From: an uncultured Candidatus Saccharibacteria bacterium
GTDB lineage: Bacteria; Patescibacteriota; Dojkabacteria; J137
DNA length: 64,000 bases
Reading direction: 5' to 3'
Assembly: GCA_965230975.1 (NCBI GenBank)
Contig: OZ246402.1
Location: 309,304-373,303, forward strand
In this document: positions 1-64,000 of the stretch, piece after piece
How the letters are laid out: each line of letters opens with the position of its first letter
Position numbering within the stretch: the first letter of the stretch is position 1
Position numbers and translations under genes: made by a program
The notes under the pieces: generated by a model
What the model was told of the DNA's origin: nothing
The model's input: the letters and a program-made list of their open reading frames with translations, nothing else
The model's database searches: none

Positions 1-1
1 G

Positions 2-196
2 CATAGTATAAAGCTAAGCAAGCCGGGATTTGAGCAACTTGAATTTGTAATATTGCCTTCTAGCCAAGAAGAACGAGATAAACTTAAAAATTACAATATT
101 ATGATAGAAGCACATTTAATGTACCAACCTGTCAATGTAGAAGATATTATTCAAAACCCAACAGAGCAGTCAACTCAAGAACAAATACAAGAATAA
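2..196 (+). CDS. 3' end of an upstream gene (partial; open frame from the window edge to TAA at 194-196); product unknown
   Basis: The frame starting at position 2 has no stop until 194-196. The C-terminus reads ...EQSTQEQIQE*. No start codon lies inside the window. Confidence 0.35.
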   Translation, partial: HSIKLSKPGFEQLEFVILPSSQEERDKLKNYNIMIEAHLMYQPVNVEDIIQNPTEQSTQEQIQE

Positions 197-213
197 ATAA
201 ACAAAATTAAAAT

Positions 214-3200
214 ATGGTAGCTCAACAATTTAGATTAAAAAATACAGTTAAATACCCAACATCGTTAATTTTTGGGGGTCTTTCAAGATTAGGTCTTGAA
301 ATTACAGATTCGTTGTTAGAGCAGGGTGGTTATGTAGTAATTGTAGATACTTACTCAGATGAAAATATAGCAAAACTACAAGTATTTCCTAAAGATAGTC
401 TAATTAGTTTTATTGATTACACAACCCTACCAAACTTAGACGAAGATTTAAGAAGGCTTGATTATGTTTTCTTTTTTAACCATGAATCAACAGATTTAAA
501 TAGAAAGATTTCTACTCAAGAATTTTTGAAATTTTCTAACTATATAGATACCACACTAAGTTTAAGCACAAAATTCGAAGCAAAGTTTTTACTAACAACT
601 TCAATTCGATCACATCAACTTAATTTACACAATGATGATTACAAACTCTATAACCAAGAACATCACAAAACATATTCAGAAGCAGATTTGCAAAGGCACT
701 CTGAAAGTATGGTCATGGAATATATAGAAAAAAACAACTTGGATGCTCGAATTGCTAGATTAGGTGAGCTTATTGGAGATGGAATAGATTTTTCTATAGA
801 AAGCTCATTTAACAATCTTATTTTAGATGCAGCGAAAGGCCAAAGCCTTAAATTACATAAAGATGGTTTAGAAACAGAATGGTTAGTTCATATACTAGAT
901 GCAGCTTATGGAATTATAAAGTCTCAATTTTCAAAAAATACTAGTGGCAAAATATATTCTGTAGCATACGAAAACAATTTCTCGCATTTATCTATTGCGT
1001 ATAAATTACAGGAGGTAGAAGAAAATGCAGAAGAGATTGAATTTATAGAAGGCAGGGACAATTTGCCATCATTAAAAATATATAAACCAGCTCCAAACTT
1101 GGCAACAATAGGTTGGGCAACAAAAGTTCCATTTGAGAAAGCTTTAAAACAATCTGTAGCTGCGGCAAAAATATATTTACTAGAAAGTAGTTCTAAAACA
1201 GAAAAGAAAGATACAATTTCGGGTAAACTAAAAACTTTTTTTGCAATTGCAGGAAGTTCAGAATCTAGTACAACTAAAGATGAAACTGAATATGACGGAC
1301 CAATTTCAAGATTAATTGCAGAAAGAAAAAAACAAGAAGAGTTAAAACAGCAAAGTATAGATTTCGCAACCAGTTCTATTAAAATAAAAAAAAGAAAAAA
1401 GGCAAGAACGTTTCAAGAAAAGTTTAGCAACTGGGCTTGGGAAAAATCCCTCTCTATTGGAAATAGTTTTGCTTTATTTAAAAACAAATCACCCATAGAA
1501 TTTTTAGGTATATTTGTTGTATTTGGATTATTATTGTTTGTTTTTTTTACACTAATATCTCCACTACTAGTATTTACAAGAAATTACCTATCTATTAGTG
1601 GAGAGTATCAAAATACTGTAAACATAATAAAAAATAGCGAATGGTTAACTTCTTCAAATAATTTTAAAAAAGTAAAAGACACCTTGGATGAAAATATTCA
1701 AATACTATCAGGGTTTGATTCGATTTTTTCAATTACATCACTAGGAGATGAAAGTTCTGAAATCAAAAACGTTTTAAAAAATTATTCTGAAATCTTAGAT
1801 GGTGCTAACGATATCTCATTTGCATTAAATCCGGTTAGAGAATATTTAAATAATTATCAAGGGAATTTACAATTAAGAACAAGCACAGAAAGCTATCTAA
1901 GTGTTACTAATACAGGAGTAGATTATGAAAATTTTTTGCTAGACTTTCACGATGCATATCCATATTTGCAAACTGGCATTCAAAAATATCAAAAAGGAGT
2001 ATCTGACTTAAGAAAAACAAACATCTCTTTGCTACCAACTTTTATGCAACAAAATATTAGCGATATAAATAATGCTTTGTTTGCACTAGAAGATGATGTT
2101 GTTGCATTAGATAGGTTAGAATACCTAGAAGATATGCTTGGAGTTTACTTTCCAAGAACCTATGTTTTACTATTACTAGATAATTCAAGATTAAAAAGTA
2201 TTGGGGGTGAGGTTTCTGCATATGCGCTTTTTACAGTAAAAAACGGTAGCATAATAGAAGTTACAGTAAAATCACCCGAAGAAACTCAATTCAATTTATC
2301 AAGTATAGATGATAGAAAACTTCAAGAAATTAATGCAAATAAATATAATTTTAAAAATAAAGATAACCTAACCTTTAACGACTTAACAAGCTTAACCAGC
2401 TTTAGCACATTTGCAGATTACATAACTCCAATTTTTAAAGATACATTTAATAGAGAGGTTTCGGGGGTCCTAGCTATAGATTACTCTTCGTTGCAAAATT
2501 TACTTTTAAATTTAAGTGATAAAGAAGAGGTAAACGTTAACAATGTAAATTTTGCAAGTGGTGATATTTTAAGAAATTTAATTAGTGCGCAAAACATTAA
2601 TTCTGGTATAGATACTAAGCATAAAATTAGCGCACAATTATTAGCAAACTTAGTTAATCTTATGTTTAGCAATCCAAAGCAAAATATAAATACATTAATT
2701 TCCACTTTAGGCAAAGAGATTGATAATCAAAGTCTTCTAATTTCTACTCCAAACATAAAGTTTAACAAAATAGTAAAATCTCATAATTATGATTTAGAAA
2801 AGATTTCAGATTCAGATAGTTATGTAAAAATTGGGTATAACATAGATGATACTAAAGTCGTAAATATTGAAAAATACCCAGAACTTAATGTAGTAAAAGA
2901 GATAGCAATAAATCCTGAATTCAAACTAGATACTAAAGTAGTTGTCGATTTGCCACTATTGGGTAGCTCTCAGGAGTTAGTAGTTTGTATTCCTGCAAGA
3001 GTATTATCTAGTTCTATTAAAGTTACCGGTATCCCAAGTGCAAGGGTAGTAATCAACGATGCTCAAAATGAAAAATGTATAGTTGCAAGATCAATAACTG
3101 AAAAACAAATTCAATTTACATGGAGTTTAGATACCGTAAGTGTAGAAGGTGTAAAGCAACTTAAATTAAGTGTCGGGAAAATTAAAGGTACAAAATCATC

Positions 3201-3339
3201 TCTGGACTATAAAATTTCATTAGATAGCACATTAGATTTAGTAAAGTCACAGCCTTATGTCGCGCCACAAGGCAATACGCTTATATTCACAACCTTTTTA
3301 AACACAGATCAGATTGTAGATTTAGAGATTTCTAAATAA
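214..3339 (+). CDS. Large membrane protein with an N-terminal NAD(P)-binding Rossmann-like (epimerase/dehydratase-like) domain, a single TM helix and a ~580-aa C-terminal extracytoplasmic domain
   Basis: 1041-aa uninterrupted ORF. The N-terminus 'LIFGGLSRLGLEITDSLLEQGGYVVIVD' looks like a GxxGxxG dinucleotide-binding fold. There is a hydrophobic helix near aa 436-460 ('FLGIFVVFGLLLFVFFTLISPLLVF'). The rest has no recognisable family. Confidence 0.6.
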   Translation: MVAQQFRLKNTVKYPTSLIFGGLSRLGLEITDSLLEQGGYVVIVDTYSDENIAKLQVFPKDSLISFIDYTTLPNLDEDLRRLDYVFFFNHESTDLNRKISTQEFLKFSNYIDTTLSLSTKFEAKFLLTTSIRSHQLNLHNDDYKLYNQEHHKTYSEADLQRHSESMVMEYIEKNNLDARIARLGELIGDGIDFSIESSFNNLILDAAKGQSLKLHKDGLETEWLVHILDAAYGIIKSQFSKNTSGKIYSVAYENNFSHLSIAYKLQEVEENAEEIEFIEGRDNLPSLKIYKPAPNLATIGWATKVPFEKALKQSVAAAKIYLLESSSKTEKKDTISGKLKTFFAIAGSSESSTTKDETEYDGPISRLIAERKKQEELKQQSIDFATSSIKIKKRKKARTFQEKFSNWAWEKSLSIGNSFALFKNKSPIEFLGIFVVFGLLLFVFFTLISPLLVFTRNYLSISGEYQNTVNIIKNSEWLTSSNNFKKVKDTLDENIQILSGFDSIFSITSLGDESSEIKNVLKNYSEILDGANDISFALNPVREYLNNYQGNLQLRTSTESYLSVTNTGVDYENFLLDFHDAYPYLQTGIQKYQKGVSDLRKTNISLLPTFMQQNISDINNALFALEDDVVALDRLEYLEDMLGVYFPRTYVLLLLDNSRLKSIGGEVSAYALFTVKNGSIIEVTVKSPEETQFNLSSIDDRKLQEINANKYNFKNKDNLTFNDLTSLTSFSTFADYITPIFKDTFNREVSGVLAIDYSSLQNLLLNLSDKEEVNVNNVNFASGDILRNLISAQNINSGIDTKHKISAQLLANLVNLMFSNPKQNINTLISTLGKEIDNQSLLISTPNIKFNKIVKSHNYDLEKISDSDSYVKIGYNIDDTKVVNIEKYPELNVVKEIAINPEFKLDTKVVVDLPLLGSSQELVVCIPARVLSSSIKVTGIPSARVVINDAQNEKCIVARSITEKQIQFTWSLDTVSVEGVKQLKLSVGKIKGTKSSLDYKISLDSTLDLVKSQPYVAPQGNTLIFTTFLNTDQIVDLEISK

Positions 3340-3483
3340 ATCTATTTTAGATGAAGTAATTAGGCATAATTTGCTATAATTATTGGCTGCCAAATAATTT
3401 CCTGGCAAACATTTTGATCTTTAATTTATTGATTAAAGATTGTTACATGTGTCATAATTCAAAGTTAATTTAAGTAAATAAAT

Positions 3484-4011
3484 ATGGCTAAGACAAAGAA
3501 ACCAACAATAGCACCAGAAAATGCTATTAAAATGACTCAAGAAGCTTACGATGAACTTGTAAAAGAACTTGATCATAGACAAAATACATTAAGAAAACAA
3601 ATTGCAGATGAAATAGCTGCAGCAAGAGAACTAGGCGATTTATCTGAAAATCACCCTTATACAGCTGCAATGGAAAAGAAAGAGTTAAACGAAAACAGAA
3701 TTACAGATATCGAAGACGTAATTATCAAAGCAGTAATTGCAGAAGAAAATGTCTCAGATCATTTTGTGAGTGTTGGTGAACAAGTAGAAATTGAAAACTT
3801 AGAAACTAATCAAAAAAAGACAGTTTTAATTGTTGGTTCAGAAGAAACCAGATCTGCAAATCCATTAGATGGAAAAATTTCCAGTGATTCACCAATCGGT
3901 AAAGCAATTATTAATGCAAAACTTGGAGATACTGTAGAAGTAGTATTGCCTACAAAAAAGATTAATTACAAAATTTTAAGATTTGTAAGAGAAGCTAAAA
4001 AGGCTGCATAA
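3484..4011 (+). CDS. greA: Transcription elongation factor GreA
   Basis: An N-terminal coiled-coil region is followed by the 'LGDLSENHPY' acidic finger-tip motif typical of GreA/GreB. The size (175 aa) fits. Confidence 0.85.
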   Translation: MAKTKKPTIAPENAIKMTQEAYDELVKELDHRQNTLRKQIADEIAAARELGDLSENHPYTAAMEKKELNENRITDIEDVIIKAVIAEENVSDHFVSVGEQVEIENLETNQKKTVLIVGSEETRSANPLDGKISSDSPIGKAIINAKLGDTVEVVLPTKKINYKILRFVREAKKAA

Positions 4012-4030
4012 ATATTACTAAGCCAGTCAA

Positions 4031-4058
4031 AACTCCCGGGTAACCGGGAGTTTTTTTA
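4031..4058 (+). terminator. Rho-independent terminator after greA (possibly bidirectional, also serving uppP)
   Basis: Hairpin ctcccgg-gtaa-ccgggag is followed by a run of 7 T. Confidence 0.6.
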
Positions 4059-4127
4059 TAACATTTGGTAAATAAAATATCTGCAAAATACTTTATCTTT
4101 CTTTATCAAATTAGTGTTAAGTAGTTG

Positions 4128-4967
4128 TTACAAAAGAGTTAAGATAACTATTGCCCCAAATATAACTCTATAAATGCCAAAATCTCTCAAACCTCTTCTT
4201 TTTAAAAACGAGATCATGAACTTGATTGCAAAATAACCAAAAACAAAAGAGGTAATTAACCCACTCAAATAAATTGGCATATTACTAGAAAGAGTGTTGC
4301 CGTCTGTCTGTATAAGATCAATTGTTCCAAAAAGAGCGGCCATAAGTGTTATTGGTATACTCATTAAGAAACCAAATTCAGCTGCAGAAACCCTATTAAG
4401 CCCAACCGCTTGACCAGCTAGAAGTGTAATACCAGATCTCGATGTGCCTCTAAAAATAGCTATGGCTTGAGCAATACCAATAATTAAAGATTTCTTAGAA
4501 GTAAGCTTTTCTAAATCAAATTTTTTATTTGTGAATAATCTATTTGCAAAAATAAATATTACTCCAACAAAAATCATTGCAACAGCAGTTAATAAAGTTG
4601 CAAGCTTTGCATTTTCTGGTGCGTCATAAAGTTGCTCTATATATTTACTTAAGGCAAATCCTAAAATCCCCGCAGGGATTGTAGCAATTAAAATATTTAG
4701 CATGGTTTTTAGTGAATCGTTATCTTCTAATGTATTAGATCTTTTTAATAATCTAAAAAAACTTATAAAATATTTAATTAAAGTTTTTCTGTAATAAATA
4801 AATAAAGCCAGTAATGTACCAAAATGTAAAAAAGTAATAAACCCTGTGCTTGGCTCGCTCCAGTTAAAAAATTTTGGAACTAGTTCTAAGTGCCCAGAGC
4901 TTGATACGGGTATAAATTCTGTTAAGCCTTGAACAATTCCCAAAACAATTGATTCTAATAAACTCAT
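4128..4967 (-). CDS. uppP: Undecaprenyl-diphosphatase (UppP/BacA)
   Basis: N-terminal signature 'GIVQGLTEFIPVSSSGHL'. It is a polytopic membrane protein of 279 aa. Confidence 0.9.
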   Translation of the reverse strand: MSLLESIVLGIVQGLTEFIPVSSSGHLELVPKFFNWSEPSTGFITFLHFGTLLALFIYYRKTLIKYFISFFRLLKRSNTLEDNDSLKTMLNILIATIPAGILGFALSKYIEQLYDAPENAKLATLLTAVAMIFVGVIFIFANRLFTNKKFDLEKLTSKKSLIIGIAQAIAIFRGTSRSGITLLAGQAVGLNRVSAAEFGFLMSIPITLMAALFGTIDLIQTDGNTLSSNMPIYLSGLITSFVFGYFAIKFMISFLKRRGLRDFGIYRVIFGAIVILTLL

Positions 4968-5096
4968 TTAAATATTGTTAATAATTAAGAGCAATAAATT
5001 AAAGTATATCAGAGAAGTTTAAAATCAGCCTATAAAAAAGTTGATAATAAAGATACATTAATAGTAGTATATAGTAATAGTTTTTAAAACCAATTT

Positions 5097-5717
5097 ATGG
5101 GTAGTACACCAACCCCAGTTGAGCCAGTAGCACAAGCTCCAGTTCAACCTACTGCAACTCAAGTTGCAAAAAAATCAAATAAGAAATTACTTATTATTAT
5201 TGCAATAGTAGTTTTGTGTTTGTGCGTTAGCTCCTTAATAGCAATAGTTGCATTTGTATTACCTAGCTTGGCTTTAATCCCATTCTTTTCTATGGGTGGA
5301 CAAACAATTACTAATAACCCTTTAGAAAATACAACCGAAAATACATCAAATAACGATTCAGCTACATCGAACCCAGCAGATGATTCAAATTCTTGGTTTG
5401 ATGGATATACTCAAACAGAGATACCATCAGATTTCCCATCAGATGTAAAAATATATCCTAATGCAGTTGCATACATGACTTATGCATCAGAAGAAGGTAC
5501 AAGTGTTGGCTTTGCAGTACAAGCAAGCAATAATCAACTTTATAACTTTTATAGAACAGAGTTAGAAGATGCAGGTTGGGATATTTTATCTTCATCAAAT
5601 GCAGAAGGTTATGCATCTTTCATTGCATCTAAAGGTGACAGAGGTTTGGTAATTACAATTGGCAATTCAGATGATGAATCTAGCGATACAAATTACTTAG
5701 GAATTGTTTATTATTAA
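5097..5717 (+). CDS. Hypothetical membrane-anchored protein (short Pro/Val-rich cytoplasmic tail, one TM, extracytoplasmic domain)
   Basis: 206-aa ORF. A TM segment 'LLIIIAIVVLCLCVSSLIAIVAFVL' follows the 'KKSNKK' motif. No family match recognised. Confidence 0.5.
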   Translation: MGSTPTPVEPVAQAPVQPTATQVAKKSNKKLLIIIAIVVLCLCVSSLIAIVAFVLPSLALIPFFSMGGQTITNNPLENTTENTSNNDSATSNPADDSNSWFDGYTQTEIPSDFPSDVKIYPNAVAYMTYASEEGTSVGFAVQASNNQLYNFYRTELEDAGWDILSSSNAEGYASFIASKGDRGLVITIGNSDDESSDTNYLGIVYY

Positions 5718-5743
5718 TAACTCAATTTTTAAATTAAGAATTT

Positions 5744-5770
5744 AAGGCCCCGACAAAGTCGGGGCCTTTA
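5744..5770. terminator. Bidirectional intrinsic terminator between convergent genes
   Basis: Perfect 9-bp stem ggccccgac-aaa-gtcggggcc, flanked by A/T runs on both sides. It sits between the + gene ending at 5717 and the - gene ending at 5834. Confidence 0.55.
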
Positions 5771-5833
5771 CATTGCTATTTCATTATCTTTATTAGAAGT
5801 CTAAAGCTATTTTAAGTTATCTACAATTAAACT

Positions 5834-6274
5834 TCATATTTTGTTAATTTGATCGATTCTTCTTAAATGTCTTTCTTCGTTAGAAAAATTAGTGGTCAAA
5901 AATGTACTAACCATTTCTTGGTTTAGATCTTCTGAAATAAACTCTGAATCTAAACAAATCACATTTGCATTTTCGTGTTCTCTGGCTCTTTTTGCATGTT
6001 CAACAGTCGTTGCTAATGCAGCAAATATTCCACTGTATCTATTGGCTACAATTGACATACCAACTCCGGTTTTACAAATTAATATTCCTATACTGCCCTG
6101 ATTATTTAAAATTTCTTTAGCAAGTTTTGTTGCAAAAATTGGGTAATCATCGGTTGGGTCTAGTTGATACGGTCCTAAATCTTCAATTTGGTGTTCAAAA
6201 TTAGATTTAATAAATTCAATCAGCTTATTTTTTAATTCGAACCCGCCATGGTCGGAGGCTATAAATAGTTTCAT
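5834..6274 (-). CDS. rpiB: Ribose-5-phosphate isomerase B (RpiB/LacAB family)
   Basis: 'MKLFIASDHGGFELK...ILICKTGVGMSIVANR' matches the RpiB fold. 146 aa. Confidence 0.85.
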   Translation of the reverse strand: MKLFIASDHGGFELKNKLIEFIKSNFEHQIEDLGPYQLDPTDDYPIFATKLAKEILNNQGSIGILICKTGVGMSIVANRYSGIFAALATTVEHAKRAREHENANVICLDSEFISEDLNQEMVSTFLTTNFSNEERHLRRIDQINKI

Positions 6275-6412
6275 AGTTTTTTGGTAATAAATTTATATTA
6301 AAGTTTATAGTGGAATGGTTAATGCGTCAATTAGTAATAGAATAATTCAATTTCTTACAATTTGAAAAAAAGTATTTGCCTAATTTAAGTATACATAGTG
6401 TTAAAATTAGAT

Positions 6413-8167
6413 ATGACCGATTTAGAGCTTGTAAAATCAAAACTAGATATTGTAGATGTTATATCTACTTATGTTCCAAATGTTCAGCATGCAGGTTCAA
6501 ATTTTAGGGCAAACTGTCCTTTCCACAATGAAAAGACTCCATCTTTCATGATTAATCCATCATTGCAAATTTTCAAATGCTTTGGGTGTGGAAAAGCAGG
6601 AGATGCGATTAAGTTTATTCAAGAAATTGAAAGGGTAGATTTTCCAGATGCATTAAAAATAGCAGCCGAGAAAGCAGGCGTTCAGCTAACTGGCAACTTT
6701 CAAATTAAAGATACAAAGGCGGAAGAAGAAAAAAAACGAATTCTTAAAGCAAACGAATTAACCGCTAAGTTCTATAACTACATACTTAAAACCCATAAAT
6801 TTGGTTTGCCTGGCAGAGAATATGCTCAAAAAAGAAAATTAGATGGGCAAAGAATAGACGACTTTTTAATTGGTTTTGCACCAAAATCTTATTCAATCTT
6901 AAAAAACTTTTTAAATTCAAAAGGTTTTACAGACCAAGAGTTAATTAAATTTGGACTTTTAGTAGATAGAAAAGGTAAACCAATAGATAAGTATAGAAAC
7001 AGGCTTATGCAACCAATTTTTAATGTTCAAGGCGACATTATTGGGTTTAGTGGTCGTTATATTGGTGAAAGCAAATTTGACCCAAAATATTTAAACTCTC
7101 CCGAAACTTTGGTTTACAAAAAAAAAGAAATCCTTTACGGGCTTTTTCAAGCTAAAGAAACCATGCGAAAAGAAAATTTTGTTGTAATGGTAGAAGGCAA
7201 TATTGATATTTTATCTTCTCATAGAATTGGAGTTAAAAATATAGTCGCACCACTTGGTACAGCTTTTACCCCCAGTCAATCTAAATTAATAAAAAGATTT
7301 TGCGAAAATATATATTTTTGCTTTGATACAGACTCGGCCGGCACCCAGGCACTTATTCGCGGTATAGAACTTGCCGAGGGTGCCGGCCTTAAACACAAAG
7401 TGGTTAACATAACGGGCTTTCAAGATGCGGATGAGCTTATTTGCAAATCTTCTAATCCGGAAATTTGGCTAGAATTAGTGAAAAATGCTTCTGATTCAGT
7501 TGAGTATTTAATTAAAAAGTTTTCTGACAATTTAGATTTGGGTACTGCACAGGGCAAAGCCACTTTTAGGGATCAAATAATTCCGGTTATAAACACTATA
7601 AAAGATGAAGTTACATTAACTCATTACTCAAAAAAGGTTGCTATGATGTTAGATGTAACTCCTGAAACCATTCTTAAAAAATTTAATAGTCAAGAAAATC
7701 AAGTCCATACAGTTGAACAATTACCCACATCAAAACATTCTTCTAAAAAAGATCAGTTCGAATTATATTTCTTGGCATATATAATTAATTTGCTAGATCA
7801 TTCCATGCTTAAAGATATTCCAGAAGATATTTTTTCTAACCAACCATACAAAGAAATTTTCAAAATAATAAAGTCATCTAAACAAGATTACGACTTGGGT
7901 GAGATAGCTGAATCTCTGCAAGAATCTTTAAAGTCACATTTTGAGGAAGTGGTTTTATTAGATTTACCTCAAGGTGAAAAGGCAAAAGAGGAGTTTCAAA
8001 AAATATATTTCTCTATTATGAGAAGTTATTATTTAATGCAACTTAAAAAGCTCAAAATGGATATGGCAAAAGATGAAGATAGCGAAAATCTTTTAGCAGA
8101 TTTAGATAAAACAACAAAGGCAATTCAAAAATTGGAGAAAACTAAGGGTAGAGACTTATTAAATTAG
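6413..8167 (+). CDS. dnaG: DNA primase DnaG
   Basis: CHC2 zinc finger 'CPFHNEKTPSFMINPSLQIFKCFGCGKAGD'. The TOPRIM region contains 'VMVEGNIDILS'. The ORF is open from a GTG at 6398; the ATG at 6413 (MTDLELV...) is the more likely start. Confidence 0.9.
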   Translation: MTDLELVKSKLDIVDVISTYVPNVQHAGSNFRANCPFHNEKTPSFMINPSLQIFKCFGCGKAGDAIKFIQEIERVDFPDALKIAAEKAGVQLTGNFQIKDTKAEEEKKRILKANELTAKFYNYILKTHKFGLPGREYAQKRKLDGQRIDDFLIGFAPKSYSILKNFLNSKGFTDQELIKFGLLVDRKGKPIDKYRNRLMQPIFNVQGDIIGFSGRYIGESKFDPKYLNSPETLVYKKKEILYGLFQAKETMRKENFVVMVEGNIDILSSHRIGVKNIVAPLGTAFTPSQSKLIKRFCENIYFCFDTDSAGTQALIRGIELAEGAGLKHKVVNITGFQDADELICKSSNPEIWLELVKNASDSVEYLIKKFSDNLDLGTAQGKATFRDQIIPVINTIKDEVTLTHYSKKVAMMLDVTPETILKKFNSQENQVHTVEQLPTSKHSSKKDQFELYFLAYIINLLDHSMLKDIPEDIFSNQPYKEIFKIIKSSKQDYDLGEIAESLQESLKSHFEEVVLLDLPQGEKAKEEFQKIYFSIMRSYYLMQLKKLKMDMAKDEDSENLLADLDKTTKAIQKLEKTKGRDLLN

Positions 8168-8171
8168 CCGT

Positions 8172-8202
8172 TAAAAAACAACTATAAAATAGTTGTTTTT
8201 TA
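8172..8202. terminator. Bidirectional terminator between dnaG (+) and rpmH (-)
   Basis: Hairpin caactat-aaa-atagttg is flanked by A6 upstream and T6 downstream. Confidence 0.5.
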
Positions 8203-8223
8203 GTAAAGTTATTTGAAAATGAA

Positions 8224-8424
8224 TTATCTTCTTCTAGAAAATCTTTTGTTTTTATCCATTTTGCTAGAGAATTCATCATGAGCTGTTAAAGCGTATCTAC
8301 CTTTAGCAATTCTCTTTTTTAAAACAAGAGCACCCTTTGTAGTTGCTTTTCTTGCTAAGAAGCCGAATTTTCTAATTCTTTTGATTTTACTTCCCTTGTA
8401 TGTTGGACCTTGTGTCTTAGCCAT
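8224..8424 (-). CDS. rpmH: 50S ribosomal protein L34 with a ~20-aa basic C-terminal extension
   Basis: The core 'KRIRKFGFLARKATTKGALVLKKRIAKGRYALT' matches L34 (KR..HGF..RM.T..GR.VL..RR.KGR..L). A basic tail follows. Confidence 0.75.
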   Translation of the reverse strand: MAKTQGPTYKGSKIKRIRKFGFLARKATTKGALVLKKRIAKGRYALTAHDEFSSKMDKNKRFSRRR

Positions 8425-8492
8425 TTAATTTATCTATAAATATATGTAGAATGAAACAGTGCAATTATACTTAACCAAATTGATAAACTCAA

Positions 8493-9653
8493 GTGAAAAA
8501 CGCTCAGAAAAAAGGAGTTGTTAAAAACAGGACAAAGTTTTTACTATCATTATGTTCAATTTTGCTCTTATTACTCTTTTTATCTCAGTTTTATATAAAC
8601 AATTATTCACAAAACAAGCAGGAAACAAAAACAAATACTTTGAAATATAACGATCCATTAACGTTATCTGAACTTCCAATGTTTAATGAATCAAAAAATA
8701 ATTTAGATTTGCCAGAAAGTGATTACCAGCTTGTAGATACACAAAATTTATGGTTAAGCTTATTAACAGAAAGCTATCTAGATGTTGGGTTTTTAAACCA
8801 AAGCTTAGTTTTTAAAAGTATTACTCAGCTACCCACTAATACATCTAGCTTAAAAATATACAGTCCAGATAAGTTGATGTTTGTTTTGGAAAGTAGAAGT
8901 GGTTCTAGCCCAACGTTGATATATAAGAACAAAGGTGAGCTATTTGAAATTCTTGCATTAAATCCAAACGAATTCTTTACAGAATATTATTATTCGCCAC
9001 TCGAGCAACTTTTTTATATCTCTAAAGGTAATTCTTCAAATGTTTTTACTTTTTTTTATTTAAAACAAGATGGAAGTACAGAAACCTTGCTTGAATCAAC
9101 CTTGCCAATTAAGGTTTTAAAACCTATGTCTACATATTCAATAGTTTTGTTAAACAACGAATGCAAAACTTTAAACTATTACAGCAAGGAATTTCAGGAT
9201 TTTGATTGCAATAACCTATATTTGAACCCTTCTAATTTAAATCTAATTTCAAAATCAAGCCAACTTTTGCTAAGTAAAGATAATCGGGCTATTACAATTT
9301 TTAATAGTAATAAAGGTGATTTTATAACAGGTGCTACATTTTTTAATAATGAGGTTTATTTTGTTTTAAATAATTCAACATTCTCGTTAAATAATACTGC
9401 TTACAAAATAATGAAATCAAACCTAAGTGGCAACTTAGAGCTGGTTACTACAAGTATTCCGGAGGGTGATATAGTAAAAGTACTTAATTTTAATGGGGTT
9501 ATGGCAATAAATAAACTATTAGGTTCTTATCAAATTATAAAGCTTCAGACAGAAAACGTGGCATCTTACTTGCAAAATACCTGGACTAATGTAAATTTAA
9601 CTAATAATTTAATAAAAAACATTGAAATATTAGGCCCGGATTATCAAATCTAG
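8493..9653 (+). CDS. Hypothetical secreted/membrane-anchored protein
   Basis: 386 aa. It has an N-terminal signal-anchor 'FLLSLCSILLLLLFLSQFYI' and an Asn/Ser-rich body. No family recognised. Confidence 0.5.
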   Translation: MKNAQKKGVVKNRTKFLLSLCSILLLLLFLSQFYINNYSQNKQETKTNTLKYNDPLTLSELPMFNESKNNLDLPESDYQLVDTQNLWLSLLTESYLDVGFLNQSLVFKSITQLPTNTSSLKIYSPDKLMFVLESRSGSSPTLIYKNKGELFEILALNPNEFFTEYYYSPLEQLFYISKGNSSNVFTFFYLKQDGSTETLLESTLPIKVLKPMSTYSIVLLNNECKTLNYYSKEFQDFDCNNLYLNPSNLNLISKSSQLLLSKDNRAITIFNSNKGDFITGATFFNNEVYFVLNNSTFSLNNTAYKIMKSNLSGNLELVTTSIPEGDIVKVLNFNGVMAINKLLGSYQIIKLQTENVASYLQNTWTNVNLTNNLIKNIEILGPDYQI

Positions 9654-9682
9654 CAATTAGACCTTTTAATTTGAGAGATTTT

Positions 9683-9691
9683 TGATATAAT
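9683..9691 (+). promoter_or_regulatory. Candidate extended -10 promoter element (TGaTATAAT) upstream of rplS
   Basis: TG at 9683-9684 and TATAAT at 9686-9691, about 48 nt upstream of the rplS start. No good -35 element. Confidence 0.25.
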
Positions 9692-9738
9692 TACGAGCCT
9701 AAATCCCGGCACGTTATTTTTAAATCAAAGGTTAGATT

Positions 9739-10224
9739 ATGAGCCAACAATTAATTCAAGAAGTACATAAAAATTCTATTACAAAAAAAGTCCCAGAAAT
9801 TAAACCGGGGTTTACAATTGAAGTAGATACAATTATTAGAGAAGGTAACAAGCAAAGAGTACAAAAATTTAAAGGTTTAGTAATTGCTATTACAGGAACT
9901 GGTGCAAATCAAGTTGTTACAATTAGAAAAATCTCTTATGGAGTTGGTGTTGAAAAAAAACTTTTGCTTCATTCACCAAATATTGGTGCAGTTAAAGTAA
10001 TTAAAACTGAGCCAACAAGAAGATCAAAGCTTTACTTTATGAGAAGTAGAGTAGGTAAGAACGCAATGAGAATTAAAAAAGGTAAAGCAACTTTTGTTAC
10101 AGATCAAGATGAATTTATGTCTCAAGATTTAGAATCAGAAATGCCAATGGAAGAAGTTGTAACTTCTGAAGTTGCAGCTGAGGTTGTAGAAACTCCAGTA
10201 GAAACAACTGAAACTCAAGCGTAA
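9739..10224 (+). CDS. rplS: 50S ribosomal protein L19 with an acidic C-terminal extension
   Basis: 'VPEIKPGFTIEVDTIIREGNKQRVQKFKGLVIAI...TIRKISYGVGVEKKLLLHSP' matches L19. It has about 45 extra acidic residues at the C-terminus. Confidence 0.9.
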   Translation: MSQQLIQEVHKNSITKKVPEIKPGFTIEVDTIIREGNKQRVQKFKGLVIAITGTGANQVVTIRKISYGVGVEKKLLLHSPNIGAVKVIKTEPTRRSKLYFMRSRVGKNAMRIKKGKATFVTDQDEFMSQDLESEMPMEEVVTSEVAAEVVETPVETTETQA

Positions 10225-10240
10225 TAAAAAACAAGAATTT

Positions 10241-10270
10241 AAAAAAGCTCCTGAAAAGGAGCTTTTTTTA
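10241..10270 (+). terminator. Rho-independent terminator after rplS
   Basis: agctcct-gaaa-aggagct followed by T7. Confidence 0.6.
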
Positions 10271-10359
10271 TATCTCAATATTATAGTTATAAAATAACTT
10301 TTGTTATGCTATAAAAAACATTTAGGCTAAAATAAATAGTTACTTGTTAAATAAAATTT

Positions 10360-10761
10360 ATGGACAATTGTGTGTTTTGTAAAATAGTAAAAGGTGAGTT
10401 ACCTGCACATAAGATTCTTGAAAATGATAATTATTTGGCATTTTTAGATATTTTTCCAAGAAATACAGCTCAAACTGTTGTAATTCCTAAAAAACATTTA
10501 CACTCTAAACTTACTGAAAATGATAAAGACGAGGTAGTTAAATTAATGGATTTTGCGTTAGACGTTGCACAAAAGATAGAGCAAAAGCTACTAGAAGTTG
10601 AAAGATGCCAATTCGTTATTGAAGGTTTAGAACTCGATCATATGCATTTCAAACTATTTCCAGCATTCTTTCCAGAGCCAAAAGAACATGTAGTCAGTCA
10701 AAGTGGGGTTAGGGCAAATGAGGATGAACTTCAAAAGATTGCCAATGTAATTAATTCGTAA
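10360..10761 (+). CDS. HIT-family (histidine triad) nucleotide hydrolase
   Basis: N-terminal 'CVFCKI' and the histidine triad 'LDHMHFKLFP'. 133 aa. Confidence 0.8.
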   Translation: MDNCVFCKIVKGELPAHKILENDNYLAFLDIFPRNTAQTVVIPKKHLHSKLTENDKDEVVKLMDFALDVAQKIEQKLLEVERCQFVIEGLELDHMHFKLFPAFFPEPKEHVVSQSGVRANEDELQKIANVINS

Positions 10762-10763
10762 GT

Positions 10764-11384
10764 ATGAAAGTCTCGTTACAGCTAGATAAGGATTTTTTAA
10801 TTCTTAAAGAAAAAGGATATACCAAGATTGTTGGCATAGATGAAGTTGGAAGGGGTTCCTGGGCTGGCCCAGTCGCAGTTGGGGCATATTGTGTAGATTT
10901 AAACACCCAATGGATAAATGGCATAAATGATTCTAAGCAGGTTAGTTTAAAAAATCGAGAAAAGTTAGTAGATACTTTGTCTGCACATATTCATTCTATT
11001 CACTTAGGCTCCGTGGAAAATATAAATAAGTATGGAATTGGTAAGTCAATTACATTTTTAATTCAAGAGATTGTAGAAAAATATAATAATTCAGATACTT
11101 TCTTTTTAATTGATGGTCAATTTTCACAGGATTTTGGCACAAATTCGTTAAAAGTTATAAAAGGAGATGCTACTTATTATTCTATTGCAGCAGCGTCAAT
11201 CTTAGCTAAAGTGTATAGAGACAATCTAATGAAAGAATTACATAAAACATATCCTCACTATGGATTTTTAACGAATGTTGGTTACCCTTCCAAATCGCAT
11301 ATTCAGGCGTTAAAAATCCACGGTCCAACACCAATTCACAGAACAAGCTTTACACCGATAGGAGAGATGCTAATCAACTCATAA
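10764..11384 (+). CDS. rnhB: Ribonuclease HII
   Basis: 'IVGIDEVGRGSWAGPVAVGAYCV' matches the RNase HII catalytic motif DE(A/V)GRG. Confidence 0.85.
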   Translation: MKVSLQLDKDFLILKEKGYTKIVGIDEVGRGSWAGPVAVGAYCVDLNTQWINGINDSKQVSLKNREKLVDTLSAHIHSIHLGSVENINKYGIGKSITFLIQEIVEKYNNSDTFFLIDGQFSQDFGTNSLKVIKGDATYYSIAAASILAKVYRDNLMKELHKTYPHYGFLTNVGYPSKSHIQALKIHGPTPIHRTSFTPIGEMLINS

Positions 11385-11431
11385 TAATATATGGTTCAAA
11401 ACAATCTCATTTTAGTGTAAGATATTTTTGT

Positions 11432-11857
11432 ATGGCAAAAATATATATTGTTGCTTCGGTGGTGCTTTTTATCTTATCCGCATTTGTAGCGATTCTTTCT
11501 TATGTGCAGTACGATAGAAGTGTTAACTATTGGGGAAATGAGTGGAATGGAAGTATTTGGCTAAGCTCTGGTAATAAAAATGTCGCTGATATTAGGCTTT
11601 CAAAACAAGGTAAGGTTGGCCTTGGTTATGTTGAAAATTTATATGATGGCATACACATTAAATTTTATGATAATGGCATTGAGCTTAATTCTATAATAAG
11701 CCCTAATGAAGTATCTATTTATAAATTTGATACTCAAAATAATTTAGTGCTTGCCAACTATTCGGATCTAGTTAATCGAATAGGAGGTATTGTAGATATT
11801 ACCTACTATAAAAAATTTAGTTCCAATGCTATTTATGTAAATAATATAGTTTTATGA
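11432..11857 (+). CDS. Hypothetical membrane-anchored protein
   Basis: 141 aa. One N-terminal TM segment ('IYIVASVVLFILSAFVAILSYV'). Its stop overlaps the next ORF's start by 4 nt. Confidence 0.45.
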   Translation: MAKIYIVASVVLFILSAFVAILSYVQYDRSVNYWGNEWNGSIWLSSGNKNVADIRLSKQGKVGLGYVENLYDGIHIKFYDNGIELNSIISPNEVSIYKFDTQNNLVLANYSDLVNRIGGIVDITYYKKFSSNAIYVNNIVL

Positions 11858-12225
11858 AGATTGCTTATATACTAATAAATATTTTAACCATAATGCTAAT
11901 AGGTGCATCTATTTTCTTTTTCTTGATTTCTAGAAATACTATAAATAAAGGTGACTTTAATCTAGAATATGTAATATCTTTAGAGGATAAAAGTATTACA
12001 TTTAAAAATAATGAACTTAATATTACAGATTTAGAAAATCAAGAATTTAGCATTAAAGCATCTAGTTATGTTGGTGATATAAAGCTTTTAAGTTCGATGT
12101 TTGGTGTTATAAAACAAGGAGATAATGAGGAATTATGGGTAAATAAAGGGGATTGTAATTATATATCTATAACATTTGTATCTGCGGATAAAATTAATAA
12201 TTTATACTGTATTAAATCTATCTAA
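11854..12225 (+). CDS. Hypothetical membrane-anchored protein
   Basis: 123 aa with an N-terminal TM segment. It is translationally coupled to both flanking ORFs (ATGA overlap at 11854 and TAATG overlap at 12225). Confidence 0.45.
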   Translation: MKIAYILINILTIMLIGASIFFFLISRNTINKGDFNLEYVISLEDKSITFKNNELNITDLENQEFSIKASSYVGDIKLLSSMFGVIKQGDNEELWVNKGDCNYISITFVSADKINNLYCIKSI

Positions 12226-14849
12226 TGAAACAAAAACTATTATTTACATTAATTCTGAGTGTAGCTTTTTCACTCTCAGGGTTTATTTTACCTGCTACAC
12301 ATACAAAGGTTTCTGCACAGGCTTGTACTTGTTGGCCTCCGGGAGCTACATCTGACCAAGGTTGTATGGCCTATGGATGTCCTACTGGAACAAGAAGGGT
12401 ATGTAATTGCAATGCGGGAGGTTCAGGAGGTGCCTGCACACCCGTTGCAGGTTGTGGGTCAACTTGTGGAGGATCATGGAGCTGTTATTGTCAACCTGAT
12501 GCATCATGCGGCGGCGGAGGAGGTGGTACAGCTTGCACACCAAATGCTCAAAGATGTAATGGTTGTGACAGAGTCCAATGCTTATCGGATGGTTCTGGTG
12601 AAATAATTATAGGTCCAGGTTCGTGTTGTACACCACCGCCCCCAGCATGCACTTCTACAGCACCTGCTGCAACAACCTTGGTGTCTCCTTCGAATAATGT
12701 AACTATACCCTCTAATTCTACGACGCTAAATTGGAATTCCAACAGTGCTTGGGGAACAGGATGTCCTTCAAACAATAATCAATACAGGGTGTTTTTAAGT
12801 CAAAATTGTACGGGAACATATACTAATATTGCAAATGTGGCCAGTTCTGTAACAAACTATAATCTATCGGGATTAACTTATGGAAGTTCTTATTGCTGGT
12901 ACGTTCAAACTTCAAATGGAAGTCAAACAGCAAATAGTGCTGTTTGGAGATTCACAGTGAATAACAATCCCTCTATAACTAGTTCCACTTTTGGTGCAGA
13001 TAGTTGTGGTTACAGTACTACAGGAAGGTTTGATTCAATATCCCCTAACAAAGTAAATCCTTTGACTTTTAATGTAGGTTTTAGTGATCCCGAGGCAGAT
13101 TTATTATCCGGAATCTTTATAGGTTTTGTTCCACAAAGTGCGTTAAATGCAAATACAGTCACATATGACCAGGTGTATTCTGCAGCTACAAATAATAATT
13201 CAATTGTAACTTTGCTGGGCTATTCAACTGCTGGGGTTCTGCAGAATAACTGGAGTTATAATATGCAATCTGGTGGGGTTGAAGTTCAAAATACTCCTGG
13301 TACAGCGACCCTCTTAGGTGCAGGTACTACTTCTAAAGTTACATACATAAGTCCTGGTAATTGGAACAGTAGTGTTACTATTAGGTTTGGAAATACATAT
13401 CCATCAGGCTTACAAAATGTTTATGTGATGGCAACTGTTTTGAACCCAGATGGAACTTATTCCACACCAAACCAGGGTTCATCGAGTTTATTAATGATGA
13501 CTAAAGTGGCAACCTGGTCATTTGATATGACTAATCCAACCGGCTCAATTGTATTAAGCAACTATGTTGGCAGTAATTTTACTGCTGCATGGAGTGGTTC
13601 AGATGCAAGTGGGTTAAAAAATGCATATTCGTATATTATTGCAGGTAGTAGTGGATCGACACTAACAGATACAACTGGTGGATACGCAATTAACCCACTA
13701 GGCACTGCAGATATGAATTACCCAACACCTTCAAACGCTGGTATTGGAATTGCTAATTTGCCAACTACTAGGAATTATACATTTACAGGTGTGTCTGACT
13801 ACACACTTAAACTAGCATTAGAAGACAGAGCTTGTAACGTTTATACTGCAACTGCAGGAGCAGTTATACCTACCTCATGGATATATTCTCGAGAAGGTAT
13901 AGTTTCTGCAAATGGAGGTATTTTAAACATTAAGATTCCAACTACAGTAGGGTCAATGAATATTACTGATTTAATAACACCGAACCCACCAACCGGTAAT
14001 AGTTCTTCACCTTATACAACCGCAAATAACTTTGTTGCAGAATCTCCATTGAAACTTGGTACAGGTAGTGTAATATCAGGGACTGGTACACTTCCTACTC
14101 CAGTAGCAACTATTTCTGCCAAAGATAGGTATACTTACAACTATTCTAATCAAGCTACGACGCCAGATACTAGATCAAATACAACTAATTGGTATAGTTA
14201 TGTTCTAGATTTGCTAAATAGTAATAATGCAAGCAATATACTTGCAGAAGGAACTTCTGGTTCTATTTATATTAGCGGTTCGGTTAGCACCTATCTAAAT
14301 GCAGTACTACAATTTTATAGAGGCCCAAGTGCACTTTCAGATACAACATCTATCTATACAATTCATATCCCATCTGGGCAAATGATATTTAATACCCTTA
14401 ACTGTGATAGAAGAGTTGTATTTATCTCTCCAAACCCAATGACACTTGTTCCAAACATAACTCGTAGTGGAACTGGAGGGTGCATTTTTGTGTCTGGTGG
14501 TAACGTCACTGTCTCTGCAGGTGGAAACTTAACTACAACTCCGCTTGCTACGGGTGGTAATTCCTCTTACGATGTCATAAACGGTTATATAATTTCTAAC
14601 GGAAGTTTTATATCAACTAAAGATAATGCTCAATCAGGTCCAAGCGATACTCCAGCTACAAGACAATGGGATGGGATGCTAATCAAAGGTGGTGTTTTGG
14701 CAACCAATGTAAGCTTAAATAGAAGCTTAAATTCTAGTGGAAATGCAGATCAACCTGCAGAAATTTATCAGTACGATCCATTCTATTCACTTACCTTTAA
14801 AGATGCATTGGCAAGCAGATTCTACACAATTAGAGAATATATTCCATAA
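12225..14849 (+). CDS. Large secreted Cys-rich surface protein (signal peptide, ~110-aa Cys/Gly-rich module, Fn3-like domain, long Ser/Thr/Asn-rich beta-rich region)
   Basis: 874 aa. Predicted signal peptide ending 'VSAQA'. Cys-rich stretch CTCWPPG...CCTPPPPAC. An Fn3-like segment 'LNWNSNSAWG...YCWYVQTSNG...WRFTV'. No C-terminal anchor. Confidence 0.6.
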   Translation: MKQKLLFTLILSVAFSLSGFILPATHTKVSAQACTCWPPGATSDQGCMAYGCPTGTRRVCNCNAGGSGGACTPVAGCGSTCGGSWSCYCQPDASCGGGGGGTACTPNAQRCNGCDRVQCLSDGSGEIIIGPGSCCTPPPPACTSTAPAATTLVSPSNNVTIPSNSTTLNWNSNSAWGTGCPSNNNQYRVFLSQNCTGTYTNIANVASSVTNYNLSGLTYGSSYCWYVQTSNGSQTANSAVWRFTVNNNPSITSSTFGADSCGYSTTGRFDSISPNKVNPLTFNVGFSDPEADLLSGIFIGFVPQSALNANTVTYDQVYSAATNNNSIVTLLGYSTAGVLQNNWSYNMQSGGVEVQNTPGTATLLGAGTTSKVTYISPGNWNSSVTIRFGNTYPSGLQNVYVMATVLNPDGTYSTPNQGSSSLLMMTKVATWSFDMTNPTGSIVLSNYVGSNFTAAWSGSDASGLKNAYSYIIAGSSGSTLTDTTGGYAINPLGTADMNYPTPSNAGIGIANLPTTRNYTFTGVSDYTLKLALEDRACNVYTATAGAVIPTSWIYSREGIVSANGGILNIKIPTTVGSMNITDLITPNPPTGNSSSPYTTANNFVAESPLKLGTGSVISGTGTLPTPVATISAKDRYTYNYSNQATTPDTRSNTTNWYSYVLDLLNSNNASNILAEGTSGSIYISGSVSTYLNAVLQFYRGPSALSDTTSIYTIHIPSGQMIFNTLNCDRRVVFISPNPMTLVPNITRSGTGGCIFVSGGNVTVSAGGNLTTTPLATGGNSSYDVINGYIISNGSFISTKDNAQSGPSDTPATRQWDGMLIKGGVLATNVSLNRSLNSSGNADQPAEIYQYDPFYSLTFKDALASRFYTIREYIP

Positions 14850-14876
14850 GATTAAGGTGTAGTATATAATTCTTTA

Positions 14877-15329
14877 ATGATTGTAAAAGAACTAAACCTT
14901 GTCCATCAAGAAAACCTTGTAGTTGAAATTAAAGAAGACACAGAACTACTCTTTAAATATGTTGGTATTAAAGATACCCAATTTAAAACTAAGGTTACTT
15001 TTCTACATAAATTACCAAATATAAAATCTAGAATAAATATTAGAGCGGTAGTTTTTGATAATGCTAAATTTGATCTAGAAGGTATATTGCAAATAGATAA
15101 AGGAGCAACAGGTACGGATACTTATTTAAAAATAGATTGTTTGGTTGTTGGAGATAATTCTTTTGCAAGAGCAATTCCATCTTTGGAGATAAAAGAATCA
15201 GAAGTTAAAGGAGGTCACGGAGCGACTATAGGTTATATAGATGAATCCCAACTTAATTATTTATACTCCAAGGGTTTAAGTAAACATATTTCAGAACAGC
15301 TTGTAGTAGACGCCTTTATTAATTCCTAA
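14877..15329 (+). CDS. Mini SufB/SufD-like protein (C-terminal beta-helix/SufC-interaction domain only)
   Basis: 'VKGGHGATIGYIDESQLNYLYSKGLSKHISEQLVVDAFI' aligns with the SufD/SufB C-terminal motif (SHGATVGRIDDEQIFYLRSRGI...AF). The ORF is bounded upstream by an in-frame TAA at 14853, so it is only 150 aa. Confidence 0.6.
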   Translation: MIVKELNLVHQENLVVEIKEDTELLFKYVGIKDTQFKTKVTFLHKLPNIKSRINIRAVVFDNAKFDLEGILQIDKGATGTDTYLKIDCLVVGDNSFARAIPSLEIKESEVKGGHGATIGYIDESQLNYLYSKGLSKHISEQLVVDAFINS

Positions 15330-15378
15330 AAAGTAATATAATGCACTTACCTAACTTATTAAATTTTATTTTTAGCAT

Positions 15379-15891
15379 ATGTCAGATGTATCAAGTTCTC
15401 CTGTTCAACCAGTAAGCCAATCTACTAAAAAAAGTAATACTGGCAAGATTCTAATTGGATGTTGTTTAGTAATTTTAGTTTTGTTGTGCATGTGTTGTGG
15501 TGCAGTGTTTTTGCTTTTTGGAACAACAGCAACAACTGCCATGACAGTTTACAATAACGTACAAACATCATTAGTTAAAGTGTGTGATGGTCAAGAATCA
15601 GATTTAAGAAATTTTTACGATACAAGAACTACTCAAGAATTTAAGGCTCAAACATCTTATTCTCAATTTAAATCTTTTTATACAAACTATAAAGATATTA
15701 TTTTAGATTGCCAAGAATTAAAACAAGGCACTTTCTTTAATAACAAAATTAATGGGTTACAAATTAATATGGAAACAGTGAATGGAATACAAACACTTAG
15801 CGTACAGTATCCATCAAAATCTTACACTGTTAGTTTTCAATTTGTTCAACAATCTAACGATTGGAAAATTAACACTATTGAAATTAGGTAA
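15379..15891 (+). CDS. Hypothetical membrane-anchored protein (Pro/Val-rich N-tail, Cys-rich TM)
   Basis: 170 aa. 'SSPVQPVSQSTKKSNTGK' is followed by the TM segment 'ILIGCCLVILVLLCMCCGAVFLLF'. Confidence 0.5.
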   Translation: MSDVSSSPVQPVSQSTKKSNTGKILIGCCLVILVLLCMCCGAVFLLFGTTATTAMTVYNNVQTSLVKVCDGQESDLRNFYDTRTTQEFKAQTSYSQFKSFYTNYKDIILDCQELKQGTFFNNKINGLQINMETVNGIQTLSVQYPSKSYTVSFQFVQQSNDWKINTIEIR

Positions 15892-16050
15892 TCTATTATA
15901 ATAACTACTCATTGAAACTTTAGCGAATTTTTGGGATAATCCGTAGCAGATTTTTATTCGTATCCCAAGGTTGGTAGTTTTATATTATGGTAATCAATTT
16001 GCCAAACTAAAAAACTTACAACTTTTAACTTATTTACTTAAAACTTTAAT

Positions 16051-18198
16051 ATGGCAAGTACAGTAGACTATTCCAAGGTTAAGGACACAAAGTTCTATAG
16101 AAACATTGGAATTATTGCGCACGTAGATGCTGGTAAAACAACAACTACAGAAAGAATTCTTTTCTTTACAGGAAGAAAACACAAAACAGGAGAAGTTCAC
16201 GAAGGAGCAGCAGAAATGGACTTCATGGCTCAAGAAAGAGAAAGAGGAATTACAATCCAATCTGCAGCTACAACTGCTTTTTGGGAATTAAACGGTCACC
16301 CTTACAGAATTAACATTATTGATACACCCGGCCATGTTGACTTTACAGCAGAAGTAGAAAGATCTTTAAGAGTGTTAGATGGAGCAATCGTTGTATTCGA
16401 TGGAAAGATGGGTGTAGAACCACAATCTTCAAAGGTATGGTTCCAAGCAGAAAAATATAGAGTACCAAGAATGTGTTACGTAAATAAACTTGATAACATT
16501 GGTGCAGACTTTTACAAATCTTACGGTACAATTGTAGAACACTTGAGCGACCATGCTGTTCCAATTTCATTACCATTTGGCTTAGAAAACGATTTCAAAG
16601 GAATTATTGACTTAGTAAGAATGCAAGCTAGAGTTCATCAAGATGATGAAGGTAAAGTAGTAGATGTTATTGATATTCCAGAAGAATACAAAGCAAAAGC
16701 AGAAGAATACAGAACAAAATTGATCGAAGTTGTTGCAGATGTTGACGATGACATTGCAATGAAATACTTAGAAGGAGAAGAAATTTCTGCAGAAGAATTA
16801 GAAGTAGGGGTAAGAAAAGCAACATTGGCTTTGAAATTGTTCCCAGTAATGGCAGGTTCATCTTTGAAAAACAAAGGCGTTCAAGCAATGCTTGATAACG
16901 TTTGTAGGTACTTACCTTCCCCTCACGATAAATCATTTACAATTACAGATAAATCTACCGGAGAAGAAAAAATTTATAAAGACGAGGTTCCTGGTACAGA
17001 TCCAAGAACAGGTGAAATCATTACTAGAAAATTATCTGACACAGAACCATTTGCAGGTTTAGTATTCAAATTAGCTATTGACCCACATGTTGGTAACTTA
17101 TCTTTCTTTAGAGTTTACTCTGGTAAACTTCAATCTGGTAGTTATGTATATAACTCAACTACAGGCAATAAAGAAAGAGTAGGAAGAATTCTTTTGATGC
17201 ATGCTAACCACAGAGAAGAGGTTCAAGAGGTTAGAGCAGGAGATATTGCTGCAATTGTTGGTTTAAAAGATACAAAGACTGGAAATACAGTTTGTGATGA
17301 ATCTAAACAAATTAGATTAGAATCAATTGAATTCCCAGAACCAGTTGTGAACTTTGCTATTGAGCCAAAAACAAAATCTGACCAAGAAAAATTAGGTGTT
17401 GCATTAGGTAAGTTGGTTTCTGAAGACCCAACATTCAGAGCAAAAACAGATGAAGAAACAGGTCAAATTGTTATTTCAGGAATGGGAGAACTACATTTAG
17501 ACATTAAAGTAGATATTTTAAAAAGAGAGTACGGAATCGAAGTAGCTATGGGTAAACCTCAAGTAGCATACAGAGAAACTGTAGTTTCTGATGGTGAACA
17601 TAGAGAATTGTTAAAGAAGCAATCTGGTGGAGCTGGTCAATATGCAGATATTGCATTTAAGATTCACCCACAAGAGAGAGGTGCTGGATATAAGTTTATA
17701 GATAACATTAAAGGTGGAGCTATTCCAAGAGAATATATTCCAGCAATTGATAAAGGTATTCAAGATGCTCTAACAAATGGTCCATTAGGTGGATATCCAG
17801 TTGTAGATGTTGCTGTTGAAATTACAGATGGTTCGTACCACGAAGTTGACTCTAATACAGATACATTTAAAATTTGTGCTTACTATGGTTTCAAAAACTT
17901 AATGAAAGCCGCAAATCCAGTATTATTAGAGCCGATCATGGCAGTTACAATTAATGTTCCAGAAGAGCATGTTGGAGCTGTTACAGGTTATTTATCTTCT
18001 AAAAGAGGTATTATTAAAAACCTTTTACAAAGAGGTAAGACAAAAGAGCTTGTTGCAGAGGCACCTTTGGCAGAACTTTTTGGTTATGTTTCAGATTTAA
18101 GAAACTTAACATCTGGTACTGCTGCACCTAATATGGAACCTTCTCACTATGCAGAAGTTCCAAGAAATATTATGGAAAAAGTATTAGCTGCTAAATAA
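16051..18198 (+). CDS. fusA: Elongation factor G
   Basis: G1 'IAHVDAGKTTTTERILF', 'DTPGHVDF', and full-length domains II-V. 715 aa. Confidence 0.95.
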   Translation: MASTVDYSKVKDTKFYRNIGIIAHVDAGKTTTTERILFFTGRKHKTGEVHEGAAEMDFMAQERERGITIQSAATTAFWELNGHPYRINIIDTPGHVDFTAEVERSLRVLDGAIVVFDGKMGVEPQSSKVWFQAEKYRVPRMCYVNKLDNIGADFYKSYGTIVEHLSDHAVPISLPFGLENDFKGIIDLVRMQARVHQDDEGKVVDVIDIPEEYKAKAEEYRTKLIEVVADVDDDIAMKYLEGEEISAEELEVGVRKATLALKLFPVMAGSSLKNKGVQAMLDNVCRYLPSPHDKSFTITDKSTGEEKIYKDEVPGTDPRTGEIITRKLSDTEPFAGLVFKLAIDPHVGNLSFFRVYSGKLQSGSYVYNSTTGNKERVGRILLMHANHREEVQEVRAGDIAAIVGLKDTKTGNTVCDESKQIRLESIEFPEPVVNFAIEPKTKSDQEKLGVALGKLVSEDPTFRAKTDEETGQIVISGMGELHLDIKVDILKREYGIEVAMGKPQVAYRETVVSDGEHRELLKKQSGGAGQYADIAFKIHPQERGAGYKFIDNIKGGAIPREYIPAIDKGIQDALTNGPLGGYPVVDVAVEITDGSYHEVDSNTDTFKICAYYGFKNLMKAANPVLLEPIMAVTINVPEEHVGAVTGYLSSKRGIIKNLLQRGKTKELVAEAPLAELFGYVSDLRNLTSGTAAPNMEPSHYAEVPRNIMEKVLAAK

Positions 18199-18214
18199 GT
18201 TTAACTAAACTTTA

Positions 18215-18253
18215 AAACCCGCCGAAGAATTAAGTATTCGGCGGTTTTTTTTG
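18215..18253 (+). terminator. Rho-independent terminator after fusA
   Basis: acccgccgaa-(10 nt loop)-ttcggcggt followed by T8. Confidence 0.65.
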
Positions 18254-18354
18254 CTTTCATTTTATAATGACACTTATCTCATAGTAAAAACTAGCTTGAA
18301 GATAAATAAATTTAGGGAATATAATGCAATATTATAATTTTTTAAGAAATTAGC

Positions 18355-18681
18355 ATGTCATACGATGTAAGTTTTGAATTTTTAGAGCATAGTGCACATT
18401 CTACTGTTGAAGGATCAGTTTTTCGTTTTGCTAACAAACCAATTGAAAATGAGTTTGGGTCTCTTCTAGGTCAATTCCCAACACTAAAATCATCTTGGGA
18501 TCGATTAAGTATTGCCTTGGATTTATCAGAATATAATCTTGCACAAAAAAGTTTTAGAGATAATGTAGCAATTTTGGTAGATCAAAATTTATTATCTAGT
18601 GATTCTGCAGATTATTTAATTAGCATTCAAATACAACACAATTTGTTCACCCATCTGAGGACGAACTATAGATTCCAATAA
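18355..18681 (+). CDS. Hypothetical protein
   Basis: 108-aa ORF. No recognisable motif. Confidence 0.4.
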   Translation: MSYDVSFEFLEHSAHSTVEGSVFRFANKPIENEFGSLLGQFPTLKSSWDRLSIALDLSEYNLAQKSFRDNVAILVDQNLLSSDSADYLISIQIQHNLFTHLRTNYRFQ

Positions 18682-18708
18682 TATTATATTTATAAAAAGT
18701 AAAACTAT

Positions 18709-18957
18709 ATGGAAACTGCTAACGATGAAACAATTTATCAACATACTAATTTACCAGATACTCTAGCTGCTGATTTGATGAAATCTTTCTCCAGAGCTAG
18801 GGATCAATCATCTGCAGTAAAATTTTATAAACTTTGGCTCATGTATTCCGAAGTTTATCCAGAAAGTTATTTTGTTGGGTCATTTAACCTTGCTTTAGAT
18901 AAATTGGATAAAAAGTTTGGAATATTTAGTGCGGTAGCTAAAACAGAAGAAGCTTAA
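18709..18957 (+). CDS. Hypothetical protein
   Basis: 82-aa ORF, 27 nt downstream of the previous ORF. Confidence 0.4.
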   Translation: METANDETIYQHTNLPDTLAADLMKSFSRARDQSSAVKFYKLWLMYSEVYPESYFVGSFNLALDKLDKKFGIFSAVAKTEEA

Positions 18958-18961
18958 TTAC

Positions 18962-19417
18962 TTACATTTCTAAATATTGCTCGCTAATTCCATAGTTGGA
19001 GTTGTTTATCTTTAATAAAATGCACTCAATAAATTGAATATCATTTTCAATATCTATTAAACTTCTATCAAACCTGGTAGATTGCCCCTTTTTCATTCTC
19101 AAAATTGTAAGTCTTCGTTCTGTAGCTAATTTACGAGATAAAATTTGAAATCTTCTCAATATTTGATCAATAGACATATTTGATCCAATAGCTAATACCT
19201 CCTCGATTAACTGAATATGTTCATTAAGGATATGGATATTTGCGTTAAGACTATCACTCACATCGGGTGCATCATGATCAGTTTCCACTTGAGTTTGAAA
19301 GTTATCCCTAAGTCTTACAAACCCATCATGGAGTCTTATTAAATCAGTAAAGGGTAGGGAATTTGCAATACCATCTTTTAATGTAAGGCTAGAAGTACTA
19401 GTTAGGTCTAAAGCCAT
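18962..19417 (-). CDS. Hypothetical protein (last gene of a minus-strand DUF2207-patatin operon)
   Basis: 151-aa ORF, 67 nt downstream of the patatin gene on the same strand. No recognisable motif. Confidence 0.45.
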   Translation of the reverse strand: MALDLTSTSSLTLKDGIANSLPFTDLIRLHDGFVRLRDNFQTQVETDHDAPDVSDSLNANIHILNEHIQLIEEVLAIGSNMSIDQILRRFQILSRKLATERRLTILRMKKGQSTRFDRSLIDIENDIQFIECILLKINNSNYGISEQYLEM

Positions 19418-19484
19418 TTATTGTGTCTTAAATGCTTAGAATCTTACCACTAACTTAACTCAAGTAAATACCTTATAGAAATTT

Positions 19485-20330
19485 TTAAGTATTAATTTTG
19501 TTTTGAAGTTTTTTTATTGATCTATTAATAAAATAGAAGATAGGGCTTTTTATATTTAATTTTTCTTTAATAAATGGCATATTTTCAATAGTCTTGTTAT
19601 AAGCATTATCAATAAGTTCTGGAAATTTATCGTAAGAAAACGGCCCAGCATCTAACCCTAAATTATCTATATGAATATCTAATGGGTGTGCCAAAGAATC
19701 CACGGCTCTATAATTTTCTGCAGCAATTAAAATAGGATCTAAAAATCTAGATAAAAGGCTGGTATGATTTTCAAGGGAATGCATTTTGCCGGCTGATAGG
19801 CCCATAACAACGTCTGCACCCTTACGTCTTAAAAAATCTGCACCATATCCAGCCGTAATGTCTCCATCAATATAATATTGACCTTCAATTTCTATTGGTG
19901 GCATGTAAAATGGGAACGCACAGGTTGCCATAATCAATGGTTTAAGTAATCCTTTTTCAAATATTTCAACTCTTCTGGTATTTAAATTAGTTGCTTGAAT
20001 ATATACAGGTATTTTCAAATCCTCAAGTTTAATATCTTTTAATATAGGCTCTATTTCAATTTCTGCTTTATGTATTCCTAATAGAGTTAATTCTTTTAAA
20101 GATTCTAAAGAGATCATATTTTTTAGTTGAAACCTACTTATAATCTCTATTATCTCTTTCTCAGGTAAGTTCATTCCATAAAGCACACCAATATTTGCAC
20201 CCATGCTAGATCCAATAATGTAATCAATCTGAATGTCTTCTTCTCTTAGTGCTTTAAATACGCCAACATAACCAGTAGCTCTGCCGGCACCACCTCTTAA
20301 CGAAAGTCCTAACTTTTTTTGATTTCGCAT
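19485..20330 (-). CDS. Patatin-like phospholipase (RssA-like)
   Basis: Oxyanion 'LRGGAGRATG', nucleophile elbow 'GSSMG', and catalytic Asp in 'IDGDITAGYG'. Confidence 0.8.
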   Translation of the reverse strand: MRNQKKLGLSLRGGAGRATGYVGVFKALREEDIQIDYIIGSSMGANIGVLYGMNLPEKEIIEIISRFQLKNMISLESLKELTLLGIHKAEIEIEPILKDIKLEDLKIPVYIQATNLNTRRVEIFEKGLLKPLIMATCAFPFYMPPIEIEGQYYIDGDITAGYGADFLRRKGADVVMGLSAGKMHSLENHTSLLSRFLDPILIAAENYRAVDSLAHPLDIHIDNLGLDAGPFSYDKFPELIDNAYNKTIENMPFIKEKLNIKSPIFYFINRSIKKLQNKINT

Positions 20331-20399
20331 AAAATAATCGAGAGTATTATTCTAATTTACCCGAAGTAGAGAATGAGTTCAATGATTTTGTTATGAAGA

Positions 20400-22424
20400 T
20401 TACCAACCTCCACTAGATCCACCTCCGCCACCTCCTCCAGAGAAGCCTCCAAAAGATCCACCTCCACCACTCCAACCAGAGCCTGAAGATGATTGAGTAG
20501 GGAAATTGAATGCTGTTGTAGTGGTTGTTGTAAAACTTCTTGCAAAAGAGCTAAAAAAGTAAGCATTGTAAATTGCATTTACATTAGACCCTTCATACCA
20601 ATCAGGTGCCTTGTCGTACAAACCTTCAAACTTTTTTGCCCACTCATCCTCAATTTTAAAAACAATTGCGTAAGATAAGTATTTTTCAAACTCTTCTGGC
20701 CCTAAGTTTTGTAATCTGAATCTTTCTGCAGTATGCAAATACATTTTAAAGCCCAAAATCTTTGCATACACTTGGCTACCAATTTCGGTTTTCGCAGGCA
20801 TAAATTTAGCAAAAATAGCTAATGCTAATCCTAATATTGCAAAGGGTAGAGCAATAGTAAACACGGTAAAGTAACCCAATAACTCTGTTAATATTCCACT
20901 TAAAATAAAAAGCCCAACTACAGAAAAAGCTAATAAAAATATTCCAAAGCCTACGTATTTTGCAATTGTACTTTGTGGTGACTCTTTAAAGTAGCCCTTA
21001 GTAACCATCTCTTTATAAATAGAAGATACAATTGCATTGTATTTATAAGGAAAAGTCTTAATCATCTCTTTTGTTGTAGTAGACTCTTTCCCGTTAAAAA
21101 TAGCTTGTAAAATATCTCCTTCAATTTTATCTAGACCATCTTTTTTATCTGTCCTAATCAATTCGTATTCTTTTTGTCCAACTGTTATCCCTAAAACTTT
21201 TTCCTGTTCTTTATCTTTAATTTTTAAATAACCTCTATAAGCTAAGTCAATAATTGTACCAGCAATATCTTCTTTATCTACACTTTCATCTTTTAAAGAA
21301 CCAAGTAAATAAGGCCTAACTCCTTCAGGTGGTGTAAATTCTGGGATTATTGTCTTTGGCATATTTATATCTTTACCTCGTTTTCTTAAATGTCTATAAG
21401 CCAGAATAATAAATAAAGGAATAAAGAAAATTCCAAGTGCAAAGAATATTTGGTTAGCTTTATCTATCAGAGATAGTAAAAAAGATTGTTCCAAGTTATA
21501 GCTTCTATCAATTGATTCGCTTTCTTTTATACTAAACTTTTCTGTTATAGTGTTAAACCCAGTCCTAGCAATTTCCAATGTATGATCTCCTGGGGTTATA
21601 CCTCTTAAAGTGCCGCTCGTAGAATTTTGAGCAACCAAATACCCATCTAGGTATAAATTCCCTCCTAGTGGGGGATTGGTAATTTGATAATTCATTTTTC
21701 CTGGTAATTTAACCTCACCTTTCTGAAAAGGATAAGTTAAAGTTATTGCTCCATAAGAAGCTAAATTTTTTAAATTCAGTGTAAGCGTATCAGATTTGGC
21801 ACCACTAATAAGAATATCTGTAAATGGCAAAGAAGTTAGTACTTGAAGATTATCCTCATTAACTTTCACCCCATCTGGAAAAGTTATGTTAATTTTAGAT
21901 GTTTGAGTTACCCCACCTCTATCTTCTGGTAATAAATCCCAATAAAAATATGGGCGATTCTCAACTTCTTGTATTCCGCCAAACACAACATAATTAATTA
22001 TCCACCCAACTTTATAGTTGCTTACATCTTTCCCATCGGGAAAGATTTCCCACTCAACTCGATAATAAGTGCTACCGTTTTTTTCAGTGGTATAAAAATT
22101 TAGATCATCAAATGGAATTTGGGAACCATCAAATTTTGTAACATTTGTAACTTCTATATGGTCAAACCCTCCGCAGGTTAAGCCTTGTTCTTCGCAAATT
22201 GCCAAACTAGCACTATCTACCAATGTGATATCTCTTCTTAAACCATGGAATTCTCCGTTGAATGTGTATTCTGCTGTTTCAGTGACATTAAAAGTGGAGT
22301 CTTTATTGATTGTAATATCTACATTTTGGGATATTGCCTGTTGAGTAAGTGCAAATGTCTTGTTAGGAAAATATATAAACAAAAATCCAATAATTAGGAA
22401 TGTAAATGTAACTAAGTTTTTCAT
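20400..22424 (-). CDS. DUF2207-like membrane protein (signal peptide, ~300-aa ectodomain, TM, cytoplasmic loop, further TMs, Gly-rich C-terminal tail)
   Basis: 674 aa. The architecture and the terminal 'SGSGWSGGGGSFGGFSGGGGGGGSSGGW' tail are typical of DUF2207-family predicted membrane proteins. Confidence 0.55.
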   Translation of the reverse strand: MKNLVTFTFLIIGFLFIYFPNKTFALTQQAISQNVDITINKDSTFNVTETAEYTFNGEFHGLRRDITLVDSASLAICEEQGLTCGGFDHIEVTNVTKFDGSQIPFDDLNFYTTEKNGSTYYRVEWEIFPDGKDVSNYKVGWIINYVVFGGIQEVENRPYFYWDLLPEDRGGVTQTSKINITFPDGVKVNEDNLQVLTSLPFTDILISGAKSDTLTLNLKNLASYGAITLTYPFQKGEVKLPGKMNYQITNPPLGGNLYLDGYLVAQNSTSGTLRGITPGDHTLEIARTGFNTITEKFSIKESESIDRSYNLEQSFLLSLIDKANQIFFALGIFFIPLFIILAYRHLRKRGKDINMPKTIIPEFTPPEGVRPYLLGSLKDESVDKEDIAGTIIDLAYRGYLKIKDKEQEKVLGITVGQKEYELIRTDKKDGLDKIEGDILQAIFNGKESTTTKEMIKTFPYKYNAIVSSIYKEMVTKGYFKESPQSTIAKYVGFGIFLLAFSVVGLFILSGILTELLGYFTVFTIALPFAILGLALAIFAKFMPAKTEIGSQVYAKILGFKMYLHTAERFRLQNLGPEEFEKYLSYAIVFKIEDEWAKKFEGLYDKAPDWYEGSNVNAIYNAYFFSSFARSFTTTTTTAFNFPTQSSSGSGWSGGGGSFGGFSGGGGGGGSSGGW

Positions 22425-22606
22425 ATTTTGATATTTAAATTACAATCATTTTACCCCTTTTAGTTTATCAAACAAAGTTATTTGTATTGTGAAAATTGGA
22501 TTGCTAGGACTGGCAGTTACTAAAAAAAATGATATAATCCTATCGCATTTAATAAGTTGGGGTAATTTAATAGGAATTTTAATTACACTAACTTAAAACT
22601 ACAAAT

Positions 22607-22691
22607 GCCGAGGTGGTGGAATTGGTAGACACCCTAGTCTTAGGAACTAGTTCCCGTCAAGGGAGTGCAGGTTCGAGTCCTGTCCTCGGTA
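22607..22691 (+). tRNA. tRNA-Leu (anticodon UAG), class II with a long variable arm
   Basis: The 7-bp acceptor stem GCCGAGG pairs with CCTCGGT. D-arm GGAATTGGTAGA. Anticodon stem CTAGT/ACTAG with loop CTTAGGA. Extra arm TTCCCGTCAAGGGAGT. T-arm GCAGGTTCGAGTCCTGT. Discriminator A. Confidence 0.85.
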
Positions 22692-22712
22692 TGTTAATTT
22701 AAAATTCTTTCC

Positions 22713-24110
22713 ATGAAACTTATAAATACCATTCAAGATTCTTATTATGGAGTTGTTTCCTACATATATCAATTCCCCTCTGGCTTAAGAGTATTTCACG
22801 CAATTAATAAAAATACAGTAGATTTTAAACTAAGTATAAACTTTAAAGCAGGCATGCTTTTAGAAGATCAAATAAATGTACCTAGGGGTACAGCACATTT
22901 TCTAGAGCATCTATTAGTATATGCGTCTAATAAAACATTTGACAGTAGGACTGAAATGGATAAGTTTAGTTTTGGTAATAGTAAAAGACCTGCGTTTTGG
23001 TTTAACGCATCTTCAGGTTACAGATTTATTACTTTTGATGCGATTGGACACAATAAAGGTGCTGATAGAATGTTTACATTGTTAAACGCTCAGTTAGACT
23101 ACGATTTAGAAAAGTTATTTGAGGCCAGTGAAATAGAGAAGCAAAGATCAATCATTATTAGCGAATTAAAGCGAAAACCAAGAGAGGACATGGACCCAGG
23201 TTTGCTGTACGACAAATTGTTCATGAATAGCAGTAACCCTCTTTTTGCACAACGATCTATAGGAACTCTTGAAAGTGTTAGTTCAATTACAAAAGATCAC
23301 TTAAGTCTTTTCTTGCAAACATTTTTTAGTGTAAATAATGTGGTGGTGGGAATAGAGTCAAATTCAAAGTTGACAAAGAATCTTAAAGATAAATTACAAA
23401 AGCTAGATAATACCTTTTCTAGTTATAAAAATTCATTTAAGACCGATTATAAATTTAAGCCACTAGATTTTGATTTTAGATATGGACATTTTAAAGATAT
23501 TCATAAACAAGATGTTTTTTGTAGCTTTAATTTATTCCACGATACCGATCCAACAAAAGAAGTTGATTATAAAAAGAATGCACAAAGATTTATGGTTTTG
23601 GATTTAGTTGGAAGAGTAATGAATGAATATTTAAGAGAGCAAAAGATGTTAATTTATGGCGCAAAAACATTTAATCAGTTGCTATTTCCGGGTGTTTTAA
23701 ATAAAGGTTTTAATTTTAATGTTCCTGCAGAAAAGTTGCTTGAAACCTTTGATGCTATTGAGTATGTAATAACAAAATATGCAAAAGAATTTATAAACTC
23801 TTCTAGCGGAGAGGAATTTTTTGAAAGCATGAAAAGTAAATATATTTTCAAAAGAGATACTTTGTTACCAGATACCTACACAGAAGATAGAGCATGTGAT
23901 ATTTTGAATGGCTATTTTATGAATAATGATCAAGATTTGTTTGAGAAGGAGATTCTTAAAATGACAAAAAGTGATTTGATTAAATCATTTGAAAGCCACT
24001 TTAAATTACCAAGTGGAATTTGGCTAGTATCTTCTTTAGAAGACAGTGAAGTCTTAAAGATATTTGAGACTTCTAAGCTTTATTCTTTTCTTAAAAATAG
24101 AAAGCATTAG
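22713..24110 (+). CDS. M16-family (insulinase/pitrilysin-like) zinc peptidase
   Basis: Inverted zinc-binding motif HxxEH in 'GTAHFLEHLL' near the N-terminus. The size (465 aa) fits M16. Confidence 0.6.
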   Translation: MKLINTIQDSYYGVVSYIYQFPSGLRVFHAINKNTVDFKLSINFKAGMLLEDQINVPRGTAHFLEHLLVYASNKTFDSRTEMDKFSFGNSKRPAFWFNASSGYRFITFDAIGHNKGADRMFTLLNAQLDYDLEKLFEASEIEKQRSIIISELKRKPREDMDPGLLYDKLFMNSSNPLFAQRSIGTLESVSSITKDHLSLFLQTFFSVNNVVVGIESNSKLTKNLKDKLQKLDNTFSSYKNSFKTDYKFKPLDFDFRYGHFKDIHKQDVFCSFNLFHDTDPTKEVDYKKNAQRFMVLDLVGRVMNEYLREQKMLIYGAKTFNQLLFPGVLNKGFNFNVPAEKLLETFDAIEYVITKYAKEFINSSSGEEFFESMKSKYIFKRDTLLPDTYTEDRACDILNGYFMNNDQDLFEKEILKMTKSDLIKSFESHFKLPSGIWLVSSLEDSEVLKIFETSKLYSFLKNRKH

Positions 24111-24466
24111 CTATCTAAATCTTTATTCTCAGAAATTAATTTAATCTCCATTATTTGCTTTCGAATATCTTTTAAAGATACTTCTACAGCTCTTAATCTA
24201 GAAGCTACTTTATAATCTCTTGGGTCAGAACCCAAAAAGTAGGTAATTGGTTTTTTAAATAAATCTGCTAACTGCATTAATTTATCAATAGGGGGTGCAA
24301 TTCTTCCAGATTCGTATCCGCTAATAGTTTTATCAGTTACACCCAAAGAAACTCCCACTTGTAACTGCGATAGTCTTGCTTCGTCACGGGCATTTCTAAT
24401 TCGCTTTCCAATCTCTTTAATCATCAAAGCGCGCTTTTGTTGTTCTTGCAGTAATATATCTGACAT
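24107..24466 (-). CDS. XRE-family helix-turn-helix transcriptional regulator
   Basis: 'IGKRIRNARDEARLSQLQVGVSLGVTDKTISGYESG' is a canonical Cro/C1-type HTH. Confidence 0.75.
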   Translation of the reverse strand: MSDILLQEQQKRALMIKEIGKRIRNARDEARLSQLQVGVSLGVTDKTISGYESGRIAPPIDKLMQLADLFKKPITYFLGSDPRDYKVASRLRAVEVSLKDIRKQIMEIKLISENKDLDS

Positions 24467-24542
24467 ACTTGGATTCTATCAAAAATAGAGTTAATTTAAA
24501 ATCTAAATCGAGTATAATCACCTAGAATTATTCGAATGAAAT

Positions 24543-25349
24543 ATGAATCAATACGAGCCTAACAAAATTTATACAGATGAATTTGGCCGTCCAAGTGGTA
24601 TTTTTTTAGTAGATAAACCAATTGGCAAAACTTCTCATGATATGGTTTATGAATATAGAAGAAAGCTTCAAACTAAAAAAGTTGGTCATGCTGGTGCATT
24701 AGATCCTTTTGCATCTGGATTATTGATTATTCTTGCAGGTAAAGCTTTAAAGCTTTCAGAATCTTTTTTAACTTTGCCAAAAGAATACGAAGCAGATGTG
24801 GCTATAGGTTTTAGGACAGACACTCTAGATACAGAAGGTAAGATAGTTGAGAGTAGTAAGTTACAAGATTTAACTTCTTCTGAAGAAGATATTAAGAATG
24901 CATTGCAATCTTTTACGCCAGGCTATTTGCAAGATGTACCTATATATAGTTCTGTAAAAGTTCAGGGTGACAAATTAAGAGAGCTTGTTAGAAAATCAGA
25001 TGATCATAAGATTATTAAACAAGAAGATGGTTTTTCAAAAGTTCAGTTTCTTAGGCAAGGTGAGGTTTGGAAGGAGATTAATATTCCACAAAAAGAGGTT
25101 AAGATTTACGGATTAGATATTTTAGAGCTTAAGAAGGTAAGTGTTAAAGATTACAATTTTGATAATCATTTTAAAGAGGAGCTTCAAAATAATAATATTA
25201 CTGAATTTTATTCCTTAAAAATTAGAGCCCACGTTTCTAAAGGCACATATATAAGAAAGCTAGCAGAGGACATTGGTGAAAAGCTAGAAGTGCCTGGAAT
25301 GCTTGTTGGGTTGAGAAGAACGAAGGTAGGGGAGTATGAGCTTTCATAA
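24543..25349 (+). CDS. truB: tRNA pseudouridine(55) synthase TruB
   Basis: 'FLVDKPIGKTSHDMV...VGHAGALDPFASGLLIILAG' contains the catalytic Asp motif. Confidence 0.85.
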   Translation: MNQYEPNKIYTDEFGRPSGIFLVDKPIGKTSHDMVYEYRRKLQTKKVGHAGALDPFASGLLIILAGKALKLSESFLTLPKEYEADVAIGFRTDTLDTEGKIVESSKLQDLTSSEEDIKNALQSFTPGYLQDVPIYSSVKVQGDKLRELVRKSDDHKIIKQEDGFSKVQFLRQGEVWKEINIPQKEVKIYGLDILELKKVSVKDYNFDNHFKEELQNNNITEFYSLKIRAHVSKGTYIRKLAEDIGEKLEVPGMLVGLRRTKVGEYELS

Positions 25350-25411
25350 CTATTTTTCATTGTCTTCACAATATCATTGATCTCATTTACTAAGATGTAT
25401 AGAATATCTTA

Positions 25412-26131
25412 ATGACTGATTATTTAAATCCATATTTTTTAGGAAGTTTATATTTTCTGTGTGTTTGGCTAGTAATTCTCTTTCTAAATAAGAATGATAG
25501 AAAAGAGCAATTTTTAATGAGCTTGGCAGGTGCTTTGTTGGGTCCTTTCGTTCAAATAATGCATTTGACTGATTGGTGGGCTCCTAAGTTCTTATTCGCT
25601 AATAATCCTCACATTGAAGATATTATTTTCGGTTTTGCCGTAGGAGGAATTGTAGCTGTTGCTTATAATGTTTTTTTTGTTAAAAAGTATGCACATACTA
25701 GAAATAGTCAGAATCCATCTCACTACTATATTATATTGTTGGTAATTTTAAGTATGTTCGCATTGTTTGGATTATTTTATTTTTTTAATATACATTCATT
25801 CTGGTCAAGCATCATTTCTTGTTCAATAATGTTCTTATTTGTAGCAATCAAAAGACATGATTTAATTGTGACTATGTTTGTTAGCGGAATTATAATTATG
25901 ATTCTAGCTTGGCCTGCATATATTATCGGACTCCAGATGAATCCAAACTGGATAGAATCTGAGTGGGCACTAACACAATTGTCAGGTTTAAGATTCTTTG
26001 AAATACCAGTAGAGGAATTTATATGGTTTTTCTTTGTCGGATTGGGTGCATCCGCGATTTATGAATTAGTATTTAGTATTAGATACGTCTACCGAAATTC
26101 GACTAAATATAATAAGTCACATAAAAGTTGA
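25412..26131 (+). CDS. Hypothetical polytopic membrane protein (6-7 TM)
   Basis: 239 aa with multiple hydrophobic helices. No family recognised. Confidence 0.5.
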   Translation: MTDYLNPYFLGSLYFLCVWLVILFLNKNDRKEQFLMSLAGALLGPFVQIMHLTDWWAPKFLFANNPHIEDIIFGFAVGGIVAVAYNVFFVKKYAHTRNSQNPSHYYIILLVILSMFALFGLFYFFNIHSFWSSIISCSIMFLFVAIKRHDLIVTMFVSGIIIMILAWPAYIIGLQMNPNWIESEWALTQLSGLRFFEIPVEEFIWFFFVGLGASAIYELVFSIRYVYRNSTKYNKSHKS

Positions 26132-26193
26132 AAAATTATATGAATATAACAATTAACTAACAAAGAAGAACCGTACCCAACTTTAGTCCACCG

Positions 26194-27288
26194 GTGTATA
26201 CTATTAATATGAATAAAAAAGTAATAAACATATTAATAGTAGTTGTCTTAATAATAATAGTTTCTGTAGGTATTCTTTTTGCACTTGATAAAGTCACTGG
26301 TTCTAATACCTTTGAATCAATTCAAAAAGCAATTGATAATCTACAACCAAAACCTCAAGAACCTGAAGAAGTCGTAGATACAACACCTTTAGAAATCTCT
26401 TTTGAAACTAAAGAGGCAATAATTTACGAGCCAACTACTGCAATAACTTTAAGCGCAAATAAAGAGATAGAAGTAGAAGATACTAATAAATACAATCTTG
26501 TATTAACCCAATTAGGTCAAACAGATGAAGGAAAGAAATACTATCTATATGCCCTAGAAATCAAAAATATAGGGATAGGGGAGGCTAATTTAGCAATAAA
26601 AATTCAAGATAAGGCCGGTAATAAAAGTGTGGTAGGAGTTTTAATCACAAGAGAAGACTTTACTATGCCATTTGGATTAAAAAACATATCGAAGTGGGAA
26701 AATAGCTCCTACACTGCTGACGGTGATTCACTAAACGCAAAAGTAAATAAAGAATATAAACTGATTGATGATTACGCTCCAGCAGATTTAAAAAACTTAA
26801 ACCAAGATTATTTACTATATACAAACACAGGTAGCATAATGCTAAGACAAGAAGCGGCAGATTATTTAAAAGCTATGTTAGAAGCAGTAAAAAAAGAAAC
26901 AGGAAAAAACATAGTAATAGCATCTGGTTACAGATCTTACTCAGAGCAATTTAGTTTATATGTAAATTGGGTAAGGCAGCTAGGGCAAGATGAAGCCGAT
27001 AAAGTTTCTGCTCGTCCAGGGTTTTCAGAACATCAACTTGGGACTGTAGTAGACTTTATAGAACAAGAGAGCGGTTTGTCATTAACAAATGCATTTGATC
27101 AATCAACAGCAGGAAGGTGGCTTTTGGAAAACGCATATAAATATGGATATGTTCAATCTTACCCCGAAGGTAAAGAGGGGACAACAGGCTATTCTCACGA
27201 AGCTTGGCACTGGAGATATATAGGTATAGATAATGCAAAATCACTTAAAGAAAGTGGGCTGACATTAAAAGAGTGGTTAGATAAATAA
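26194..27288 (+). CDS. Membrane-anchored M15-family (VanY-like) D-Ala-D-Ala carboxypeptidase
   Basis: N-terminal TM. The C-terminal domain carries 'SEHQLGTVVDF' (SxHxxGxAxD) and 'HEAWHWRY' (ExxH) zinc-ligand motifs. Confidence 0.75.
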   Translation: MYTINMNKKVINILIVVVLIIIVSVGILFALDKVTGSNTFESIQKAIDNLQPKPQEPEEVVDTTPLEISFETKEAIIYEPTTAITLSANKEIEVEDTNKYNLVLTQLGQTDEGKKYYLYALEIKNIGIGEANLAIKIQDKAGNKSVVGVLITREDFTMPFGLKNISKWENSSYTADGDSLNAKVNKEYKLIDDYAPADLKNLNQDYLLYTNTGSIMLRQEAADYLKAMLEAVKKETGKNIVIASGYRSYSEQFSLYVNWVRQLGQDEADKVSARPGFSEHQLGTVVDFIEQESGLSLTNAFDQSTAGRWLLENAYKYGYVQSYPEGKEGTTGYSHEAWHWRYIGIDNAKSLKESGLTLKEWLDK

Positions 27289-27296
27289 TAAAAAGT

Positions 27297-28034
27297 TTAC
27301 TCCCACACAACACAGTTAGTCTTGACGTTAAGAATATCAGTAGCAATCAGTAATATTTTTTCCTGACTCCATATATCATACAATTCTATTCTTTCATTTC
27401 CAGAAATTAGCCCTTTGCTCAACAATAATAAAATATCTTTTTGAAGTTCGTTAATATAGGCATTAAAATAGGTTTGCAAAGCTTTGTTCATAATATCTTC
27501 GTAAATGGTCTCGTCTACTCCCATCATTATTGCTATTGGTTTCCCAATAAGCCAGGCTTCTAATTCTGTCCTCCAGATTAAGTTTACTCTTTTCAAAAAC
27601 TTATAAAATCTTTCAATATAGTATTCATTCGTACCGAACGATGCATCAACTTGATAAGATGCAAGTCCCTTAGGATCAGAGGGATTATTTAAATGCCCTA
27701 GTTCATGAGCCAAGTATATTGCTCCTTTTGGGTCTTGCAATAAAAAGGGGATGCTAACTTCTACAGTCGTTCCAAATGCCGTAAACATACCGTACTCGGT
27801 TTTATTTGTGGTGTAGAAGTACCCATTTTCCGGTAAGAATTCGTTTAAGAGTATGCCATTGGAAGTATAGATCTGATATTTATAAATTATATATCCTGAA
27901 TAATCCCTAGTCTCTACAAGTTGAATTTTAAAAGAAGTCAATTTTTCTGGAACTTCATCTATCTCGTTAAGTAGAGTTTTTGTAAGTCCAACAGTTGTAT
28001 CCATAAAGTAAGTAAATTTTAGCATATAATTCAA
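27297..28034 (-). CDS. Hypothetical zincin-like protein with an HEXXH motif
   Basis: '[12 protein letters not shown]'. 245 aa, no TM. Family unknown. Confidence 0.45.
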
Positions 28035-28124
28035 AACTGCAAGGTTTTAAACCAATCTATTAAAAGAAACTCTGAAAGGTTTCCAGAAGACTTTATGTTC
28101 CAACTTACTCAAAAAGAGTTTTCA

Positions 28125-28155
28125 AACTTGAGGTCACAAATTGTGACCTCAAGTT
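28125..28155. promoter_or_regulatory. 31-bp near-perfect palindrome (15-bp arms) in a divergent intergenic region; candidate operator or strong hairpin
   Basis: aacttgaggtcacaa-a-ttgtgacctcaagtt, with 15 of 15 arm positions complementary. Confidence 0.3.
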
Positions 28156-28269
28156 CTATAAATTATGGCGGTACACGTTTCCTTCCTTTTGGATTCACCG
28201 AACAGGGTGTTGCAATGCTATCAAGTATCTTAAAAAAGTAAACGTGCAATAGAAGTTAATATCTCTATC

Positions 28270-28479
28270 ATGAGAACATTTGTTCAATTTAGAAAATATC
28301 TTTTAGAACATCAGGATTTAGAGCAAAAACTTATCGAATTAGAATCAGATATAAAGCAAAAATTTTTTGCCCAAGATAAGCAAATATCAGATATATTCAA
28401 GCTTATAACACATATGCTTAAAGAGAATGAAGATCAAAATCAAAAGAAAATTGGATTTGATGTCAGCACAAAGATGTGA
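28270..28479 (+). CDS. Small hypothetical protein (possible coiled coil)
   Basis: A 69-aa ORF is the only ORF in a 660-nt gap. Coding status is uncertain. Confidence 0.3.
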   Translation: MRTFVQFRKYLLEHQDLEQKLIELESDIKQKFFAQDKQISDIFKLITHMLKENEDQNQKKIGFDVSTKM

Positions 28480-28636
28480 AATCTAATTATTTTATGTGTA
28501 ATAGCCTTGTCCTGCTTTAGGGATAATGCTATAATTCTTCGCTTTACCCGAAATAAAAATTGTTAAAAAACATTTGCAGTAAAGCAGTTTTTAACATATA
28601 ATACCGACTTAGCTAAACTCAAATAAACGCTTAAGT

Positions 28637-28664
28637 TTGTAATATCGTTATAGTAAAATATAAT
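28637..28664 (+). promoter_or_regulatory. Candidate sigma70-type promoter for tuf (and the S10-spc cluster)
   Basis: TTGTAA (28637-28642), a 16-nt spacer, then TATAAT (28659-28664). This lies about 29 nt upstream of the tuf ATG. Confidence 0.35.
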
Positions 28665-28692
28665 TCAATAATTTATTTTTTAAACTAAAACT

Positions 28693-29886
28693 ATGGCAGA
28701 ATTCGTAAGAAGCAAGCCACATGTAAATGTTGGTACTTTGGGTCACATCGACCACGGTAAGACTACTTTAACTGCAGCATTAGTTGCATATTCTCAAAGA
28801 AAGGGTTGGCAAAACTCTGGCAAGTCATATTCTGACATTGCAAAGGGAGGAATCGCAAGAGCTGGTTCAAATAAAATTGTAACAGTTGCATCTTCTCACG
28901 TTGAATACGAATCCGAGACAAGACACTATGCACACATCGACTGCCCAGGTCACAAAGACTATATCAAGAACATGATTACAGGAGCAGCTCAAATGGATGG
29001 AGCTATTTTGGTTGTATCTGCAGAAGATGGACCTATGCCTCAAACTAAAGAGCACTTGTTATTAGCTTATCAGGTAGGTGTAAAGCACATCGTTGTGTTC
29101 ATCAATAGATTTAAAGATGACATGGATGCTGATTTACTAGAATTAATCAAAGAAGAAGTAAAAGATAACTTAAAGAAATATGGTTACGATGCAGAAAAAG
29201 TTCCATTCGTAGTAGGATCTGCTTTCTACGGTACAACTGGAGAAAAAGACGGAGACGAAACAATGGCTGCATTACTAAAAGCAATGGACGAAACAATCCC
29301 AATGCCAGAAAGACCATTAGACAAACCATTCTTAATGCCAGTTGAAGATGTATTCTCTATTGAAGGTAGAGGTACTGTAGCAACAGGTAGAATTGAAAGA
29401 GGAAAAGTACACGTTAACGATGTTGTTTCTCAAATTGGTTTAATGGAAGGTGCTAAAGATTTGACAATCACAGGTGTAGAAATGTTCAAGAAGCAATTAC
29501 AAGAAGGACAAGCTGGTGACAACGTTGGTTTGTTAATCAGAGGTATCAAAAGAGAAGATATTGAAAGAGGTCAAGTATTAGCAGCTAAAGGTAGCATTAA
29601 AGCTCAAACAGAATTTAAAGCAAAACTTTATGTTCTAAGTAAAGATGAAGGTGGAAGACACACTGGATTCAGAACTGGATATAGGCCACAATTCTATATT
29701 AGAACAGCAGATGTAACAGGAGAAGTTTTACTTGCAGACGAAAACGCATTAGTATTACCAGGTGATAATGCTGATGTTGTTGTTAAACTACAAACACCAG
29801 TAGCTTTGGAACCTCAAATGTCCTTTGCTATTAGAGAAGGTGGTAAGACAGTAGGAGCAGGTGTTGTTACAGAAGTTATTAAATAA
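28693..29886 (+). CDS. tuf: Elongation factor Tu
   Basis: '[14 protein letters not shown]', 'DCPGHKDY', 'NKFKDD'-like region. 397 aa. Confidence 0.95.
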
Positions 29887-29894
29887 AAAATTGA

Positions 29895-29925
29895 AATCGG
29901 TCCCGACAAGTCGGGACCGATTCAT
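29895..29925 (+). terminator. Strong hairpin (terminator/attenuator) between tuf and rpsJ
   Basis: 12-bp stem atcggtcccgac-aa-gtcgggaccgat with a weak T tract. It is only 33 nt before the rpsJ start, so read-through is likely. Confidence 0.45.
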
Positions 29926-29958
29926 CTAATAATTAAAAATGCTCTTTAAATAATTAAT

Positions 29959-30261
29959 ATGCAAAACAAAATCAGAGTAAAAATTAAAGGTTATGATTAC
30001 AGAGTGGTTGATAAAGCTACTCAAGAGATTTGTAAATCAGTGGTAGAAACAGGTGCTAAAATCAGAGGTCCTGTACCATTACCAAATAGAATTTGGAAAA
30101 TGGCAATTCACAGAGGCCCACATATTGATGCAAAGTCTAAAGAGCATTTCGGATTAATAGAACATTTAAGATTGGTTGATATTTTAGAACCAAACGCAAA
30201 AACTATAGAATCATTAACTCACATGCAATTACCAGCAGGTGTTGATGTTGAAATTAAGTAA
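29959..30261 (+). CDS. rpsJ: 30S ribosomal protein S10
   Basis: 'IRVKIKGYDYRVVDKATQEI...GPVPLP'. Confidence 0.95.
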   Translation: MQNKIRVKIKGYDYRVVDKATQEICKSVVETGAKIRGPVPLPNRIWKMAIHRGPHIDAKSKEHFGLIEHLRLVDILEPNAKTIESLTHMQLPAGVDVEIK

Positions 30262-30269
30262 ATAATATT

Positions 30270-30872
30270 ATGAAAACATTTATAGCTAAAAAAATAGGAA
30301 TGGTTCAAGTCTTTACAGAAAAGGGAGACTCAAAACCAGCAACAGTTTTAGATATTTCTGAAAATTATGTTGCAAGAACAATTGAAGTTGATGGAAAAAA
30401 ATTCATAGAAGTAGGTAAGGACAAAGTAAAACATCCAACAAAATCAGAACTTGGAAGTTATAAAGACTTAAAGTTTGTACCTAGACAAAAAGCTAGAGAA
30501 GAATCTGATTCAACAGATGTTCAAGTTGGAACACAATTAGAAGCAACTTTGATCTCTGTAGGTGACACAGTAGAAGCTACTGGTACTACAAAAGGAAAAG
30601 GTTTTGCAGGTGTAGTAAAGAGGTGGGGTTTTAAAGGTGGTCCTAGAACTCATGGTCAATCAGATAGAGAAAGAGCACCTGGATCAATTGGTAATAGAAC
30701 AATCCCAGGTAGGGTTTACAAAGGAAAGAGAATGGGTGGACATATGGGTGTAACTACTAAAACTATTAAAGGTTTAAAAGTTTTAATGGTTAACTCTGAA
30801 TCTAAGACAATAGTAGTAGATGGTAGCGTAATGGGCCCAAAGAATTCATATTTAGTAATTAGAAAGAAGTAA
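30270..30872 (+). CDS. rplC: 50S ribosomal protein L3
   Basis: 'KKIGMVQVFTEKGDSKPATVL'. 200 aa. Confidence 0.9.
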   Translation: MKTFIAKKIGMVQVFTEKGDSKPATVLDISENYVARTIEVDGKKFIEVGKDKVKHPTKSELGSYKDLKFVPRQKAREESDSTDVQVGTQLEATLISVGDTVEATGTTKGKGFAGVVKRWGFKGGPRTHGQSDRERAPGSIGNRTIPGRVYKGKRMGGHMGVTTKTIKGLKVLMVNSESKTIVVDGSVMGPKNSYLVIRKK

Positions 30873-30876
30873 TATC

Positions 30877-31515
30877 ATGAATTTAGATATCTTTGATTTA
30901 AAAGCAAAAAAAATCGGTGATTTTGAAATCTCAAACGAGTATAAAGATGCAAAGGTAAACAATGCAGTTTTATCTCAATATGTTTATATCTACCTTTCAA
31001 ATCAAAGAGAGGGTAATGCTCATACAAAAGACAGATCAGAAGTAAGTGGAGGTGGTAAAAAACCTTGGAAACAAAAAGGAACTGGTAGAGCTAGAGTAGG
31101 ATCATCTAGATCTCCTATTTGGACAAAGGGAGGAATCACATTTGGTCCAAGAAATGAAGTAAATTACAAAAGAAGAACAACAAAAAAATTTAGAGCAGTA
31201 GCTTTTAGAAATGCACTATCTTACTTAATTCAGTCTGAAAATGTAAGAGTTATTAAAGAAGCTGATATCAAGTCAGAAGAAAAAATGACTCAAAAAGCAG
31301 CTGAAATATTAGTAGCATTCAATAGCCCTAAAAAAGTAACTATAATTACAAGTGAAAAAAGAGATTCTTTACTTAAAGCTTTCTCAAACATTAAGAATGT
31401 AAATGTAGTTACAATATCAAAAATTAACCCGTATTTACTGCTTAATGGCGGAGTAGTTTTCTTTGAAGAAGCTGCTTTAAAACATTTTGAAGAAACATGG
31501 GGATTAACAAAATAA
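30877..31515 (+). CDS. rplD: 50S ribosomal protein L4
   Basis: 'GGGKKPWKQKGTGRARVGSSRSPIWTKGGITFGP'. Confidence 0.9.
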   Translation: MNLDIFDLKAKKIGDFEISNEYKDAKVNNAVLSQYVYIYLSNQREGNAHTKDRSEVSGGGKKPWKQKGTGRARVGSSRSPIWTKGGITFGPRNEVNYKRRTTKKFRAVAFRNALSYLIQSENVRVIKEADIKSEEKMTQKAAEILVAFNSPKKVTIITSEKRDSLLKAFSNIKNVNVVTISKINPYLLLNGGVVFFEEAALKHFEETWGLTK

Positions 31516-31531
31516 TATTAAGATTAATAAA

Positions 31532-31813
31532 ATGATAGTTTTAAAGAAACCGATAGTAACAGAAAAGAGTTTGAGAGAGTATAAAGAAAACAGAGTAGTA
31601 ACTTTTTCTGTTGACTTAAATGCTACAAAAATTCAAATTCAAAAAACAGTTGAAAATGTATATGCTGTTAAAACACTAGAGGTTAGAGTAGTTAATAGAC
31701 TAGGTAAGGTAAAATATAGTAGATTTTCAAAAAAGAAAAGTAAATTGCAAGATCAAAGAATTGCATATATTAAATTAGATAATAATCAAAAAATAGATAT
31801 TTTTGAACAATAA
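31532..31813 (+). CDS. rplW: 50S ribosomal protein L23
   Basis: 93 aa, 'VLKKPIVTEKS'. Position between rplD and rplB. Confidence 0.85.
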   Translation: MIVLKKPIVTEKSLREYKENRVVTFSVDLNATKIQIQKTVENVYAVKTLEVRVVNRLGKVKYSRFSKKKSKLQDQRIAYIKLDNNQKIDIFEQ

Positions 31814-31824
31814 GGTTATATACC

Positions 31825-32688
31825 ATGGCACTAAAGAAATTTAACGCAACAACACCAGGTTCACGACACGCAATATTAATCGATAGATCAGAATTGCATG
31901 ATGGAAGACCATATTTACCATTGGTAAAAAGCCTTAGAAGCAAAGGTGGTCGAAATAATCAAGGTAGAGTAACAATGAGGCATCAAGGTTCTGGTGCAAA
32001 AAAACAATATAGAGTTATTGACTTTAAAAGAGATAATCATGGTGTAGAAGGAACTATAGAAAGGGTAGAGTACGATCCAAACAGAACAGCATTTATTGCA
32101 TTAGTAAAGTTTGCAAATGGTGACAGAAGATATATTCTTTCCCCAGATGGACTTAAAGCTGGCGATAAAGTAATGAGTGGTGAAGAAGCTCCTGTATCAG
32201 TTGGAAACGCATTACCATTAAAAAGCATTCCTCAAGGTACAATGGTACATGCTGTTGAGATGTGGCCAGAAAAAGGTGCATCTTTAGCTAGATCAGCTGG
32301 TACATCTGTTCAAGTGATGGGTGGAGACCAAGGATATGTTCAGCTAAGATTACCTAGTGGAGAAATTAGATTAGTGAGAGAGACTTGCTATGCTACAATA
32401 GGCACTGTAAGTAATCCTGATAATAAAAATGTAAAATTAGGTAAAGCAGGTAGAAGAAGAAATAAAGGGGTAAGACCTTCAGTTAGAGGAGTGGCAATGT
32501 CAATCAAGCACCCTCACGGAGGAGGACAGGGTAAGGGTGGTAGACACGGTACAGGTGGACCTAAGAAGGATAGATGGGGTAATCCAGTAGGAACAAGAAC
32601 AAGAAAAGGAAAGAACGTAAATAATAAATTTATAATTAGAAGAAGACAAGAAAAGAATAAATTTAAAGGTTTTAAAACAATTATATAA
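31825..32688 (+). CDS. rplB: 50S ribosomal protein L2 (with a basic C-terminal extension)
   Basis: 'SGEIRLV', 'GVAMSIKHPHGGGQGK'. 287 aa. Confidence 0.95.
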   Translation: MALKKFNATTPGSRHAILIDRSELHDGRPYLPLVKSLRSKGGRNNQGRVTMRHQGSGAKKQYRVIDFKRDNHGVEGTIERVEYDPNRTAFIALVKFANGDRRYILSPDGLKAGDKVMSGEEAPVSVGNALPLKSIPQGTMVHAVEMWPEKGASLARSAGTSVQVMGGDQGYVQLRLPSGEIRLVRETCYATIGTVSNPDNKNVKLGKAGRRRNKGVRPSVRGVAMSIKHPHGGGQGKGGRHGTGGPKKDRWGNPVGTRTRKGKNVNNKFIIRRRQEKNKFKGFKTII

Positions 32689-32706
32689 AAAGTAATAAGT
32701 AAAATT

Positions 32707-33009
32707 ATGTCAAGAAGTTTAAAAAAAGGACCTTATGTTAATGAAAGATTATTAGCTAAGGTAGTAAAAGCAAAACAAACAGGAGACAAAAAAGCAATTA
32801 AGACTTGGTCAAGAGACTGTACTATTTCTCCTGAAATGGTAGGTTTTAACTTCGAGGTTCATAATGGAAAATACTTTAACAAAGTTTTTGTAACAGAGTC
32901 TATGGTTGGACACAAGTTGGGAGAATTTTCTGTAACTAGGAAATTCACAGGTCATAGCAAGAAAGGAAAAATAGCTAAAGCAACAGGGGCAACAGGTAGA
33001 GCAGCATAA
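32707..33009 (+). CDS. rpsS: 30S ribosomal protein S19
   Basis: '[11 protein letters not shown]...HNGKYF'. Confidence 0.9.
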
Positions 33010-33041
33010 TTTTTAAATAAATTGTATTAGTAATTAATAAT

Positions 33042-33512
33042 ATGAAAGTCAAAGCAGTAGCAAAAAGAGTGGGAGTGTCAGCAATTAAAGCTAGAATAAT
33101 CGCAGATACTGTAAGAGGTATGAATGCTAAAGATGCAGTAGGTATTTTAACATATGTATCAAAGGGATCTGCATTGCCTGTTAAGAAAGTTGTTGAAAGT
33201 GCAATTGCAAATGCTAAGACTAACTACAATTTAAATGAGGATACCCTTGTTATAAGTGAAATTAGGGTAGATAAGGGCCCAATTGCTAATATAAATGCAA
33301 AAAGATTTGAAACTTTAGGTAAGGGCGGTTATGCTAGATTCGATAGAAAATACTGTCATATTACAGTTTTATTAGAGGAACGAAGTTCTACTGCAAAGGT
33401 AAAAAAGACTAAAACAATAGATTCAAAAAAATCAATTGTTGCTGATTCTACATCAGAAGACTTAGAAAAGAAGAGCGTTAAAAAAAGCAAAACTGCTAAA
33501 AAAGCAGAGTAA
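33042..33512 (+). CDS. rplV: 50S ribosomal protein L22 (Lys-rich C-terminal extension)
   Basis: 'AKRVGVSAIKARIIADTVRGMNAKDAVGIL'. Confidence 0.9.
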   Translation: MKVKAVAKRVGVSAIKARIIADTVRGMNAKDAVGILTYVSKGSALPVKKVVESAIANAKTNYNLNEDTLVISEIRVDKGPIANINAKRFETLGKGGYARFDRKYCHITVLLEERSSTAKVKKTKTIDSKKSIVADSTSEDLEKKSVKKSKTAKKAE

Positions 33513-33614
33513 AACAAGAGATTTGATGGTATAATCTCATGCACTTTTAAATGGTAGGTTAAAGGTTAAAAGCTAGACTTTTAATCTCTAATTTGTAATT
33601 TAATATAGACTAAT

Positions 33615-34271
33615 ATGGCTCGAGGAGCTCACAAAATAAATCCAATAGGATTTAGGCTAGGGGTAAACAAAAATTGGAAATCAAGATGGTATGCTAATAA
33701 AAATGATTATGCAGACAGATTCTTGAGTGACATTAAGGTAAGACAGCTTGTTGAAACAAAGCTTAAGACTGCAGGTGTTGCATCCGTAGTTGTTAAAAGG
33801 TTTACAAATAAGACCCTAGTGGAAGTAAGTGTTGCAAGACCTGGAGTGGTTATAGGAAGAGGTGGAGCGGGTATTACTGCCTTGAAAGATGACTTAACAA
33901 AATTGTTGAAACATGATGTTGATGTGAAAATCTTTGAAGTTAAAAACCCAGATACAGTTGCTAAATTAGTTGCAGAAAATATTGCTTTGCAATGTGAAAA
34001 AAGAGTTAACCCTCAAATTGCTGCAGCAAAAGCGGCAGAAGCTGCAATGGGCAATGAATCAGTTAAAGGTATTCAAATTTGGATAGGTGGAAGAATTAAA
34101 GGAGCAGATATTGCAAGAGTTGTTAAAGTTAAACATGGTGTAGTTCCAAGACATAGTTTAAGAGTTGATTTAGATTACTCAGCTGCAAGAGCTCAGGTTC
34201 CTGCTTTAGGAGTACATGGTATAAAAGTTTGGATTAACAAAGGAGAAAAAACATCATATAGCATAGATTAA
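33615..34271 (+). CDS. rpsC: 30S ribosomal protein S3
   Basis: 'AHKINPIGFRLGVNKNWKSRWYA', KH domain. Confidence 0.95.
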   Translation: MARGAHKINPIGFRLGVNKNWKSRWYANKNDYADRFLSDIKVRQLVETKLKTAGVASVVVKRFTNKTLVEVSVARPGVVIGRGGAGITALKDDLTKLLKHDVDVKIFEVKNPDTVAKLVAENIALQCEKRVNPQIAAAKAAEAAMGNESVKGIQIWIGGRIKGADIARVVKVKHGVVPRHSLRVDLDYSAARAQVPALGVHGIKVWINKGEKTSYSID

Positions 34272-34294
34272 TATAAAAATTTATATAGTATAAA

Positions 34295-34702
34295 ATGTTG
34301 CAACCAAATCAAAGAAAATACAAAAAAGAGCAAAGAGGAAGAATGAAAGGAATTGACTTTAGAGGTTCCGAGCTTGCTTATGGAGAGTTTGGAATTCAAT
34401 CACTTGATAGAGGTTGGCTTAAAGCAAGAGAAATAGAAGCAGCAAGAAAAGCTATTGTAAACTACACAAATAGAAAAGGTAAGTTATGGGTTAAAGTATT
34501 CCCTCACAAACCTTATACAAAAAAGTCAGATGAAGTTGTAAGAGGTAGCGGTAAAGGAGAAGTTTCTTACTATGTTTCTGTAATAAGACCAGGTAGAATT
34601 TTATTCGAACTAGGTGGTATTCCTGAGGAAACAGCTAAAGAAGCATTAAGACTTGCAACAGCTAAGTTATCTTTAAAAACAAGAATTATTAGTAAAAATT
34701 AA
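34295..34702 (+). CDS. rplP: 50S ribosomal protein L16
   Basis: 'MLQPNQRKYKKEQRGRMKG'. Confidence 0.95.
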   Translation: MLQPNQRKYKKEQRGRMKGIDFRGSELAYGEFGIQSLDRGWLKAREIEAARKAIVNYTNRKGKLWVKVFPHKPYTKKSDEVVRGSGKGEVSYYVSVIRPGRILFELGGIPEETAKEALRLATAKLSLKTRIISKN

Positions 34703-34914
34703 TGAGCGAAGTAAAAACATCAGAAAAAAAAGAGGCTAAAGTTGTAGATAAGAAAGTTTCTAACACTAAGACTATCTCAGAGCTTAGATTGGAACTTCAA
34801 AAGTTAATACTAGATGTAAGATCTGGTAAGGAAAAAAATACATCTTTAATTAAAAAAACTAAAAAAGAGATTGCAAGATTATTAACTAAATTAAAAATTA
34901 ATAATGGAAAATAA
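34702..34914 (+). CDS. rpmC: 50S ribosomal protein L29
   Basis: 70 aa, 'ELRLELQKLILDVRSGK'. Shares a TAATG overlap with rplP. Confidence 0.8.
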   Translation: MSEVKTSEKKEAKVVDKKVSNTKTISELRLELQKLILDVRSGKEKNTSLIKKTKKEIARLLTKLKINNGK

Positions 34915-35155
34915 AGTTAAATCACAAAGAGAGTTGGTAGGTATAGTAGAAAAGCTTAGTGGAGTAAATACTCTTAAAGTAAGGGTTGAAAGAAAATACC
35001 CACACACAAAGTATGGAAAAATTATTAAGGAACATAGAAGTTATTTAGTAAATTACATTTCAGAAAATTCACAAGTGAAAGTCGGAGATGTAGTAACAAT
35101 TAAAGAGTGCAAGCCTTTCTCAAAAAAGAAAGCTTGGGAATTAGTTACAAAGTAA
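34904..35155 (+). CDS. rpsQ: 30S ribosomal protein S17
   Basis: '[27 protein letters not shown]...[19 protein letters not shown]'. Confidence 0.9.
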
Positions 35156-35165
35156 AATAAATAAT

Positions 35166-35549
35166 ATGGTACAGAAATTATCAAGATTAAAAGTTGCAGA
35201 TAATACAGGAGCTAAAGAGTTAATGATAATTCAAGTTCTTGGCAAATCAAAAGGCGGAACTTTTCAAAAGTTTGGTTACTATGGAGATATTGTAAGCGCA
35301 TCTGTAAAAAAGGCCATGCCAAATGGACAATACAAAAAAGGAGATGTAGTTCATGCAGTTTTAGTAAGAGCTGTTAAGGAGTATAGAAGAAAAGATGGTA
35401 GTTACATTAAATTTGATGATAACGCAGCCGTTTTAATAGCTAAAGATACAAAAGATCCAAAGGGAACTAGAGTTTTTGGTCCAATTGCAAGAGAATTAAA
35501 AGAAAAGGGATTCAATAAATTAGTTTCAATGGCACCAGAAGTTTTGTAA
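35166..35549 (+). CDS. rplN: 50S ribosomal protein L14
   Basis: '[26 protein letters not shown]'. Confidence 0.95.
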
Positions 35550-35574
35550 TAATAATTAAATTATATTAATAAAA

Positions 35575-35898
35575 ATGTTGAAGATAAAAAAAGGAGACAA
35601 TGTTTTAGTAATGAGAGGTAAAGATGCTGGAAAGCAAGGTGAAGTTTTAAGCATTGTTAACAAAGAAAATTCAATAAGAGTTGTTGTTAAAGGTATTAAT
35701 ATTGTTAAAAAGACTCAAAAACCAAATCCACAACTAGGTATAGTAGGTGGTATGAGTGAAAAAGAAATGTCTTTAGATATTTCAAACGTTATGGTATTAG
35801 ATAAGAAAACAGGAAAACCTGTAAGAGTTAAATTTAAAATAGACGAAAAAACCGGCAAGAAAAGTAGAGTTTCTGCAAAAACCGGAGAAGTTATTTAA
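35575..35898 (+). CDS. rplX: 50S ribosomal protein L24
   Basis: 'KIKKGDNVLVMRGKDAGKQGEV', KOW motif. Confidence 0.9.
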   Translation: MLKIKKGDNVLVMRGKDAGKQGEVLSIVNKENSIRVVVKGINIVKKTQKPNPQLGIVGGMSEKEMSLDISNVMVLDKKTGKPVRVKFKIDEKTGKKSRVSAKTGEVI

Positions 35899-35903
35899 AT
35901 AAT

Positions 35904-36455
35904 ATGACAGAATTGCAAACTAGATACAAAAAAGAGATTGCTCCAAAATTAACTGAAAAGTTTGGATACAAAAATCCTATGTCTGTACCAACTATAGAAA
36001 AAATAGTAATTAATGCAGGTATCGGAAAAGAATATAGAAACAATACAAATGTAGTAGAGGAAATGGTAGATGTAATTTCTCAAATATCAGGTCAAAAACC
36101 AGTTGTTGTGAATTCAAAAGAAGCAATTTCAAACTTTGGATTAAGAGAAGGTACACCTAATGGAATAAAAGTAACACTTAGAAAAGACAGAATGTGGGAT
36201 TTCTTATATAAACTTATAGGAGTAACACTACCGAGAATCAAGGACTTTAGAGGTGTATCAAATAAAGGTTTCGATGGCAGAGGTAACTATTCATTAGGAA
36301 TTAAAGAACATACAATCTTTCCAGAGATTGATACAACTAAATTATCTAAAATAAGATCTTTGCAAATTGTTATAAATACAACTGCAAATTCTAACGAAGA
36401 GGGTCATGCATTATTGGAAATGCTAGGAATGCCATTCGAAAAGAAGAATAGGTAA
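35904..36455 (+). CDS. rplE: 50S ribosomal protein L5
   Basis: 'RYKKEIAPKLTEKFGYKNPMSVPTIEKIVIN'. Confidence 0.95.
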   Translation: MTELQTRYKKEIAPKLTEKFGYKNPMSVPTIEKIVINAGIGKEYRNNTNVVEEMVDVISQISGQKPVVVNSKEAISNFGLREGTPNGIKVTLRKDRMWDFLYKLIGVTLPRIKDFRGVSNKGFDGRGNYSLGIKEHTIFPEIDTTKLSKIRSLQIVINTTANSNEEGHALLEMLGMPFEKKNR

Positions 36456-36494
36456 TTGAATTAACTAGATTATAAAGGTATAATACGCGATACT

Positions 36495-36707
36495 ATGGCT
36501 AACAAAGCAAAAATTGCAAAAAACACAAAACAAAAAGTAATGCTAAGAAACGGCAATAGCCCTTTCAAAGCTGTTAAATATAGAAACAGATGTGAAATCT
36601 GTGGACGACCAAGGTCTTATATTGGTAGATTTAAACTCTGCAGAATATGCTTTAGAGAAAAAGCTATGGCAGGTGAATTACCAGGTGTAAGAAAAATGAC
36701 TTGGTAA
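36495..36707 (+). CDS. rpsZ: 30S ribosomal protein S14, zinc-binding type Z
   Basis: '[23 protein letters not shown]' is a Cys4 zinc ribbon. 70 aa. Confidence 0.9.
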
Positions 36708-36807
36708 AAGATTGCTTATGTCTGATTACTAGACCAAATCTAGTAATTTGAAATTAGCAATTACGCTTTAATAAAGCTAATTCAAAAATAGTTATTAAAT
36801 AAATAGA

Positions 36808-37200
36808 GTGGTTAACGATCCTATTGCAGATTTTCTAACTCAAATTAGAAATGCGCAACAACGAAAAAAAGATGAGATTACAGTAAAATCAAGCAAAATG
36901 CTTGAGTCTATTGCAGCTATCTTAAAAGAAGAAGGTTTTGTAAATGACTTCAAAGTTGAAGAAAATGAGGTTCAAAATGAATTAGTTGTTTCATTAAAGT
37001 ACGTAAACGGAGAGGGTGCAATTAGAGAATTGGCTAGAGTTTCTAAGCCAGGTATTAGAAGGTATTTAGGCTACAAAAACATTAAGCCTGTTAAAAAAGG
37101 TTTAGGTGTAGCTATTATCTCAACTCCAATGGGTGTTATTTCTGACAAAAAAGCAAGAGAACACAAAGTTGGTGGTGAGTACATTTGTTATGTCTATTAA
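36808..37200 (+). CDS. rpsH: 30S ribosomal protein S8 (GTG start)
   Basis: 'VNDPIADFLTQIRNA'. Initiates at GTG 36808. Confidence 0.9.
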   Translation: MVNDPIADFLTQIRNAQQRKKDEITVKSSKMLESIAAILKEEGFVNDFKVEENEVQNELVVSLKYVNGEGAIRELARVSKPGIRRYLGYKNIKPVKKGLGVAIISTPMGVISDKKAREHKVGGEYICYVY

Positions 37201-37202
37201 AC

Positions 37203-37757
37203 ATGTCTAGAATCGGTAAAATGCCAATAACAATCCCAACCGGAGTAACTGTAGAGGTTACAAATGGTGGAGAATATGGCTTTAAAGAAGTTATTGTAAA
37301 AGGTCCTAAAGGAGAACTAAAAGAATCTTTAAAAAGAGGTGTTAATGCAGAAGTTATAGAAAATGAAATTATTGTAACAAGAGATAATGATTCAAAACAA
37401 AACAGAGCATTTCATGGCTTGTTTAGAACATTAATAAATAACATGGTCGAAGGTGTAACTAAAGGTTTTTCAAAGTCTTTAGAAATAGTTGGAATTGGTT
37501 ACAGAGCTGAGATGCAAGGTGCAAATTTAATTTTATCTGTGGGTTACTCACATAAAATTAATTACCAACCACCAGTAGGAATTAATATTTCAGTACAAGA
37601 CCAAACAAATATAACTGTAGAAGGTGCAAACAAACAAGTAGTTGGAGAAGTTGCATCTAAAATAAGAGGATTTAGAAAACCTGAACCTTATAAGGGTAAA
37701 GGTGTTAGATATAAAGGAGAAGCTGTTAGAAGAAAATCAACTAAAGCAGGTGCATAA
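37203..37757 (+). CDS. rplF: 50S ribosomal protein L6
   Basis: 'MSRIGKMPITIPTGVTVEV'. The ATG at 37203 sits 3 nt after the rpsH stop. The ORF track's TTG at 37185 would overlap rpsH and is less likely. Confidence 0.9.
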   Translation: MSRIGKMPITIPTGVTVEVTNGGEYGFKEVIVKGPKGELKESLKRGVNAEVIENEIIVTRDNDSKQNRAFHGLFRTLINNMVEGVTKGFSKSLEIVGIGYRAEMQGANLILSVGYSHKINYQPPVGINISVQDQTNITVEGANKQVVGEVASKIRGFRKPEPYKGKGVRYKGEAVRRKSTKAGA

Positions 37758-37795
37758 AATATAATAAGTTAAAGTAAAAGTAGCAATTAGAAAAT

Positions 37796-38149
37796 ATGAA
37801 AAGATTTATAAAAAAAGCACAAAGTAGATTAAAGAGAAAGATGCATATTAGAAAAGATATCTATGGTACAGAATCTAGACCTAGATTATCTGTATACAGA
37901 TCAAATAATCATATTTACGCTCAAATTATAGATGATGTAAATTCAAAAACAATAGTATCTGCTTCTGATAAATTATCTACAGAGAAAGGTACTCCAGTTG
38001 AAAAAGCAACTAGAGTAGGTGAAACTTTAGCAAAATTAGCAATTGCTAAAAAGATAGAAACTGTAGTATTTGATAGAAATGGATTTAAGTATCATGGAAG
38101 AGTAAAGGCAATTGCAGAAGGTGCTAGATCTGCTGGCTTAAAATTTTAA
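37796..38149 (+). CDS. rplR: 50S ribosomal protein L18
   Basis: '[20 protein letters not shown]'. Confidence 0.9.
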
Positions 38150-38171
38150 TCTAATAAATAATTAAAATATA

Positions 38172-38753
38172 ATGAGTGACGTTACAACAACTGAAACAAA
38201 AGAAGTAAAAGTAAATATACAACCTCAACAAGGTCAACAATATAACGGTAGACCGCAAAGAGGCCATGGTAGAAACAACAACAGATCAGATAGAAGAGAT
38301 AAACCAGAAAAGGAAAAAGACCCATTTGATTTCAAATTAATTGAAGTTAGAAGAGTTAATAAAATGTATAAGGGTGGTAGAAGAATGAAATTAAGTGTTG
38401 TAGTAGTAGTTGGAGATAAAAAAGGACGAGTAGGAATCGGATTGGGTAAAGGTGATGATGTAAAAACAGCACAAGAAAAAGCTATTTCACAAGCAAAAAA
38501 GAACTTAGTTTTGATTCCATTAAAAGGAAATACAATTCCTCACGAAGTAACTCATAAGTTCAAATCATCTAGAATCATGTTGAAACCAGCAGCTCCAGGT
38601 ACTGGAATTGTAGCAGGTTCTTCTGTAAGAATGGTTGCAGAAGTAGCAGGTATAAACGATGTTTTATCAAAAATTTTAGGTGCTAATAACAAGATTACAA
38701 ATGCGTATGCAACAATTCAAGCTTTGTCATCTTTAAGAGCAACAAGACTTTAA
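38172..38753 (+). CDS. rpsE: 30S ribosomal protein S5 (with a ~45-aa N-terminal extension)
   Basis: 'LIEVRRVNKMYKGGRRMKLSVVVVVGDKKGRVGIGLGKGDDV'. Confidence 0.9.
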   Translation: MSDVTTTETKEVKVNIQPQQGQQYNGRPQRGHGRNNNRSDRRDKPEKEKDPFDFKLIEVRRVNKMYKGGRRMKLSVVVVVGDKKGRVGIGLGKGDDVKTAQEKAISQAKKNLVLIPLKGNTIPHEVTHKFKSSRIMLKPAAPGTGIVAGSSVRMVAEVAGINDVLSKILGANNKITNAYATIQALSSLRATRL

Positions 38754-38772
38754 ATTAATTATAGGTAATAGA

Positions 38773-39252
38773 ATGTTAAATAATTTAGTATCACCAAAAT
38801 CAACAAGTAAATCAAAAATAATCGGAAGAGGTATGGGATCTGGAAAAGGTGGTCATACTGCAGGTAGAGGTTTAAAAGGAGCTACAGCTAGAACAGGTTA
38901 TCAATACCCTAGAAGAACATTCGAAGGTGGTCAAAATCCCTTATCAAGAAGATTACCTAGATACAGAGGAGACGTTAGAGGTACAACTAGAGCAGCTTTT
39001 ACAGCTGATATTCAAAATACACCTATTAAATTGAGTAAAGTTGCTGATTTGGCATCACAATTATCAAAAACAGAAATTACTCTTCAAGACTTAATTGAAG
39101 GTGGAATTGTTACATTAAAATATAATAAAACAATAAAACCTAAAATTCTTTTAGACAAAGAAATTTCTATAAAACTTAACATCAAAGGTATCCCAGCTTC
39201 AAAGTCTGCAAAATTAGCAATTGAAAAAGCAGGTGGTTCTATTGAAGATTAA
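38773..39252 (+). CDS. rplO: 50S ribosomal protein L15
   Basis: 'GRGMGSGKGGHTAGRGLKG'. It follows rpsE after a 19-nt gap, with no rpmD between them. Confidence 0.9.
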   Translation: MLNNLVSPKSTSKSKIIGRGMGSGKGGHTAGRGLKGATARTGYQYPRRTFEGGQNPLSRRLPRYRGDVRGTTRAAFTADIQNTPIKLSKVADLASQLSKTEITLQDLIEGGIVTLKYNKTIKPKILLDKEISIKLNIKGIPASKSAKLAIEKAGGSIED

Positions 39253-39396
39253 TAAGCTATCCCATTAATTGAATTTTTTTAAGATATAGTCTTCACTATT
39301 CTCTTATTAGCAGAATAACGTTAAATCTGCTTAAATATTGATTCACGATATTGGGTTTCTAATGTATAATTACCTACATATTTTGTTTTTATACCT

Positions 39397-40998
39397 ATGA
39401 AATTAAAACTATTCAAATCTAAAGAAGATAATTATTCTAAATTTGATTCTGGCTCTAGTAAATCTAAAAGCTTTAAATCAAATCCAATAAAAAGAAGTAT
39501 TAATAAAATATCTAAATTCTTTACTAAAAACAAAATAGTAAAAGTTATTACAAATACATTTACTAAAGATATTGTTAATAAGCTCTCGCTTACACTGGCA
39601 ATTGTAATAGTATATCGATTTTTAGCTGCTATCCCACTACCTGGAATTGATATGTCTGTCTACAATTCGAATTTTGCAGGCGGGGCTGGAAGTCAGTCAA
39701 ATGCACTTTTCTCTTTATTTACAGGTGGTCAGCTAGACTCTCCAAGTTTGGTTGGTTTAGGTTTGGTAGCATATATTAATGCTTCTATTGTCATGCAACT
39801 TTTACCTTATGCTATACCAAGACTTAAAGAAATTCAGCAAGAGGGAGAGCGTGGTAGACAAGTTATAAACCAAATAACAAGATTAATAACATTGCCATTA
39901 TCTTTTTTCTATTCAATTGCATATTTAGTATATTTATCACAAAGAGATGTTGCCAATCCTCAAAATTTAGCTACCGTTGCTAGCGATCCTAACCATGTTC
40001 CTTTGTACTTAATTCCTCATGCAGCAGGTACAACTTGGCCAAGTATAGAAAAAATTATATTTATGGCCGTAATATTAGCTGCAGGAACAATGTTTTTAAT
40101 GTGGTTATCTGAATTAATAACAGAAAGAGGTTTGGGTAATGGTTCCTCAATAATAATTACAATCGGAATATTAGCGAATTTACCTACATATATATCTTCA
40201 GACTTTGCACAAGCTAATATCTTGCAGGTATTAGCTAATATTTTCCAAGGTAGATTTGAATATTTACGAGACCCGTACTTTATTGCAATTATTGCAGTAA
40301 TATTGGGTTTAATACTTGTAATAACTGCATTGGTATTTATTAATGAATCTCAAAGAAAAATAGACATAAGATATGCAAGGAGGGTAAGGGGAGAAGAGGG
40401 TGGACAAGGGTCATTCTTGCCTATTAAATTTACAATAACCGGGGTATTGCCAGTTATTTTTGCAACATCTTTGTTATCAATTCCTCAAATATTAGTTCCA
40501 CTTATAGAAAATTCAATAGATTCAAATAGCGCTGTAGGGTCATTTATACAAAGTATAAAAAACGGATTTTTATTTGCATCACAAAATGCAGCAATAGATA
40601 CAAATGATTTAATATTTATAATCGTAGAGTTTTGTTTGGTTATAGTATTTGGATTGTTCTATGCATTTATTGTTTTAAACCCTAAAGAAACAGCAGAAAA
40701 TTTGCAAAAATCCGGAGCCTTTGTTCCTGGAATTAGGCCAGGTAAATCTACAGAAAGATACATAACAGGAGTGATTTTAAGAATATCATTTGTTGGGGCA
40801 ATCGTGTTGGCTATAATTTCAATTATTCCAATAGTCTCAAGAGATTTATTAATTTCAAGTACCGGAAATTCTTTACAAATTTTAACTGGTATTTCCGGAA
40901 CCGGAATTTTGATTATTGTCGGAGTTGTGTTAGATACATATAGACAATATAAGTCATTAAAAGCAACTAGAGGTTATGATAGATATATAATTTCATAA
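39397..40998 (+). CDS. secY: Preprotein translocase subunit SecY (with a ~60-aa Lys/Ser-rich N-terminal extension)
   Basis: 'LAIVIVYRFLAAIPLPGID' is the TM1 signature, and there are 10 TM helices. 533 aa, compared with ~440 typical. Confidence 0.9.
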   Translation: MKLKLFKSKEDNYSKFDSGSSKSKSFKSNPIKRSINKISKFFTKNKIVKVITNTFTKDIVNKLSLTLAIVIVYRFLAAIPLPGIDMSVYNSNFAGGAGSQSNALFSLFTGGQLDSPSLVGLGLVAYINASIVMQLLPYAIPRLKEIQQEGERGRQVINQITRLITLPLSFFYSIAYLVYLSQRDVANPQNLATVASDPNHVPLYLIPHAAGTTWPSIEKIIFMAVILAAGTMFLMWLSELITERGLGNGSSIIITIGILANLPTYISSDFAQANILQVLANIFQGRFEYLRDPYFIAIIAVILGLILVITALVFINESQRKIDIRYARRVRGEEGGQGSFLPIKFTITGVLPVIFATSLLSIPQILVPLIENSIDSNSAVGSFIQSIKNGFLFASQNAAIDTNDLIFIIVEFCLVIVFGLFYAFIVLNPKETAENLQKSGAFVPGIRPGKSTERYITGVILRISFVGAIVLAIISIIPIVSRDLLISSTGNSLQILTGISGTGILIIVGVVLDTYRQYKSLKATRGYDRYIIS

Positions 40999-41771
40999 TG
41001 AAATATAATAATATCTTTACAAGCACATCTGATATTAGTTCTATAAGAGAAGCTACTAAAATATCTTCACAAATTTTAAAAACTTTAAGAGACTCTGTAA
41101 AAGGTGGTTTAACTGCAGAAGATTTAAATGCTTTAGCAGAATTGGAATGCAAAAAATACAACGTATTGCCAGCATTTAAAGGGGTAGAGGGCACTAAAAT
41201 GCCATTTGATAAAGCTGTCTGTATCTCCATTAATGATGAAATACTTCACGGTAGACCATCTGATGTTAATGTAATTAAAGAAGGAGACATTGTGAAAATT
41301 GATTTTGGCATAATTCATAATGGTTTTTATACAGATCATTGTGTAACAGTTGGGGTAGGAATACTTTCAAAAGAAGAGGAACGATTAATAAATACTGCAA
41401 AATTATGCATAGATGAGGCAGTAAAAGAGGCAGTGGTTGGAAATTATACAGGAGATATTTCCTATGTGTTAGAAAATATAGCAACCCTAGGTGGTTTTAA
41501 TTTTGTAACAACTTATTGTGGTCATGGTATAGGTAAATCACTACATGAATCCCCAGAAATCTTATCTTGGGGAGATAGAAAAACAGGAGTCAGATTACAA
41601 GAAGGAATGCTTTTGTGTATAGAAAATCAAATAACTATGGGTAGTGCTAAACTTAAATTGCAACCGGATGGTTGGACTTTAAAGACAGTAGATAAAAGCA
41701 AAGGGGCCATGTTTGAACATATGGTCCTAGTTGGTAAAAATTCCCCAGAAATTCTTACAATATTAGACTGA
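40998..41771 (+). CDS. map: Methionine aminopeptidase, type I
   Basis: Metal ligands lie in 'IDFGIIHNGFYTDHC' and 'TYCGHGIGKSLHESP'. 1-nt overlap with secY. No adk between them. Confidence 0.9.
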   Translation: MKYNNIFTSTSDISSIREATKISSQILKTLRDSVKGGLTAEDLNALAELECKKYNVLPAFKGVEGTKMPFDKAVCISINDEILHGRPSDVNVIKEGDIVKIDFGIIHNGFYTDHCVTVGVGILSKEEERLINTAKLCIDEAVKEAVVGNYTGDISYVLENIATLGGFNFVTTYCGHGIGKSLHESPEILSWGDRKTGVRLQEGMLLCIENQITMGSAKLKLQPDGWTLKTVDKSKGAMFEHMVLVGKNSPEILTILD

Positions 41772-41839
41772 TTGTAGACTGTTTAAGAGCTTTAGAATAT
41801 AATCTAAGTGTGTTAGTTTTAATTATTATTTTTATTTAA

Positions 41840-42205
41840 ATGTCAGATGCAAGTACACCAGCACCAGTTTCAAGTGCACCAAGCAATGATAATGTAATGG
41901 CAGCAGTCGCAACAATTCCATTAGTTGGATTAATTATTTACTTTGCAATGAAGGATTCTAGCGAATTTGTCAGATTTTATGCAAAACAAAGTATCGGTTT
42001 ATTAATTTTAGAAATTGTAGTGTGGATTGTAACTGCTGTGATAGGCGTAATTCCTTTCTTAGGCTGGGTTATAGGTCCAATTTTGGGTATGGTAGCAAAC
42101 CTTGGTATTTTAGCAATATGGTTAATTTTGTTAATTAATGCATTACAAGGTAAAAAATACAGATTACCTTTACTTGCAGATGCACTAGATCAATACATTA
42201 AGTAA
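41840..42205 (+). CDS. Hypothetical small membrane protein (3 TM)
   Basis: 121 aa. Hydrophobic helices. N-terminus 'MSDASTPAPVSSAPSN'. Confidence 0.5.
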   Translation: MSDASTPAPVSSAPSNDNVMAAVATIPLVGLIIYFAMKDSSEFVRFYAKQSIGLLILEIVVWIVTAVIGVIPFLGWVIGPILGMVANLGILAIWLILLINALQGKKYRLPLLADALDQYIK

Positions 42206-42259
42206 TACTTAATTTGAAAGTGTAAGGTTTTTGTAAGAAATTTTAGGTAAATTAGTTTT

Positions 42260-44164
42260 ATGAAAATAAAATTAATTTACCTTTTTTTATTGCTATTAGT
42301 AAGCTTTTGTTTACTAATTATTAGCTCTAAAATAATTAAGGCACAAGAAGTTACTTTGTTTATAAGTGAATTTTTGCCGGACCCCGAAGGTTCTGATTCT
42401 GGGAAAGAGTGGGTAGAAATTTTTAATAATTCAAATCAAAGTCTAACTATAAGTGCATGGAAAATAAAAAATACTTCATCTAGCGGTACTGTTAGAAATA
42501 TAGTTATTCCAAATGTTACTATAAATGCAAACCAGTACTTATTAATTGCAGATTCTAGTAATATAATTTTGCCAACTGCGAATAATTCAATAATAGTATA
42601 TTTACCACTTGGGAATGTTAATTTATTTAATACAAATTCCAAATTAGAGTTAATAAATGATTTATCTATAACTGTAGATTCACTAGATTACCTATCTTCG
42701 TCTGAAAATATAAGCTGGGAAAGAACAGGCCCTTATTGCAGTATTTTAGAAAAAAGTTTAACTGCAAATACATTAGGGCTTAATAACTCTCAAACTTCTT
42801 CACAGTGCTGGTCAATAACTCAAATTGCAAGTTACCCAAATCAAAACGAGCAAATACAGACTGTCGTATCAGAACCCATTGTCTATCTGCCATCTTATCC
42901 ATCAACACCTCAAGTAATTACGGAAGGCTTTTATAATACCAAATTACAAATAACAGAAATATACGCATCTCCACAAACAGGGGAAAAAGAGTGGGTGGAA
43001 GTTTACAATAATAGTAATGAGACAATAGAACTAACACAATTCAAATTATCTGAAGTAAATAGCTCAGATGTTTATGAGAAGTTTATGAGTTTGAATGGGC
43101 AAATAAATCCATATCAGTATTTGGCAATCGAAACAAGCACCATTACTTTAAATAATACTGGCGATCAATTAGCATTATTTTATAAACAAGAGTTAATTGA
43201 TCAAATAGACTACCCAAGCTTATCGAAAGGGGAGTCTTACTCTAGGGGTTTTAGAAATAATCAGTATAGCAATGATTGGTTTGTAACATCTAAAGTTACA
43301 AAATCTAGTTTGAATGCAAGTAACGAAATAGAGTTTATTCCATTAAGTCAAATTACCAACTACCAAACTGGAATAGTAATTAAAACAAAAGGGTGTATTA
43401 GTTTTATTAAAAGTGTTATGCCAGATAACTATGCTTACTTTATTAGTGATACTTACAGTTTAAAAGTTAAATTTATAGATGATAGTGATTTAAATATAGA
43501 TGATTGTTTAGAACTTACGGGTAAGCTTATTAAAACAAGTAAAGATAGTTACTTTTATGTGTCTAGTTATACTTTTTTAAACCAAAGTTTAAACAATAAT
43601 TATATAAATATAAATGGTGAGACAACATTTATTAACTTTGAAGGCAAATACGTTAGCCTAAGTGGTGTAAGTATTAAACGTAACTATACTTATTCACTTT
43701 TGCTTTCTAATGACTTAAAAATGAAGTATCCAGAAGATTTTGACCCTAATGATTATTCATCTGAAGATAGCATTAATATTGAGGGAGTAATTATAAAGTT
43801 AACTAATAGTTATTATATTTACCCATTTACTATTGAAAAAGAGCAAAGTGTATTGGGAGCAATCAGATATTCAGATGAAAATCTCTCAAATAAGCTTTCA
43901 GGTAATAATAATTCTAAGACTGTCGAACAAAATAAATTGAATTTAATTCAGCCAAATACTATAAAGATTCCAATAGCATACTTTCTATTACTTTTATGGA
44001 TTTTAGCGCATATCGTTATATTCAATAGAAATATTATTGCTTTAAAATTAAAGGTAGATAAATTTATGAAAGAAAGGGTAAAATACATGAATGCCAAAAC
44101 AACTTCATATTTTGGGAAAGACATATTTCATAGAAATTTTTCCAAAGAGACTACTAAAATCTAG
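42260..44164 (+). CDS. Secreted lamin-tail-domain (LTD) protein with two LTD repeats and a C-terminal TM anchor
   Basis: 'FISEFLPDPEGSDSGKEWVEIFNNSNQSLTISAWKI' and 'LQITEIYASPQTGEKEWVEVYNNSNETIELTQFKL' match the LTD consensus. There is an N-terminal signal and a C-terminal 'IAYFLLLLWILAHIVIF' segment. Confidence 0.65.
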   Translation: MKIKLIYLFLLLLVSFCLLIISSKIIKAQEVTLFISEFLPDPEGSDSGKEWVEIFNNSNQSLTISAWKIKNTSSSGTVRNIVIPNVTINANQYLLIADSSNIILPTANNSIIVYLPLGNVNLFNTNSKLELINDLSITVDSLDYLSSSENISWERTGPYCSILEKSLTANTLGLNNSQTSSQCWSITQIASYPNQNEQIQTVVSEPIVYLPSYPSTPQVITEGFYNTKLQITEIYASPQTGEKEWVEVYNNSNETIELTQFKLSEVNSSDVYEKFMSLNGQINPYQYLAIETSTITLNNTGDQLALFYKQELIDQIDYPSLSKGESYSRGFRNNQYSNDWFVTSKVTKSSLNASNEIEFIPLSQITNYQTGIVIKTKGCISFIKSVMPDNYAYFISDTYSLKVKFIDDSDLNIDDCLELTGKLIKTSKDSYFYVSSYTFLNQSLNNNYININGETTFINFEGKYVSLSGVSIKRNYTYSLLLSNDLKMKYPEDFDPNDYSSEDSINIEGVIIKLTNSYYIYPFTIEKEQSVLGAIRYSDENLSNKLSGNNNSKTVEQNKLNLIQPNTIKIPIAYFLLLLWILAHIVIFNRNIIALKLKVDKFMKERVKYMNAKTTSYFGKDIFHRNFSKETTKI

Positions 44165-44576
44165 GGTTATTATAGAGAAAGATAAGCTAATTATTTTTTT
44201 AGCAGAAAATCAAAATCAATCAGAGGCTTACGTTTTATTAGAAAATTTTTTAATAGAATTTGCAAGATCTTATATAACAAAAAGAACGGATCTATTTTGT
44301 AAACAATTTAGCTTTGAATATAATCGAATAGCTATAAAGGAACAGCGATCTAGGTGGGGTAGTTGCTCTAGTTTAAAGAATCTAAATTTTAATTGGAGAT
44401 TAATTTTTGCTTTACCTTTAGTTGTTGATTATGTAATTTTGCATGAGTTAGCTCATACCAAGCAAATGAACCATTCAAAAGCATTTTGGGATATAGTAGA
44501 AGAGTGTATGCCAAATTACCTGGCATGTAGAAATTGGCTTAAAATTAATGGAAAATCTTTATTCTCAGCATTTTAA
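44091..44576 (+). CDS. YgjP/DUF45-like (SprT/M48-like) zinc metallohydrolase
   Basis: 'ILHELAHTKQMNHSKAFWDIV' matches the DUF45 HExxH...NHS..FW signature. The 5' end overlaps the LTD gene by 74 nt, so the true start may be a downstream non-ATG codon. Confidence 0.65.
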   Translation: MPKQLHILGKTYFIEIFPKRLLKSRVIIEKDKLIIFLAENQNQSEAYVLLENFLIEFARSYITKRTDLFCKQFSFEYNRIAIKEQRSRWGSCSSLKNLNFNWRLIFALPLVVDYVILHELAHTKQMNHSKAFWDIVEECMPNYLACRNWLKINGKSLFSAF

Positions 44577-44660
44577 ATTATACTTTATAAGTAATTGAAT
44601 TTGAGTTTATGTCGTAAATTCTATTATTTGATTTAGAAGATTAGTCCTTAAATTCTTATT

Positions 44661-44692
44661 AAAAAAGCCCTCCTTTCGGAGGGCTTAATTTT
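44661..44692. terminator. Bidirectional intrinsic terminator between convergent genes
   Basis: A6 - gccctcc-tttc-ggagggc - ttaatttt. Confidence 0.6.
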
Positions 44693-44700
44693 ATGTTCTT

Positions 44701-47400
44701 CTACTTCCTTGATCTTTTTCCTTTAGCCTTATTACTTAAATCATCTATTATACTTTCTTCATAAGGTCTAAATTGAACTTTGACATTATTAACTTTCCCA
44801 TTTACAGAATCAAATACAGAACCAACTAGTTTTTCAGATAACTGATATCCAAATTTAGTTCTATATACCATCACTCCAAGAGTTATAAACATTAATCCAA
44901 CTAACAACATTCTTGCATCATCAAATATACCTGTGTTTGGTATAGCTGTTGGTGTGCAGTTTAGCAATGTTCTTAAGTCAAATGTTGTGCTGTTATCTTG
45001 AGTTGTTGATGTGTCATACTGCAATTTAGCTTGGTTAACTACACCTGGTGCTGTGAATGTTAACAAATTAGCCCTTGGAATTGTTAACGAATAAGTAAAT
45101 GTTTTTGATTGACCTGCAGTGTATGTTCTAGCAGTAGTATCACCAGTCCAAGTAATTTTACCTCCAGATACAGAACTGTATGTTGGATTAATATTAGTTG
45201 GTTGTATTCCTAGTGTTACTGCATTTGCATCATATTTGTCTTCTACAAAGTCAATTACTCCTGTTACACTACCAATGTTTTTAGCTGTAACTGTATAGTC
45301 AATTCTTGCATCTCCATCTGCTTCGCAAACAACTGCACCACTTTTTACTACATTAAATAATGGTTCAGCTTGAGCAGTTTGAGATACTGTAATGCTTTCT
45401 AAACATTCTGTTGGTGATGTTAATGCGGTTGATCCATCTAATAATACTCTTACATCATATGATCCAGCAGCTACTCCTGTTCCATTTGGTGCTGCAGATT
45501 CCCATCTGAATGTATATGTGTGAGTGCTAGTTATTGCGTCAAATGAATATGAGTATGCACTTACCAACGAACTAGATGTGTTTAATGCATCTCTTCCAAC
45601 TGGTGAGCCAGCTGTTCCTACTCTTAACCTTATATTTGGATAAGGGTTAGTTGTAGCTGGGTTTTGGTATTTCAAAACGTATTCTAAGTAGTTACCTGTA
45701 CCACTTGCTATAGGGTCATTTCCACTTTCAGTTAAATCAATACATTGTGCTGCTACTACTGTACATGTTGCTGTATTTAAAGATACAGGGTTTGTATTAA
45801 TTCCGCTTGTTGTTAAATAAACTCTTACATAATATATAGTTCCTTGTTGTAGTGTAAATGCTGTGCTACCTGTAAATCCAGTACCGTTAGTTACTGTTGT
45901 TCCAGATGGTACATTTTTGCTCCAATAGGTTGCAAAGTTTGATGTTGTTGATATATCTACTCTTACTGCTTGAGCAGGGTATGTTCCCATGTTCCAACTT
46001 ATTGTTGCTGTAGGTACTGTTGATCCTTCTGGACAAGTAGATGCTACAGTTGCAGTTGGGTTCGTTTCTGGTGTACATGTAGGTGATGTAGGATTATCAG
46101 GTAATCTACATCTATTTTCTGTACCAATGTTATAACAAGTCAAACCACTAGCACATAATATATTTGAAGAATTACAAATCTCATTACACTGAACAGTTTG
46201 AGTTGAAGGTGTATTTGGTGGATTGCCTGGAGTTGTAATTACCGTTGATGAGTTGAAACACTCAGGTTGAGCTCCACACGATGCACCCTCTCTATAGCAT
46301 TTCACTGCTCCATTAACGCTATAGCAATTATCACATTTATTACCACTTCCACCGCTAATTACATTACCACAACCTAGGAATCCGCTGGATGCAAGAGCAT
46401 AAGTCAGTGTCCCATCAGGAAGTTTGACTTCTTGACATTTTCTTAATGCCGCATTTTTTCTACATTCATCCTCTGTAAAACAAAATGCATCCTGTAAATT
46501 CTTTTGATCTGCCGTAGCACAGGAAGCACCGCAGGCATCTGTATTTATTATATCTGTTTTCCATTGGCCTAGTTGACTACATTGTACACCACTTGTTCCA
46601 CCAGTACATTTCCATGTAAAAGGAACACAAACTCCACCAGTAGGTATGGTACCTTTACTACCTGGAGAAGTACATGCAATAGTAGCCCAAACAGACTCTT
46701 GTTGAACTGTTGAACCATTTTCGTTATAACCACACCTAAATCTACCATCAATACATGAATAACATCCAAGTCCAATTCCACAGCCATCAGTTGCTGCATC
46801 ACCAGGTGTACAAGGGTCACCTATAGTTCCTAAATTAGATCCGTTATCGGACCCGCCAGTTACACTACCATTACTTGCTGTACAAGATGCACATGCTGGC
46901 TCATCTTTTGAACCTGTTGAACAACTAGCATTAGATTCTCCAGGATCACATCTTCCATCGTTTGGTCTGGCTGGGTTAATAGGTTCTCCATCTCTTGTTG
47001 TGGTTCCACAAAATCTATTTGTAGGGTACCATGATCCAGCCCTACATTGGTATTCTGCATTATATTGGTCACAAATAAAACCTTGATCTGGCGTGCCATT
47101 ACAACTAGTTGTACTACCAGTTGGAATTCCATTACCTCCATTAACTTGGGCAGAAAAACCTCCGCACTCTGGCCTAGCTGCAAAGTAGTCAGAACAACCA
47201 CAACCACAAGATTGCGAGCAACCCCATGTGCAAGCACTTGAGCTATCTGGGGCAAGGCCACTTTCTTGTGAAAGTCTATAAGCAATGAATAAAGAAACAG
47301 CAGCCAATACTACAATAAGTAGTATTAAAACGATTTTGAATACGTTCTTAGTTTGAACTTGTTGCATTGTTTTCTCCATTAAATCTATTATTAACACCAA
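44701..47400 (-). CDS. Giant Cys-rich surface protein (N-terminal signal-anchor, ~350-aa Cys-rich region, Fn3-like domain, DUF11-like repeat, C-terminal sorting-signal-like hydrophobic segment)
   Basis: 899 aa, about 60 Cys in the N-terminal third. Fn3-like segment 'TATISWNMGTYPAQ...IYYVRVYLTTSG'. 'VVCEADGDARIDYTVTAKNIGSVTGV' resembles a DUF11 repeat. 'IPNTG' plus a hydrophobic stretch plus 'RTK' lie near the C-terminus. The real start is possibly at internal Met 8 or 12. Confidence 0.6.
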   Translation of the reverse strand: MVLIIDLMEKTMQQVQTKNVFKIVLILLIVVLAAVSLFIAYRLSQESGLAPDSSSACTWGCSQSCGCGCSDYFAARPECGGFSAQVNGGNGIPTGSTTSCNGTPDQGFICDQYNAEYQCRAGSWYPTNRFCGTTTRDGEPINPARPNDGRCDPGESNASCSTGSKDEPACASCTASNGSVTGGSDNGSNLGTIGDPCTPGDAATDGCGIGLGCYSCIDGRFRCGYNENGSTVQQESVWATIACTSPGSKGTIPTGGVCVPFTWKCTGGTSGVQCSQLGQWKTDIINTDACGASCATADQKNLQDAFCFTEDECRKNAALRKCQEVKLPDGTLTYALASSGFLGCGNVISGGSGNKCDNCYSVNGAVKCYREGASCGAQPECFNSSTVITTPGNPPNTPSTQTVQCNEICNSSNILCASGLTCYNIGTENRCRLPDNPTSPTCTPETNPTATVASTCPEGSTVPTATISWNMGTYPAQAVRVDISTTSNFATYWSKNVPSGTTVTNGTGFTGSTAFTLQQGTIYYVRVYLTTSGINTNPVSLNTATCTVVAAQCIDLTESGNDPIASGTGNYLEYVLKYQNPATTNPYPNIRLRVGTAGSPVGRDALNTSSSLVSAYSYSFDAITSTHTYTFRWESAAPNGTGVAAGSYDVRVLLDGSTALTSPTECLESITVSQTAQAEPLFNVVKSGAVVCEADGDARIDYTVTAKNIGSVTGVIDFVEDKYDANAVTLGIQPTNINPTYSSVSGGKITWTGDTTARTYTAGQSKTFTYSLTIPRANLLTFTAPGVVNQAKLQYDTSTTQDNSTTFDLRTLLNCTPTAIPNTGIFDDARMLLVGLMFITLGVMVYRTKFGYQLSEKLVGSVFDSVNGKVNNVKVQFRPYEESIIDDLSNKAKGKRSRK

Positions 47401-48049
47401 TCATAGTAGTTAAAATTGCAGATGCGATTGGTTGAGTTACACTTTGATTAAGCTCCACTAAGTCAGAACAGTCTCCAAACCCTTCATAAACTATAGTTGC
47501 ATATTCAAAGTCGTTTTGCGTATGAAAAATATTAGTTCTGCACCAATTAGAACCGGTCTTATCAGAACCAAAAAAGAAATTAGAAGAATAATAATTACCA
47601 TTATCAAACTCTTCTAAAATAAATTTATTATTAATTCTTTCGTACAAAGAATCTGCAGAATCATCTATATAAGAAAACTCATTATAAGCAAAAAGCTCAA
47701 AATAAATCTTTTTTGTACCCAAAGTGTAAGTACAAGAAATAGGCATATAATCAAACCTAGAATTATTAGTAGTAGGAATATCTTTATTTTTATAAATAAT
47801 TAAATCCTCTGGAGAATTTTGAAAAATAGTTTGCCCCGAAAAAACATTTGTACAATCAAGATTTGTAAATGCCTCTACAACATCATCATAAGCGTCTCTA
47901 GTTGCAGTATCTCCAAAACCTGCAGCCCCAGAATTATTTGGTGACTGATTATTTTGCACAAGTTGAGCAAGCAAAACTGCCAACGCTCCAATTAAAATAG
48001 TCACTACAATTAATGCAATGACGATTGTTTTTTTTCTGTTGTTATTCAT
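47348..48049 (-). CDS. Hypothetical secreted protein (signal-anchor), co-oriented with and overlapping the giant Cys-rich gene
   Basis: 233 aa. TM segment 'IVIALIVVTILIGALAVLLAQL'. 4 Cys in the ectodomain. Confidence 0.5.
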   Translation of the reverse strand: MNNNRKKTIVIALIVVTILIGALAVLLAQLVQNNQSPNNSGAAGFGDTATRDAYDDVVEAFTNLDCTNVFSGQTIFQNSPEDLIIYKNKDIPTTNNSRFDYMPISCTYTLGTKKIYFELFAYNEFSYIDDSADSLYERINNKFILEEFDNGNYYSSNFFFGSDKTGSNWCRTNIFHTQNDFEYATIVYEGFGDCSDLVELNQSVTQPIASAILTTMIGVNNRFNGENNATSSN

Positions 48050-48203
48050 AAAATTGTATATGTAGATCTACTTTTACCAGTATACAGAAAACGAAATAAA
48101 AGTAAAATTAAATAAAAAACATTAGATATATTAGCTAATATAAATTATCAGAATTAAATAAAGAAATCTAGCCTAAAATTAAATGCTTAGCTATAATTCA
48201 AGT

Positions 48204-48959
48204 ATGCTACAAATAAAAAACTTAAATATAAATTTGGCTCAAGGAAAAGAGATAGTTAAAAACTTTAACTTAACGGTTAATCCGGGTGAAATACATTTAC
48301 TTAATGGCAAAAACGGAAGTGGAAAATCTACATTGGTAAACACATTAATGGGTAATCCAAACTTTGAAATAATAAGTGGAGAAATACTTTTAAAAGATGA
48401 AAATATACCTGAATACATTTTAGAAAAAATTGATAACGAGTTCGTTACAAAAAACGAAAAAGAAATAACTATAAATCTCACACACTTAGAACCAACAGAA
48501 AGATCCTTGTGTGGCTTATTTTTAGCAAATCAGTACCCAATTGAAATCCCAGGCGTTTCTTTAACAAGTTTTTTAAGATTAATATATAACGCAAGAAGAC
48601 CAAAAGAAGAACAATTACCTGTTTTTAAATTTAAAAATTTATTATTAGAAAAAGCAAAACTAATAAATTACCCGGAACACCTATTAAAAAGAAACTTAAA
48701 CGAAGGTTTTTCAGGAGGAGAAAAAAAGAAAACGGAGATACTTCAAATGTTAGTATTAGAACCTAAATACGTATTTTTAGATGAAATTGATTCTGGTTTA
48801 GATAAAAGCTCTGTTCAAGAAGTTTTTACTGGAATTTCAGAATATAAAAAACTATTCCCGCAAACTGCATTTATAATAATAACTCACTACGATAGAGTAA
48901 AAGAATTCTTAAAAATTGATTTTGAGCATGAAATGCAAAATGGAGAATTAATTGCATAG
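48204..48959 (+). CDS. sufC: Fe-S cluster assembly ATPase SufC
   Basis: Walker A 'GKNGSGKST', signature 'FSGGEKKK', Walker B 'LDEIDSGLD', H-loop 'ITHY'. The N-terminus 'MLQIKNL' is collinear with E. coli SufC. The ORF is also open from the ATG at 48183. Confidence 0.85.
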   Translation: MLQIKNLNINLAQGKEIVKNFNLTVNPGEIHLLNGKNGSGKSTLVNTLMGNPNFEIISGEILLKDENIPEYILEKIDNEFVTKNEKEITINLTHLEPTERSLCGLFLANQYPIEIPGVSLTSFLRLIYNARRPKEEQLPVFKFKNLLLEKAKLINYPEHLLKRNLNEGFSGGEKKKTEILQMLVLEPKYVFLDEIDSGLDKSSVQEVFTGISEYKKLFPQTAFIIITHYDRVKEFLKIDFEHEMQNGELIA

Positions 48960-49069
48960 CCCTTCTACAAAGATTTTATAGCTATACTTCAAATCATAAA
49001 TTTGAAAACAACAACTTATTAACATATACTATAGTCGCACAAACTATTTAAACTGTTAAAAATTTTTGT

Positions 49070-50398
49070 ATGGCAACGCCAAAAACAGAAGAAAAATCTT
49101 TACCCACATCACCTTTGCTAAACGCACAACCACCAAAAACAAGAAGCACTATAAATCTAAATAAAATGGAAGAATCTAAGTTTACACATAGAAGTGAAAC
49201 TAAATCATCAGAAACAAGCTCCTTAAGAATAATTGCCTATGTAGCAGTTGTTATTGTGGTAGGAGTAGGCGCTGCATTATTGGCTAGGCAGTTAATGGCA
49301 AATAATAATACAGTAGTTGAAAGTGAAGATACTCAAGAACAAGAAACTAATACACAACCAGTTTCTTTCGCAACTTCAAGTTATTTGGTAGATACAATGG
49401 TTAAAAGTGATAGTAGTGCAACAAATAAACCAGAAAATTCAGATTTTAAAACATCATCTTTACTAAGCTTGGGCACAAATAATGTAAACATGGTAAGTGC
49501 AAGTTTAGATTCAATTTCGTATTCAAAATATCAAACTTTTGCTAGAACAACTTTTGTTATGAGTACTACTGAAAATAAGTTTCCAAAAACTAATATTTCG
49601 TATGACTCATCTAAAGATACTTTAAGTTTGGAAATAGTGGGTTTAGCAAATATTACAAGTGAATTAAAAGAAACAAAGAATATTAATGATATTGTTGAAA
49701 CGATCTCTTTTGATGAATCTACTGGAAAGTTTACCCTTCAGTTTTCTCAAACAAGCGTATATAGAGTATATGCAGTAGAAGATACATTGTTTGTAGATAT
49801 TAGAACAGAAGATGAATATACCTCTCAATCTAACGAAGAAACATCAACTTCAAATGAAGATACGGATACATCTAGTCAAACTGAAACTAATACAAATACC
49901 AATTCTGGTTCGACTACAACAACAGATTCAAGTAAACCAACTGCTCCTCATTATGAAAATGATTTTTCTCAAAACACACAATACGTTTCTAGCAAAGTTA
50001 ATACAAAATCAATTGCATTAAATAATTACTATACATGGGACGAAGGAACATTTTTTGAGTTTAGTTGGGCAGAAGAAGACAAAAAAGGAGATGATTATGT
50101 CCCAAATGCTAAGGCTTATTTAAAAGAAGAATCAGGCACAAATTATTTGTATATAGAAATTGAAAATCTAACAAGGGCAACATTGCCAGGTGGAATAACT
50201 GCAGAGGAGATCGCTACAAAAACGAGTGTGAATATGGCAGGTGCAAATTTTGTAGAATTAAGTTTGGTAGAATTTAACCAAACAACCGGAAAAGCTATTT
50301 ACAAGATTGAGTTAAAAAAGAAAGCTAATTTTCAATTATTAACTCAAGAAACATATTTGGGTGATACACAAATTCTAAGCGTACAAATTAAAGACTAA
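49070..50398 (+). CDS. Hypothetical membrane-anchored Ser/Thr-rich protein
   Basis: 442 aa. TM segment 'IIAYVAVVIVVGVGAALLA'. It has a low-complexity S/T/N linker. Confidence 0.5.
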   Translation: MATPKTEEKSLPTSPLLNAQPPKTRSTINLNKMEESKFTHRSETKSSETSSLRIIAYVAVVIVVGVGAALLARQLMANNNTVVESEDTQEQETNTQPVSFATSSYLVDTMVKSDSSATNKPENSDFKTSSLLSLGTNNVNMVSASLDSISYSKYQTFARTTFVMSTTENKFPKTNISYDSSKDTLSLEIVGLANITSELKETKNINDIVETISFDESTGKFTLQFSQTSVYRVYAVEDTLFVDIRTEDEYTSQSNEETSTSNEDTDTSSQTETNTNTNSGSTTTTDSSKPTAPHYENDFSQNTQYVSSKVNTKSIALNNYYTWDEGTFFEFSWAEEDKKGDDYVPNAKAYLKEESGTNYLYIEIENLTRATLPGGITAEEIATKTSVNMAGANFVELSLVEFNQTTGKAIYKIELKKKANFQLLTQETYLGDTQILSVQIKD

Positions 50399-50417
50399 AT
50401 ATCTTTTCTAATAAGAT

Positions 50418-50458
50418 AACCCCGGGAATTGTGAAAACTTTTCCCGGGGATTTTTTTG
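50418..50458 (+). terminator. Rho-independent terminator (convergent with recO)
   Basis: ccccggg ... cccgggg stem followed by T7. Confidence 0.6.
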
Positions 50459-50505
50459 CTTTCGTGTTGAGGAATTGGGTCAAATGCATTTACAGTGTGA
50501 TCGGT

Positions 50506-51240
50506 TTAAATTGACTTCATTAACAAATCAATTGACTTTAGCTTTTTTCCTAAAACTTGACTCAGCCAGTTTAGGTGAATTCTAAACATAGAATTAGAAA
50601 GTTCCTCTGTTAAATCTAATCTAAGTGCATTTTTAAGAGTAGAGTTTAATAAAAATCTTTGAGATTTATAAATCAATGGATTAACTTTATTATTTTGACT
50701 GGCTGCATCTTGCGTAACATAACCAATTGCATCTTCTGAAAAATAACCTTCACCCACTACAATCGGGTCTCCTGTATTTACATAATAATTTATTTCTGGA
50801 AGATTACCTGAAGCCTCTAAAACTTTAATAATAAAATAGGAAAGAATTAAAGTAATTTTTGAGGGTTCTGTATTCAATATCTCATTGAAAATAAGGTAAA
50901 TATGAGGGTCGGGATTCTCTTCAAAAGAAAAGTTATCTATAATTTCACAAATAAATTGAAGCGTTGTTATGGATTTTAAATCTGTTTTCCATTTGGCAAA
51001 TTCGTTCAATAAGTTAACCTCGGTAATCAGTGGGGTTGCATATCCACTTATCATACTTGCTTTTATTAAGTTGCCGATTTCTATAGAGTGGGCCTTTCTG
51101 CTATTTTGTTTTTTAACACCTTTAGCAATTGCAACAACCTTTTTCCCACTCTCATCTAAAATACTAACCACTTTATCTGTAGCGCCAGAATTATAAGTTC
51201 TATAGATTATTCCCTTTGTATTTTGAGAACGTGACGTCAT
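50506..51240 (-). CDS. recO: DNA repair protein RecO
   Basis: The N-terminal OB-fold 'GIIYRTYNSGATDKVVSILDESGKKVVAIAKGVKK' matches RecO (GIVL..R.YGE.D.I..L.T...G.......KGAR.). Confidence 0.7.
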   Translation of the reverse strand: MTSRSQNTKGIIYRTYNSGATDKVVSILDESGKKVVAIAKGVKKQNSRKAHSIEIGNLIKASMISGYATPLITEVNLLNEFAKWKTDLKSITTLQFICEIIDNFSFEENPDPHIYLIFNEILNTEPSKITLILSYFIIKVLEASGNLPEINYYVNTGDPIVVGEGYFSEDAIGYVTQDAASQNNKVNPLIYKSQRFLLNSTLKNALRLDLTEELSNSMFRIHLNWLSQVLGKKLKSIDLLMKSI

Positions 51241-51281
51241 AAATATCTTTTACTACTAATATAATAGCATTACAAATTGAT

Positions 51282-51572
51282 TTGGTGATGACAAAGAAAA
51301 TAAAGTATGAAATACTAGTGTTTATGTACGCGAGTCAACTAAATATTTTAAAAAATATCTTTTGGGAATTTGATATCTCTTTGCTTGATATTACTAAGCA
51401 TTCTGTATTTATTATAGAACGAACATTAGAAAAGGGGAGAGAGGAACATGTGAGTTCTCTTTTTAAAATATACTCAAAACACCAAATACAAAGTGTGTTA
51501 GAATCTTCAAATAACCTTAGCTTTAAAACTAAGAACTTTTGGAGTTTATTCTTTAAATATGCCCTTACATAA
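51282..51572 (+). CDS. Hypothetical small protein, overlapping the AbiEii-like gene by 14 nt (possible cognate partner)
   Basis: 96-aa ORF. No motif. Position and coupling suggest the partner of the downstream nucleotidyltransferase. Confidence 0.4.
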   Translation: MVMTKKIKYEILVFMYASQLNILKNIFWEFDISLLDITKHSVFIIERTLEKGREEHVSSLFKIYSKHQIQSVLESSNNLSFKTKNFWSLFFKYALT

Positions 51573-52191
51573 AAACACACTAAATACTCAAAGCTTTAAA
51601 CTTTTAGAAAATATAAATTCACACCCTAATTTTAAAAACTTTTATTTAGCTGGTGGAACTTCTTTGGCATTACAAATTGGCCATAGGGAATCAATTGATC
51701 TGGATTTTTTTTCAGGAGTTGAATTTCCTTTTAGCCTTATAGATTCTATTAAAAAGCCATATCAGGCTATATCTATTCATAACAACTCTATAGAAGCCGT
51801 TATGGATGAAACCAAGATTTTCTTTTTTTATTTTGCTTTCCCAAGGTTTAAAGATATTAAAATTATACAAGGAATAAGATTTGCAGACCCGATTGATATT
51901 GGATTAATGAAGTTACTAGCCTTGCAAGGCAGAACAACAAGAAAAGATATTATTGATTTGTTCTTTATAGATAAAGAGATAATCAATTTAGAAGATTTAA
52001 TGGAGATTTTCCAGTATCATTATCCTAAAGAGAAATTCAATTCAATAGACAGTATTAAAACATTGATTGACAGTAGTGTTCTAGATAGTCAGCCAATGCC
52101 TAAAATGCTTGTAGATTTTAATTGGGAAGAATCTAAAATTGTTGTAATTGAAAAGTTAATAAAATCTATATCTAAGTATTTAATAAAATAA
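51559..52191 (+). CDS. AbiEii/AbiGii-family nucleotidyltransferase (type IV toxin-antitoxin / abortive-infection toxin-like)
   Basis: 'FYLAGGTSLALQIGHRESIDLDFFS' matches the family signature GGTAL...R.S.DLDF. 210 aa. Confidence 0.6.
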   Translation: MPLHKNTLNTQSFKLLENINSHPNFKNFYLAGGTSLALQIGHRESIDLDFFSGVEFPFSLIDSIKKPYQAISIHNNSIEAVMDETKIFFFYFAFPRFKDIKIIQGIRFADPIDIGLMKLLALQGRTTRKDIIDLFFIDKEIINLEDLMEIFQYHYPKEKFNSIDSIKTLIDSSVLDSQPMPKMLVDFNWEESKIVVIEKLIKSISKYLIK

Positions 52192-52192
52192 T

Positions 52193-52780
52193 ATGAACAA
52201 TAGAGTAGAAAATAAAATCGTTTTATTTGAAAGTAAGGGTTCTAATTCAGACTCATTAAATTCAAATGATATTTTAATTGCGGAGTTTAATTATGCTATG
52301 CAAACAGCAAGCCAATCTAACGAAGATAGGGTTAAGATTTTTCAGTTTGTTGTGGCAAATATTTTAACAATAGCTGCAACGCTTTTCTTTTCAGAATTTG
52401 CACAAAGTGATTTTAAAAAGTTAATGGCATTTGTATTTGTCTTTTTTATGGTTTTTGGGGTTATATCGTTACTTCAGCTTTCTAGGTTAAGGCTGGCTTG
52501 GATAGATAGTGTAAAAGCGATGAATAAAATTAAGGATTATTATATTACTCAAAACGAATCTTTATCTGAGGCATTTTTGTGGAGAACAAGTACCATTCCT
52601 AAAGCTAAAAAAGATTTATCTTTGGCATATTTACTTGCACTATCTTTAATGATAATTAATGCTTTGTCTACAGGTATTGCTTTGCAGCTTATATTCTCAA
52701 ATTATCTAGTATCAATATTGGGTTCTTTTATAGCTTTTGTAGTTCAATTAGTTATTTGGAATAGAGTATTGGGAAAATAA
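52193..52780 (+). CDS. Hypothetical 4-TM membrane protein
   Basis: 195 aa. It starts 1 nt after the NTase stop. Confidence 0.45.
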   Translation: MNNRVENKIVLFESKGSNSDSLNSNDILIAEFNYAMQTASQSNEDRVKIFQFVVANILTIAATLFFSEFAQSDFKKLMAFVFVFFMVFGVISLLQLSRLRLAWIDSVKAMNKIKDYYITQNESLSEAFLWRTSTIPKAKKDLSLAYLLALSLMIINALSTGIALQLIFSNYLVSILGSFIAFVVQLVIWNRVLGK

Positions 52781-52782
52781 AT

Positions 52783-53322
52783 ATGAAGGAATCTTTCGAA
52801 GAAATGCTAAAAGGTGGTCATCCTAATTCTTTAGGTAGAACTTTGGAAGTTGTAGAAATAATTGAGAATGATCCCTCAAAACTTGAAGAATTGTATGGGT
52901 GTTATTTTAGTCAAGATGAGTTAGTAAGATTAAGAGTTTCCAACGGTATCAAAAGAATTTCGCGAGAACATAGAGAGTGGCTTATCCCGTATATAGATAG
53001 GCTTTTGAACGAAATATCTAAAATTGATCAAGCTTCTACAAAGTGGACTTTAGCCGAATTATTTAGAACATTAACAGAATTTATGAGTCCAGAACAATAT
53101 TCTAAATCTAAATCTATTTTGAAGCATAATCTAGAGAACGATAAAGACTGGATTGTAATTAACTGGACTATGCAAACTTTGGCAGAGTGGGCTGTTACAG
53201 AGCCTGATTTAAGAGAGTGGCTAAAGCCCAGATTAGTAAAGTTCTCTAAAGACAATCACAAATCTATTAGTGGTAGGGCAAAAAGATTATTAAATGAATT
53301 AAACTATTCTAATCTCCATTAA
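52783..53322 (+). CDS. Hypothetical soluble alpha-helical (HEAT/ARM-like) protein
   Basis: 179 aa. It starts 2 nt after the preceding stop. The family is unknown, with weak resemblance to DNA-alkylation-repair-like HEAT proteins. Confidence 0.4.
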   Translation: MKESFEEMLKGGHPNSLGRTLEVVEIIENDPSKLEELYGCYFSQDELVRLRVSNGIKRISREHREWLIPYIDRLLNEISKIDQASTKWTLAELFRTLTEFMSPEQYSKSKSILKHNLENDKDWIVINWTMQTLAEWAVTEPDLREWLKPRLVKFSKDNHKSISGRAKRLLNELNYSNLH

Positions 53323-54135
53323 TCTTTGTACTCTTTTTTCTGTAGATGGGTGTGTAGAAAATAATTCTGTAACACCACCACCTTTAAACGGATTCGATAT
53401 ATATAAAGATGACATTGCAGGGTTCCCTTGCTGTAAAGGTATTTGCCTTGATGCTTGGTCTATTTTAATTAGCGCATTTGCCAACCCATTTGGATTTTGA
53501 GTATATTTAGCTGCGGTTGCATCTGCCTCATATTCTCGGGACCTGGAAATAGCAAGTTGAATTAATGTTGCCGAAATAGGTGCTAGTATTAGAATTAATA
53601 AATCTACAATTGGACTTCTGTCTCTATCTCCACCTCCAAAGAATAAACCCAGCTGTGCTATTGAAGAGATTGCCCCTGCAATTACTGCAGCGACCGTTGC
53701 TATTAATACATCTCTATTTTTAATATGGGCTAATTCGTGTGCAATTACCCCTTCAATCTCTTCTTTACTTAGCATTTGAACTAAACCACTTGTAACGCAG
53801 ACAGAACTATTTCCAGGTCCCTTGCCTGTGGCAAATGCATTAGGTTGCATGTTTGGTGAAATGTATAGTTTTGGCATTGGTAAGCCCATTTTGCTGGTTA
53901 GTGATTCGGTTATTGAAAATATTTGAGGACTTTCATTTTTCGAAAGAGGTTTCGCACCATTCATCATTAATGCAATCTTGTCCCCAAAAAGATAGGCGAA
54001 AATGTTGGAGAAAATTCCAAAAAATAAAAATATTATTAAGCCACCTCTTCCGCTAATTAAATAACCAATAACGCCTAGAAGGGCAGTTAGCGCGCCAAAG
54101 AGAATGATTGTTTTGAATGTTGGTGAAAGTCTCAT
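53299..54135 (-). CDS. htpX: Protease HtpX (M48 family)
   Basis: 'HELAHIKNRD' zinc motif. N-terminal TM helices. 278 aa. Confidence 0.85.
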   Translation of the reverse strand: MRLSPTFKTIILFGALTALLGVIGYLISGRGGLIIFLFFGIFSNIFAYLFGDKIALMMNGAKPLSKNESPQIFSITESLTSKMGLPMPKLYISPNMQPNAFATGKGPGNSSVCVTSGLVQMLSKEEIEGVIAHELAHIKNRDVLIATVAAVIAGAISSIAQLGLFFGGGDRDRSPIVDLLILILAPISATLIQLAISRSREYEADATAAKYTQNPNGLANALIKIDQASRQIPLQQGNPAMSSLYISNPFKGGGVTELFSTHPSTEKRVQRLMEIRIV

Positions 54136-54227
54136 ATTGTATAAATTTAGATCTAAAGTATAGGTCTAATTAATATTATACAAGAGTTAGCAGTTAGTAA
54201 TCAAGAGTGATAATACGAGATCTAATG

Positions 54228-54479
54228 TCATGGCCCGCCTAGCATAAACGTACTAATAGATATTACTGCTTCATAGTTACCTTCGATAAATGCCTTCCAG
54301 CAAGCTATTACAATAATGGAGTTTACTATGCAAAAGAGTATAATCTTTACCTTAGTTTTAATAAGTTCTTCTCGTTTATGTGCATTTTTGATTTGCTCAC
54401 TTCTTATGAAATCGTTATTGAGCGTTTTTATCTCTATCTCTTTTTTCACTTCTCTTACGCTTTTTTTTACTTTAGACAT
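54228..54479 (-). CDS. Hypothetical small membrane protein
   Basis: 83 aa. A basic N-terminus is followed by the TM segment 'IILFCIVNSIIVIACW'. Confidence 0.35.
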   Translation of the reverse strand: MSKVKKSVREVKKEIEIKTLNNDFIRSEQIKNAHKREELIKTKVKIILFCIVNSIIVIACWKAFIEGNYEAVISISTFMLGGP

Positions 54480-54669
54480 ATTTTCTATTTAATCTTGTTC
54501 TATGTCCCGAGTCTTCTTACATTCTCTAAATTTGTCAATAGACAACAAAAAAGCCAGAACATTTTACTTCTGAATAAAATCCATAAGTATGGTTGTTCTA
54601 GCTTTTACTATTCCCTTATTTAAGGGTTATTGAATTGTATCGTAGAATTTTTAAAAGGTAAAGTCTTTT

Positions 54670-55128
54670 TTATAAAGGCATATCTAATCTTCTTACAACT
54701 GCAGTTACAAAAGCTCTGTTTCTAGAACCTGTTAATGCTGTAAATAAGAATTCTGGTAAATGCGATGTATGAGTGTCTTGCAAGTACTCTAGTATAAATC
54801 TTACAAGCATGTGTAATTCTAATTCAATCTTATCTTTTTTAACGCCTTCGATAAATTTAAAGAAATTTTCAATATCACCACACATTAAATAAAGTTCTGC
54901 ATTTTGGAACCCTGCTTGATCTTTATTTTCTAAAAGGTTGTCGATGTTAGCCTTAAAGCTTTCGTAGTCTTGAGTTACAGCAATTGTTTGTGGAATTTCT
55001 AAAGCATCTATACTATCAAGGTATTCTCGAATTGAAAGTTGCCCGGTGTAAATACTATCGTAAAGTCTTTCGAACTGAACTAAGAAGGATTTGTCAGCCG
55101 CTGTTAACACTACCTCATCTGCATCCAT
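54670..55128 (-). CDS. Hypothetical protein
   Basis: 152-aa ORF with an acidic N-terminus. No motif. Confidence 0.45.
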   Translation of the reverse strand: MDADEVVLTAADKSFLVQFERLYDSIYTGQLSIREYLDSIDALEIPQTIAVTQDYESFKANIDNLLENKDQAGFQNAELYLMCGDIENFFKFIEGVKKDKIELELHMLVRFILEYLQDTHTSHLPEFLFTALTGSRNRAFVTAVVRRLDMPL

Positions 55129-55218
55129 ATAAGGAAGTATAATAACTATTTGTGTTATTATACAACTTTTATTGTTTATTTTCCAGAAAATTCTGACAAA
55201 TCCTTGTGCTGTTGGCTT

Positions 55219-55935
55219 TTAGAACTCTAACGATTCTACAAATGAGTCACAAGCTTTAAGTCCAGATTCAGAGGTATTGTTACAAATTATCTGAAAAGAT
55301 TTCTCTTGAACACCATCTTTCTGATTACTTAGCACAGGTGATGCACATATCTTCGTTCCAGGTTTATCGCTACATGACATGTATCCATCTCCCTCAAAAA
55401 ACTTGTTTGTATAAAATACAGTGCCTTCTTCACTTTTTACTCTATAAATGTCTCCTAAAGCGGTGTCCTTATCAATAAGGATCCTTTCAGAGAAAGCGTA
55501 GTTAAAAGCTTCGTACGGTAGTCTAAGTGTAATGTCTAAGCTCTTCGAATCAGTGATATTAATACCCGTAAATGGTAATCCGTTAGTGTTCTTGATTTGA
55601 GTACCAAGGGCATCTTTATAGGTTAGCGCAGTAAAACTGGATGACGGAATGAAATTGTCTAGCGCCTCAATTACATAAGTTTTTCTAGTTTTTGTTTCCA
55701 CTGAAGTTTCAGGAGTACTTGGGTTAGGTTCACCAACTGCAATTCCATTTTGACCCTTGTCATCAAGTGCAATTGCTAAGTCACTTTCTAGTTTAAGAAT
55801 TTGAGAATTTAAGTCGTTTACTTTTAATGTATTTTGGAATTGAGCATTAGAAATATATGCTAGTAAGACTGCTGATGTTGAAAGGAAACCAAGGACAAGT
55901 ATAACTAAAACGAATATTAAGATGTTTTTCTTCAT
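55219..55935 (-). CDS. Hypothetical secreted/membrane-anchored protein
   Basis: 238 aa. Signal-anchor 'ILIFVLVILVLGFLSTSAVLLAY'. Confidence 0.5.
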   Translation of the reverse strand: MKKNILIFVLVILVLGFLSTSAVLLAYISNAQFQNTLKVNDLNSQILKLESDLAIALDDKGQNGIAVGEPNPSTPETSVETKTRKTYVIEALDNFIPSSSFTALTYKDALGTQIKNTNGLPFTGINITDSKSLDITLRLPYEAFNYAFSERILIDKDTALGDIYRVKSEEGTVFYTNKFFEGDGYMSCSDKPGTKICASPVLSNQKDGVQEKSFQIICNNTSESGLKACDSFVESLEF

Positions 55936-56002
55936 AGAATATATGTAAATTAATAACTATTAGTAATAGTTAGTGTACACAATACTTATTAGGAAATCTA
56001 GA

Positions 56003-57877
56003 TTATCTTATACCCATTTGCTGTTTAGCAAAGTCGGTAAGGTTTTCACGCCTTGCCCAGTCTCTTTGGGTCTTAGTTAAGAATTGCTTTCTTAACCTTA
56101 AATTTTGTGGAGTAATCTCTAAAATCTCATCTTTATTTAAGAATAGTAATGCAAACTCTAAAGTTAACGGTTTGATTGCCTTTAAAGATGTTTGTGTAAT
56201 TTCGTCGTGTTTCATTCTAACTGCAGACTTTTGTCTTTCCTTTACAGGGTTAACTTCTAAGTCGTTCTCGTATTTATGAATACCAATAATCATTCCTTCG
56301 TAAACTTGAGTACCTGGTTCTATAATTAAATCTCCTCTTTCTTGAATAGTATTTAAAGAATAACCCATTGCAACACCACTTTCAGATGAAAGTAGTACGC
56401 CTCTTCTAAACATCTCTTCTTGATGTGTATATGGAACGTAATCTAAAAGGAAGTTGTTAATAATCAAGTTACCTTTTGTTTCTGTTAAAAGTTTTGTTCT
56501 TAAACCTAGTAAGTTTCTGGTCAAAATTTTGTACATAAACTTAGCTTGATTAGAGCTATCGTCCATTTCAAGACTAACAAGTTCTGCTTTTCTTTCACTT
56601 AAAGCTTGGGTAACAGTGCCTTGATATTCTGTTGGAACTTCAATGTAAAGCTCTTCTAATGGCTCCATCTTTTTACCTTCAATCTCTTGCATAATAACTT
56701 CTGGTCTTCTTACCTGAAATTCGTAACCTTCTCTTCTCATTGTTTCTATAAGAATTGAAAGTTGAAGTTCACCTCTACCTGCAACGGTATATGCACCTCC
56801 ATCAAGTTTTGTAATTTTTAAAGAGATATTGCTTTCTGCCTCTCTATCAAGTCTTTCTTGTAGTTGTTTAGAAGAAACAAATTTACCTTCTTTACCCATG
56901 AATGGGGATGTATTAGCTTCGAATTTAATTTGAACAGATGGATTAGAGATTTTAATTTCTGATAACTTTTCTGGATTGTTACTAGAAGCTATAGTGCCTC
57001 CAATTGCATTAATATCAATTCCTGATACTCCAACAATATCTCCACTTGATGCTTGGTCAATGTACTTAAAACCAAGTCCATCTCTTGCTCTTATTAGTTT
57101 AACTCTACCACTTACTTTTTGATCTTTTATTAAAACAACAACGCTATCACCAATTTTTACACTTCCTCGTTTAATTTTACCTACCAAGAATTTTCCTTGA
57201 TGAGTATCTTGTTCTACATTTGCAATTTGCATTTGAAAGTCGCCCTCTTCGATTTTTGGAGAAGGGATTGTTTCTACAATTCCATCAAGTAATGGTCTAA
57301 TATCACCTGGAATAGAATTTGAAATAGTTAAATCTCCAGTTGGCATTTCTGTCCACGCTTTTCCCTCTCTTCCAATTGCATAAAATACAGGGAATTCAAG
57401 TTGAGACATATCTGTTGCTAATTGCAAGAATAAGTCGTTAACTTTGTCTAATGCCTTTGATGGATTTGCGAATTTCTTATCAATTTTATTTATTACAACA
57501 ATTGGTTTCAAACCTAGTTCTAAAGCCTTTTTTAATACAAATTTTGTTTGAGGCATTGTTCCTTCTTGTGCATCTACTAAAAGCAAACAACCGTCTGCCA
57601 TGGTTAAAGTTCTTTCAACTTCGCCTCCAAAATCTGCGTGGCCGGGTGTATCGATAATATTTATTTTGTGCCCTTTGTAATTAATTGCAATGTTTTTAGC
57701 CAAGATTGTAATACCTTTTTCTCTTTCAAGTTCGTTTGAATCTAAAATCATCTCTTGATTCATCTCTTCTTGATTATCTCTAAAGATGTTGCTTTGTTTT
57801 AAAAATGCGTCAACAAGAGTAGTCTTACCGTGGTCTACGTGTGCAATAATTGCAATATTTCTTATATTATCGTTCAA
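56003..57877 (-). CDS. typA: Translational GTPase TypA/BipA
   Basis: 'IAIIAHVDHGKTTLVD', 'DTPGHADF'. 624 aa with a BipA-type C-terminus. Confidence 0.9.
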   Translation of the reverse strand: MNDNIRNIAIIAHVDHGKTTLVDAFLKQSNIFRDNQEEMNQEMILDSNELEREKGITILAKNIAINYKGHKINIIDTPGHADFGGEVERTLTMADGCLLLVDAQEGTMPQTKFVLKKALELGLKPIVVINKIDKKFANPSKALDKVNDLFLQLATDMSQLEFPVFYAIGREGKAWTEMPTGDLTISNSIPGDIRPLLDGIVETIPSPKIEEGDFQMQIANVEQDTHQGKFLVGKIKRGSVKIGDSVVVLIKDQKVSGRVKLIRARDGLGFKYIDQASSGDIVGVSGIDINAIGGTIASSNNPEKLSEIKISNPSVQIKFEANTSPFMGKEGKFVSSKQLQERLDREAESNISLKITKLDGGAYTVAGRGELQLSILIETMRREGYEFQVRRPEVIMQEIEGKKMEPLEELYIEVPTEYQGTVTQALSERKAELVSLEMDDSSNQAKFMYKILTRNLLGLRTKLLTETKGNLIINNFLLDYVPYTHQEEMFRRGVLLSSESGVAMGYSLNTIQERGDLIIEPGTQVYEGMIIGIHKYENDLEVNPVKERQKSAVRMKHDEITQTSLKAIKPLTLEFALLFLNKDEILEITPQNLRLRKQFLTKTQRDWARRENLTDFAKQQMGIR

Positions 57878-57907
57878 TATCAGGCCTTTAAAAAGTAACT
57901 GGGTATT

Positions 57908-58867
57908 TTACCACTTATTGGCATTAAAAGCACTTCTATTATTGGTTTTGGGAGAATAGAATAGCTCTACAAGATTTATTAAGCTAATAGTGAAGCTAAT
58001 AAGAATTCCAATTAAAATCAGTAGGAAAACTAGACCTATAGATAGTGTATCCTGAGAGCTTAGCTTTTCAATTGACTGCAATTTATCTAAACTCAGGTTT
58101 AACATGCTTAAAACTATTATTGGAGATATGGTTATTGAATTGTGTAACATGTGCAGGTATATTGAATATTTAAGTCCGTATACAGATCTAATAAATGCAA
58201 ACAAAGCTCCGGCTAAAAGTTGTGGTGCAATTAAAAGTGGTATTAAAAACCAAACCTTTTGCAAGTCTGTATAGTTGCTAATGTGAGCAATACCAAATAA
58301 AAATATGCTTAAATATATTAAGACTCTAAAATGTTTTGTGTACCATGATTGGATTTTCTCTTTTTTTATTCGCTTTAAAACTATAAATGCGGATAGTGAA
58401 ACAAGTAGCGTCAAAAGTACTCTAGGTAATAGATCACTAAAAAAGTTTTGAGGTAAAAAAGAGGGTATTAATCCAATTAATAAACCAAGGTTTAATGCGG
58501 TTTTTATATTTGAGTATTTAAGACCAAGTCTAAAGGTTAGTTCTTCTGAAATCGGACCTATAAAGATTACTATTAGTATTATAAATAAGAGTGATTCTGA
58601 GCTAACTAATTGAGCCACGGCATTGTCTTGGGTATTAAACCCTGTAAATGAAAGGCTTATGGCAAGTATTATTCCTAGCAAAATTATTATTGAAAAAACG
58701 AAAGTGTATAACCTTATAGATAGAACTATCTTTTTTAAAAATGATGATTGGTCTATTAAGTCATATTTTGGTTTATACAAAAATTGTATAAATTTGAATA
58801 TCAAACTTTGTTTGTTAAGTTTAATCTTTTGAGAATTCTCCACCTTGTTGTCTATTTCTTTTTTCAA
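57908..58867 (-). CDS. CPBP-family (CAAX/Abi) intramembrane metalloprotease
   Basis: 'SEELTFRLGL' (EExxxR), 'FLFGIAHISNY' (FxxxH) and 'LHMLHN' motifs. Polytopic. Confidence 0.7.
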   Translation of the reverse strand: MKKEIDNKVENSQKIKLNKQSLIFKFIQFLYKPKYDLIDQSSFLKKIVLSIRLYTFVFSIIILLGIILAISLSFTGFNTQDNAVAQLVSSESLLFIILIVIFIGPISEELTFRLGLKYSNIKTALNLGLLIGLIPSFLPQNFFSDLLPRVLLTLLVSLSAFIVLKRIKKEKIQSWYTKHFRVLIYLSIFLFGIAHISNYTDLQKVWFLIPLLIAPQLLAGALFAFIRSVYGLKYSIYLHMLHNSITISPIIVLSMLNLSLDKLQSIEKLSSQDTLSIGLVFLLILIGILISFTISLINLVELFYSPKTNNRSAFNANKW

Positions 58868-59132
58868 TTTTTTTATCTAAATATTTTACAAGATTCTCTA
58901 CACCTAATCTTACTTCTGGGCTTAATTCTACATTTTGGGTGGCCAAAGCAAATTCTTGTAGGGCTGTTTTTGCCAAAAAATAATCAGTTTGTTCTCCATT
59001 CTCATTGCTGATTTGATAAAGAAAATTGCCAACTATTGCCAGGTTGCTAAATCTTTTCGTTGTTCCTTCGTCTGTCATGGTTGTTTTATAAAAGTTGAAT
59101 TTATTAATTATGATATAGAAAGTAGAGTGCAA
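58821..59132 (-). CDS. Hypothetical protein
   Basis: 103-aa ORF overlapping the CPBP gene start by 47 nt. The CPBP start may be at a downstream Met. Confidence 0.35.
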   Translation of the reverse strand: MHSTFYIIINKFNFYKTTMTDEGTTKRFSNLAIVGNFLYQISNENGEQTDYFLAKTALQEFALATQNVELSPEVRLGVENLVKYLDKKIEKRNRQQGGEFSKD

Positions 59133-59204
59133 TTGTCAATTTTAGCTTTTATTGCTTTTATGCTTTATTTATAAGAAAATTGAAGCTGTTTTAAATTTAA
59201 GATT

Positions 59205-59516
59205 ATGATTAAAAAAAAGAAGTCTGTTAAATCAAAAAAGGTTTATTTTTATCAAGATTTTGTATCGCAAGATGAAATTGATTTTCATAAATTTGGGCCA
59301 TTAACTGGTTTTGATATTGAAAAATTGCTGTGTAACTTTTTAGAAGATTGTTATGTTGCAAAACTTGAAAAGGTTTTAGTAATAACTGGAAAGGGTAATA
59401 TAGTAAGACCAGCTGTAAATAAATTGTTAAAACAAAACAAATATGTACAGTCTTTCAAAAGCGCTGGTTACTTTAATGGTCAAAGTGGGGCTTTTGAAGT
59501 TGAGTTGAAAGGTTAG
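59205..59516 (+). CDS. Smr-domain protein
   Basis: 'KVLVITGKGNIVRPAVNKLLKQ' matches the Smr core (IHGKG...LR..V...L). Confidence 0.6.
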   Translation: MIKKKKSVKSKKVYFYQDFVSQDEIDFHKFGPLTGFDIEKLLCNFLEDCYVAKLEKVLVITGKGNIVRPAVNKLLKQNKYVQSFKSAGYFNGQSGAFEVELKG

Positions 59517-60142
59517 GATTCTAATCCTTTTTTTCTCATAATGGCATATGAAATTTTACTTTCAAGTTCATGCAGGAATGCATATCCATTTAAGTTATCT
59601 TTAAATAATTCAGCAGTAACATCATATCTATATTCTTCAGGTGAGCTTTCGTCAATTATAATTTCACTAGTGAAAATATCTCTAAATTTCAAATTTTGCA
59701 ATAAGGCATACAATTCTTCCAAAAACTCTAACTCACAATCGAGTGGAAATAAGTTGATGTACCCTAACAATAATTCGTAGCCTGAATCAGTATTTAAGTA
59801 TTGAATAAATTCAATATAATTTTTTTCTGATGGGTCTTTAGTCAGTCGTTTTAAAGAATCTTCCCAGGATTGGATTTTCAATTTCATTTCATCTGAAAAT
59901 ATTTGCTTCCCATTTGCAAGAACTATTCTTGAATCTAATAGAAGTTTTATTATGCTTTCATCTAATAAAAACGATATGTGGTATTCAGAAACTTGAGGTC
60001 TTACAAGAATTTTTCTAGTTTCATTACATTCCGCTTGTAAGGTATGAATCATCCATCTATTAGCTCTCTTTGTGCCAAAGTTTAATCTTTTTGAAGACTT
60101 ATCGCATTTTCTATCTTTGCCGTTTTCAAATGGGGAATTCAT
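59513..60142 (-). CDS. Hypothetical protein (downstream member of a translationally coupled pair)
   Basis: 209-aa ORF. Its ATG lies 1 nt after the stop of the upstream 198-aa ORF. Confidence 0.45.
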   Translation of the reverse strand: MNSPFENGKDRKCDKSSKRLNFGTKRANRWMIHTLQAECNETRKILVRPQVSEYHISFLLDESIIKLLLDSRIVLANGKQIFSDEMKLKIQSWEDSLKRLTKDPSEKNYIEFIQYLNTDSGYELLLGYINLFPLDCELEFLEELYALLQNLKFRDIFTSEIIIDESSPEEYRYDVTAELFKDNLNGYAFLHELESKISYAIMRKKGLES

Positions 60143-60143
60143 A

Positions 60144-60740
60144 TTATTCTGCTAAATTAAAATATCTTTTATTAAGTAAATCTGCGAAGTCTTCCCAAGC
60201 TTGCTTCGGAATTAACCTGTCTTCAAAATCAATAAGCTCGGTTACATTAAATAAAGCTTGAATGTCTTGTATACCAAATTGATCGGGGAAAAATAATATA
60301 AGTACAAAAAACTCAAAAAAAGCTTCTTTTGTAAAATTCTCATTTCTGTATAATGCCGCCATTATAGAATCTGAAAGCACGTTCTTGTGGTGAATAAACT
60401 CTTTCAAGTTTGAGATCTTATCATCTATGTTTTCGCTATTAATCATCAAGGCTAATCGATAAGGGCCCATCTCTTGTAAAAGTGAGTCTGGCATTTGGGA
60501 TCGATTTAATTCGTAACATTTACTCTGTAGACTATGTAAAAGCTCCTCTTCATCAATTTCTCTGCCAAATAAACTTTGATAACTAGCTTTGTATAATTGA
60601 TGGCATGAAGGTTTCTCGTTTAAAAAAACTTCATTTCCCGGTCTGGTTTGAACTTCACATACTCTTCCTGAAGGTCTCCAGGCAGAAGAATTGTTACTAA
60701 AAGTTTGTTGACTCATATTGTTATTAGAATATGGTGACAA
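60144..60740 (-). CDS. Hypothetical protein (upstream member of the coupled pair)
   Basis: 198-aa ORF. No motif. Confidence 0.45.
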   Translation of the reverse strand: MSPYSNNNMSQQTFSNNSSAWRPSGRVCEVQTRPGNEVFLNEKPSCHQLYKASYQSLFGREIDEEELLHSLQSKCYELNRSQMPDSLLQEMGPYRLALMINSENIDDKISNLKEFIHHKNVLSDSIMAALYRNENFTKEAFFEFFVLILFFPDQFGIQDIQALFNVTELIDFEDRLIPKQAWEDFADLLNKRYFNLAE

Positions 60741-60869
60741 TTATACCTCGGGACTTGCGAAATTTTCAATTAGCTTAATTCTTTATAATAGAAAATTACA
60801 AAGCTATAATAATCTTCTTAATAAATTAGTTTCCTATGATATACTTTTTAAGTTTTTAAACAAATAAAT

Positions 60870-61376
60870 ATGAAAACCAAAAATCTAGTTATAATATTAT
60901 TAGTAATCGCAGGTGCAACTTTTTTACTTATTAACCCATCACCCACTGTGAACAACCAAAGAACAAATACATCAACCGCAAGTAATTTTAGTAGCAGATT
61001 AGAATCTAGAAGTGCAGATGAAATTTTAGGAGATACAAGAACTACAGAATTAAAAACAGAAACGATATTAGAACCAACAGACGCTACAAGCAAGCAAGTT
61101 GCTAATGGAGATAGAATATCTGTACACTACAGAGGATGGTTAGCAAAAGATGGAACCGTATTTGACCAATCATTTAATAGAGGGACTACATTTAGCTTTA
61201 CAGTAGGTCAAGGCGTAATACAAGGTTGGAGTTTGGGAGTTGTTGGAATGAGAGTTGGAGAGGTTAGAAGATTAAAAATCCCCGCTGAATTAGGTTATGG
61301 AAGTACCGGTGCTGGAGATTCTATACCCGGAGACTCTGATTTGATATTTGATGTAGAACTTGTTAGTTTTAATTAA
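60870..61376 (+). CDS. Membrane-anchored FKBP-type peptidyl-prolyl cis-trans isomerase
   Basis: 'GDRISVHYRGWLAKDGTVFDQSF...FTVGQGVIQGWSLGVVGMRVGEVRRLKIPAELGYG' matches FKBP. There is an N-terminal TM. Confidence 0.85.
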   Translation: MKTKNLVIILLVIAGATFLLINPSPTVNNQRTNTSTASNFSSRLESRSADEILGDTRTTELKTETILEPTDATSKQVANGDRISVHYRGWLAKDGTVFDQSFNRGTTFSFTVGQGVIQGWSLGVVGMRVGEVRRLKIPAELGYGSTGAGDSIPGDSDLIFDVELVSFN

Positions 61377-61396
61377 TTAAACTTACAATAGTACAA

Positions 61397-61422
61397 GAAA
61401 CGGACCAAGCGTCCGTTTCTAA
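61397..61422 (+). terminator. Hairpin terminator after the FKBP gene
   Basis: aaacggac-caagc-gtccgttt followed by tct. Confidence 0.45.
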
Positions 61423-61495
61423 CTTAATAATTTTCATTAAAAAAAAGATTTTGTTATAAAAATATTGTACACTTAGAGTTGATAATTAAAAGATA

Positions 61496-62131
61496 ATGAA
61501 TACAAATCCTTTTTTTGATCCGGAACCTAAAAAAAAACCAAACTTATTTATAGCATTACTGCAAGGTTTAGTTGTATTAACAGCAATAGTAATAGTTCTG
61601 TATTTGTTTGTAATAACCCCAAGTCAGGTGGACGGGCCATCTATGCAACCTAATTTTTATACTGGTGAATTATTATTAACAAACAGATTAGTTCAGTGGC
61701 TTGGCGCTACAGAGGTTGGAAAGAGCATTGGAGTAGACTACCAAAGAGGGGATGTTGTAACATTTCAAAAGCCAGGATATAGGGAGTTTGTAAAAAGGAT
61801 TTTAGCTTTACCAGGAGATAAAATAGCTGTAAGAGATGGTCATATTTATATTAATAATCAAAGACTAGAAGAAGACTATTTGCCTCCTGCATTGTATACT
61901 AATGGCGGAGATTTTATTGTCGAGGGTGGAGAAAGTATAGAAGTCCCACCAGGTTATTATATCTGTATTGGAGATAATAGACCTGCCAGTAACGATTCAA
62001 GATATGCAGCAATTGGTTTAATAGATAGAGACTGGATTAAAGGAAGAGTGATATTAAGATTTTATCCATTTGAAAAATTCTCCATAATTCCAACCGGAAA
62101 ATATGAATTAGTATTAGAAGATAATGTTTAA
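61496..62131 (+). CDS. lepB: Signal peptidase I (S26), copy 1
   Basis: 'GPSMQPNF' (Ser), 'KRILALPGD' (Lys), 'GDNRPASNDSRY'. N-terminal TM. Confidence 0.85.
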   Translation: MNTNPFFDPEPKKKPNLFIALLQGLVVLTAIVIVLYLFVITPSQVDGPSMQPNFYTGELLLTNRLVQWLGATEVGKSIGVDYQRGDVVTFQKPGYREFVKRILALPGDKIAVRDGHIYINNQRLEEDYLPPALYTNGGDFIVEGGESIEVPPGYYICIGDNRPASNDSRYAAIGLIDRDWIKGRVILRFYPFEKFSIIPTGKYELVLEDNV

Positions 62132-62696
62132 ACCCGAATCAACACTTACAAAATCAATATTGGATTTTATACAAAGCATAATAATTGCGTTAGCTATAGC
62201 TATCTTTTTATATCTATTTGTTGTAACTCCGAGTGAGGTAGAAGGGCGATCGATGGAGCCCAATTTCTATACTGGTGAAAGGTTATATACTAACAGGCTT
62301 ACACACTGGTTTTCAGAAACTGACTTTGGCAAAACACTTGGCTTAACTTACAACAGAGGTGATATTATTGTGTTTCAAAAACCAGGCATGGATATGTTAA
62401 TTAAAAGGATAATTGCATTGCCTGGAGAAACTGTAGAGCTTAAAGACCAAAGATTTTATATAAATGATCAGCTACTAAATGAGCCCTATTTATCTTCGGA
62501 AGTTCTTACTAAAGAAGGTTCTTTTTTAAGAGAGAACCAAAAGTTAACTGTCCCTGAAAACTCGTATTTTGTAGCAGGGGATAATAGACCGGTAAGTAAT
62601 GACTCTCGCTACATTGGATTTATAAAGACGGATTGGATAATAGGCAAGCCTTTTTTTAGAATTTGGCCACTAGATAAGTTTGGCACAATTAAGTAA
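62124..62696 (+). CDS. lepB: Signal peptidase I (S26), copy 2 (tandem paralog)
   Basis: 'GRSMEPNF', 'KRIIALPGE', 'GDNRPVSNDSRY'. 8-nt overlap with copy 1. Confidence 0.85.
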   Translation: MFKPESTLTKSILDFIQSIIIALAIAIFLYLFVVTPSEVEGRSMEPNFYTGERLYTNRLTHWFSETDFGKTLGLTYNRGDIIVFQKPGMDMLIKRIIALPGETVELKDQRFYINDQLLNEPYLSSEVLTKEGSFLRENQKLTVPENSYFVAGDNRPVSNDSRYIGFIKTDWIIGKPFFRIWPLDKFGTIK

Positions 62697-62756
62697 TACT
62701 TTCCCCTATTCAATTTTTCTGTAATAATAAGAAAATTATATTTTATTTAACATTTA

Positions 62757-63416
62757 ATGTTTAAAAACATAACAATCGTAATCTTGCTGATAATGGTATT
62801 AATACTGGGTGTAACCTCAGGAGTTTTTGGCTATCTATACTTTACCAAAAATAATGAGTATGCTGATTTGCTAGCACGAGCACTAGAAGGTGGCTCTGAC
62901 ATTAGTCCTGCAACTGAAGAAGATTCTGCCACTACACCTACAATCATTACTTTCGAAGACACACCTTTAGATGTCTCATTTAATTATCCATCTACATGGA
63001 GTTTAGCAATGGGTACAAATGTTAGCGAAGATTTTGCATATGAACCTGTGTATGGAAGAATCTTACAAAATTACAAGGCTACTTTAACAAAAGGTACATC
63101 TGTTCTAACATTTGAGAAAAATTTAGGGGCAATAGATGGGTTCCCTAGTTTGGTAGATAAATCCACAGTAGATTTTGTAGAGGTTAGTGGAGATTTAATT
63201 AGATATAAACAACCTGCAGAAACAAAATGGAAGTATGTACAATGGATGAGTTGTGATGACTTTGCAGAGATGTTTGGAAGCCCAGCGGCAACAGAAGTTT
63301 GTTTATCATCTTTTTACCCTGGGTTTGGCAATTGGGCAAACATTGCATACATAAGTGCATCTTCAGAAGCTGATCTTTTAGAGGCAGATCAAATTGTTGT
63401 TTCTGCACTTAACTAA
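62757..63416 (+). CDS. Hypothetical membrane-anchored protein
   Basis: 219 aa. TM segment 'ITIVILLIMVLILGVTSGVFGYLYF'. Confidence 0.5.
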   Translation: MFKNITIVILLIMVLILGVTSGVFGYLYFTKNNEYADLLARALEGGSDISPATEEDSATTPTIITFEDTPLDVSFNYPSTWSLAMGTNVSEDFAYEPVYGRILQNYKATLTKGTSVLTFEKNLGAIDGFPSLVDKSTVDFVEVSGDLIRYKQPAETKWKYVQWMSCDDFAEMFGSPAATEVCLSSFYPGFGNWANIAYISASSEADLLEADQIVVSALN

Positions 63417-63604
63417 AATTCAAATAACTACTATAGGTCTTTACCAAAAGACCTATAGAGAACTAATATAATAAAGTAATTAAGTGAAGTGGAGTTAAAT
63501 TCTCCCGCTGTGCCGCAACGGTAATGTTTAGATTTTACTAAAACAAGCCCGATCCTTACTTATAAAAACTATCCCGCGCAGGAATCATAAGTTAATAATT
63601 TTAT

Positions 63605-63631
63605 GAACTCCTGTGAAGGAGTCTTTTTTTA
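63605..63631 (+). terminator. Intrinsic terminator ending a ~170-nt non-coding stretch (possible sRNA or leader)
   Basis: actcct-gtga-aggagt followed by T7. Confidence 0.5.
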
Positions 63632-63670
63632 CCTTGAAAAAGGTGTAATTTATTTTTTATTGTTTGTTTA

Positions 63671-64000
63671 TGGAAAAAAGACCTTCGCAGAAAAACATTT
63701 TGGTTGCAATTTTTGCGGTAATTTTAGTTGGTGTATTAGCGGTTAGTGGTGTTACTTTAAGAAATACAATAACTCAGCAATCACAAGTTCAGGGTGCACA
63801 AATAGTTAATGATCAGGTTTTTGATTTGCCTGTTAAGCTAATACTAAGTAATGATCAAGAAGTTACATATTCCATGAATGCAAATCTAGATGAAACATTA
63901 TTTTCTGTAATTCAAAGGTTTGATCAAAATAATGATGATTTTGCTATTGAATATACCGAATACGAAGGTATGGGTGCATTTATTACTAACTTTAATAATT
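63671..64000 (+). CDS. Hypothetical secreted/membrane-anchored protein, 3'-truncated at the window edge (possibly DUF4430-like)
   Basis: ATG at 63671. 110 codons with no stop, running off the window. Signal-anchor 'ILVAIFAVILVGVLAVSGV'. The C-terminal part 'DFAIEYTEYEGMGAFITNFNN' weakly resembles a DUF4430 domain. Confidence 0.4.

Follow-up and report, generated by a model that had tools for sequence, protein, structure and literature searches.

The human UDP-xylose synthase UXS1 (UXS, also UDP-glucuronate decarboxylase) is anchored in the Golgi membrane as a type II protein whose enzyme domain faces the lumen. WbpM, PglF and CapD are precedents for membrane-bound SDR domains in surface-glycan pathways; WbpM-type proteins combine an N-terminal multi-TM anchor with an intact catalytic triad and carry no ectodomain. 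NmrA and HSCARG illustrate how the SDR fold can lose catalysis and persist as a ligand-binding module; proteins of this type are soluble, and both regulate in an NAD(P)(H)-dependent manner. To our knowledge, neither WbpM-type nor NmrA-type proteins are fused to an extracytoplasmic domain. The catalytic triad of UXS is Ser/Thr118-Tyr147-Lys151 (YxxxK), Ser119, Glu120 and Arg277 are UXS-specific residues, and the single change Y147F abolishes the activity of hUXS1 (PMC3438964).

On the outer side of the membrane, comparable known systems include the LCP glycopolymer transferases (Cps2A, TagT/U/V and LcpA), which link sugar polymers to the wall and house the polyprenyl chain in a hydrophobic tunnel. 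In Cps2A, R267, R362 and R374 form the pyrophosphate-binding Arg triad. The Asp pair D234 and D246 of the same protein binds Mg2+ (PMC7831098). DUF4012 counts among the protein families that distinguish CPR and Gram-positive bacteria (PMC6744442), and in Bifidobacterium longum a DUF4012 gene lies between a priming glycosyltransferase and wzz (PMC5412050); in strain 105-A, the DUF4012 gene of the EPS cluster is BL105A_0406. Our literature search returned no biochemical account of any DUF4012 protein and nothing specific on Dojkabacteria cell walls or on pseudo-SDRs. The envelopes of CPR/Patescibacteria are almost uncharacterised.

Architecture, topology and spread of the fusion

The window, by which we mean the whole 64-kb stretch of DNA that was analysed, contains a gene joining relatives of these systems across a membrane. 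Its parts and its immediate neighbours are as follows.

2..196, + strand: 3' end of the upstream partner gene (last 64 codons and stop); the rest lies outside the window
214..3339, + strand: whole gene for a 1041-aa bitopic membrane protein, comprising a putative SDR-like pseudoenzyme, linker, one TM helix and DUF4012 ectodomain
214..1203, + strand: cytoplasmic UXS-like extended-SDR domain (aa 1-330), apparently catalytically degenerate; key positions are the Gly loop G21-G22-L-S24-R-L-G27, D45, D68, T128-T129-S130, Y154, E156 and Q160
1204..1494, + strand: cytoplasmic linker (aa 331-427) with conserved 'SRLIAERKxQE' and the K/R-rich IKIKKRKKAR before the membrane
1495..1578, + strand: single TM helix (aa 428-455) with invariant Pro450
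1579..2133, + strand: extracellular helical stalk or bundle (aa 456-640), including a small beta-hairpin with R555 (91% basic)
2134..2817, + strand: DUF4012 alpha/beta core (aa 641-868), predicted to fold like LCP; conserved residues are D656, N657, R659, G664, G665, G678, N707, D723 and R/K802
2818..3336, + strand: C-terminal all-beta module (aa 869-1041) with C925 and C955
3484..4011, + strand: greA (Pfam GreA_GreB_N and GreA_GreB)

The open reading frame runs from ATG to stop, with the coordinates and length given in a sequence-only reading of this DNA. Full-length homologues (approximately 1040 aa) from many sources fall into >120 clusters with identities of 29-99%, and the fusion is found at 68 loci in species-representative genomes, complete genomes among them. 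The survey shows the fusion to be a hallmark of Dojkabacteria, and the same architecture is also present in other CPR classes, at least in WWE3. We conclude that this membrane protein is real and spread throughout the Dojkabacteria, a lineage of CPR bacteria.

Only one 19-residue stretch with a Kyte-Doolittle value >1.6 is present in the protein, within aa 428-455, so that the lone hydrophobic helix proposed earlier stands, at this position and not at aa 436-460. In line with the positive-inside rule, 38/38 family members carry more K+R ahead of the TM helix than behind it, with mean net charges of +3.6 and -1.0, respectively. One TM helix with this charge bias places the N-terminus inside and the C-terminus outside the cell.

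The SDR-like domain and its catalytic residues

The N-terminal region had been read as epimerase-like, and a comparison with SDR/epimerase families indeed gave a significant match to extended SDRs. The dinucleotide-binding stretch 'LIFGGLSRLGLEITDSLLEQGGYVVIVD' is located at aa 18-45, with Asp45 ending the second strand. Pfam Epimerase (PF01370) matches aa 18-249 with 21.6 bits, barely over its cutoff of 20.9, and is matched by 37/38 family members; TIGR01181 spans aa 18-316 with a score far under its cutoff. The best solved relative is human UXS1 (aa 18-315, E 2.5e-9). Like UXS, the domain is a Rossmann-type extended SDR that can be aligned over approximately 300 aa, best in the C-terminal substrate-domain half, and it retains the acidic D45 after strand 2 as well as D68, with Ser at the position of Thr118. 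Unlike UXS, it is joined to an ectodomain of 580 aa through a linker and one TM helix. It is also the most conserved region of the protein (mean top-residue frequency 0.64 vs 0.33-0.44 elsewhere): D45, the acidic residue at the end of beta2 in the NAD ribose contact position, is kept in 160/161 fusions, D68 in 138/161, and Y154 and the T128-T129-S130 stretch are conserved as well.

In contrast to UXS, all 161 fusions lack the Tyr147/Lys151 dyad, and the window protein contains no YxxxK dyad, as the first reading had suspected. UXS Tyr147 maps to position 156, which is E/D/N in the window's clade and E/D/N/H among the 161 fusions, while Lys151 maps in the family profile alignment to Q160 (Gln in the window's clade and in 130/161 fusions); Tyr and Lys occur together in 0/161. 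The Ser of the triad is retained (S130; 133/161 fusions). The glycine-rich loop does not follow TGxxGxxG, reading G21-G22-L-S24-R-L-G27 in the window. Its middle position is S/N/D/T in 138/161 fusions and Gly in only 16, a distant group; within the window's clade it is never Gly. Among the UXS-specific residues, Ser119 aligns to Ile131, Glu120 to Lys/Arg132, with reversed charge, and Arg277 to a conserved Lys in 'LKLYKP', and the UXS substrate loop 'RIFNTFGP' is replaced by 'RLGELIGD'. The residue four positions after Y154 is Glu, not Lys.

Since the Tyr/Lys dyad and, in the window's clade, the canonical glycine have been lost, the domain would not perform sugar-nucleotide conversion; it would have descended from a UDP-xylose-synthase-like extended SDR and, judged by its motifs, appears inactivated. 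The sequence-only reading had left two alternatives for this module. The lost dyad and altered Gly loop support the second, a degenerate Rossmann module with a structural role, and argue against the first, an active membrane-tethered epimerase or dehydratase.

Distant fusions, one of them from WWE3, keep GGAGFIGS, VDN, HLA and the Lys, with the Tyr already lost, and on these motifs the fusions from distant to near appear as an evolutionary series of motif loss. A further group of DUF4012 proteins (group 3) has an N-domain of approximately 400 aa without a Pfam family, whose similarity to the SDR profile is non-significant, in the right register (hhalign P 0.034). Shared synteny suggests that group 3 proteins are orthologous to the fusions and, together with this P value, hints that their N-domains are decayed SDR domains. 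The decay would thus be visible from intact cofactor motifs through a degenerate loop to, possibly, an unrecognisable domain. In Dojkabacteria and WWE3, a sugar-nucleotide enzyme domain would have been recruited, inactivated and then maintained by strong selection across the membrane from the ectodomain.

The DUF4012 ectodomain

The C-terminal approximately 580 aa had been described as a novel ectodomain without recognisable family. This does not hold: Pfam DUF4012 (PF13196) matches aa 647-764 (E 8.5e-11, 43 bits vs a cutoff of 28), 37/38 family members match the model, and hhalign of aa 452-1041 with stand-alone DUF4012 proteins gives a probability of 99.95% (E 1.3e-37, 567 columns). The ectodomain thus belongs to DUF4012, a family of >3,500 clusters in this survey. 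Structure prediction produced a confident model with a three-part fold, and the model of stand-alone DUF4012 proteins, from Patescibacteria and Gram-positives, shows the same one. Stalk, core and beta module are homologous end to end between the two, and the stand-alone proteins likewise have a TM anchor near the N-terminus and the domain outside. Their typical members differ in having approximately 650 aa with merely a short cytoplasmic tail and in lacking the Cys925-Cys955 pair, an addition of the window's clade. As these are the protein's only two cysteines and both are invariant, we presume that they form a disulfide.

The core also differs in sequence. The stand-alone signature 'FQNNxELRPTGGFIG ... 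DxNWxPDFP ... DGVIA' has mostly become 'LLDNxRPxPxGG...' in the window protein, so that the typical elements NNxELRPTGGF, DxNWxPDFP and DGV are not found; N265 is replaced by D656 and E268 by R659, and R270 is variable. Of the 33 near-invariant core positions of typical DUF4012, 9 are kept in 114 window-type fusions and 24 are lost. Because so few are kept, the window's ectodomain may itself be non-catalytic. It has its own conserved polar set (D656 100%, N657 94% and R/K802 100%), and R555 and R659 join R/K802 as conserved basic residues.

In two independent predicted models, approximately 17% identical to each other, the core shows the LCP fold, and the predicted layout, an extracellular alpha-beta-alpha core behind an N-terminal TM anchor, is that of LCP proteins. 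The other structural matches of the ectodomain were seemingly helical-bundle or beta-domain, with no other alpha/beta enzyme family among them. According to these models, the DUF4012 core has the fold of LCP glycopolymer transferases, a link that is structural only. None of 38 members matched PF03816 (LCP), even at E values as high as 10. Profile comparison with LCP by hhalign gave a probability of 21% (P 0.0011) for the fusion family and a non-significant result for stand-alone DUF4012 (P 0.1); a weak, register-consistent local signal was seen above 5 bits (21 real vs 0 reversed). LCP membership at the sequence level is therefore unsupported.

The active-site residues of LCP are not conserved as a set. 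D656 (100% conserved) aligns with Cps2A D234 and the D246 position is Ser/Ala, in a low-confidence alignment, and the position of R267 ('PRD') is not conserved in the hhalign alignment with LCP fragments, which exclude R362 and R374. A cytoplasmic SDR-like domain is known from no LCP protein (PMC7831098). Nor is the window-type protein simply the LCP of Dojkabacteria, because a canonical LCP is also encoded, at locus L071 upstream of the PEGA gene and thus adjoining the gene pair. We rejected a Wzz/PCP-like co-polymerase (PF02706): its layout, a periplasmic helical domain between two TM helices together with a Wzz-family match, was not found in the window protein, and neither family nor structural matches support it. 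If the predicted LCP fold holds, it provides the DUF4012 family with its first testable biochemical hypothesis, the handling of polyprenyl-phosphate-linked glycans.

Gene neighbourhood and proposed function

The gene directly upstream encodes a protein of approximately 215-230 aa that is anchored by an N-terminal TM segment and carries PEGA-type beta domains. Translated in frame 2, the fragment reads '...KPGFEQLEFVILPSSQEERDKLKNYNIMIEAHLMYQPV...', which corresponds to the C-terminus encoded by the gene preceding the homologue at locus L001, and Pfam PEGA is found in orthologues of the partner (E 1.2e-18 in L063, 1.4e-11 in L071 and 3.2e-6 in L004). A PEGA partner lies directly upstream and co-directional in 64/64 loci with sufficient upstream DNA, often overlapping the fusion gene or within a few bases of it. 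Downstream, greA follows in 52/62 loci, an arrangement that one subclade and other classes lack; this adjacency is probably gene-order conservation only, and we claim no functional link. A scan for promoters and terminators around the gene gave nothing above chance, with no terminator-like site between the fusion gene and greA. In the majority of Dojkabacteria, the pair is flanked by ribosomal-protein genes (rplM-rpsI) upstream and greA downstream and does not belong to a glycan cluster. Glycan-pathway genes recur at related loci: each of the 9 loci of one subclade has a WecA-like polyprenyl-P sugar-1-P transferase upstream of PEGA, Wzz-like and FemAB genes adjoin distant fusions, and in three genomes stand-alone DUF4012 lies within GT2-Wzy_C-GT2-GT2-DUF4012-MreB-GT4 clusters. 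Within the 64 kb of the window, our search found no LCP, WecA-like or second DUF4012 gene.

An inactivated SDR inside and an LCP-like fold outside would most likely point to cell-surface building, not sugar-nucleotide synthesis. The reading we favour, with slightly less than even confidence, is that of a bitopic (N-in/C-out) envelope-assembly factor. Outside, the DUF4012 module, consisting of a helical stalk, an LCP-fold alpha/beta core and a disulfide-stabilised beta-sandwich, would act with the membrane-anchored, presumably co-transcribed PEGA partner, most likely binding or processing a polyprenyl-phosphate-linked or wall-linked glycan on the outer side of the membrane. Inside, the dead SDR-like domain would be a conserved module that no longer catalyses but binds a ligand (NAD or UDP-sugar) or mediates dimerisation/scaffolding, and would connect the ectodomain with the cytoplasmic part of its pathway. 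The link to envelope and carbohydrate that had been proposed is thus retained, on the circumstantial evidence of the LCP-like core fold and the gene neighbourhoods, minus the active epimerase/dehydratase role.

An unlikely reading is that both halves are degenerate and that the protein is an inert structural scaffold or spacer with its PEGA partner, e.g., an S-layer or wall-layer anchor that neither binds glycolipid nor senses any ligand. Pfam describes PEGA domains as typical of surface-layer-type proteins, the SDR dyad is gone, the window's clade has lost 24/33 typical core positions including N265/E268/R270 and DxNWxPDFP, and the pair's place behind rplM-rpsI is a housekeeping location. However, nucleotide-binding positions are under strong purifying selection (D45 and D68) and the ectodomain core keeps its distinct polar set, a pattern that exceeds the needs of a passive spacer; the recurrent glycan-pathway neighbours also argue against inertness.

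We consider it rather doubtful that the protein is a transmembrane sensor, with the DUF4012 ectodomain sensing wall or surface glycan and an NmrA-like dead SDR as cytoplasmic output, binding NAD(H) or a partner protein to regulate a process in the cell. An ectodomain, single TM helix and cytoplasmic ligand-binding domain do resemble a receptor, NmrA and HSCARG provide a precedent for non-catalytic SDR regulators, and the neighbour conserved downstream, greA, encodes a transcription factor. However, profile searches found no DNA-binding, kinase, cyclase or other output domain, and the greA adjacency does not extend to one subclade and other classes. Moreover, if the group 3 proteins, with their N-domain lacking a Pfam family and any significant SDR similarity, are orthologous as their synteny suggests, then no recognisable sensor or output module is needed for the ectodomain to work.

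A more specific proposal, which we regard as speculative and decidedly unlikely, is inside-out coupling: the dead UXS-like domain would bind NAD(H) or UDP-sugar and, via the TM helix and stalk, control an LCP-fold DUF4012 module attaching or trimming polyprenyl-PP-linked glycan. If true, it would be a new way to match surface-polymer attachment to cytoplasmic precursor supply, and DUF4012, among the most widespread CPR-enriched families, would form a second branch of the LCP superfamily, so far unrecognised and with an active-site chemistry of its own.

Should the two halves communicate, the protein would offer a simple natural system in which to study how wall-polymer assembly is coupled to metabolism across the membrane; otherwise, it is still a lineage marker and likely an essential envelope component, because the gene ends a ribosomal-protein operon in many genomes.

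It is very improbable that the protein is an active membrane-tethered sugar-nucleotide enzyme like WbpM, PglF or CapD, making a modified UDP-sugar for an envelope polymer by a non-canonical mechanism, e.g., via the invariant Y154. UXS and dTDP-glucose 4,6-dehydratase are the best matches over the entire approximately 300-aa domain, Y154, T128-T129-S130, D45 and D68 are conserved, and JGI names relatives 'nucleoside-diphosphate-sugar epimerase' or 'UDP-glucuronate decarboxylase'. These automatic names, however, derive from the weak Pfam match only, and the substitutions at both dyad positions, the Glu at +4 from Y154, the S/N/D/T in the pyrophosphate-binding loop, the Ile and Lys/Arg at the Ser119/Glu120 positions, the exchanged substrate loop and the inactivity of hUXS1 Y147F speak against catalysis; an active UXS or epimerase was rejected on these motif grounds. 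The chance of an assembly or frameshift artefact joining two genes is negligible, with >120 independent full-length homologues, 68 species-representative genomes and the same architecture in other CPR classes against it and no point found in its favour.

Elsewhere in the window, the 874-aa open reading frame at 12225-14849 was considered as a SufB insertion or intein, an identity we rejected; it encodes a secreted Cys/Gly-rich protein with an Fn3-like region.

A conserved fusion with a cytoplasmic domain depleted of catalytic residues

The open reading frame lies where the sequence-only reading had placed it, with its ATG at 214 and its stop codon at 3337-3339 of the window (G+C approximately 31%), and encodes 1041 residues; the genes near it are housekeeping genes (greA, uppP/bacA, rpiB, dnaG, rplS, rnhB and fusA). 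A homologue search of 5.8 billion proteins gave 177 matches. Those listed comprise at least 120 clusters, nearly all of approximately 1040 residues with approximately 100% query coverage and 29-99% identity, and their named sources are Candidatus Dojkabacteria. Scanning one genome per species yielded 68 fusion loci, labelled mostly Dojkabacteria/WS6, with a few Patescibacteria or Doudnabacteria and one bulk-submission block of "uncultured Saccharibacteria". The Dojkabacteria lineage thus conserves the fusion gene, and the initial concern that a frameshift or other artefact had joined two genes is virtually eliminated by these near-full-length clusters and species-representative loci.

Hydropathy gives one hydrophobic segment only, as had been claimed, at residues 428-455, a little upstream of the 436-460 first proposed. 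In each of the 38 aligned family members, K and R abound in the 30 residues N-terminal to this helix (mean net charge +3.6, against -1.0 on its C-terminal side), and the sole cysteines, C925 and C955, are both invariant (100%) and C-terminal to it. Since the basic side precedes the helix and the cysteine pair follows it, we took the topology to be N-in/C-out, in agreement with the earlier assumption.

The beta-alpha-beta string quoted from the N-terminus is present at residues 18-45, its last residue being Asp45. Pfam Epimerase matches residues 18-249 with a score barely over the gathering threshold, TIGR01181 (dTDP-glucose 4,6-dehydratase) aligns with residues 18-316 far under its cutoff, and the closest solved relative is human UDP-xylose synthase (hUXS1; E = 2.5e-9, residues 18-315). 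The hUXS1 active site consists of Thr118, Tyr147 and Lys151, with Ser119, Glu120 and Arg277 as UXS-specific residues, and the Y147F mutant is inactive (PMC3438964). Single-sequence and family-profile alignments place these positions identically: Thr118 corresponds to S130, Ser119 to I131, Glu120 to R/K132, Tyr147 to position 156 (E/D/N), Lys151 to Q160 and Arg277 to a conserved Lys. The invariant Y154 is followed at +4 by Glu, where a YxxxK motif would have Lys. Tyr and Lys occur together in 0 of 161 full-length fusion proteins; the Lys151-equivalent is Gln in 130, the middle Gly of GxxGxxG is replaced by S/N/D/T in 138, and D45 is retained in 160. The UXS substrate loop "RIFNTFGP" reads "RLGELIGD" in the window protein. 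The SDR-like domain is nevertheless the most conserved region: its mean top-residue frequency is 0.64, versus 0.33-0.44 for the ectodomain. From these alignments, the cytoplasmic domain appears to be an extended SDR of UXS-like type whose chemistry is gone, and the conservation pattern looks like the signature of a pseudoenzyme kept for binding or assembly rather than of a decaying remnant.

The ectodomain as a derived DUF4012 protein

Pfam DUF4012 matches residues 647-764 (E = 8.5e-11), and in hhalign stand-alone DUF4012 proteins align along the whole of residues 452-1041 (probability 99.95%, E = 1.3e-37, 567 columns); judged by sequence, the ectodomain is a complete but derived DUF4012 protein. 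Patescibacteria are rich in stand-alone DUF4012 proteins (at least 3,538 clusters), which carry the signature "FQNNxELRPTGGFIG ... DxNWxPDFP ... DGVIA". By comparison, the first motif reads "LLDNxRPxPxGG" in the window clade, which retains only 9 of the 33 core positions near-invariant in typical members, the C-terminal module lying outside the local alignment and being unscored. Within the clade, D656 (100%), N657 (94%), G664, G665 and G678 (98-100%) and N707 (93%) are conserved, position 723 is acidic in 86% (Asp in 82%), and basic residues occupy positions R/K802 (100%), R555 (91%) and R659 (79%). DUF4012 is listed among the families over-represented in CPR bacteria and Gram-positives (PMC6744442), and in the Bifidobacterium longum EPS cluster a DUF4012 gene lies between the priming glycosyltransferase and wzz (PMC5412050).

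The helical part of the ectodomain gave generic bundle matches only. The DUF4012 core is predicted to have the fold of LytR-CpsA-Psr (LCP) glycopolymer transferases. In sequence the link is weak. Membership of PF03816 was rejected, as no fusion family member matches it. Against a profile of 53 genuine LCP fragments, the fusion family gave P = 0.0011 and a probability of 21% over residues 647-783 in hhalign, versus P = 0.1 for stand-alone DUF4012 proteins. With filters off, 21 of 329 DUF4012 proteins exceeded 5 bits against the LCP profile, versus 0 reversed controls, and all 21 matches fall on the same strand-helix-strand element. The core may be a distant LCP relative. In LCP enzymes (Cps2A numbering), D234 and D246 hold Mg2+ and R267, R362 and R374 bind pyrophosphate, and a hydrophobic tunnel houses the polyprenyl chain (PMC7831098). 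A low-confidence hhalign alignment puts D656 at the D234 position, Ser/Ala at that of D246, and no conserved residue at that of R267 ("PRD"). Because of the latter two differences, the ectodomain chemistry, if it is an enzyme, would not simply be that of LCP proteins; in the window's derived clade the ectodomain may be a binding module only.

Four groups of ectodomain homologues

Searched exhaustively with HMMER, 1.84 billion representatives yielded 192 matches to the ectodomain; scored with a profile of the SDR part, these fall into four groups:

Group 1: window-type fusions
Group 2: fusions of approximately 980-1080 residues with canonical cofactor motifs (GGAGFIGS, VDN, DYIFHLA, SS and "...EAKRFAE", including the Lys)
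Group 3: proteins of approximately 965-1130 residues with a cytoplasmic N-domain (approximately 380-460 residues), one TM helix and DUF4012; members P0269, P0270, P0280, P0294, P0297, P0299 (locus L078, 6001-9066), P0314, P0316, P0327, P0334, P0335 and P0340
Group 4: stand-alone DUF4012 proteins of approximately 560-740 residues

In group 2, which includes one cluster from candidate division WWE3, the Tyr position is His, Leu or Phe. The group 3 N-domain matches no Pfam family and starts with a Rossmann-like beta-alpha-beta without glycines ("KVLLISxxxxLSxxI...FYKIIWVYGF"). Groups 2 and 3 have a common neighbourhood (RNase H upstream, L25 and a class-I tRNA synthetase downstream), which suggests that they are orthologous. 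The group 3 N-domain may be an SDR domain in complete decay; the synteny shared with group 2 favours this, but its similarity to the SDR domain is below significance in profile-profile comparison (P = 0.034). The catalytic Tyr is missing from every fusion examined, the cofactor motifs probably having decayed later, to differing extents by lineage.

Gene neighbourhoods and a possible envelope role

The fusion gene follows a gene for a membrane-anchored PEGA partner of approximately 215-230 residues (N-terminal TM anchor and PEGA-type domains). The two are adjacent and co-directional in 64 of 64 loci with enough upstream DNA, often overlapping or within a few bases. Relevant features are:

Window 2-196 (+): 3' end of the PEGA gene
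Window 4128-4967 (-): undecaprenyl-diphosphatase BacA/UppP (E = 1.9e-73), just past greA on the opposite strand
Locus L071, 1718-3286 (+): canonical LCP gene, 522 residues (PF03816, E = 4.5e-29), 9 bases upstream of the PEGA gene, then the fusion

greA lies downstream of the fusion in 52 of 62 loci, and rplM-rpsI precede the PEGA-fusion pair in 25. In one subclade, all nine loci have the order WecA-like Glycos_transf_4, PEGA, fusion; this glycosyltransferase family forms the polyprenyl-PP-sugar bond that is the target of LCP enzymes. L071 is the only one of the 68 loci with an LCP gene upstream of PEGA, and since a canonical LCP gene adjoins the pair there, Dojkabacteria own true LCPs too and the fusion does not simply take their place. 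The window's 64 kb holds neither a WecA-like nor an LCP gene. At the uppP-equivalent position, locus L001 has a UbiA-family prenyltransferase (11988-12659, -), both enzymes acting on polyprenyl compounds; uppP adjacency is not conserved in loci L002 or L004. In these two Dojkabacteria, the genes after greA are PrgI-like, TraC-like and of the VirB4/TraG P-loop type (L002 11635-15354; L004 11673-15349), a type-IV-secretion or conjugation-like module adjoining the conserved PEGA-fusion-greA trio.

Upstream of group 2 fusions lies a Wzz-like gene transcribed divergently, and one such fusion is followed by two FemAB genes. Stand-alone DUF4012 occurs in three Patescibacteria genomes in a conserved block, GT2 - Wzy_C - GT2 - GT2 - DUF4012 - MreB - GT4, where it overlaps the upstream GT2 gene. 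There, no more than a few bases separate the mreB start from the DUF4012 stop (L073 8016-9020, L074 7948-8955, L075 7983-8990), a conserved tie of the cell-shape actin homologue to a GT2/Wzy_C/GT4 surface-glycan cluster.

We tentatively favour a two-sided envelope factor. Outside, the DUF4012 module would work with the PEGA partner, its putative substrate being a lipid-linked or wall-linked glycan; inside, the dead UXS-like domain would be a ligand-binding or dimerising scaffold, tying the fusion to that pathway's cytoplasmic half. This reading starts from what the analysis showed, namely the architecture, topology, missing catalytic residues, DUF4012 membership, fold and neighbourhoods, and adds by conjecture the substrate, any catalysis and any crosstalk of the two halves. 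A purely structural surface scaffold is an unlikely explanation, and a sensor with an NmrA-like output somewhat more doubtful still. That the fusion is a non-canonical but active sugar-nucleotide enzyme is highly improbable. Databases already list these proteins, under automatic names that include "nucleoside-diphosphate-sugar epimerase", "NAD(P)-dependent oxidoreductase" and "DUF4012 domain-containing protein". Our literature search found no paper that describes the fusion, recognises it as part pseudoenzyme or reports an LCP-like fold for DUF4012. Read as an envelope factor, the protein would be an envelope protein of the DUF4012/LCP fold to which a dead SDR has been appended, without precedent, on the cytoplasmic side, and is chiefly an entry point to CPR envelope biology.

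Two further ORFs near the fusion gene, 5097-5717 (+; 206 residues) and 8493-9653 (+; 386 residues), match no Pfam family, have N-terminal hydrophobic anchors and are further candidate envelope or secreted proteins. An 874-residue ORF (12225-14849, +), coinciding with a local G+C rise to 0.38, has a signal-peptide-like start, a Cys/Gly-rich N-terminal stretch of approximately 130 residues, no Pfam family and an Fn3-like stretch (PDB 3mpc, E = 0.009); it probably encodes a large surface protein that is secreted, and it has no relation to the SufBD fragment after it. This fragment (14877-15329, +; 150 residues) aligns with the SufBD core domain over its C-terminal half only (positions 106-232 of 232) and may represent a Suf component that is truncated or split.

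Follow-up and report, generated by a model that had tools for sequence, protein, structure and literature searches.

By its sequence, a 150-aa protein encoded in a 64,000-nucleotide stretch of Dojkabacteria DNA (hereafter the window, approximately 5% of a genome of about 1.19 Mb) is a shortened variant of SufD. This protein, referred to here as mini-SufD, probably serves as the SufD subunit of a SufB-SufC2-miniSufD scaffold, in which its residue His114 would complete the cluster site at the subunit interface. All the residues by which SufD is recognized were found in mini-SufD, whereas the architecture of the full-length protein was not. The evidence for this assignment comes from profile and structural comparisons, from the conservation of the short form across the Candidate Phyla Radiation (CPR) and its position in the suf operons of this group, and from the co-occurrence of full-length SufB in sister genomes.

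Identity and predicted fold of the 150-aa protein

The features of the window are listed in Table 1. As had been predicted originally, the reading frame of mini-sufD cannot be extended upstream: an in-frame TAA precedes the start codon, and the unrelated 874-aa ORF that constitutes the upstream neighbour ends at position 14849, 27 bp before the ATG, leaving no room for an N-terminal extension. The gene is flanked by genes encoding unrelated secreted or membrane proteins, in a window with a G+C content of approximately 31%. A scan for promoters and terminators around mini-sufD gave the counts expected by chance, and no informative Fe-S client motif was detected among the ORFs of the window.

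Some additional features of the window were recorded. The 874-aa ORF, with a Cys/Gly-rich N-terminal region, and an 899-aa ORF containing 46 Cys both lack significant Pfam matches, and a predicted signal peptide or Cys-rich sequence is a trait of these two very large ORFs. A tRNA-Leu gene is the sole tRNA and also the sole Rfam match above the gathering score in the 64 kb, and a 96-aa ORF, possibly an antitoxin gene, precedes a gene for a nucleotidyltransferase toxin domain of the AbiEii type (type IV toxin-antitoxin).

Table 1. Coordinates of features in the window (positions are those of the whole stretch).
Feature	Position	Strand	Remarks
874-aa ORF	12225..14849		directly upstream of mini-sufD
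In-frame TAA upstream of the mini-sufD start	14853..14855	+	sequence read directly
mini-sufD	14877..15329	+	complete gene, stop codon included; 150 aa
Cys88 codon of mini-sufD	15138..15140		
Pro101 codon of mini-sufD	15177..15179	+	equivalent to E. coli SufD Pro347, dimer interface; alignment offset 246
His114 codon of mini-sufD	15216..15218	+	equivalent to E. coli SufD His360; VKGGHGATIG versus VKCSHGATVG in E. coli
C-terminal helices of mini-SufD, residues 123-149	15243..15323	+	retained part of the SufC-docking helical subdomain (predicted)
tRNA-Leu	22606..22692		
LTD-domain and YgjP-like metallopeptidase gene pair	42260..44576		
899-aa ORF	44701..47400		
sufC, ABC-type ATPase	48204..48959	+	TIGR01978 234.9 bits, cutoff 212.8; solitary, 33 kb from mini-sufD
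442-aa ORF	49070..50398		directly after sufC
AbiEii-type toxin domain gene	51559..52191		

The profile search of the 150-aa protein was clearly significant. PF01458 (SUFBD_core) matched residues 21-147 with an E-value of 4.3e-29 and 102 bits (cutoff 27); since the match extends over profile positions 106-232 of 232, it is confined to the C-terminal half of the domain. Among the NCBIfam models, TIGR01981 (sufD) ranked first, with 108 bits over positions 138-260 of 275, a score that does not reach the cutoff of 222 of this full-length model; lower scores were obtained for TIGR01980 (sufB, 67 bits, cutoff 346) and NF052511 (SmsB, 36.5 bits, cutoff 650). The family profile could be aligned without gaps, at an offset of 246, to residues 268-395 of E. 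coli SufD (E = 2.6e-28), compared with E = 1.7e-14 for SufB. Together with the PF01458 match, this alignment bears out the original description of a stand-alone protein that corresponds to the C-terminal portion of SufD, comprising the last part of the beta-helix and the SufC-docking helices. Full-length SufDs (15 queries in tblastn) matched the window solely at approximately 14820-15326, through their C-terminal third. The protein carries HGAT where SufB has HEA(S/T), with Ile86 at the position of SufB Cys405 and Gly115 at that of Glu434. The TIGR01981 score, the profile E-values, the HGAT motif and Ile86 are the reasons for its assignment to SufD rather than to SufB or SmsB.

The structural model points in the same direction. 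The AlphaFold2 prediction for mini-SufD, based on an alignment of 46 sequences, reached a pLDDT of 95.8, and DSSP assigned to it nine beta-strands, equivalent to about 4.5 turns of a beta-helix, followed by helices at residues 123-131 and 136-149. When the model was compared with known structures using Foldseek, the best matches were SufD chains (5AWF, 1VH4, and 2ZU0; query-normalised TM 0.78-0.83, rmsd 2.2-3.0 A), headed by 5awf_B (TMq 0.80, rmsd 2.2 A), with SufB coming next.

SufD is a beta-helix of nine turns, each made of two strands, and has a helical subdomain at either terminus (PMC6006206). Its dimerisation is end-to-end and brings Pro347 and His360 to the interface, and SufC binds the C-terminal helical domain, in which Tyr374, Arg378, Gly379, Ala385, and Phe393 are conserved (PMC6006206). 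His360, proposed as an Fe-S ligand at the SufB-SufD interface, is the only residue of SufD found to be essential in vivo, and mutational work revealed no essential residue in the N-terminal helical domain or in the first half of the beta-helix (PMC6006206). The SufD residues named in this review all fall in the segment kept by mini-SufD, and all of them are conserved. In addition to the interface residues Pro101 and His114, the five SufC-docking positions correspond to Tyr128, Lys132, Gly133, Ser139, and Phe147, respectively. According to sequence and predicted model, mini-SufD keeps the partner-facing end of the beta-helix, the His ligand, and the SufC dock, and is devoid of the N-terminal subdomain and approximately half of the helix.

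Short SufD proteins in CPR genomes

The presence of the same mini-ORF in related CPR genomes had been suggested as a check in the original prediction, and such ORFs were found. A word-indexed search with mini-SufD returned 157 homologues, down to approximately 50% identity, and the 120 listed were all 146-168 aa long. The named homologues are labelled as Dojkabacteria (WS6, a CPR/Patescibacteria lineage) or as Patescibacteria, and several of the homologues lie on contigs of 0.8-1.2 Mb. Candidatus Dojkabacteria is also the label of the best named homologues of the window's genes. Overall, more than 170 homologues of 146-168 aa, with identities as low as about 35-50%, agree with mini-SufD in start and length. 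When 1.84 billion cluster representatives were searched exhaustively with HMMER, 1,353 matches were obtained at E<=1e-10. Among the 149 nearest 50%-cluster representatives (the best 150 of these 1,353 matches minus the query itself), 51 were 140-175 aa long, 64 were 175-260 aa long, and 16 exceeded 330 aa.

The family alignment was also used to scan 185,579 species-representative genomes, and the best 80 of 513 confirmed matches were analysed. All the informatively labelled records among these 80 are CPR, including Dojka-, Curtiss-, Peregrini-/Peri-, Gracili-, Magasanik-, Ames-, and Doudnabacteria. More than half of the species loci (43 of 80) hold sufC, sufB, short sufD, sufS, and sufU, and the order C-B-D-S-U is maintained in all 43; SufU is present in the gene set of the CPR relatives, and SufE is not. 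Partial suf neighbourhoods, mostly on short contigs, were found in 19 of the 80 loci, and the remaining 18 showed no suf gene within their flanks. The SufD ORFs with suf neighbours range from 107 to 353 aa (median 178) and the solitary ones from 121 to 168 aa (median 149). The constant gene order across 43 loci identifies the short protein, of about 150-240 aa, as the ordinary SufD of CPR suf operons, located between full-length sufB and sufS-sufU. The very reduced scaffold envisaged in the original prediction, with the half-size protein as the sole partner of SufC, is therefore not supported, since short SufD is normal in operons that also contain a full-length sufB. As regards gene content, a peptide deformylase gene lies between sufB and short sufD in one locus (L005) and approximately 1.4 kb upstream of sufB in another (L086).

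Conservation within the family was assessed in an alignment of 171 short members. Met1 is common to 158 of them, and Pro101 and His114 are invariant (171/171); His114 was also present in all 86 tabulated sequences, corresponding to 85 fetched loci plus the window. Glu104, Tyr128, Gly133, and Phe147 are near-invariant. At the positions involved in SufC docking, Tyr128 was found in 169 members, Arg, Lys or His at position 132 in all 171, Gly133 in 170, Ala or Ser at position 139 in 154, and Phe147 in 167. Another residue, Cys88, is present in 20 of 22 solitary mini-sufD loci versus 3 of 64 others, these three being the lineages L017 and L025, which are transitional, and the window itself, placed in this group on account of its visible sufC. 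A role for Cys88 as a ligand comparable to SufB Cys405 was rejected, since Cys405 aligns with Ile86, two residues before, and position 88 is occupied by V, A, T, I or C. Cys88 is probably a clade marker, at what appears to be a buried-core position rather than a ligand site.

The data on length and start also bear on whether the ORF is a pseudogene remnant or a mis-assembled fragment of a once full-length sufD. Such an origin would be compatible with a protein that represents only the last third of canonical SufD and scores below the TIGR01981 cutoff, but it is extremely improbable and, to the extent that sequence data allow, already refuted: more than 170 sequences, drawn from numerous species and assemblies, agree in start and length, identical copies of mini-sufD occur in two independent Logan assemblies, no SufD-like remnant lies upstream, where the gap to the preceding gene is in any case too small, and the fold prediction is very confident. 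Indeed, upstream stops bound the short sufD ORF in 77 of the 80 species loci, and tblastn with the 15 full-length SufDs detected no N-terminal SufD gene or remnant, neither in the 85 related loci nor in the window itself. The original prediction had regarded as contrary to its proposals a full-length SufB elsewhere in the genome combined with evidence of a pseudogene remnant; the former was found, in sister genomes (see next section), and the latter is clearly not the case.

A split sufD, with its N-terminal half encoded apart, was likewise considered and rejected, as the N-terminal tblastn matches were only to intein-interrupted SufB genes, none of them in the window. Inteins interrupt several CPR SufB genes (L021, L044, L060, and L066; P0451 and P0300), splitting the tblastn matches, as illustrated by an 830-aa SufB with intein Pfam domains.

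Dispersed suf genes in the Dojkabacteria subclade of the window

The only other suf gene of the window, sufC, is intact, in agreement with the original description: its product scores above the TIGR01978 cutoff (Table 1) and keeps all the ATPase motifs, namely Walker A (GKNGSGKST), signature (FSGGEKKK), Walker B (FLDEIDSGLD), and H-loop (ITHY). The SufC of this clade differs from operon-type CPR SufC in two respects: approximately 20-24 aa are inserted ahead of the Q-loop region (around residues 65-90), and the C-terminal ~17 residues are absent. In L025, where sufC and sufB are still adjacent, SufC has no tail and the insertion is shorter (~18 residues). SufC relatives at 63-73% identity are also encoded by solitary genes, whereas at 56-57% identity sufC is still followed by sufB. 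In the window, the place occupied by sufB in other CPR is taken by a 442-aa ORF, whose product carries a TM helix at its N terminus. This membrane protein is encoded after sufC in 6 of 8 close relatives, which are those whose contig reaches far enough (L089-L095, 34-59% identity). It was discarded as a cryptic SufB on the basis of an hhalign probability of 0.2%, its TM anchor and S/T-rich linkers, and the lack of a significant Pfam match. The original observation that the 64 kb contain no other suf gene was upheld, as tblastn with SufB, SufS, and SufU queries from a related suf operon (E<=1e-5) matched only the mini-ORF and sufC.

The absence of sufB, sufS, and sufU from the window, the occupation of the sufB slot after sufC by an unrelated conserved membrane protein, and the formation of SufC2D2 complexes in E. 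coli (PMC6006206) would all fit a minimal module in which SufB, and perhaps SufS and SufU, had been lost, (mini-SufD)2-SufC2 working alone, either in the handling of iron or ATP or as a scaffold of greatly reduced size. Nevertheless, such a module is quite unlikely, as five long contigs of the subclade carry both SufB and a stand-alone mini-SufD, separated by tens to hundreds of kb. Using as queries the SufBs from the two nearest operon-bearing lineages, full-length SufB (451-454 aa) was found on contigs of 862,240, 817,811, 1,149,470, 1,117,227, and 243,599 bp. In the complete genome AP024679.1 (862,240 bp), direct look-up placed sufB at ~788 kb and mini-sufD at ~836 kb, the respective positions in CAUJCN010000002.1 being ~172 kb and ~422 kb; for the 1,149,470-, 1,117,227-, and 243,599-bp contigs, the SufB and mini-SufD records are equal in bp and were taken to represent the same contig. 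These SufBs keep the Cys of the VICDAL motif and the His and Glu of EHEAS, equivalent to Cys405, His433, and Glu434. The presence of full-length sufB on the same contig as stand-alone mini-sufD in these genomes further speaks against the idea of the half-size protein as the sole partner of SufC.

Other data add to the case against a module without SufB. The sequence constraints on mini-SufD are the same in operon-type and in stand-alone lineages; a mini-SufD homodimer, with Ile86 and Gly115 in place of the SufB residues Cys405 and Glu434, would offer two His only; and scaffold activity of SufC2D2 is not reported in the literature found. In a small and poorly resolved tree of mini-SufD, the window is placed among SufB-positive genomes. 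On the other side, the SufB of the window's own 1,193,217-bp contig and those of two relatives (1,114,243 and 1,140,724 bp) were absent among the 120 matches listed in each of the two SufB searches. As the group of 451-aa SufBs runs past the 120 matches listed in the second search, this constitutes weak, though not nil, negative evidence. SufS and SufU were located in no genome of the stand-alone subclade. It is very unlikely that the lineage of the window differs from its sisters by the loss of SufB, SufS, and SufU, with SufC and the 150-aa SufD as the only components left. If it did, no known SUF-derived machine would be smaller than (mini-SufD)2-SufC2, which would either assemble clusters by means of a bis-His site and external ligands or perform non-scaffold work.

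In the subclade of the window, sufB, sufC, and sufD are each solitary. Solitary mini-sufD loci are mostly those nearest to the window (at least 52% identity), and a neighbourhood of the type rnhB ... mini-sufD ... fusA is common to the window and BOLA01000001.1. A gene pair encoding an LTD-domain protein and a YgjP-like metallopeptidase, also present in L169 (6288..8825), lies upstream of sufC in the window, with two minus-strand ORFs between, and in L091, L094, and L095. The same pair is found upstream of sufB in AP024679.1, with one gene between, and is the only part that the neighbourhoods of solitary sufB share with the window. This placement looks like the footprint of a broken ancestral sufC-sufB pair. 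An ancestral CPR operon sufC-sufB-sufD-sufS-sufU would thus have been broken up in this subclade of Dojkabacteria, the dispersed genes being simply co-required. Under this proposal, it is because of the breakup of the operon that mini-sufD stands alone, and probably not because SufB is missing.

Two further observations concern related genomes. Assembly GCA_034680565.1 holds contigs of two Dojkabacteria, one with an intact suf cluster (L005, 26 kb) and the other with scattered suf genes (L087, 1.117 Mb); since the assembly is apparently metagenome-level, co-occurrence has to be judged per contig and not per accession. Genes for small 4Fe-4S ferredoxins (Fer4_13/15) lie within approximately 5 kb of sufB in three loci, next to a solitary sufB in L086 (9177..9674) and L170 (5640..5978), and within the suf cluster in L005 (3602..3886). 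Those located beside a solitary sufB indicate that Fe-S clients exist in the subclade with scattered suf genes.

The dispersal of the genes bears as well on the other function suggested in the original prediction, a repurposed module in which the mini protein would bind SufC and serve a different role, e.g., regulation of the SufC ATPase. The uncoupling of the gene from the other suf genes, its unrelated secreted or membrane neighbours, and the modified SufC of the clade are in line with such a role. However, the SufB-facing residues Pro101 and His114, and the motifs PSLEI and VKGGHGAT, are invariant in the stand-alone lineages too, which would not be expected if SufC docking alone mattered, and the orthologues in other CPR are inside the suf operon. 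Repurposing is hence unlikely, and the results favour a SufD that still works together with SufB.

Proposed scaffold and comparison with known systems

We propose that the ORF encodes the native full-length SufD of the organism, naturally minimised, its helical domain at the N terminus and the initial half of its beta-helix having been discarded across CPR. A full-length SufB, as well as SufS and SufU, would be encoded in the genome outside the window. One mini-SufD would pair with this SufB in an end-to-end manner, and each of the two would bind one SufC to form the SufB-SufC2-miniSufD scaffold. The beta-helix part, bearing the interface Pro and the essential His, would act as the SufB-pairing face, and the helices as the SufC-docking surface. 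The Cys, His, and Glu ligands of SufB would form a cluster site that becomes complete with His114, and the ATP-driven dimerisation of SufC would open the interface and expose this site, as proposed for E. coli SufBC2D (PMC6006206). With its insertion and missing tail, the altered SufC of the clade may give rise to a complex that differs from the E. coli model.

Mini-SufD represents a natural deletion experiment on SufD carried out across many CPR lineages, and it suggests that a SufBC2D-type scaffold requires from SufD no more than the last approximately 4.5 turns of the beta-helix, the interface Pro and His, and two SufC-docking helices. This agrees with mutational results in which only His360 was essential (PMC6006206). 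With its 150 aa, such a SufD would also lend itself, as a minimal partner, to structural and mechanistic studies of the SufB-SufD interface. Regarding genome annotation, equivalog models of the TIGR01981 type miss short SufDs, so that CPR genomes may be wrongly scored as devoid of SufD, and scattered suf genes are open to misreading as loss of the pathway. Annotation pipelines already label short CPR proteins as 'SufD family'; no description of the short SufD of CPR or Dojkabacteria was found in the literature searched.

Among known proteins, the closest counterpart is E. coli SufD (423 aa; PDB 1VH4, 2ZU0, and 5AWF chain B), with which mini-SufD shares the fold and the interface and dock residues. 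E. coli SufD is the partner of SufB in SufBC2D, and the CPR relatives of mini-sufD are likewise linked to sufC, sufB, and sufS. In contrast to the E. coli protein, mini-SufD lacks the first ~250 residues and ~28 residues at the C-terminal end, retaining about 35% of the length, has Gly112 at the position of Cys358, and is encoded outside any operon in the window. SufB (495 aa in E. coli, PDB 5AWF chain A; 450-490 aa in CPR) has the same SUFBD_core fold, and its His433 corresponds to His114, but mini-SufD is devoid of its Cys405 (Ile86), Glu434 (Gly115), SufBD_N domain, and sulfur-entry half of the beta-helix.

SmsB from M. jannaschii (MJ0034, 316 aa; PDB 9H78 and 9H7Y) is also a shortened member of the SufBD family that pairs with a SufC-type ATPase, and its match to mini-SufD is weak (E = 8e-12 in sequence, TMq 0.63 in fold). 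SmsB is a homodimeric scaffold that replaces SufB, each subunit supplying Cys, His, and Glu ligands (PMC12442378). Mini-SufD, in contrast, has the His only, and its CPR orthologues coexist with a true SufB, so that it does not constitute an SMS system.

The sufCDSUB cluster of B. subtilis is a suf operon of the Gram-positive type, with SufU as sulfur relay and a SufD of ~430 aa. The CPR relatives have the same gene set (C, B, D, S, and U), but in the order C-B-D-S-U and with a SufD of 150-240 aa, and in the subclade of the window the operon is gone. Mini-SufD probably does not represent a novel type of system.

What the first reader, a model, noticed from the sequence alone, without database searches (positions are those of the whole stretch)
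18355..22424. Accessory block between the fusA terminator and tRNA-Leu: DUF2207-like membrane protein, patatin-like phospholipase and a small unknown ORF in one minus-strand operon, plus two small plus-strand unknowns
The 4-kb region between the fusA terminator (18215-18253) and tRNA-Leu (22607) contains no translation genes. On the - strand are a 674-aa DUF2207-like polytopic protein, a catalytically intact patatin-like phospholipase (GGxR oxyanion, GSSMG, DGD), and a 151-aa unknown, with gaps of 69 and 67 nt. On the + strand are two unknown ORFs of 108 and 82 aa. Patatin-like lipases are recurrent effectors of anti-phage and toxin systems. tRNA genes are common integration sites. Together these make the block a candidate defense, toxin or membrane-remodelling island.
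Basis: partly seen in the sequence, partly recalled or inferred. Interest (0 to 1): 0.5.

Follow-up and report, generated by a model that had tools for sequence, protein, structure and literature searches.

The report
Native lipase gene beside conserved membrane protein
The 4-kb block is not a mobile island: it is an inherited stretch of a Candidatus Dojkabacteria chromosome in which a core membrane protein sits between tRNA-Leu and fusA. A lineage-restricted cytoplasmic patatin lipase and three species-specific small genes fill a junction whose content varies between relatives.

Summary
The patatin catalytic motifs are intact and conserved in eight orthologues.

The "island at a tRNA" reading fails.
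- The DUF2207 protein has more than 100 full-length orthologues. Every named one is from Candidatus Dojkabacteria, apart from one Deltaproteobacteria-labelled record.
- The order tRNA-Leu(TAG), DUF2207, then convergent fusA recurs in relatives whose DUF2207 is only 39-45% identical.
- There is no integrase, no repeat of the tRNA 3' end, and no GC or codon-usage anomaly.
- There is no similarity to phage, plasmid or viral sequence, and no defence partner.
- The block lies on the 5' side of the tRNA.

What varies is the content between DUF2207 and fusA:
- an alpha/beta-hydrolase plus patatin pair;
- hydrolase alone;
- a methyltransferase-like gene;
- arrays of orphan ORFs;
- in a conspecific strain, a HigBA-like pair inserted between patatin and orf151.

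The window has patatin without the hydrolase, plus three orphans. orf151 has no relative beyond about 90% identity among 1.8 billion representatives.

The most likely function is a cytoplasmic RssA/PlpD-type phospholipase or lysophospholipase that turns over membrane lipid in a bacterium unable to make its own. This is inferred, not shown. The find is ordinary, with one modest lead.

The parts
16051..18198 (+). fusA (EF-G, 715 aa). It is the conserved anchor on one side of the variable junction.
   Evidence: It is 75-100% identical at protein level to fusA in L001, L006, L007, L012, L013, L014 and L016.
18214..18252 (+). Intrinsic terminator of fusA: an 8-bp CCGCCGAA/TTCGGCGG stem, a 10-nt loop and a T8 run.
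   Evidence: Sequence. The fold is -14.3 kcal/mol with z = -2.65. It is identical in strain L006.
18296..18325 (+). Promoter-like site (TTGAAG-18-TATAAT) upstream of orf108.
   Evidence: a consensus match only. The number of such sites in the region is below shuffle expectation.
18355..18681 (+). orf108: a species-restricted orphan, acidic (pI 5.2), with no transmembrane segment.
   Evidence: No family hit. Its cluster has only 2 members. Residues 1-91 are 94.5% identical in L006, but the C-terminal 17 residues are changed there by a 1-nt indel. Codon usage is native.
18709..18957 (+). orf82: a species-restricted orphan (pI 5.0).
   Evidence: 96% identical in L006. Its cluster has 2 members. 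No family hit. Codon usage is native.
18962..19417 (-). orf151: an ORFan predicted to be a soluble four-helix bundle. It is the last gene of the minus-strand run.
   Evidence: Only two relatives, at 90% identity or more, among 5.8 billion proteins. Only itself among 1.84 billion representatives by full phmmer. dN/dS 0.16 against L006. AlphaFold2 pLDDT 68.5 with four helices. No significant PDB fold match.
19485..20330 (-). Patatin-like phospholipase of the RssA/PlpD type, 281 aa, with no signal peptide and no transmembrane segment.
   Evidence: Pfam PF01734 3e-22. Catalytic residues are invariant in 9 orthologues. The closest solved structure is PlpD 5FQU, E 2.7e-21. No hydrophobic segment. 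dN/dS 0.09.
20400..22424 (-). Core DUF2207 envelope protein. Predicted order: signal peptide or N-terminal transmembrane segment; beta-sandwich ectodomain; PEGA domain; transmembrane helix; cytoplasmic winged-helix-like domain; transmembrane hairpin; Gly-rich tail.
22606..22692 (+). tRNA-Leu(TAG), divergent from DUF2207. It is a conserved backbone neighbour, not an attachment site for this block.
   Evidence: The same tRNA lies upstream of DUF2207 in L001/L003, L012, L016 and L017. There is no second copy of its 3' end in the window.

Best explanation
The block is a vertically inherited part of a Candidatus Dojkabacteria (Patescibacteria/CPR) chromosome.

Backbone. The DUF2207 envelope protein is a core gene. 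It sits in a conserved backbone: ...RNase HII - large protein - SufBD-like - fusA, then convergent DUF2207 - tRNA-Leu(TAG) ... HTH - TruB - VanY - tuf - S10 operon.

Variable junction. The convergent junction between fusA and DUF2207 is a permissive slot where genes are gained and lost.
- In the sub-clade that includes the window, the slot held a tightly coupled pair of cytoplasmic lipid or ester hydrolases: an alpha/beta-hydrolase followed 1-8 nt later by the patatin.
- The window's lineage has lost the hydrolase and kept the patatin.
- It has also acquired three species-specific orphan genes.

Mechanism (inferred). The patatin is a soluble cytoplasmic Ser-Asp dyad acyl hydrolase of the RssA/PlpD type. 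It would deacylate phospholipids or lysophospholipids at the inner face of the membrane. That would give fatty-acid and lysolipid turnover in an organism that cannot synthesise lipids. It is probably co-transcribed with DUF2207. Physical or functional coupling with DUF2207 is possible but not required.

What is shown: gene content, motifs, synteny, the variability of the slot, and the absence of mobility and defence hallmarks.
What is inferred: substrate, cellular role, and operon status.
For: Synteny:
- L001/L003 (fusA 85%, patatin 50%, DUF2207 42% identical) read tRNA-Leu(TAG) - DUF4352 - DUF2207 - abhydrolase - patatin - convergent fusA.
- L007 (fusA 94%) reads DUF2207 - abhydrolase - patatin - 2 orphans - fusA.
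- L012, L013, L014 and L016 keep DUF2207 convergent with fusA but carry different cargo between them.
- tRNA-Leu(TAG) lies upstream of DUF2207 in 5 lineages.

DUF2207 is core: 119 hits, of which more than 100 are full-length at 33-60% identity. Every named one is from Dojkabacteria, apart from one Deltaproteobacteria-labelled record.

The locus is native: GC is flat at about 31%; codon usage is native for all five ORFs; dN/dS is 0.09 for patatin.

No mobility signals: no repeat of the tRNA 3' end, no flanking direct repeats, and no phage, plasmid or viral matches.

Enzyme: Pfam Patatin 3e-22. The motifs are invariant. Best matches are RssA and PlpD 5FQU. There is no signal peptide or transmembrane segment.

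Hydrolase pair: the gaps between abhydrolase and patatin are 1 nt (L001) and 8 nt (L007). The abhydrolase orthologues are 44-51% identical to one another.

Literature: Patescibacteria lack lipid synthesis, and their lipid uptake and breakdown mechanisms are unidentified (PMC11665869). Lysolipids are enriched in CPR (PMC7242380). Lysophospholipase genes have been proposed as a way of sourcing fatty acids (PMC12455944).
Against: - No biochemical or expression data exist. The substrate is unknown.
- The RssA model score is 71 bits against a cutoff of 272, so this is not an RssA equivalogue.
- More distant patatin orthologues (36-43% identical: L005, L008, L010) are not next to DUF2207. In L004 the contig ends 78 nt upstream of the patatin, so it is uninformative. 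The adjacency may therefore be an accident of the slot and not functional coupling.
- The alpha/beta-hydrolase of relatives matches no specific lipase family.
- Only about 10 neighbourhoods were sampled.
- The window is 64 kb, so the rest of the genome's lipid metabolism was not examined.
Confidence: 0.6

Rival explanations
1. Defence or abortive-infection island. On this reading the patatin is an effector lipase, as in CBASS CapV and similar systems. It would be acquired horizontally at tRNA-Leu and triggered by infection to destroy the membrane. The small ORFs would be sensors or regulators.
For: PADLOC gives weak hits to phospholipase effector models (6.3e-8 and 1.1e-5), and NCBIfam gives CBASS_lipase at 4.2e-5. 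The slot is variable, and a HigBA-like pair has inserted there in strain L006. Variable hotspots that accumulate toxin-antitoxin genes often also collect defence genes (general knowledge).
Against: - The CBASS lipase score is 22.9 bits against a cutoff of 200.
- No cyclase, sensor, ATPase or any other PADLOC hit was found among the five ORFs.
- The patatin is a bare catalytic domain of 281 aa.
- Its only conserved partner is an alpha/beta-hydrolase, not a signalling enzyme.
- There is no integrase, no att repeat, and native composition.
- The block is on the 5' side of the tRNA.
- The small ORFs are not conserved with the patatin: absent in L001 and unrelated in L007.
Confidence: 0.07
2. Toxin-immunity or host-attack module. 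The patatin would be exported to lyse host or competitor membranes, and orf151 would be its cognate immunity or inhibitor protein.
For: Patescibacterial phospholipases have been proposed to compromise host envelopes (PMC11665869). orf151 lies immediately downstream and is predicted to be a four-helix bundle. Its best fold hits, which are not significant, are four-helix enzyme inhibitors (pectin methylesterase inhibitor, E 0.18).
Against: - The patatin has no signal peptide, no transmembrane segment and no secretion-associated domain.
- orf151 has no homologue next to the patatin in L001 or L007.
- In L006 a 770-bp toxin-antitoxin insertion separates orf151 from the patatin.
- The fold match is not significant.
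- No secretion-system genes are adjacent.
Confidence: 0.1
3. Dedicated lipid-salvage module. DUF2207, the alpha/beta-hydrolase and the patatin would act together. The envelope-spanning DUF2207 protein would capture or sense exogenous lipid, and its cytoplasmic GOLPH3-like domain would recruit the two hydrolases to process incoming acyl lipids.
For: - The gene order DUF2207, then abhydrolase, then patatin, all on one strand with short gaps, occurs in two lineages whose patatins are 50% identical to the window's. The abhydrolase is retained next to DUF2207 in a third lineage, L012.
- A PLDc_N gene lies just upstream of DUF2207 in L016.
- Lipid acquisition in Patescibacteria is unexplained (PMC11665869).
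Against: - Most Dojkabacteria DUF2207 orthologues have no lipase neighbour.
- More distant patatin orthologues are elsewhere in the genome.
- The window itself has lost the hydrolase.
- The fold resemblances are at 9-13% identity, and which residues aligned is not known.
- The one DUF2207 knockout studied, in S. mutans, gave stress and biofilm phenotypes and no defined function (PMC10457818).
Confidence: 0.18

Closest known systems
RssA/YchK and PlpD-type bacterial patatin-like phospholipases (COG1752; PlpD patatin domain, PDB 5FQU)
   Same: A single patatin domain of about 260-300 aa. It has a Gly-rich oxyanion loop (GGAxR), a GxSxG nucleophile and a DG[x] aspartate. The best NCBIfam hit is RssA (7.9e-20), and the best solved relative is PlpD (2.7e-21), aligned over residues 5-247.
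   Different: The score is far below the RssA equivalogue cutoff (71 against 272 bits). The POTRA and beta-barrel parts of PlpD are absent. The C-terminal region of about 100 aa is specific to a small clade of 8 orthologues in 5.8 billion proteins. The genomic partner is an alpha/beta-hydrolase and DUF2207, not rssB.
DUF2207 family membrane proteins (for example S. mutans SMU.243; often paired with LemA)
   Same: Both Pfam domains are above cutoff. The size of about 630-690 aa, the topology and the Gly-rich C-terminal tail agree. A LemA-DUF2207 pair is seen in one Dojkabacteria relative, L015.
   Different: No LemA was detected in the 64-kb window. An extra PEGA domain is present. In this class the gene is anchored between tRNA-Leu(TAG) and fusA. 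The function of the family is unknown: the S. mutans knockout showed only stress-tolerance and biofilm phenotypes (PMC10457818).
CBASS CapV-type patatin effectors
   Same: The patatin catalytic fold. There are weak matches to the PADLOC phospholipase effector and NCBIfam CBASS_lipase models.
   Different: 22.9 bits against a cutoff of 200. There is no adjacent CD-NTase or any other defence gene, and the genomic position is conserved.
tRNA-associated genomic islands
   Same: The block is adjacent to a tRNA gene, and part of its gene content varies between relatives.
   Different: There is no integrase, no att duplication and no compositional deviation. The block is on the 5' side of the tRNA. 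The tRNA-DUF2207 adjacency is ancestral for the class.

Membership tests
Patatin-like phospholipase (PF01734) | Profile score above the Pfam gathering threshold | tested here: met
   80.2 bits against a cutoff of 27.7, E 3e-22, residues 9-160.
Patatin-like phospholipase (PF01734) | Gly-rich oxyanion loop, GxSxG serine and DG[x] aspartate (the Ser-Asp dyad) | tested here: met
   RGGAGR at 12-17, GSSMG at 40-44, DGD at 155-157. G13, G14, G40, S42, G44, D155, G156 and D157 are invariant in 9 orthologues.
Patatin-like phospholipase (PF01734) | Acyl-hydrolase activity | not testable with these tools
   This needs an enzyme assay.
RssA equivalogue (NCBIfam NF007623) | Score at or above the curated cutoff of 272 bits | tested here: not met
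   71.2 bits. It is the best-scoring family, but only over residues 4-186.
CBASS CapV lipase (NF041079) | Score at or above the curated cutoff of 200 bits | tested here: not met
   22.9 bits, E 4.2e-5.
CBASS CapV lipase (NF041079) | Adjacent CD-NTase or other signal-generating gene | tested here: not met
   No PADLOC hit for the other four ORFs. The neighbours are fusA, a tRNA, an M16-like gene, an HTH gene and TruB.
DUF2207 family | N-terminal (PF09972) and C-terminal (PF20990) domains above cutoff | tested here: met
   43.4 bits against 24.4, and 129.5 bits against 33.
DUF2207 family | LemA partner gene adjacent, which is frequent but not obligatory | tested here: not met
   tblastn with the L015 LemA finds nothing below E = 1 in the window. 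LemA is present next to the orthologue in L015.
tRNA-integrated genomic island | Integrase or recombinase gene | tested here: not met
   None of the five ORFs and none of the flanking genes hit such families.
tRNA-integrated genomic island | Direct repeat of the tRNA 3' end at the far boundary | tested here: not met
   The 25-nt 3' end occurs once in 64 kb, allowing up to 3 mismatches. No flanking direct repeats were found.
tRNA-integrated genomic island | Deviant base composition or codon usage | tested here: not met
   GC is 0.31-0.35 across the block against about 0.31 for the window. Codon log-odds are 0.23-0.40, within the range of the other bona fide genes scored.
tRNA-integrated genomic island | Presence or absence as a unit among relatives | tested here: not met
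   DUF2207 and the tRNA are conserved together across the class. Only the genes between DUF2207 and fusA vary, and they vary piecemeal.
Toxin-immunity pair (patatin plus orf151) | Strict co-occurrence of the immunity gene with the toxin gene | tested here: not met
   There is no orf151 homologue in L001 or L007. In L006 it is separated from the patatin by a toxin-antitoxin insertion.
Type II toxin-antitoxin pair (orf108 plus orf82) | Match to known toxin or antitoxin families | tested here: not met
   No Pfam, NCBIfam, PADLOC or PHROGs hit at E below 0.04.

The most novel reading that the evidence does not exclude
DUF2207, the alpha/beta-hydrolase and the patatin could form a dedicated lipid-salvage apparatus in a subset of Dojkabacteria. 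The DUF2207 protein has an ectodomain that resembles OST1 and a "nutrient-binding" protein, and a cytoplasmic domain that resembles GOLPH3. On this reading it captures or senses exogenous host lipid and positions two cytoplasmic acyl hydrolases to process it. That would be a first concrete candidate for how a Patescibacterium handles scavenged membrane lipid. It would also give DUF2207, a widespread family of unknown function, a lipid-related role.
Probability: 0.15. Interest if true: 0.65.

Novelty: new member of a known kind. Interest (0 to 1): 0.27.

Why it matters
Mainly as a correction. A patatin gene next to a tRNA in a reduced genome looks like a defence island, but here it is native backbone plus a permissive convergent junction.

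Two modest leads remain.
- The fusA/DUF2207 junction is a recurrent site of gene gain and loss in Dojkabacteria: hydrolases, toxin-antitoxin pairs and arrays of orphan genes. It is a convenient place to study how ORFans arise in CPR genomes.
- A coupled pair of cytoplasmic hydrolases (alpha/beta-hydrolase and patatin) sits downstream of a core envelope protein. This gives a testable candidate for lipid turnover in bacteria whose lipid uptake and breakdown pathways are still unidentified (PMC11665869).

Tried and rejected
- Looking up the window's own patatin by exact sequence found nothing. Its homologues gave the contexts instead.
- Scans of genome and metagenome contigs with the patatin alignment returned only 1 and 3 loci. 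The clade is rare, so a broad census was not possible this way.
- No patatin relative was found in the viral-contig collection. The whole block has no blastn match to phages or plasmids.
- orf151: the word-indexed search, full phmmer over 1.84 billion representatives, a single-sequence AlphaFold2 model and a Foldseek search of the PDB gave only a generic four-helix bundle. The weak Syntaxin_2 Pfam hit (E 0.076) was rejected as noise.
- All-against-all BLASTP of slot cargo from eight loci found no similarity between the window's orphans and the orphans of other lineages. The idea that orf151, the 118-aa ORF of L007 and the 111-aa ORF of L012 are positional homologues could not be supported.
- Rfam found nothing in the block other than the tRNA.
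- A profile of the DUF2207 alignment against PDB sequences matched only Gly-linker noise. The isolated cytoplasmic domain hit only DUF2207_C in Pfam, with no sequence-level GPP34/GOLPH3 match.
- The alpha/beta-hydrolase of relatives could not be assigned to a specific family. All NCBIfam hits are far below cutoff.
- An att site for the Replic_Relax element beside tRNA-Leu in L001 was sought, but none lies within the 6 kb held.

Full report
**Observation**

- orf108 lies at 18355-18681 (+) and orf82 at 18709-18957 (+).
- orf151 lies at 18962-19417 (-).
- A 281-aa ORF lies at 19485-20330 (-) and a 674-aa ORF at 20400-22424 (-).
- The gaps on the minus strand are 69 and 67 nt.
- fusA ends at 18198. 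A hairpin plus T8 terminator follows (-14.3 kcal/mol, z = -2.65).
- tRNA-Leu(TAG) lies at 22606-22692 (+).

Pfam confirms the Patatin domain (3e-22), both DUF2207 domains (5.4e-11 and 2.2e-37) and a PEGA domain (1e-4).

The patatin keeps its oxyanion loop, GSSMG and DGD. These residues are invariant across nine orthologues that are 36-98% identical.

The three small ORFs match nothing in Pfam, NCBIfam, PADLOC or PHROGs. They are still probably real genes.
- Each is in the best of its six frames, with codon log-odds of 0.23-0.36 bits per codon. Bona fide genes of the window score 0.23-0.44.
- All three are retained in a conspecific strain.
- orf151 has dN/dS 0.16. orf108 and orf82 give 0.32 and 0.38, but from only 9 and 5 substitutions.

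**Organism and relatives**

The window comes from a 1,193,217-bp NCBI contig. Its DUF2207 protein has 119 hits. More than 100 of them are full-length (about 660-700 aa) at 33-60% identity. Those that carry a name are almost all Candidatus Dojkabacteria, with one Deltaproteobacteria-labelled record.

The patatin is rare by contrast. It has eight orthologues (36-98% identical) among 5.8 billion proteins. Below that there is a sharp drop to generic patatins at about 30% identity or less. Scans found one locus in GTDB genomes, a Dojkabacteria MAG, and three in JGI metagenomes.

Contexts recovered for homologues, with tblastn mapping and tRNA scans:

| Locus | Identity to window | Gene order |
|---|---|---|
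| Window | - | fusA> orf108> orf82> <orf151 <patatin <DUF2207 tRNA-Leu(TAG)> |
| L006 | fusA 100%, patatin 97.5% | Same, plus a ~770-bp Gp49/HTH (HigBA-like) pair inserted exactly between the patatin stop and orf151 |
| L007 | fusA 94%, patatin 78%, DUF2207 83% | DUF2207 - alpha/beta-hydrolase - patatin - two unrelated orphans - fusA |
| L001/L003 | fusA 85%, patatin 50%, DUF2207 42% | tRNA-Leu(TAG) - DUF4352 - DUF2207 - alpha/beta-hydrolase - patatin - fusA |
| L012 | DUF2207 45% | tRNA-Leu(TAG) - DUF2207 - 192-aa membrane protein - alpha/beta-hydrolase - 111-aa orphan - fusA - SufBD-like |
| L013 | DUF2207 44% | DUF2207 - 179 aa - ten small orphan ORFs - fusA |
| L016 | DUF2207 43% | tRNA-Leu(TAG) ... 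PLDc_N - DUF2207 - four unknowns - fusA - HigBA-like pair |
| L014 | DUF2207 39%, complete genome AP024679 | DUF2207 - methyltransferase-like 269 aa - fusA - SufBD-like |
| L017 | DUF2207 36% | tRNA-Leu(TAG) - DUF4352 - DUF2207 - TruB - HTH; fusA is elsewhere |
| L015 | DUF2207 35% | LemA - DUF2207, in a different context |

The wider backbone is shared between the window and these loci. It runs L19 - HIT - RNase HII - two small genes - a large protein - SufBD-like - fusA, and HTH - TruB - VanY - tuf - S10.

So DUF2207, its divergent tRNA-Leu(TAG) and the convergent fusA are ancestral neighbours. What differs among genomes is the cargo between DUF2207 and fusA.

**Mobility and foreignness tests**

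- GC is flat and codon usage is native.
- The 25-nt 3' end of the tRNA occurs only once in the window, even with three mismatches allowed.
- No flanking direct repeats stand out.
- No integrase or recombinase domain is present.
- There are no matches to phages, plasmids or viral contigs.
- The block lies on the 5' side of the tRNA. Elements that target tRNA genes usually lie on the 3' side (established knowledge).
- In relative L001, Replic_Relax and HTH_36 genes do sit on that 3' side.

The island hypothesis is therefore rejected for the block as a unit.

**What the parts are**

*Patatin.* It has no signal peptide and no hydrophobic segment. Its best NCBIfam model is RssA, at 7.9e-20 but 71 bits against a cutoff of 272. 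The CBASS lipase model scores only 22.9 bits against 200. PADLOC gives only weak matches to generic phospholipase effectors and nothing for the neighbours. The closest solved structure is the patatin domain of P. aeruginosa PlpD, aligned over residues 5-247. It is under strong purifying selection (dN/dS 0.09).

In L001 and L007 the patatin follows an orthologous alpha/beta-hydrolase by 1 and 8 nt. The hydrolases are 44-51% identical to one another and carry a GYSFGG nucleophile elbow. This suggests a translationally coupled hydrolase pair. The window lacks that hydrolase anywhere in its 64 kb, so its lineage probably lost it after splitting from L007.

*DUF2207.* The AlphaFold2 model built on 81 sequences is confident (pLDDT 86.2).
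- A PEGA/transthyretin-like domain follows, then a transmembrane helix.
- The model ends with a transmembrane hairpin and a Gly-rich tail.

These are resemblances at 9-13% identity. They are leads, not tests. At sequence level nothing beyond DUF2207_C is found. The only experimental study of the family, S. mutans SMU.243, reports stress-tolerance and biofilm phenotypes and no mechanism (PMC10457818).

*orf151, orf108 and orf82.* All three are acidic, soluble and confined to this species.
- orf151 is predicted to be a four-helix bundle (pLDDT 68.5) with no significant fold match.
- They have no counterparts in L007, L001 or the other slots.
- orf108's last 17 residues differ between the two strains because of a 1-nt indel.

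**Mechanism**

The best-supported reading is a native cytoplasmic Ser-Asp acyl hydrolase acting on membrane phospholipids or lysophospholipids. It is probably co-transcribed with the core envelope protein DUF2207.

This fits the biology of Patescibacteria. They lack lipid biosynthesis, are enriched in lysolipids, and have no identified lipid uptake or breakdown pathway (PMC11665869, PMC7242380). Alpha/beta-hydrolase lysophospholipases have been suggested to supply them with fatty acids (PMC12455944).

The enzyme class and its localisation are shown by sequence. The substrate, the role and any coupling to DUF2207 are inferred.

Coupling is weakened by three facts.
- Most DUF2207 orthologues have no lipase neighbour.
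- More distant patatin orthologues lie elsewhere in their genomes.
- The slot accepts unrelated cargo.

**Rivals**

- A defence effector is unlikely, for the reasons given under the mobility tests and the patatin description.
- A toxin-immunity pair is unlikely. orf151 does not co-occur with the patatin, and a toxin-antitoxin insertion separates them in a conspecific strain.
- A secreted host-attacking lipase is unlikely without any export signal.
- A dedicated DUF2207-hydrolase lipid-salvage module is the most interesting reading the evidence does not exclude (about 15%).

**Verdict**

The island and defence interpretation is not supported. The accessory nature of the patatin and the orphans is supported.

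The block contains a new member of known kinds: an RssA/PlpD-type patatin and a DUF2207 protein. They sit at a variable convergent junction of a CPR chromosome. Interest is low to moderate.

Noticed in passing
L006 998-1636 (corresponds to window ~19418-19484): A conspecific strain (fusA 100% identical at protein level) carries a ~770-bp Gp49 (HigB-like) plus HTH (HigA-like) toxin-antitoxin pair. It is inserted exactly in the 67-nt gap between the patatin stop and the orf151 start, and it is absent from the window. A similar Gp49/HTH pair sits on the other side of fusA in L016.
   Followed up: partly
L001 1952-4482 (3' side of tRNA-Leu at 6074-6160): In a relative, genes with Replic_Relax and HTH_36 domains lie on the 3' side of the same tRNA-Leu(TAG). 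That is the side opposite the DUF2207 block. This may be a real integrated or plasmid-derived element. No repeat of the tRNA 3' end was found within the 6 kb held.
   Followed up: partly
window 22713-24110 (+): The 465-aa ORF on the 3' side of tRNA-Leu has only a sub-threshold Peptidase_M16 match (E 2.5e-4). tblastn finds no counterpart in any of the related loci. The 3' side of the tRNA is therefore also variable between relatives.
   Followed up: partly
L013 10663-14681: Ten small orphan ORFs (84-182 aa) on one strand fill the DUF2207-fusA junction in one relative. Three of them (123, 126 and 137 aa) are weakly similar to one another (E 4e-5 to 2e-3), which suggests a tandem paralogue array.
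   Followed up: partly
window 14877-18198 and 28693-39252: fusA is not in a classical str operon. Upstream of it are a truncated SufBD-like 150-aa gene and a 170-aa membrane protein, while tuf and the S10 operon lie about 10 kb downstream. The SufBD-like/fusA adjacency is conserved in L012 and L014.
   Followed up: partly
window 18628-18681; L006 2467-2520: A 1-nt indel changes the last 17 residues of orf108 between two nearly identical strains. A minus-strand terminator-like hairpin (18666-18645) lies at that spot. It could terminate the transcript that runs from DUF2207 through orf151, which must otherwise read antisense into orf82 and orf108.
   Followed up: no
L006 5224-5919: The conspecific strain has a 231-aa NUDIX gene between the 169-aa membrane protein and fusA. 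The window has only a 160-nt gap there.
   Followed up: no
window 20407-20481: Two imperfect 36-nt direct repeats, 39 nt apart, encode the Gly/Ser-rich C-terminal tail of DUF2207. Many tail positions are at least 90% conserved across the 81 aligned sequences.
   Followed up: no
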